NCBI GenBank assembly: GCA_049999805.1 | Contig: JBNGIO010005679.1 | Span: forward strand, 62,001-89,457 | Reading direction: 5' to 3' | Length of the DNA: 27,457 nt | Source of the DNA: Folioceros fuciformis | Taxonomy: Eukaryota | In this document: positions 1 to 27,457 of the stretch, piece by piece | How positions within the stretch are numbered: position 1 is the stretch's first letter | Layout of the letters: the number at the start of each line of letters is the position of its first letter | Translations under genes and position numbers: made by a program | Notes under the pieces: model-generated | What the model was told of the DNA's origin: nothing | Databases searched by the model: none | The model's input: only the letters and a program-made list of their open reading frames with translations

Positions 1-2
1 TC

Positions 3-251
3 GTCTCGCCCCTCGACCTGTGCCTTTTGGGCTTGATCGACGAGCACGAAGACATCGCCGTCGACGTCTACGTCAAGGCCCTCAGGCTCGTCTTCCTGGT
101 GTGGATCCCGGCTTCCGCGGTCTGCTTCGTCTGCGGCTGCGTCGTCCCGTCCTACGATCTGGACCGCGCCGACGACGGCGAGCCCCGACGAAAACCGTAC
201 CTCTGCTCGCCGCCCAGGCATCCGGCCGTCGCGGCAGAACCCAAGCTTTAG
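3..251 (+). CDS. 3' end of a membrane protein, probably the last TM helix and tail of an MFS (DHA2-like) transporter; runs off the window start
   Basis: Open frame from 3 to TAG at 251 with very high GC3. It reads VDVYVKALRLVFLVWIPASAVCFVCGCVVPSYDLDRADD, a hydrophobic helix resembling the 'Y..AL..VF....P...L.R.DD' ends of 14-TM MFS exporters. Confidence 0.45.
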   Translation, partial: VSPLDLCLLGLIDEHEDIAVDVYVKALRLVFLVWIPASAVCFVCGCVVPSYDLDRADDGEPRRKPYLCSPPRHPAVAAEPKL

Positions 252-1275
252 TTTCGTTACTTAGCCTAGCCCATTTTTTTTGGCTGCTCTGTTACGCCGG
301 CCTGGCTTCATTTCCGTTTGAGACATACCCGGCTTTTCATTCAGAGCTCGGAGTCCTCTACTCCACACTTCCAGGCGCAGTCTAGCTCCTCTGCTCTTCA
401 GACCTTCTTGTGAATTACTCTTCTCTATCAAGGTATGAGGCTTGCCTAGGCAGCAGTGCTCTTATACATTTTGCCACTTGCACATGGCATGAGCTCTGTA
501 ACGGAATACATGCTACCAGGGTCTCTCTCTCGCTGTAGTTCAACTGCATTTTCACAGTGGGAGTCCAGGGCTATGATGCTTGCCAGACCAGCAATCAACA
601 CACCCACGCATGCAAGGCCCACCTGGTACACGAAATTACAAGCTCCGCACTGAGCAAAGAGGCACATAGTCGTTCGTTGCTGAATGCGTTAGTACAGGAC
701 AACATAGCCCACCATCTACAAACATGAAGCGGAGCCATGCTATTAAAATTGGCATCGCTATTACAGAAGCAAAGCCTCTATAACAGGCTGTCCAAGACCA
801 GTTCCTGCTAAGGACACCTGCTCTTCACATACATAGTCTACAACACTTCAATCTCACCACACAAATTCCATCTTCAGACCGTCTCGCGATTGTTTGATGA
901 TACTCCGCCGCACGGACCCCAGTGTCTTATTGCTTTGTATCAGACACACATGTGTGCATCGACTTCCTGTTGTAGTGATGTATAGGGAGAGGGCTAGCTG
1001 TTGCACGGAGCCATGGCTCTCTGGATCACGTACCAACTGACTCTCACGAAAGGCAGGGCAGAACCCAGTTGGTGGGTGCAACATACTGTACATACATCTG
1101 CAAGGAATGGCGGCCTCTGCACGACGATGTCCTTCTGGGGACAGAGGTGCGGGGGTGGCCGGAAACATCAATGTCAGGACATGTGTCAGTTGGCGTGAAT
1201 TTTTAAGCACAGACCGCATCAGGAGGATTTGTGCCTGACCAGTCGTCTTTGCGAAGAAATTAGCGGCCTTCGTGG

Positions 1276-4062
1276 ATGGCGGACCTGGCTGGGTGTGGCC
1301 CACCAGGGAAATGGAGCTCGCTGGCCGCTGGCCCCTCTTGGGGGTCTGTAGGATCGCAAATGGAGGTGTCGTCGGAAACCGTGCGCAAGCTATGCCGGCA
1401 GGGGCGGCTCGACAAGACCGTTGAGGCTTTGGGAATTATGGTGCATTCCGATTGTCACGTCTCCAAATCCCTCTTTCATACGGTCCTCAGAGAATGTGTG
1501 GTCAAGAGGGATCTGGCTCTGGGTCGCCTAGTGCATGCTCTGTCTGTGAAGGTGGGATACGAGTCGGACACGGTCTTATGCAACCACATCCTGAGAATGT
1601 ATGGTTCTCAAGCCAGGTTGGGGGAAGCGATGGATGTGTTCACCATGGTTGCCAAACCGGATGCCTTCACGTGGTCTGCCCTGATATCTGCGCATGTGAA
1701 ACACGGGGAAGATAAGCAGGCCATAGAGCTGTATCGTCGGATGCGCGGGTCCAATGTGATGCCAGATGGCCATGTCTTTGTAGCAGCACTTCAGGCTTGT
1801 GCACGAGGGGCAGACTTGGAATCTGGGCAGCTGGTGCATGCTGATGTGGTGGCCACTGGCGTTGAGCCTGACTTGTTCGTCTGCAGTGGCTTGGTGGACA
1901 TGTACTCGAAGTGTGGCAACTTGGATGGCGCTCAGAGAGTGTTTGACGGGGTGCCTTTCAAAGATGTGGTGATGTGGAATACCATGATAGCAGGATATTC
2001 CCAGCAGGGCATGGGTGAGGAGGCCCTTGATCTTTACAGTGCAATGCGAGAAGAAGGCATTGCTGCGCCCAATTCTGTGACATTTGTCTCTCTCCTGCAG
2101 GCATGTGCAAGTGTGGGCGGCAAGGCTCTGGAGAAGGGGAAACAGCTTCATGAAGAAATTAGAGATCGTGGACTGCGGGCTGATGCAGTCCTTGGTGGGA
2201 GCCTTGTGAACATGTATGCAAAGTGTGGAATCCTAGAGGATGCCCGGTGTGTCTTTGACGGACTTTCTCAGAAAGATGTCGTCACGTGGAACGCCATGAT
2301 AGCCGGGTACTCACAGAAGGGCAAGGGGCTGGAGGCTCTTCATCTTCTCAAGGCTATGCAGCACGAAGGCATGGTTGCACCCAGTGCCTCGACATTTGTG
2401 TCAGTCTTGCAGGCATGCGCAAGTTTGGGCACCCTGGCCATAGACGTGGGGAAGCACCTTCATGCACATCTTAAAGAAAGAGGGCTTCACTCTGATGTTT
2501 TTGTGGCCAACAGCTTGGTAAACATGTACGCAAAATGTGGGAGCCTGGAAGATGCGCAGGAAGTGTTTGACAGACTCGATCAGAAGAATGTGGTGACGTG
2601 GAATTCTTTGATAGCAGGGTATTCTCAGCAGGGCATGGGGCAGGAGGCCCTTCGTCTGTACGATGCCATGCAAGAAGCAGACATTGTTGTACCCGATGCT
2701 GTGACATTTGTGTGCCTCCTGCAGGCATGTGCTTGCTTGTCCACCGCCGGTTTGGAGGAAGGAAAGCGTCTTCATGATCAAATTAGGAAACAGGGCCTTG
2801 AAGCGGATGTCTTTGTAGCCAGCAGCTTGGTAAATATGTATGCGAACTGTGGAAGCGTAGATGATGCTCGGAGCTTGTTTGACGGGCTTGCTGAAAAAAA
2901 TGTTGTGACATGGAATGCCATGATAGCTGGATATTCTCAGCAGGGCATGGGGCATGAATCTCTTGCTCTGTACAGGGCTATGCGAGAAGAAGGCATGCCT
3001 GCACCTGACGGTGTGACATTTGTGTCCCTCCTTCTGGCATGTGCAAATGTAGGAGCTTTGCATGTGGGAAGACAGCTCCATGAGAAGATCAAAAAACAAG
3101 GGCTTCAAGAGGATCTCCTTGTAGCCGGCAGTTTGCTAAACATGTATGGGAAGTGTGGGAGCATGATTGATGCTCAGCGCGTATTTGAGGCATTACCAGA
3201 ACGAGACGGAGTCGCTTGGAATGCTCTGATAGCCGGCTACACTCGTCAAGGAGACAGCGAAGTGGTGTTTGACTTGGTTTCCAGAATGAAAGAGGATAGC
3301 ATACAGCCAGACAGCATCACATTCCTCAGCATACTGACGGTGTGCAGTCATACAGGCCTAGTGAACGAGGCGCAAAATTACTTTGAGTCGATGAGCGCAG
3401 ACTGTGGCATAACCCCAACGACAGACCACTACACGTGCATGGTGGATGTCCTGGGTCGTGCGGGACTTTTGGACAAGGCACTGACTGTAGTAAGAACAAT
3501 GCCTGCCCTGCCTGATGCCGCTGTTTGGCATACTCTGCTAGCTGCTTGTAGAAAGTGGAGTAACGTGGAGGTGGGACGCCATGCTTTTGATGAAGCAGTG
3601 AAGCTAGACAAGCAAGATGACGCTGCGTATGTGTCAATGTTGAATATTTACACAGGTGCCCAGATGTGGAAGCAGGCGAAGGAGATGCAGGAGAATAGAA
3701 TGAGAAACAGGGCCTGGAAGCAGCCAGGCCAGAGTTGGTGGACAGATATGGATGGGATGGTGCATTACTTTTTGGTTGGGCATACGAGGCATCCTGGGGG
3801 TAAAGAAGGAGTAAGCAGTCACCTTATGTCCGAACTGAAGATAGAAGTGGATGCGTCGAAAACCGAGTCTTCCCCGCCAGACGTAGCTGATGATGGGACG
3901 ACTCGTCATTTGTTTGCTCACGTTCTAACCCATTGTAAAGTAGTTGCCCTGACTGAGAGAAGCCGAGGGGATCTCGAATTTCAAGGTTTGCTTTGTTTGC
4001 CGTACGGCCATGACCTCCATATCGAAAGCGGAGAACCAATCCACGATTCTCACTGGTGCTAG
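1276..4062 (+). CDS. PLS-class PPR protein (20 PLS motifs, E1, E2, WW-type PG box, degenerate DYW), 928 aa; organellar RNA editing factor family
   Basis: Intronless ATG ORF with six L-S-P triplets (VVTWNAMIAGYSQQG / VTFVSLLQACA / NSLVNMYAKCGSLEDA), L2, S2 (DHYTCMVDVLGRAG), E1 (AAVWHTLLAACRKW), E2 and KQPGQSWWTDMDGMVHYFLVG. Confidence 0.93.
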   Translation: MADLAGCGPPGKWSSLAAGPSWGSVGSQMEVSSETVRKLCRQGRLDKTVEALGIMVHSDCHVSKSLFHTVLRECVVKRDLALGRLVHALSVKVGYESDTVLCNHILRMYGSQARLGEAMDVFTMVAKPDAFTWSALISAHVKHGEDKQAIELYRRMRGSNVMPDGHVFVAALQACARGADLESGQLVHADVVATGVEPDLFVCSGLVDMYSKCGNLDGAQRVFDGVPFKDVVMWNTMIAGYSQQGMGEEALDLYSAMREEGIAAPNSVTFVSLLQACASVGGKALEKGKQLHEEIRDRGLRADAVLGGSLVNMYAKCGILEDARCVFDGLSQKDVVTWNAMIAGYSQKGKGLEALHLLKAMQHEGMVAPSASTFVSVLQACASLGTLAIDVGKHLHAHLKERGLHSDVFVANSLVNMYAKCGSLEDAQEVFDRLDQKNVVTWNSLIAGYSQQGMGQEALRLYDAMQEADIVVPDAVTFVCLLQACACLSTAGLEEGKRLHDQIRKQGLEADVFVASSLVNMYANCGSVDDARSLFDGLAEKNVVTWNAMIAGYSQQGMGHESLALYRAMREEGMPAPDGVTFVSLLLACANVGALHVGRQLHEKIKKQGLQEDLLVAGSLLNMYGKCGSMIDAQRVFEALPERDGVAWNALIAGYTRQGDSEVVFDLVSRMKEDSIQPDSITFLSILTVCSHTGLVNEAQNYFESMSADCGITPTTDHYTCMVDVLGRAGLLDKALTVVRTMPALPDAAVWHTLLAACRKWSNVEVGRHAFDEAVKLDKQDDAAYVSMLNIYTGAQMWKQAKEMQENRMRNRAWKQPGQSWWTDMDGMVHYFLVGHTRHPGGKEGVSSHLMSELKIEVDASKTESSPPDVADDGTTRHLFAHVLTHCKVVALTERSRGDLEFQGLLCLPYGHDLHIESGEPIHDSHWC

Positions 4063-4150
4063 TCCAAGTGATGTGGAAAACTGTGACGAGGCGAGACCTC
4101 ACTCTTCAGGACATGACTCGCTAGTTTCCCATCAAACCCCCAAGCTGTAG
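3971..4150 (+). pseudogene. Out-of-frame remnant of the DYW domain C-terminal half of PPR gene 1
   Basis: The +1 frame reads ISNFKVCFVCRTAMTSISKAENQSTIL, matching the DYW consensus 'KNLRVCxDCHxxxKxISKxxxRxI'; CxxC at 3989-4000. Confidence 0.7.
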
Positions 4151-4592
4151 TCACAGCAAAACGAAAGGTGCTTCAGGTCCCCTTTACGAGGATGTGTGCA
4201 GCGAGTATGAAGGTTGTCCATTCCGGTGGAGATTCCAGACTCGAATTCGAATGTATGCAAATCTGGGCCTTTTAGAGCTCTAGGCTCAGCACGTGCTCCT
4301 GGCAGGCAATGGCTTTGTGGACCGATGTAATTGAGTCACGAACACAGCAACGGTGTCCCTAGTGGGCATAATTTCTGTGTACCCAAATCTTTCGGAAGAA
4401 GTCCTGGTCAGCCGACTGAAGGACCCAATCGTTGGGAACCAACGATGGCTCAACGGGGAGCAGTTACAGTCTGGTGATGTAAGACCAACAGATTCGCCTA
4501 AATGCTCGAGTTTCAGGAGGTCGTTAGAGTGGCTTCATAGATTGTGTAAGTCAGCTTGGGTGGATCCAAAGCTGGCGGCTGCTCTGGGGGAT

Positions 4593-7500
4593 ATGCAAAT
4601 GGCTTGTGCTACCCCTACATCGAGCTGGGCCGTGCCGGATGCTCTGGACACTCGCAAGTCTGCAGGTTATGAAAGTGGTGTGACTGCTCAAACCGTGCGC
4701 AAGCTATGTCAGCAGGAGCAGCTCAGTACGACTGTCGAAGCTCTGGGTGTTCTGGTCCATACAGACTGTCCTGTTTCCAAATCACTGTTTCATACTGTAC
4801 TCAGAGAATGTCTGTCCAGTAAGAATCTGCATCTCGGCCGTCGTGTTCATGCGTTTACCGTGAAGAAGGGCTATGAGTCGGACACGTTCTTGTGCAACCA
4901 CATTCTGCGAATGTATACTTCGCATGCCAGGTTACTGGAAGCCATGGATGTGTTCGCTGTGGCTGCCAAGCCAGATGCTTTAACGTGGTGTGCAATCATA
5001 TCTGCGCATGTTAAACAGGGACAAGATAGGAGGGCGATCCAACTATACCAAAGGATGCGTGAGTCCAGTGTGAAACCAGATGGTCATGTATTCGCAGCAG
5101 CTCTTCAGGCTTGTGCAAGGGGAGTAGATTTGAAATCTGGGCAGCAGGTGCATGCTGATGTTGTGGATAGTGGCATTGAGCCTGATTTGTTTGTATGTAG
5201 CGGCTTGGTGGATATGTATGCTAAGTGTGGCAGCTTGCAGGAAGCTCAGAAAGTGTTTGATGCGCTTTCTCAGAAAAGTGTGGTAACGTGGAGTGCCATG
5301 ATTGCAGGGTATGCCCAACAGGGCATGGGGCAGCAGGCTCTCCACCTGTACAAGGCTATGCGGGAGGAAGGTATTGTTACACCAAATTCTGTGACCTTTG
5401 TGTCTGTCCTACAGGCATGCGCAAGTATGGGCACGGTCGCTTTGGAGACGGGGAAGCAGCTTCATGTAGAAATTAGAGAGCAAGGACTTCAAGCTGATGT
5501 GGTCGTGGCCAATAGCTTGGTGAATATGTATGCAAAGTGTGGCAGCGTACCGGCGGCTGAGGTTGTGTTTAACGGGCTTCCTCATAAAGATGTGGTGTCA
5601 TGGAACATAATGATTGCTGGATATTCCCAGAAAGGCATGGGGCCCGAAGCTCTCCATCTCCTCATGGCTATGGAGGAAGAAGGCACAGCTGCACCCAATC
5701 CTGTGACGTTTGTGTCACTCCTGCAGGCATGTGCATGCATGGGGACCCTTGCTTTGGAGAAGGGAAAGAAGCTTCACACACAGATAAGAGAACGAGGGCT
5801 TCATACCGATGTCTTTGTGGCCAATAGCTTGGTGAACATGTATGCAAAGTGTGGGAGCCTAGATGATGCTCAGGGAGTGTTTGACAGACTTGGTCATAAG
5901 ACTGTGGTGACTTGGAATGCCATGATAGCCGCGTATTCCAGGCAGGGAAGGGGGCATGAGGCTCTGCGCCTGTACACTACTATGCAAGAGGAAGGCATTT
6001 TTGCACCTGATTCAGTGACTTTTGTGTGCCTCCTGCAGGCGTGTGCGAGTCTGGGCACCTCTGGTTTGGAGGAAGGAAAGCAGCTTCATGCACGAATCAG
6101 AGAACTGGGACTCCAAGCTGATGTGTTTGTAGGCAGTAGTTTGGTAAGCATGTATGCAAAGTGTGGCACCCTGAAAGATGCTCGTGCGGCGTTCGATGGA
6201 CTTGGTGACAAGAATGTGGTGACATGGAATGCCATGATATCCGGATACTCGCAGCAGGGAGTGGGACTGGAGGCTCTTGATCTCTACAGGTGCATGCAAG
6301 AAGAAGGTGTTGCGCCGGATTCTGTGACATTTATGTCCCTCTTGCAGGCGTGTGCTAGTGTGGGCATCGTTGCATTGCAGAAGGGGAAGCAGGTTCATGC
6401 ACAGATCAGAGAGCAAGGACTTCAATCTGATGTGGTTATTGCGAACAGCGTGGTGAACATGTATGCAAAGTGTGGAAGCTTGGAGGATGCTCATGGTGTG
6501 TTTAATGGACTTCCTCAGAAAGATGTAGTGACTTGGAATGCTCTGATAGCAGGGTATTCCCAGAAGGGGATGGGGCTGGAAGCTCTTCATCTCCTCAGTG
6601 CTATGGAGAAAGAAGGCATGGCTGCACCCAATTCTGTGACATTTCTCTCTCTACTGCAGGCATGTGCAAGTGTGGGCACCCTGGCGTTGGAGAAGGGGAG
6701 GCAACTTCATGCACAAATTAGAGAACAAGGTTTTCAGGCTGATGTATTCGTCGCCAACAGCTTGGTGAACATGTATGCAAAATGTGGTAGCCTGGAGGAT
6801 GCTCAACGCATGTTTGACGGGCTTACTCAGAAAGACGTGGTGACGTGGAATGCCATGATAGCAGGATATTCCCAGCGGGGCATGGGCCATGAAGCCCTTC
6901 GGCTTTGTGGGGCCATGCAAGAAGGCTTGACTGCACCCGATTCTGTGACATTTGTGTGTCTCCTGCAGGCATGTGCATCGTTGGGGAGCCTAGCTTTGGA
7001 GAAGGGAAAGCAGATTCATGCGCAAATAAGAGGACAAGAACTTGAAGGTGATGTGACCGTTGCTAGCAGTCTATTACACATGTATGCAAAGTGCGGCAGC
7101 TTGGAGGATGCTTGGGACATATTTGAAGGGCTTAATGAAAAAAATGTGGTAGTGTGGAGCGCCATGATAGCAGGGTACTCGCAGCAGGGCATGGGGCAGG
7201 AAGCTCTTGGTCTTTACAGGGCTATGCAAGAAGAAGGGATTGTTGCACTGGATCCTGTGATCTTTGTGTGTCTTCTTCAGGCGTGTGCGAGTGTGGCAGC
7301 TTTGTATGTGGGTAGGCAGCTACATTCACAGATTGAAGATCAGGGGCTTCAAGCTGACGCCGCGATAGGAAGCAGTCTGATAAACATGTACGCAAAGTCA
7401 GGAAGCATGGTTGACGCACAGCAGGTATTTGACGCTTTGCCGGACAGAGATGTTGTCATCTGGGGTGCACTGATTGCTGGATACGCCCGTCAAGGAGACA

Positions 7501-8126
7501 GTGAGAAGGTTTTTGACCTGGTGCTCAGAATGAGAAACGATGGCATACTCCCAGACACCATCACATTTGTCAACATACTCACAGTATGCAGTCACAGAGG
7601 TCTAGTGACCGAGGGTCGAGAATACTTTGAGGCTATGAGCAGAGTGTATGGCATCACTCCTACAGCGGACCACTACACATGCATGGTGGATCTCCTGGGA
7701 CGTGCTGGACAACTGGACGAGGCTTTAGCCGTAGCAAGGGCAATACCTGTGGTGCCTGATGCTGCAGTCTGGCACTCTCTTTTGGGTGCTTGTCAGAAAT
7801 GGTGCAACGTGGAGGCGGGACGCCACGCTTTCGATGAAGCAGTGAAACTCGACAAGGAGGATTCTGCAGCCTATGTCTTGATGTCGAACATATATACTGG
7901 TGCGCAGATGTGGGAGCAGGCCCGGGAAATACAGCTGAAGAGACAAGGCAACGGGGCAAGGAAGCAGCCAGGACAGAGCTGGTGGACCGACATGGACGGT
8001 CTGGTGCATAGTTTTTTGGTTGGGGATAAGAAGCATCCTTGCAGCGACGCGAGGATAAAACAGTTGTTCCTCAAAATGAATAAAGATTGTTTTGAGCCAC
8101 ACCTGGACTCCCGAGCGGCCGGATGA
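4593..8126 (+). CDS. PLS-class PPR protein (29 PLS motifs, E1, E2, WW-type PG box, DYW truncated by frameshift)
   Basis: The frame is open from at least 4353 (GTG) but the first in-frame ATG is 4593. Nine L-S-P triplets, L2, S2, E1, E2 and KQPGQSWWTDMDGLVHSFLVGDKKHP. The N-terminus is homologous to the neighbouring PPR genes; the true start is uncertain. Confidence 0.92.
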   Translation: MQMACATPTSSWAVPDALDTRKSAGYESGVTAQTVRKLCQQEQLSTTVEALGVLVHTDCPVSKSLFHTVLRECLSSKNLHLGRRVHAFTVKKGYESDTFLCNHILRMYTSHARLLEAMDVFAVAAKPDALTWCAIISAHVKQGQDRRAIQLYQRMRESSVKPDGHVFAAALQACARGVDLKSGQQVHADVVDSGIEPDLFVCSGLVDMYAKCGSLQEAQKVFDALSQKSVVTWSAMIAGYAQQGMGQQALHLYKAMREEGIVTPNSVTFVSVLQACASMGTVALETGKQLHVEIREQGLQADVVVANSLVNMYAKCGSVPAAEVVFNGLPHKDVVSWNIMIAGYSQKGMGPEALHLLMAMEEEGTAAPNPVTFVSLLQACACMGTLALEKGKKLHTQIRERGLHTDVFVANSLVNMYAKCGSLDDAQGVFDRLGHKTVVTWNAMIAAYSRQGRGHEALRLYTTMQEEGIFAPDSVTFVCLLQACASLGTSGLEEGKQLHARIRELGLQADVFVGSSLVSMYAKCGTLKDARAAFDGLGDKNVVTWNAMISGYSQQGVGLEALDLYRCMQEEGVAPDSVTFMSLLQACASVGIVALQKGKQVHAQIREQGLQSDVVIANSVVNMYAKCGSLEDAHGVFNGLPQKDVVTWNALIAGYSQKGMGLEALHLLSAMEKEGMAAPNSVTFLSLLQACASVGTLALEKGRQLHAQIREQGFQADVFVANSLVNMYAKCGSLEDAQRMFDGLTQKDVVTWNAMIAGYSQRGMGHEALRLCGAMQEGLTAPDSVTFVCLLQACASLGSLALEKGKQIHAQIRGQELEGDVTVASSLLHMYAKCGSLEDAWDIFEGLNEKNVVVWSAMIAGYSQQGMGQEALGLYRAMQEEGIVALDPVIFVCLLQACASVAALYVGRQLHSQIEDQGLQADAAIGSSLINMYAKSGSMVDAQQVFDALPDRDVVIWGALIAGYARQGDSEKVFDLVLRMRNDGILPDTITFVNILTVCSHRGLVTEGREYFEAMSRVYGITPTADHYTCMVDLLGRAGQLDEALAVARAIPVVPDAAVWHSLLGACQKWCNVEAGRHAFDEAVKLDKEDSAAYVLMSNIYTGAQMWEQAREIQLKRQGNGARKQPGQSWWTDMDGLVHSFLVGDKKHPCSDARIKQLFLKMNKDCFEPHLDSRAAG

Positions 8127-8704
8127 TGGCATGGAAGATTTCGTGTGTGGGCACAGCCGATATCTTCGGCCTTACCAAGCAGTCAGGTTAGAAAAACTGA
8201 GCAGGAAGGGACTCCTCTGAGAAAGGACCAAGTAGATGTGTTTGTAGTGTCGGATCTCGCGTCTTCTATTGGCACAGGAGACTTTTCACAGACGTTCAAA
8301 ACCTCAGCGAAAAGCTGCGGCAAATGTTCTCATTCGATGTCATCGTACTCGTAGCGTTGATCAGCTCTACCCGACATATTCTTGCTGTGAGCGGTAATTG
8401 ATTGCAACCGTTGCGAGAGTTGCACGATTCTTCCTGTATTTCCTCTACTTCCAATATTGAATTGCCAATCGCTGGACTTGAAGATGACATGTTGAGTGGT
8501 CATGGCTAGATCCATGTCTCACAGGTAGTAGTCATCTCTGCGCCTCTTGCATTACCAGGCTCAAAACGTGCTCCTGCATGCCATGGCTGTGCGGAGGGTA
8601 ACGGGAAATGTCCGAAGAGCCTCCGCTCAGTCAACTTCAAGGATTGGAAACAGTGAGGCTTCGAGGTCCAGTACCTGGCATAGAAAGCTAGCTCCTTCAA
8701 ACCT

Positions 8705-11614
8705 ATGTGTCACTGGAGAGCGGTCTTCCAGCGAGGAGCGTGGCCGGGAGCGTTCTTGTGGAAACGGTTCTTCACACCAGGGTGGGGTAACAGACCGTCC
8801 GCCTGGGGCTTGCCGGATACTTGGGACCCTCGCAGGTGTGTAGGATGCGAAAGTGGCGTAACTTCTGAAAGCATAAACAAACTATGCCACCAGGGGCAGC
8901 TCAGGGAAGCAGTTGAGTCTCTGGGATTTCTGGTGCACAGAGACCGTCGGGTCTCGAGATCTCTCTTTTTCACGGTCCTGAAAGAGTGTGTTGCTGAGAA
9001 GGATCTACATCTTGGTCGCATTGTCCATGCTCTAGCCGTGAAGGAGGGTTATGGGTCGGACACGTTCTTGTGCACCCACATCCTGCGAATGTATGCTTCT
9101 CACTCCACGTTGAAAGAAGCGATGACTGTGTTCACCATGGTTGCTACACCAGATGCCTTCATGTGGTCTGCTGTGATATCTGCCTATGTGAAACATGGAG
9201 AAGATAAGCAAGCCATACGACTGTATCATCGGATGTGCAGGTCAGGCGTGCAGCCAGATGGCCATGTTTTTGTAGCAGCCCTTCAAGCTTGTGCTAGGGG
9301 ATTAGACTTGAAATCTGGGCAACAGGTGCATGCTGATGTTTTGGCTTGTGGCGTTGAACCTGATGAGTTTGTCTCTGGTTGCTTGGTGGACATGTATGCG
9401 AAATGTGGCAGCTTGGAAGACGCTAAAAGAGTGTTTGACGGGCTCCCACACAAAAGTGTGGTGACGTGGAGTTCCATGATAACAGGGTATGCGCAGCAGG
9501 GCATGGGAAGGGAAGCCCTTCATCTCTACAGGGTTATGCAGGGAGAGGGAATTGTTAAACCGAATTCTGTGATCTTTGTGTCCCTCCTCCAGGCATGTGC
9601 TAGTCTGGGGAGACCTGGTTTGGACGAGGGGAAGCGTCTTCATGCACAAATTAGGGAACACGGGCTTGATGCTGACTTGTTTGTAGGCAGCAGTACGGTA
9701 AACATGTATGCAAAGTGTGGCAGCCTAATAGATGCTCGGAGCGTGTTTGATGGGCTTGATCAGAAAAATGTGGTGACGTGGAATGCCATGCTAGCGGGGT
9801 ATTCCCAGCAGGGCATGGAGCACGAAGCCCTTGATCTCTACAGAGCTATGGAAGAGGAAGGTGTCGTCGTGCCTGTTTCTCTGACATTTGTGTCACTCCT
9901 GCAGGCATGTGCTAAATTGGGCAGCCCGGCTTTAGAGATAGGCAAACACCTTCATGCACAAATTAGACAACGGGGCATTCATGCTGACGTGGTTGTAGCG
10001 AACAGCTTGGTAAATATGTATGCGAAGTGCGGCAGCCCAATGGATGCTCAGGGCGTATTTGATGGACTTGGTCAGAAAGATGTGGTGACATGGAACGCCA
10101 TGATAGGAGGATATGTGAATAAAGGCATGTTGCTTGAAGCGTTTCAAGCCCTTAGTGTCATGAAACAAGGAGGCTTGGCTGCACCCAATTCAGTCACATT
10201 TATGAGTCTCCTCCAGGCGTGTGCAAGAGTAGGCACCCCGGCTTTGAACAAGGGGAAACAGATTCATGAACAAATTAGGGAAAGAGGGCTTCAAGCTAAT
10301 GTCTTTGTAGCCAACAGCTTAATAAACATGTACGCAAAATGCGGCAGCGTACATGATGCTGAGGGTATATTCCATGCATTGCCCGAGAAAGATGTGGCAA
10401 CGTGGAACGCCATGATAGCAGGCTATTCTCAACATGGGATGGGGCAGGAAGCCCTTGGTCTTTACAGGGCTATGCAAGATGGAACTGCTGCACCCGATTC
10501 AGTAACATTTGTATGTCTTCTGCAGGCATGTGCACAATTGGGTACGCCAGGTTTGGAGATGGGAAAGCAGCTACATACGCAAATTAGAGGGCAAGGACTA
10601 GATGCTGATTTGTCAGTAGCCAGCAGCTTGTTGAACATGTATGCTAAATGTGGCAGCTTGGAGAGTGCTCGGGGTTTGTTTGACAAACTCTGTGAAAAGA
10701 ATGTGGTGACGTGGAGTGCCATGATTGCAGGATATTCCCAGCAGGACATGGGACAGGAAGCGCTTCATCTATACAGAACTATGCAAGACGAAGGAATTGT
10801 TGCACTCGATTCTGTTACATTTGTTTGCCTCCTACAGGCATGTGCCAGTGTGGCAGCTTTGCACCTAGGAAGGCAGCTTCATGCACATATAAAAGTTCAG
10901 AAGCTGCAAGGCGAGCCTATCATGCGCAACAGTTTGATAAACATGTACGCAAAATCGGGGAGCATGCTTGATGCACAGCAGGTGTTCGATGAATTGCCAG
11001 AAAGAGATGTTGTCACATGGACTGCACTGATTGCAGGATACACTAGTCAAGGGGAAAGCAACGAGGTATTTGACTTGTTTCTCAGGATGAGAGAAGATGG
11101 CATCGAACCTGATGGCATCACGTTCCTTAGTGTTCTAACAGCATGCAGTCATAAGGGCCTAGTGAACAAAGCGGGAGAGTACTTTGAAGCCATGATAAAA
11201 AATTATCGCATCACTCCCACGCCAGAGCACTACACATGCATGGTAGATCTCCTGGGTCGAGCAGGGCAGTTGGACGAGGCACTAGCATTGATAAGGACGA
11301 TGCCTGTACAGCCTGATGCTGCAGTCTGGCATGCTCTTCTCGGTGCTTGTCAAAAGTGGAACAACGTGGAGGTGGGACGCCATGCATTTCATGAAGCAGT
11401 CAAGCTCGACTTGAAAGATGGCGTAGCATATGTGTTGATGTCCAACATATATAGTGGTGTCCAGATGTGGGAACAGTCACAGGAGATGAAATTGAGGAGA
11501 ACAAGAAACAAGGCATGGAAGCAGCCAGGCCAGAGCTGGTGGACAGACATGGACGGGCTCGTTCATAGTTTTCTGGTTGGGGATAAGAATGGTTGTGTGG
11601 GTGGGAGATATTGA
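8705..11614 (+). CDS. PLS-class PPR protein (23 PLS motifs, E1, E2, WW-type PG box, truncated right after it), 969 aa
   Basis: Intronless ATG ORF with an Arg/Trp-rich N-terminus (possible transit peptide), seven L-S-P triplets, L2, S2, E1, E2, ending KQPGQSWWTDMDGLVHSFLVGDKNGCVGGRY*. Confidence 0.93.
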   Translation: MCHWRAVFQRGAWPGAFLWKRFFTPGWGNRPSAWGLPDTWDPRRCVGCESGVTSESINKLCHQGQLREAVESLGFLVHRDRRVSRSLFFTVLKECVAEKDLHLGRIVHALAVKEGYGSDTFLCTHILRMYASHSTLKEAMTVFTMVATPDAFMWSAVISAYVKHGEDKQAIRLYHRMCRSGVQPDGHVFVAALQACARGLDLKSGQQVHADVLACGVEPDEFVSGCLVDMYAKCGSLEDAKRVFDGLPHKSVVTWSSMITGYAQQGMGREALHLYRVMQGEGIVKPNSVIFVSLLQACASLGRPGLDEGKRLHAQIREHGLDADLFVGSSTVNMYAKCGSLIDARSVFDGLDQKNVVTWNAMLAGYSQQGMEHEALDLYRAMEEEGVVVPVSLTFVSLLQACAKLGSPALEIGKHLHAQIRQRGIHADVVVANSLVNMYAKCGSPMDAQGVFDGLGQKDVVTWNAMIGGYVNKGMLLEAFQALSVMKQGGLAAPNSVTFMSLLQACARVGTPALNKGKQIHEQIRERGLQANVFVANSLINMYAKCGSVHDAEGIFHALPEKDVATWNAMIAGYSQHGMGQEALGLYRAMQDGTAAPDSVTFVCLLQACAQLGTPGLEMGKQLHTQIRGQGLDADLSVASSLLNMYAKCGSLESARGLFDKLCEKNVVTWSAMIAGYSQQDMGQEALHLYRTMQDEGIVALDSVTFVCLLQACASVAALHLGRQLHAHIKVQKLQGEPIMRNSLINMYAKSGSMLDAQQVFDELPERDVVTWTALIAGYTSQGESNEVFDLFLRMREDGIEPDGITFLSVLTACSHKGLVNKAGEYFEAMIKNYRITPTPEHYTCMVDLLGRAGQLDEALALIRTMPVQPDAAVWHALLGACQKWNNVEVGRHAFHEAVKLDLKDGVAYVLMSNIYSGVQMWEQSQEMKLRRTRNKAWKQPGQSWWTDMDGLVHSFLVGDKNGCVGGRY

Positions 11615-12317
11615 AGCAGTGGATGAGTAATGAAGTATTCTGGGCATTTCATCCACCGCAGGCTGCATTGTTTTCAAACATGCACACAGTTTTCTGAGTA
11701 GGGTTTGTGAGAGGCTTTTGGTCAGGCATCGAAGAGTTTGCTGATTGAACAACGGAATAGTTTTCTGGCTGAGGATTAGAATAGCTTTCTCGATGAAGTT
11801 TAACTGTGAAATTCACACCTAGAAGGCTTCACCACTGATCACAAGGGTTGAAGGACATTGTGTGCAACTGAATTAAAGAAAACTTTGGCACAGACGTGCG
11901 AATTTGCGCTCGGTGGTGCATTTGGTGGTAAACGGCGTCTAAATTTCCTGAGAAGGCGGCCCTTCCGGGAATGAAGCATCAGCGGCCTTCGGCCGAACCT
12001 GGAACTACTTGGTTTGGCCCCCGCAACTGCCGCAACCGTTTTACCCATCGAACTGGCCTCACAAGCAGCTTTCACGGGGCTGGGAGCGTGCGGCGAGAAA
12101 TGTGGCTGGATTCCCAGCCCTGAGCACCAAGGCTAACTCCAGGCGGGTTCGCGAGGCGCCACGATCAGAAGCCGCATCGTGGCCCTGCGGCTGTATTTGA
12201 TGGAGCCTGCATGATGCTTTTGGCATCGGATTCTGGTTGTCATTCAAAACTCGGTGTGCGAGAACTCCACCGTCAGCTCGGAGTTCCTGCAGGTGTCGGA
12301 ACTGGTCGCTCAGAGCC

Positions 12318-14074
12318 ATGGGCCCGACTTCCGGGTGTGGCACAATCAATGCTGCAGCTGCAGCATTGGGCTTGTGGGTGTGTGTCGTTTCAGGCTGCAA
12401 TGCTGGTGCTGCAGCAGGAATCTTTGGTGCAGCAGAGTACCAGGAGGCACTTTCCAAGACCATCCTCTTCTACGAGGGCCAGCGATCTGGGCCGCTGCCC
12501 ACGTCCCAGAGATTGACGTGGAGGGGGGATTCTGGCTTGACTGACGGATCGTCATCCAACGTAGATTTGGTGGGAGGATACTATGATGCTGGCGACAATG
12601 TCAAGTTCGGCCTGCCCATGGCCTTCACCATCACGCTGCTGTCGTGGACTGTGATCGAGAAGGGCAAGGAGCTGGCTGCAGCGGGAGAGATGACGCACGC
12701 ACAAGACGCCATCCGTTGGGGGACTGACTACCTGCTCAAAGCTCACACGGGACCGAGCGAGCTGTACGTTCAGGTGGCGGACCCGACCAAGGATCATGCG
12801 TGCTGGCAGAGGCCCGAGGACATGCAGACGGACCGCACTGCCTACAAAATTGACGCCACCAATCCAGGCTCCGACGCTGCTGCGGAAACGGCTGCCGCTC
12901 TGGCTGCGGCCTCCATTGTGTTCCAGGCCCGTGACGCGCAGTACTCAGCTACGCTTTTAGCACATGCCAATGAGCTCTTCGCTTTCGCGGACGAGCACAG
13001 AGCTGCATACAGCGATGGGTCGCTCAAGTCACAAGTGTGCCCATTCTACTGCTCTTACTCGGGGTTCAAGGATGAGCTGTTGTGGGGAGCAGCCTGGCTG
13101 TACAAGGCATCCAGGGACGACAAGTACCTGCAATACCTGGTGGACAACAGCGAGGCGCTGGGCGGGGCCACCACCTCCGCCCCCACTCTCAGCTGGGATA
13201 ACAAATATGCGGGCGCTCAAGTCCTGGCTGCACAATTCTTCCTCGCGGGCAAGGCCGATGGGCTGCAGGGCTACAAGCAGCAAGCCGATGCGTTCGTGTG
13301 CATCATCATGCCAGGCGTCTCTGCAGCCAAATATACTCCTGGTACGCAATGCTCAACTTCACACATCTATTTGAACGCTGTTCCCTAGGCTTGCCATGCG
13401 GAAGATTGTATGAAAGGTCACTGACAGATCATCGCTTGCATTGATGGTGAACCTTAAGTGATGTGCTGCAGGCGGGCTCTTCTACTTCGCGGCAGGCAGC
13501 AACCTACAGTACGTGACCGCATCTTCCTTCCTCCTCCTCGTCTACGCCAAGTACCTGGACTCATCGAAGCAGGCGGTCACCTGTGGCACCACGACCATCA
13601 CTCCCGCCCAGCTTTGTGCCCAGGCCAAAACCCAGGTACACTTGGGATATCTCCTCTGGGTTCTCCATCTGTCTCCAATGAATTTCAGATTGTTCGTTTC
13701 GCCTGAGGTTCCGACTCCTGATCGCGTATCGCAATTCATGATGCCTGCTGCAGGTGGACTACATTCTGGGGGACAATCCTCACAGCATGTCGTACATGGT
13801 CGGATTTGGATCCAGCTTCCCACAGCGGGTTCACCATCGGGCGGCTTCAGTGCCTTGCATCAAGACTCACCCTGCCGAGATCGCCTGCTCTGACAGCTTC
13901 TCCTACTACAAGGCCAGCACCGCCGACCCCAATCGGCTGACAGGGGGCATTGTGGGAGGACCCGACGAGGCCGATGCTTATGGCGATGACCGCAGCAACT
14001 ACGGGCAGGCTGAGCCCACCACTTACATCAACGCTGGCATGGTGGGCCTCTTGGCACACCTTGGTGCAGCCTGA
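12318..14074 (+). CDS. Glycoside hydrolase family 9 endo-1,4-beta-glucanase (class B type, no CBM), 502 aa; exons 12318-13341, 13472-13635, 13754-14074
   Basis: Motifs FYEGQRSG, GGYYDAGDNVKFGLPM (catalytic Asp pair), DELLWGAAWL, VHHR and AEPTTYINA (catalytic Glu). GT-AG introns 13342-13471 and 13636-13753 join in frame (YTP-GGL; KTQ-VDYILG). Hydrophobic N-terminus. Confidence 0.95.
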
Positions 14075-14801
14075 TGCTCTTCACACTGAAGCGTCGGATG
14101 GTCTCCACCCAAGCTTGTATCATATATGTGGAAATTTAGTCCAGTTACTGTAGTTAGTTGCTAGCGTTGTGGCCGGAGGGCCTATGCTCTTTGCAGAGCA
14201 TTAGGTGCCTTCCTGGGCTGCCCTTAGGCAGATCGTTGCTCATCGTTGTGTAGCTCGAAGTTGTGGAAACAACTGAGAAGTTGCACCAATTCAATCTTGG
14301 CCGTTGACATGCATCTCCATCTAAGAGATATTTAATCTGTCCACAAACTTCAAATCTGGGCTGAAAGGTTTTTCAGTTTACAACCTGAAGTCCTTGTCCT
14401 TCCTGGCTTGGTTTCTTTCACGCGAATCCCAACCACGTTCCTTCAGGCGCTATGCAGGCAGGAAGGAGCTGTACACATTGAGGTACAGACTGTGACAATC
14501 TGCTCTGCAACCCAATTCCTGACTACCCTTAAAATCTTGGGCTGAATGCCTTCACCTTGGACTTCGTTGGCATGTCCTACAACAGCCCTATTTTATGCAC
14601 ACACACATACACGTTGTGGCACAACATCAAAGGAACATAATTTGTGTGTTCCAAAATGACAGATCTTTGACGACCAGGAGGAAGGTCCGACTATGCATCA
14701 CCCACAAACCATTTCCATGGTTGTACATATATTGTTTGTGTATTTAGCTGACCTTTATCGGGCCCCGATCGCTTGTCTTCATCGACGGAATGCACAAAGC
14801 T

Positions 14802-15946
14802 TTAACGGAACGCAGCGTGAAGCAATGCAGCCCCAGCAGGTACAGAGGCGCGTGCCCTGGGAGATAAGGGTCGGCTATCATCGTACAGGTTTACACAGTT
14901 TTTCACCACGCGGTTTGATCTCTGGAGGTTATGGTGAGGGCTAGCTGAAGGTCCATTAAGGATCCATTCCATGATGGGAGATGACATTGGATCCCTTTCG
15001 TCATCTTTCGGTGTCGAGCAGTTTTCCGCACCATTGTGAGGAGGGGATGCGAGCAAATTCATGACATTCATGCTCTCAAATAAAGAGCGACAGCAGCACG
15101 GCTGTGATGTCTGTCCTGAATCTGGACCCAAAAGACCAATGCTGTTATTACTTGGAGCCCTGCGGCAGCAGCTGGAACTGGTCGAAGCTGCTCTACTGCT
15201 ATCTAGGTGGGAAGTGCTGATTATGTCCAGGTCAGAGATGCCAAGTTCAGGGTAGGCGGGACCGAGGTCGAGAGCAGGGAAATCGTCCACGTTCAAGTTG
15301 TAGGGGGGAAGTTCCGGCATCAGATTGTCCTTCCATTCGGGTGACTTGTCCGATTCCACCTCCTTCAGTCGTTTGACCTGGAGGGCACTTGGACGACCTC
15401 ATGTTAGGCAGAGCCAATCGAGCATTCCAACAAGGTCACAGGGTGCATCAAAATAATACAAGTGCGAAACGCTGACAGCATAGAGGTCAAAGAAAGGGAC
15501 AAGCATCAATTTCCTTCAATGTCGACATCCAAGAATGATGAATCCCGTGGGAGGCATCAGGACGACAAGAAACAAACGGAATTTACCTCCTCGGCGAGTT
15601 TCTGTTTCTCATCTAGCAACGCATTGTACTTGGCCTTGAAGGCGAGGTACTCAGCCTTGAGAAGCAGGAAGTCTTTCTCCAGCTGCTTCCCCTTCCATCT
15701 CGCGCGGCGGTTTTGGAACCAAATCGCCACCTGTCGCGGTTGCAAAGACAGCTCTCTGGCCAGCCGGAGCTTAGTTTCCTGCTCCAATCTGGGGCCCTGT
15801 GTGACGAAGTTGTGCTCCAACACCCGCACTTCCTTAGCCGTGAGCCTCCGCTTGGAGGTCTTACACTGCCCGGCCAATTCTTCCTCTCCAGCAAATCCAG
15901 CATCCACGGAGTCCGCCCCGGCGTGGCCACTCAAGTCCTCCGCCAT
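14802..15946 (-). CDS. Class I homeodomain-leucine zipper transcription factor, ~311 aa; exons 15946-15587 and 15377-14802
   Basis: KRRLT...LQPRQVAIWFQNRRARWKGKQLEKDF followed by a leucine zipper. Phase-0 intron 15586-15378 (GTAAAT...CTAAC...CAG) joins LAEE to VKRLKE. The 5' end and the far C-terminus are less certain. Confidence 0.9.
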
Positions 15947-16503
15947 GGACACAGGACTCCCGGGACGGCATTGACGCCGCCGCCAGCGGAGGCCGCTTAA
16001 GAGGAGTCATGCCGCGGCCCCTGAAGCTGGCTGTGAGCTCACAGGCCAACAGCGCAATCTAAATCTGGATTGCCATGCAAACCCGCGGTCAAAGCATCAG
16101 GACCGGGCTGCTCGCGGGCTCCCGTCCCGCGGAGAGAGAATAGCGACTGGTAGCCTAACCCCCTATCAGACAACCCTAAAAACACCATGTCCATGTGGCA
16201 CACGGATAACGAACGCGGAAACACCAATCGCCTGACCCCAAGCCACGACCTCCACGACCCTCATGGCTGCTGCCAGTAACGCCGGAACTCCTCATCTCCC
16301 CGGAGAGCAAAACGTATTGGCCTGTTTCCGCCATCTGCCATTTCCTTTGCTCGTAACACTGCGGGCTCGGTCTCGGAATGGACTCTTCTCAATAAAAAGC
16401 TTATAAAAAGCTTAAAACATAGTATTAGAGCCAGATTTCGATCCCGATCCTAGGACTCCATGTACCATAGAAGCTTTCCGGGAAGGTAACTGGTGTGACT
16501 TGT

Positions 16504-16645
16504 TGTCCCCAAGCGTCCACCTCATGTCCCCAAGCGTCTACCTTGTGTCCCCAAGCGTCCATCTTGTGTCCCCAAGCGTCCATCTTGTNNNNNNNNNNCC
16601 AAGCGTCCATCTTGTGTCCCCAAGCGTCCATCTTGTGTCCCCAAG
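16504..16645. repeat. 21-bp minisatellite (TGTCCCCAAGCGTCCATCTTG)n, about 7 visible full or partial units, spanning an assembly gap at 16589-16598
   Basis: Head-to-tail copies start at 16504, 16525, 16546, 16567, (gap), 16615 and 16636, with no unique spacers. Confidence 0.95.
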
Positions 16646-16679
16646 ATACAACTATCCTTGAGACGCGATGATAATTTTA

Positions 16680-16900
16680 CATAAAGTGATGACATGCTTT
16701 TATCCTTACTAGATAAGGCTCTTGCACCTCCTCAACAATTGAAACAATGAAGAGGTGTTCTTCTTGCTCACTAATTTGTCCTACAATCCCTGCATAATAT
16801 TTAGGCTTCTTGCAATAATGGCAAGTATCCCATGTCTTCTTGCCTTTCTCCTTCGAAGTTGGCTTGTGAGGTACTCTACTCAAAAAAAGGAAAACTATCA
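16680..16900 (-). mobile_element. Degenerate LTR-retrotransposon gag zinc-knuckle fragment (Copia-like)
   Basis: Minus strand KEKGKKTWDTCHYCKKPKYYA followed, after a 1-nt shift, by (R)DCR = decayed CX2CX4HX4C. AT-rich, CpG-depleted. Confidence 0.6.
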
Positions 16901-17019
16901 AGGAAGACCTCACAAGCCACTTGAAACTTGAAGGAGAAAGGCACAAAAAAGTCAAGCTTAGGCAAGGTAATTAATTGAGATATTAGGATCTAGGATAGTA
17001 ATAAAAAGTGGCTTAGCCA

Positions 17020-17252
17020 TTGAATATAGTGAAGAGAATTTTTCTAACATTGACTGCACTTAGTGTGTATTTTTCTCACTAGCAATGACTAGAAGGGTTA
17101 TCCTCTTAGAGGAGTTATATTCTTCCCCAATAGGCTAAACTCTTGCTTGGGCTACCCTTAACACAATGACTTGTCGTGGTATAACTAAGGCTACACCAAT
17201 TCATTGTTGGCTATTGACTATTATTATCTCAACTTGACGTCCCTCTACCCAC
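17020..17252 (+). repeat. Diverged paralogous copy of the GH9 3' flank (about 14120-14345), continuing after the retrotransposon at 22801-22910
   Basis: CACCAATTCATTGTTGGCTATTGAC (~17194) vs CACCAATTCAATCTTGGCCGTTGAC (~14284); TGGGCTACCCTTA vs TGGGCTGCCCTTA; CCACAAACTTCAAATCTGG at 22802 and 14341. Confidence 0.75.
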
Positions 17253-17451
17253 TAAAAGAAAACTCAATCCGGAGTTACAGAAACCTGCAAGTCGGTTACC
17301 TTTCACTTGTATAAAAGACTCTCCTGAAACAATGACTTGTGTTCAATACATGTCCTTTCCTTATTCCTCTTGTGCTCACCACTCTCATACTTAGATCTCT
17401 TTGCTTGCTATAATGCCCACTGTCAAATAAGTCTTGGCTCAAAGTCCTTTA
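17253..17451 (+). repeat. 5' LTR (199 bp)
   Basis: TAAAAGAAAACT...AAAGTCCTTTA; aligns to the 3' LTR except for a ~29-bp deletion between two GTTAC microhomologies. Confidence 0.88.
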
Positions 17452-17463
17452 TGGTATGAGAGT
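17452..17463 (+). other. Primer-binding site (tRNA-iMet type)
   Basis: TGGTATGAGAGT, 10/12 match to TGGTATCAGAGC, directly after the 5' LTR. Confidence 0.8.
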
Positions 17464-18683
17464 CACTTATGAAATCGGTGAGCGAACACACTTCAAGGAT
17501 TTGAATCCCAGGAAAAATGCCAAGAGGAAAGCATAGTGGAGCACCTGCCCTACAATGCACTATGCAAGCTAAGTTGCTCCCACCCAACCCTCTGTTATGC
17601 CCAGACTGTTAAGCAACAAAAGAACGTGGGAAGCGTCTAGGACCACTGCCATGTAGAGTGGAAGCAATAGCCACCTTGCTAGACAACCAATGTCTACCNN
17701 NNNNNNNNTGTAGAGTGGAAGCAATAGCCACCTTGCTAGACAACCAATGTCTACCTAGAGTCCTATCGAAGTAGCGAGGAAGTTTCTATCAAAGAAAAAA
17801 TCAGCAAATGCTACCACAAATGAGCTATTTGAGTGCGAAGCAGTTCTTTGACAAGAAATTTCCTTGTTTACAAATTTGTAAGCCATCAACTTTAAAGTTG
17901 ATGCAAGCATAGGAGAACCTCATTCATTAGTTGTTAGGTAACATTATGATACTCGATTGCAATTGCAATGATTTTGCATCGAAGACGAATCTTCACTTCG
18001 TAGAGAGTCATCTTCTACAAACCCATATGTCTGTATGTCTATGCAAGACACTTCAGATTCCGAGTCGAAGGATAGAGTCTTTCATCTTTCATCTTTGTTC
18101 TCTAATTTAGAAGAAAATACTATTTGGGATTTCCCCTTGGCAGTAGTTTTGTAAAGAGTTTAGAGTCGATCGGCAACTTCTCTAGTCCCTTCAGCCATGT
18201 CTAACCCACTTGTTTTGGCACCACTCAAAATTAAGTTCAAAGATAGAGCTAAATTTAATGATACTGACTACCATATTTCATTTTTGAGGCTAACAGGGTT
18301 TCTCAAGCTTTCACTCCATTCGTCCCAACACCCAGTAATAAGCAATTTGTTCTTTTGGGTGATGATAGTGAACTTTCTATTAGGGAACTTGAATTGTCAC
18401 TATTGAACTGACAAGATTAGGCTAACTCACTCTTTTTTGTAAACTATTAAATTTTGTCCCAACCATGACAAAAAAACTAATGTTTGTCATGAAGCTTGCA
18501 TAGGAACATATACGTTAAGTATGTTTCAACAAAGAAGGATGTGAAGTCTGATATGCAAGTACTAATTAGATCCTTTTTTCTGGCACATCTTCAATAAGGT
18601 ATGTCTCTTATATGTGATGTGCATAGCTGGAGTGGGAGCATCCGCATGTGCTGTCCAAAACACCTTTTCTCAAAGCAGCTAAG

Positions 18684-21600
18684 CATTGCCGACTAGGTCA
18701 TGTCAATTTCCAACTTTTTTCTTCTCCTACTAGAAGTGACAATTACAAAGAACCTCTCAATTTTTCATAAGATGGTTCCACATTAGGGAAGCTTGTTAGC
18801 TTAGCAAAGCTTATTCCTTTAAGGACCTTTCAAGGATAAGTTCTTGACGAGAGCAAAAGGCCTTCTCCATACCATTCACAATGACCTATGTGGGCAATGT
18901 CCACAACCTCTTTTAGCGGCGTTGACTATTTCATTACTTTTATTGACAAGTGGAGACATTATTGTATAGTGTTCGCCTTAACTTGAAATAAAAGTGAAGC
19001 ATTTTCTTGCTTTTAGTAATAGAGCTAAATCACTACAATTGAGAGGAAGACTAAAAGCAAAAGTTCATATTCTTCTTATTGACAATGGAGGTGAATATAT
19101 CAGCAATGCATTTATTTCATTCTTTGCTCCAAAAGACATTCAACATCAGTTTACGATTCCGTGTACATCTGCACAGATTTCATTTGCTAAATGAAAAAAT
19201 AGGACTTTGCAAGAGGCCGCTTTAGCATCATGGAGTTCTTAAGAGAATCCTAAGACCCGTTGATTGTATAGGTGCCACTATTTCTCCATTTTATTCTGAT
19301 GTTACCTCGAGAGTAGCACTATTTGGGAGAACGTACCACCTATAAAAAGGCCATAGAAGGACTAGAGTCCCTCTTCTGGAAGGAGGCCATAGATTCAGAA
19401 TATACCTCTCTCACACAAAACAACACTTGGAAACTGATCACCTTACCCCCGGCAGGAAGCCTATAGCTTGTAAGTGGGTCTCCAAGAAGATATTGAATGT
19501 AGACGGCACTGTGGGGAGATATAAGGCAAGTCTTGTAGCCAGGGATATAGTCAAGTCCAAGGCTTGGACTATAACAAGACCTTTTCCTGTTGTCAAGCCT
19601 ACCTCTCTTAGGATCCTATTGCTATTGTTGCCCATTACAAATTATTGGTACAACACCTTGATGTGAAGACTTTCTCAATGACTTACTAGAGGAATACATC
19701 TACATGTGCCATAGGGCTTTGTTGTTGAAAAGGACAAGGTATGCAAGTTGTTGAAGACACTTTATGGCTTGAAATAATCCTCACATGCTTGGAATGAGGT
19801 ATTTCAGTAGTTCCTTAAAGAAATTGGGTTCCTTAAAGAAATTGGGTTCATTTACATGGACAGAGACACATACAAATGGTTTGTGTGTACATATTATATG
19901 AGGGAGCAGACTTTCTAATCCTAGCTATTCATGATGTACATGATAACATCTTGTTTAGTACTCCTCTAACTCTAACCCTGATGAACAAGATTAAGAAGGT
20001 TTTACATATTAGATTTGAGATGAATGATCTAGGACAACTCACTTTTCCCTTAGATGTCCAATTCCACTTCAATGGGAAGGATGGCAATATAAACACACAT
20101 CAAGGGCACTTTGTACATCAGCTTTTGCATAGGTTTAACATGGCAGACGCTAGACTTATGTATATCTCCATGTGTGTTAGTGAGAAATTGTCCTTAGAGC
20201 CGTGCCCTAGCATAGAGGCTGAAAAACAAGAAATGGCTTCAAAGCCTTATAAGCAAGCTGTGGGATCTCTCATTTATCTATCTAATTGGACAAGGCTAGA
20301 TATTGCAAATTGGACAAGGCTAGATATTGCAAGAGCAGTAGGAACTGTTAGTCAATTTTAAGAGAATCCTAGTCTTGCTCATTAAACAACTATAAATTTT
20401 TACCTATCTCAAGGGATCTCCTAGGAAAGGATTGCATTTTGAAAAGAGTCCTACAAGCCTTTAGCTCACAATATTGTTTGCCTATCTTCAACAGCGGTTG
20501 AGTATGGAGCAACAACACAAGCTTCCGAGGAAATTTTATAGATTTGAAGTCTTCTCAATGGTATGAAACAGTTTTTTTTTTTTTCCGCGAAAAAAGAATT
20601 CTGATTATGATTGGCAGATGCCTCCCACTACAATACAAAGGGAAAAAACCTGCTAACGTATGTACATAGATCAAGCACCAAAAGAGAGGGGGGGAACTGG
20701 CCTTGAGTTCAAAACTCAAGACAAGGTGCTCAGAGAACGCTCCCCTACACAATGGTACTCGCGAACTGCCAAAAACACTTATACTCACACCTCGAAGTCT
20801 CCCAAGGACCCTAAGGGCTCACCTTCCCCAGGGGCACGAATGGTTCCAACGCGTATCTTTCCCAGGCACTAGGAATCCCGCCATCCTCCAGTCTTTCTGC
20901 TTAAATTATTTTTGACGGGATTGTTCCAAAGCTTCTGCTGCAATCAACGAATGCTCCCATATGCGCCACAACAAAGCTTTCAATGAAGCTGATTCCTGTC
21001 CTCCATAGACCATCGCGGATCAGTTGACCCAGAGATGAAAAAGGCAAGAAGACCACAGTAAGCCCCACCATTGTGTTTTAAGGAGAGGTTTGCCTGAGGT
21101 TACGTCTAGCCCAAATAAGGCTGATTGTGTCGTGATCTTGAGGTTAGCACCAGGAAAAGTCAAACCGAGCCACTTGCCCACCTCCCTCCAGATCTCTTGG
21201 GCAAAGCTACAATGAAAGAACATGTGTTGACTCTTGTTCGGGGCCCCAGCGGTGCACAGTCGACACACATCCACCCCCGTTGCAGCTAAATCCCATCCCA
21301 ACGATCCACATTAGGCAAACACACTTGAAAAAAACACAAGACCGTAGACCTGACCTTGGGGGGGATTCCTGCGGACTTCCATAGAAGTTTGATGGCTTCC
21401 CTTTGTCGCCGTCCAGCTAACTGCAATCGGGGAGCCATTGGTTGTCTTTGCTTGATTTTCTGCGCTCACAACAACCAAAGGAACAAGTCCGCCGTTGGGA
21501 AGTTGAAGAAAGACCGAGAGATAGCCTTCTTGCACCCTGGACGCATGGGCCACTTGTAGAGATCTAGTTTGACGGTCAAAGCCTAGTTCTCACCTAGTTG

Positions 21601-21900
21601 GAACCAGCACTGAACCTTTGCTTTATCGGAGGTTTGTGGCCCAATTGGGCGTTCGTCAGCAAAGAATCTTGTATTTCATGCCCGTTCTATGGTATGATAA
21701 CCAATTTGCTATTGCCTTATCAAAGAGTGTTGCCTATTCTAAACATATCGAAAATTATCATCACTTTCTAAGGCAAGTTGTTGAGAAAAAGAAGGTAAAT
21801 ATTCCTTATGTGCCCACTAGTGAAAACACTGCTAATCTTCTCACAAGAGCTTTACCCAAGCTAGTTCATGAGAAGCACACACTAGCAATAGGTGTAGTAG
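18684..21900 (+). pseudogene. Copia pol pseudogene (GAG-pre-integrase, integrase, RT, RNase H), interrupted by a LINE
   Basis: HCRLGHVNF (18684), IHNDLCG (18874), YFITFID, DNGGEY, KNRTLQE, PGRKPIACKWV, RYKASLVA, LYGLK, PYKQAVGSLIYL, STAVEY (~20490) and WYDNQFAI...SKHI...ENTANLLTRAL (21690-21853); many stops and frameshifts. Confidence 0.93.
20572..21680 (-). mobile_element. 5'-truncated L1-type LINE (ORF2 zf-RVT end, 3' UTR, poly(A)) inserted antisense into Copia RNase H
   Basis: T13 at 20572-20584. Minus-strand LLWKSAGIPPKVR...CLPNVDR and CRLCTAGAPNKSQHMFFHCSFAQEIW (zf-RVT). More CpG-rich than the flanking Copia DNA. The 5' boundary is approximate. Confidence 0.85.
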
Positions 21901-22197
21901 AAATTCCAACAGCAGAGTTAAGTTGCCCACTAGTCTCTATCCGTTCACTAACTAAGTGGGAGCTTTTTGTTCAAACATGGAGTCTTAATCTCTCTTCTCT
22001 TCATGTCATCCTTTGCTATCCTTTCCTTGCAAGCTTTACCTAGGCTAGTTCTTGAGAAGCACACACTAGCATCAAGAGTAGTAGAAATTCCATCAGCAAA
22101 GTTCAAAGGCATTGCCCACTAGTCTCTATCCTTTCACTAACTAAGTGGGAGCTTTGTGTTGATACATAGAGTCTTAATCTCTCCTATCCATGTCATC
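21848..22197 (+). repeat. Imperfect tandem duplication (~184-bp period) of RNase H end, PPT-like motif and TGTT-start segment
   Basis: 21848-22010 vs 22032-22197 share GAGAAGCACACACTAGCA, TTGCCCACTAGTCTCTATCC, CACTAACTAAGTGGGAGCTTT and GAGTCTTAATCTCTC. Confidence 0.9.
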
Positions 22198-22240
22198 ATG
22201 GAGAGGAGAGATTAAGACTCTATGTATCAACACAAAGCTC
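22149..22240. repeat. Near-perfect inverted repeat: 44-bp arms, 4-nt loop
   Basis: 22149-22192 is the reverse complement of 22197-22240 at 43/44 positions; loop TCAT. Confidence 0.97.
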
Positions 22241-22573
22241 ATATTATCATAAGCGGTTCAGTACCATGATTTCGGAAGAAGTCACATGCCCATCATTTCT
22301 TTGTTTACTAGCCCCTGGTCGTCAAAGTCAACCGGATGTGGAGTCCCCATGAACTTATGAAGATTAATGGAGGCGAGGATAATCTTACGTGACTTTCCTC
22401 AACGCGGGTAAACAGCTTGAAGAAGTTGCCCGTGGATGAAGACCAGAAGGAAGACATCGGGTACCAAGAAAGCAAGCTTGAGTGCATCAACACTTGTCAT
22501 TGTTGAAGGAGTGGATGGCGAGTAGAGGGTCGTCTCGTTGAGAACTCAGTACCTCAACCTCACTAAGTGGGAG

Positions 22574-22800
22574 TAAAGAAAACTGAAGCCGGAGTTACTG
22601 TTCAATTATGGTAGTTCAGTTCGTTACCGAAACTGCAAGTCGGTTACCTTTCCACTTGTATAAACGACTCTCCTGAAACAAAGAAGTGTGTTCAGTACAT
22701 GCCCTTTCCTTATTCCTCGTGTGCTCACCGCTCTGGCGCTTAGATCACTTTGCTTGCCTTGATGTCCACGGTCAGATAAGTCCCGCCTGAAAGTTCTTTA
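22574..22800 (+). repeat. 3' LTR (227 bp), preceded by PPT AAGTGGGAG at 22565-22573
   Basis: Starts TAAAGAA and ends TTCTTTA (7-bp terminal inverted repeat); followed by CCCAC. Confidence 0.9.
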
Positions 22801-23799
22801 CCCACAAACTTCAAATCTGGATTCAGTGTTTTTCACTGCAGACTGACCACAATGTGGACTTGAGATCCTTCCCATGGTTGCTGATCATGAATGAGACCAT
22901 ATGGTTGCAGGGAAGGGTGCTAACCTTGTTACCTGTTGAAGGCATCAGATTGAGCAGACGGTTTCCGTCTTTCTGTCAGATGACGCCTGGTTTGGTTCGC
23001 ACTTTGAGTCAACTGGCATCTCATCCAACACTGAAGGGGACCACACCTCATTAAACCATCTTGCAGGATCGAAACCAGTGCCCACGCAACCAGAACGTCA
23101 TTCTGAAGGCACTCCCTAACAGACTCGTAACAGAGAACGTAGCTTGCGGTACAGCCTGAAGTTTAATTACCTACTGGTATGGCATTGTAGCGAGCAAGGA
23201 CCCAGGGTGTCAAGATTGTTGATTGTTTCCTCAACACCTCCATGCCTCTTTGCATTGCAGGTCTCGGTGCGTATTCACTGCATGTGGGGAGTCGGTCATG
23301 TACCGATCGGCAGCTACCAGGGACTCACGGACGAAGCGCTGCGATTGAATGATGAGAAACATGTTCCCGACAAGGAATGCAAAGATTACAAAGACTGGTG
23401 TACGATCTGGCAGACAGCGGTGAGAAAAGCATGTCGATTGCGTATGTACCCTAGAAAACGCGCAGCAGGGCATGTCACGGGTTGAACGTCACACTCCAGG
23501 TGTTACTTCCTCGAGACTCTCGTCAGTGCTGGCAGTGAACTCCAATGCCGATGTCACAGCCACATTTGGAAGCATCGCGAAGCTCTAAACCACCATATCG
23601 TCTATCGGGTTTAGGCTTGGTCATCCCGAGCCCCCTTGCTTTGGGGTTGTGGTGCTGGGGCCTTTTTAGGCCGCTCTGGTGTTTTCGCCGTTTCCAGCAG
23701 CTCCAGCCCGCCTCGTCGGAGCTTGGGCTGTTTCTAGTAGCCGCCTTGGCCTTGTCTCCTCATTTTGGGTAATTTTCTTGCTTCTTCCTACTGTATTCC

Positions 23800-24130
23800 A
23801 CATTTGCAACTTGAAATGGGTGTGAATTTCCGCTTCGGGTGTCTGATCCCTGTGAATGCGGCAATTCCCTAAATCAAAGCAACAGCGGCCTTTACGGGGA
23901 ATTCCAAGCGAACTGTTGTGTATGTAGTTGGGTCCTCGCCACTGCCGCAACCGTTTTGCCCGTTCAACAGAGTTCAAACAGCATTAATTCACGGGGCTGG
24001 GAGGGAGAGGCGAGAAATGTGGCCCGTGCAATATTGCAGCCCTGAGCCCTGAGCCAAACTTGGGTTGCATTCGCAGAGCCTTGCTCAGTGTCATATCCCC
24101 GGAGCTGTATTCAATGGGAGCCCGCAGAAA
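23800..24130 (+). repeat. Duplicated copy of the GH9 upstream/promoter region (about 11855-12210)
   Basis: Colinear shared blocks CAGCGGCCTT, ACTGCCGCAACCGTTTT, TTCACGGGGCTGGGAG, GGCGAGAAATGTGGC, CAGCCCTGAGC and GCTGTATT. Confidence 0.85.
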
Positions 24131-24133
24131 TGA

Positions 24134-24416
24134 ACCTGGAGGGCCGGCCATTCCGGCTTGACCGACTGAGGGTTCCCTCCTCTAGCCTCGGTCTGGTGGG
24201 ATGATACTACGACTCTGGCGACGTCGTCAAGTTCGGCCTGCCCATGGCCTTCACCATCACGCTACTGTCGTGGACGGTGATGGAAATGGGCAAGCAGCTG
24301 GCTGCAGCGGGAGAGATGACGCACGGATAAGACGCCATCCCTTGGGGGACTGACTACCTCGTCAAAGCTCACACAGGGCTAACCGAGTTTCACGTTCAAG
24401 TGGCGGATCCGATCAA
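24134..24416 (+). pseudogene. GH9 endoglucanase pseudogene fragment (paralog of about 12516-12790)
   Basis: Reads [71 protein letters not shown]; stops at 24202 and 24328; start codon, signal peptide and 3' part deleted. Confidence 0.93.
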
Positions 24417-24419
24417 TCG

Positions 24420-24477
24420 TAGATGCATCATGTCCTGGACGATCGATGCATCATGTCCTAGATGATCGATGCATCTA
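24420..24477. repeat. 23-bp tandem repeat (~2.4 units) with palindromic GATGCATC cores at the pseudogene breakpoint
   Basis: GATGCATC at 24422, 24445 and 24468; the ends TAGATGCATC / GATGCATCTA are inverted. Confidence 0.85.
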
Positions 24478-25494
24478 AAGCCTACCTGTGGACAAACTTC
24501 CCATCTGGACTGCATGTTTATTTCAGTCCAGGATAGCGACAATCGACACTTGAAATCAATTCCGTGGCAGGTTTGAACACTGAAACCTCTATTGCCCCTT
24601 CAGGAACCAGGCTGAGAGAAATCTTCTTCATCCCTGGAACCCTTCAAGAAGTGTATGCCTTGGCATCCCTGCGGAAAATTGTTAGCTGCACTGCCGATGG
24701 TTGCGGCGGCCAGGCTCAGTCTTATGTTGCAAGGTAGCTTCCAATTTGCAATTTGGCTGTGTTTCCTACTTACCGTCTAGGACCACGAATCAGTTGACTC
24801 AGAAAACATGACACACGCGTGTCCTATCACGATTGCAAACAGCCTGAGTCGAGCGAAGGAAGTGGCCAGGGTGCTGTCTCCGAGTTTGATGGAACTTTCA
24901 CATCCAGGCCAGACAACGAAACCGACAAGCCTGTCGGTCGTTCTTATCTGCGCATGCAGCCTTTCGCATCTGGCAATCTTGCTTGTGTCACCTTCCTGGT
25001 AGACGCGGAGAAGCGAGTGCTCTATCGACCGAGCGCAATCGGAGCAGCCGTTCCACGATACAAAGCGCAGCCTACCGACTCGAGAGACAATCGTTGGCTT
25101 TCGGCCGATTGGCAGCAACAACGAGAAAGGCACGTACACTTGGGCAGCTTGGTAAAGAGCACGGAAGTGGCCAGATCTGGAGACGGGCACGAGGAAAACA
25201 GACAGGAAATGATTTGAATAAAATGATCACTTTCTAGAGAGAGCCATAAAGACGCGGATAAGAGAGCCCAGATGGATATAAGACACGATAGCGGTAGGCA
25301 GTGGACAGATTCTGGATTTACATGGACTCCGGTGATCCTGAGGACTCAGAGGCTACTTTGGTATTCCACCGGATGCGTGCCAGAAGCCAGGCTCCTGGCA
25401 CGCTCTTATTGTGCCCATGTCAAGCTACGTGCAATCAAGACATGGCTCCCCTCTCCTCCCCGTCTCTCCCATGCCCATCTGCTGCGGGAGCAGA

Positions 25495-25762
25495 TCACTT
25501 GCAGTCGCACTTGCTAGCATCGTCGTTGCACTTGCTGCAGTCAGGGTCGCCAGACTTGGCGGCCAGAACGTTCTCGCTGCAACCCACAGATTACAAAGGT
25601 CAAGCTAGCATTCGTGAAGTCACTCATCTCCAGGACAGAATCGGCTGCAAAATTGACGAAGGCACTCAGCAAGCAACAGAGAGGCGGCCCGTACATCCAA
25701 CCAAGCAGGACAGAAAGAGGAGGAGCGGAAAGCGCAAGGGCTTACAACACGACGGAGGCCAT
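25495..25762 (-). CDS. Small spliced gene for a 32-aa Cys-tailed, metallothionein-like peptide; exons 25762-25746 and 25576-25495
   Basis: ATG GCC TCC GTC GTG TT|GTAAGC...TTGCAG|C GAG AAC...TGC AAG TGA gives MASVVFENVLAAKSGDPDCSKCNDDASKCDCK. 169-nt intron, strong GC3 bias, upstream TATA box and CT-rich leader. Confidence 0.7.
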
Positions 25763-25869
25763 TCCGAATTGGAAGGGATAGAAGAGCCGAGAGCAGAGAG
25801 CGTGCGGGGAGATAACGGAGAGCGAGACAACTGGGATGGCTTGCTCATTTGCTTCGCCTTCAGCACGCA

Positions 25870-25875
25870 TTTATA
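25870..25875 (-). promoter_or_regulatory. TATA box of the small Cys-peptide gene
   Basis: GCTATAAAT on the minus strand, ~110 nt upstream of ATG 25762, followed by a pyrimidine-rich leader. Confidence 0.65.
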
Positions 25876-27457
25876 GCCCGGGGAAGGCGGAAATCGCCGC
25901 GGGCAAGCTAAACCCGGCCATGGAATCTGAGCCGGTGGTGAGTCAAAGTTGGCAATGGGGTGTGTCCCGGTCGTGGAGGTAGCTGGGGGCCTCGTGGACG
26001 AAGGACGCCAGCACAAGCTCCATGGCTCGGCCCCACTCGCTGCGTGCAGTGGTGGCGCCGCCCCTCACAATCGCGGAATGCGCCAATTTAGCCGTGCGAT
26101 TGATCGGGTGTGGCTCTAACGTTGCGTGCCCGACAAACTCCGAGATGCGCAAATTTTGTGTCCTACGTCCCGGCCCGGCCACTTTGTTGTAGCGCAGCTT
26201 GCTCCATCTGGAGCCATGGCCGTCGGCTACGGGGCGTACATTTGTCTGTATGTCGAAGATCTCACATACAGCTTCTCCACCTCTCAGGGGCCAGAGTTTC
26301 AGACGGCTACTGTACGATTGTTCTGTGGCTTCCACTCCAAGCATCCATATCGGACAGAGAAAAATCTCCCTTCTCGTTTGGCTGCTTCTAGGACATGCAG
26401 TACAGGCTGAGTGACGTGATGACCACAGTCTGCTTTGCTTGAAATTTCTTCTCGTGATCCAGATCAGCTTGCAGACATTACCTGCAGCTCTCAATATCTC
26501 TCAGGCTAAACACCCAAGAGCGTCAGAGGAGTCCTCCGATCCTTACGTCAAAGGCTGACTCACATCAGCCCCATCCACATCCAACGCTCTTCACCTGTAC
26601 GTGCAACATGAGTTGGAATTTGCAGTCTGAACCAGCACTGGGAATTTCAAACACGATGCTTTTCGTAAACACGATGCCGTCACCCTGCTTTTCGTAAACC
26701 GGAGGCTTTCAGGAGCATCCTTAATGTTGGCACCCATGGCAAGCTTTGTGCCAGAGTTTTGGACTGACATGAGGAACACCTTTCCACGTACGTACTGGAC
26801 GACAATGCGGACTGAGACAAAGGTGTACCTTCACTTCACTAAGCTCCTTCCGCTGGAAAGGGTGCAAAAGCAGTGACTTCCACGGCAAGATTTGCAAGAC
26901 ACTTGGAGACTGTCAGGAATGCACCGTGCGTCCATTGACAACACACTCCGTGGAAGAGTGGGGTCGGTAGAGTTAGCCAAGTTGGAGGCCTGCTGACGGC
27001 ACTCCACCAAGTTCTTCGTGCCGCCACTCGCCCTAGCTAAAGGGTTACCGTAAGGTGATTCCCAGAAACTTCCTAGAAACTTCCCAGATTCCCAATACCG
27101 CACTGACGGTTGATGCTTGCAAGCGACCTAGCGGACACGAAATGAATCGCCCACGTGAAGTGCGGGCCAGCTACTTGTTGCGCACACAAGCCGAGCAGAG
27201 GCAGGTATTGCATGACGTACGTGTCATTGCTCAAATTTGGCAAGCTCGGATCAGGTTCCTGGCTGTTAAGAGCAACTAGTCTATAAGGGTGGGTTCGCAT
27301 GCATGCCCAACCCGAACCTTGAAACCAGGGTGAAACTAGTGCGGCATTCGCATGTGGTGTCCAGGAACCTTAAAAAACGACCGACATCGTGCCGGTCCAC
27401 TTCGAAGTCACCGCCTCGTGTGAGTTTCAAACGTGGCGTGAACGGTTTTGGCTTGGG

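Follow-up and report, generated by a model that had tools for sequence, protein, structure and literature searches.

The locus examined here raises the question of whether a very short gene on the minus strand, encoding a peptide with four cysteines, is real and what its product might do. The window, that is, the whole analysed stretch of 27,457 nt, carries three PLS-type PPR genes in tandem on the plus strand (1264-11614); they have an E motif and open frames that stop a little past a PG-box-like PGQSWWTD motif, and the one scanned had no DYW match in Pfam. A GH9 endoglucanase gene (12201-14074, plus strand), an HD-Zip gene (14802-16006, minus strand) and a 21-nt tandem repeat that includes an N gap (16499-16645) follow, and a low-GC stretch (19346-22043) contains degraded remnants of retroelements (RVT_2, zf-RVT). 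This gene content is that of a land plant, probably a hornwort: SWWTD resembles the WW-type DYW signature of hornworts, although the literature consulted gave no confirmation that it is typical of them. A search with the GH9 protein, restricted to long proteins, did not narrow the clade, as liverwort, Closterium and angiosperm sequences were all 57-61% identical to it. An Rfam search of positions 22000-27457 returned 0 matches.

All elements of the microgene lie on the minus strand. A TATAAA motif (25870..25875), a candidate TATA box by sequence, is located 113 nt 5′ of the ATG, and a C/T-rich leader (25763..25845), spanned by a contig of run X1 and holding a putative start site, lies between them. 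The start ATG at 25762, in the context GGAATGGCC, opens a coding exon of 17 nt, i.e., five codons plus 2 nt (25746..25762). This exon is separated by a 169-nt phase-2 GT-AG intron (25577..25745), with the donor GTAAGC at 25745 and the end TTGCAG, from coding exon 2 (25495..25576), which encodes a VLA segment followed by a 17-residue core, DPD-C-x2-C-x6-C-x-C-K, and a TGA stop. A candidate poly(A) signal, AATAAG (25405..25410), is situated 84 nt 3′ of the stop. The original prediction had named these elements, and each was found where it had been placed; a recount of the in-frame product returned the same 32 aa (~3.3 kDa, as estimated from length) and the same G/C-ending share, 26 of the 31 sense codons after the ATG. 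Further upstream, a block at 25930..26020 on the minus strand is 84% identical over 91 nt to the paralogue at C6379:697041 (blastn E 1e-23 among six 600-nt promoters) and, judging by this match, is probably a promoter element.

The predicted splice junction was recovered exactly. One X1 contig of 500 nt joins 25576 to 25746 with 0 mismatches, skipping 169 nt with CT..AC ends, in agreement with the GT-AG intron on the minus strand. It is the sole joint listed in X1, and the depth of the intron bin is 0. X1 is presumed, not recorded, to be RNA; a skip that matches the intron exactly would be difficult to account for in another way, and introns are present in each of the six genomic copies found. 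The alternative acceptors, an AG within the intron at 25645, which the original prediction had given as an example that would refute the model, and another at 25605, are not used in the X1 contigs, which tend to drop rare variants. X1 contigs over the locus extend from 23895 to 26152, and since they run on in this way and contigs cannot show ends, the start and poly(A) sites remain candidates. One of these contigs, of 1619 nt (23895-25513), continues without a gap past the stop and may be DNA, a read-through transcript or an extended 3′ UTR; a second one reaches 26152, 5′ of the TATA box. Run X2 gave 0 contigs. A single X3 contig (depth 3.7) with the spliced start of the closest paralogue was not counted as a second species, since a loose end common to it and X1 points to possible carry-over.

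The microgene belongs to a family of at least six genes, which the original prediction did not describe. DNA and protein searches of the genome (87 Mb, 7240 contigs) each returned six matches, namely the microgene and five paralogues. Four of the latter form a cluster of about 6 kb at C6379:690.9-697.2 kb, three on one strand and one on the opposite strand, and the fifth lies on C1886. The cluster is flanked by a CSN8-family gene (L007:4320-4955) and a DUF846 gene (L008:5359-5784), which would be useful synteny anchors for orthologues. A pattern of the last four codons plus stop found seven sites in the genome versus 0 for a control, and six of them are the family genes; the seventh KC[DN]CK-stop site (C6373) was set aside as chance, with no DPDC upstream.

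The six genes share one architecture. A TATA-like box, TATAAA in five genes and AATAAA in one, lies 110-130 nt upstream of the start codon, and all six begin with ATG GCC and have a GT donor after 17 coding nt. Intron position and phase (phase 2) are common to all, with lengths of 97-169 nt; for the paralogues the acceptor is a prediction, and a second acceptor is in frame in three of them. The products, 32-35 aa long, all end in C-x2-C-x6-C-x-C-K-stop. Intron identity is 44-57% in 14 of the 15 pairs, and the 51-nt (17-codon) core is 80-100% identical. The N-terminus is variable and the core conserved, with a sharp boundary between them; the VLA segment is invariant in all six paralogous copies. 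With about seven synonymous sites and non-independent pairs, pS exceeds pN in 12 of the 15 pairs, equals it in two, and one pair is identical; between the microgene and its five paralogues pS is 0.29-0.51 and pN 0.02-0.14. The variable columns of the family alignment, counted by codon position (3, 5, 5), show no third-position excess. In the closest paralogue AATAAA lies 77 nt after the stop, and its 3′ UTR is 73% identical to that of the microgene over 100 nt; no poly(A)-type signal was found near the stop in the other four genes. The microgene is thus a real, spliced, two-exon gene that forms a family and is conserved in sequence; the translation, location, ligand and role of the four-Cys peptide are what we infer below.

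To estimate chance expectation, the window was scanned for short TATA-ATG-GT-AG models, and one model, the microgene, was returned by a scan written with the answer known. When 60 Markov copies were generated from the window, four gave a model with four or more Cys and none gave the CxxC-x5-8-CxC pattern. The third-position G/C bias of the microgene is significant against the PPR baseline (p=0.50-0.55; P 0.0001-0.0007) and not significant against the GH9/HD-Zip exons (p=0.72; P=0.10). GC3 is 84-90% across all six family genes.

Outside this genome, relatives are few. An HMM built from the six exon-2 peptides matched two proteins at E<=0.001 among 1.84 billion representatives, P0003 and P0004, unnamed singletons on Logan contigs of 15 and 23 kb, and an alignment search again returned these two alone among 115 candidates. 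Their N-termini were probably mis-called through introns. The four Cys and the terminal Lys are present in each of them, P0003 having one extra residue between the Cys pairs. Four Cys, three Asp, one Pro and two Lys are invariant in all eight sequences, two of them from outside the genome, so that the conservation of the cysteines on which the original prediction depended is borne out; none of the three findings that it had named as refuting came about. The protein collections searched are poor in tiny spliced plant genes, and the true range of the family may therefore be wider. A word-indexed search of proteins that started from a 40-codon frame in one paralogue gave no candidate, a false negative given that P0003 falls within its length range. 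The ESM Atlas gave no usable match, and AlphaFold2 no usable model (mean pLDDT 58). The sole match among PDB sequences, antistasin, was dismissed (E=1). The one of 279 pattern matches to pass in a metagenome scan (L018) was rejected, as it has two Cys and is the antisense frame of a 437-aa bacterial ORF. In the literature no paper on the four-Cys family was found, the search covering neither subscription papers nor supplements, whose annotations could already list the genes; papers on metallothionein (MT) together with hornwort or Anthoceros, judged by title or abstract start, contained none on such peptides.

With moderate confidence, and reasoning from the sequence, we propose that the product is a putative cytosolic one-site thiolate buffer of Zn, Cu or Cd and of redox state, MT-like in action. 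The 32-35-aa peptide would be made in the cytosol and be unfolded without metal; its CxxC and CxC pairs would enclose a single Zn(II) or Cd(II) ion, or a small number of Cu(I) ions, and the invariant Asp residues could serve as additional ligands or as caps. Such a peptide would be an inexpensive and plentiful buffer of metal and of thiol redox state, an MT analogue cut down to one site, working beside a conventional MT and phytochelatin synthase and no member of types 1-4. Cys-X-X-Cys and Cys-X-Cys are named as MT motifs in PMC8070800, and MTs are described in PMC4101491 as binding each tetrahedral metal through four Cys and as having no fold without metal. A CxxC and a CxC within a 13-residue acidic stretch, in a peptide too short to fold alone, would suit the needs of a single tetrathiolate site, and four Cys would allow one divalent site per monomer. 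In P0003 the stretch between the Cys pairs accommodates an additional residue, as a metal-organised loop might, and the high GC3 of all six genes and the tandem cluster would fit an abundant, dosage-driven product.

Some of the features that define the MT superfamily are present: the 32-35-aa peptides are of low molecular weight and gene-encoded, and all eight sequences have Cys in CxC/CxxC at conserved positions. Small fungal MTs (Neurospora, Magnaporthe MMT1, basidiomycete 34-aa MTs) are similar in having 22-35 aa and one Cys domain, some of them with a Cys-free N-terminus as here; however, they have 6-8 Cys and multi-metal clusters, whereas the present peptides have four Cys in another spacing. 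The low Cys content (11-15% overall and 4 of 17 residues in the core, versus 20 of 61-62 in mammalian MT according to PMC4101491) argues against a one-site buffer, as do the lack of enrichment of metal-response motifs in the promoters, the presence of an ordinary MT and of a phytochelatin synthase gene (G000:C6030:32598-33335) in the genome, the absence of Pfam, PDB and Atlas support, and the signal-like character of four of the six N-termini. Furthermore, the core is conserved beyond what a ligand scaffold needs, and this, with the invariant VLA segment, suggests a partner or processing.

Processing is central to the main alternative, a rather unlikely one that the original prediction did not consider, in which a signal or leader of 15-18 residues would be cut before DPDC, freeing an exported or processed 17-residue ligand or defence peptide held by two cystine bonds. 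It was opened by the finding that the N-terminus, called spacer-like in the original prediction, has in four paralogues a hydrophobic character and little or no charge: by hydropathy only, four of the six N-termini reach a best 8-residue Kyte-Doolittle mean of 2.2-3.6 with 0-1 charged residues. Small residues just N-terminal to the core, the even number of core Cys and the sharp border between variable N-terminus and conserved core are also in its favour. However, the best mean is only 1.75 for the microgene and 1.10 for the paralogue nearest to it, where the stretch includes charged or polar residues, and 32 aa is very short for ER targeting. The paralogous cores are, moreover, nearly identical, and would not be diversifying as usual defence peptides do. 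Secreted cysteine-rich plant peptides (defensin-like, RALF) resemble the family in their hydrophobic N-terminus, even conserved Cys number and tandem genes, but have far longer precursors and a clear signal peptide, whereas two of the six genes here have no convincing hydrophobic core.

A less probable alternative is a regulatory micropeptide, whose core would serve as a switch on binding a metal, an oxidant or an Fe-S cluster and would work, as IRON MAN peptides do, through a protein partner. IRON MAN peptides are encoded by clustered small genes and combine a variable N-terminus with a short conserved acidic C-terminus; their motif is Asp-based and without four Cys, and no sequence match to the four-Cys family was found. 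The tandem cluster is consistent with this role, as is the invariance of the non-Cys residues and the terminal Lys-stop in all eight sequences. Promoter content adds a further point: GGAATC occurs 10 times in the six 600-nt promoters (in five of them) versus 2.5 expected from 139 kb of background. In the same promoters two-unit heat-shock-like motifs occur 6 times versus 2.2; both are post hoc counts after several motifs were tried, on paralogues that are not independent. MRE, CuRE, GTAC, ZDRE and IDE1 motifs, by consensus, are without enrichment there. An exact 20-nt inverted match was also observed between window 26300-26320 and the sequence (L008) upstream of C6379:694974, in promoters that are otherwise dissimilar. 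Against a regulatory role, the peptides have no likeness to any Pfam family, and the strong codon bias would fit a bulk product better.

More improbable still is a half-metallothionein by descent, if that term of the original prediction is taken literally: a type 1/2 MT from which the N-terminal domain and two of the C-terminal Cys have disappeared, the VLA segment being what is left of the spacer. The CxC-K-stop end and the hydrophobic VLA segment do resemble type 1/2 MT features, and phase-2 introns also occur, as read, in a conventional MT gene of the genome, L064 (G000:C6298, ~40010-40510, minus strand). This gene, one of six genome matches to the CxC[DN]PCxC pattern, encodes three Cys clusters, read as three exons, and served as the positive control: its last exon (exon 3) matched PF02068 at E 5.6e-6, which for this fragment is below the curated cut-off. 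By contrast, the exon-2 peptides of all six members matched 0 Pfam families at E<=10, PF01439 and PF02068 included, and P0003 and P0004 matched 0 at E<=1. The family profile gave no alignment with the last exon of L064 (hhalign probability 0.9%), and the repeated CxCGxxCxC unit of that gene is absent from the four-Cys peptides. For so short a sequence such homology tests are weak, and type 1/2 MTs were compared by description only. Elsewhere in the genome, a sub-cut-off PF01439 match (22.2 bits vs 23), one of only two candidates scored, was not MT-like on reading, so that type 1-3 MTs may still be present, and of 174 matches to CxCGxxCxC the 33 that were read included no MT.

Comparison with the MT types points the same way. 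Plant MT types 1-3 (PF01439) share with the family small size, gene encoding, CxC/CxxC motifs, a Cys-free hydrophobic stretch and multigene organisation. Types 1 and 2, however, have two Cys-rich domains around a spacer and plant MTs have masses of 4-14 kDa (both from PMC4382971), whereas all six gene models here have one 4-Cys cluster and the product has ~3.3 kDa and no HMM match. To the three-cluster plant type 4/Ec MT (PF02068) with its repeated CxCGxxCxC, the family has no detectable homology. On these sequence criteria the four-Cys peptides belong to none of the plant MT types 1-4, and an origin from MTs is not supported. The type-4/Ec-like L064 would itself be of note if the organism is a hornwort, given the statement in PMC8070800 that bryophytes appear to have type 1 MTs only.

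Least credible, and very improbable, is that the product is another frame or none. An 84-aa ORF from the ATG at 25848, in the +1 frame through the same junction, and a 68-aa in-frame extension from an ATG inside the TATA box are both open, and the X1 contig reaching 26152 extends upstream of both ATGs; a non-coding RNA would be the further variant. Against this, among the six family genes the two frames occur in the microgene only, all five paralogues lack an ATG from the TATA box to the start codon, a stop closes the +1 frame just after the junction in three of the five, and conservation follows the Cys frame.

Returning to the one-site metal buffer, a more far-reaching and less probable reading is that these metal-binding micropeptides form a plant class not yet described and without relation to MT types 1-4: a four-Cys, single-site minimal thionein of independent origin in one early-diverging lineage, probably the hornworts, with at least six genes that escaped annotation by their size. 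The peptide family itself is conserved and spliced and, across the collections searched, has no named relative. Should its members prove to be secreted disulfide peptides, they would represent a new small ligand family. If metal is bound by the four Cys, the family would mark the lower limit for an MT-like buffer and may offer a first handle on hornwort metal homeostasis, a subject on which, according to PMC8070800 (2021), there was no information.
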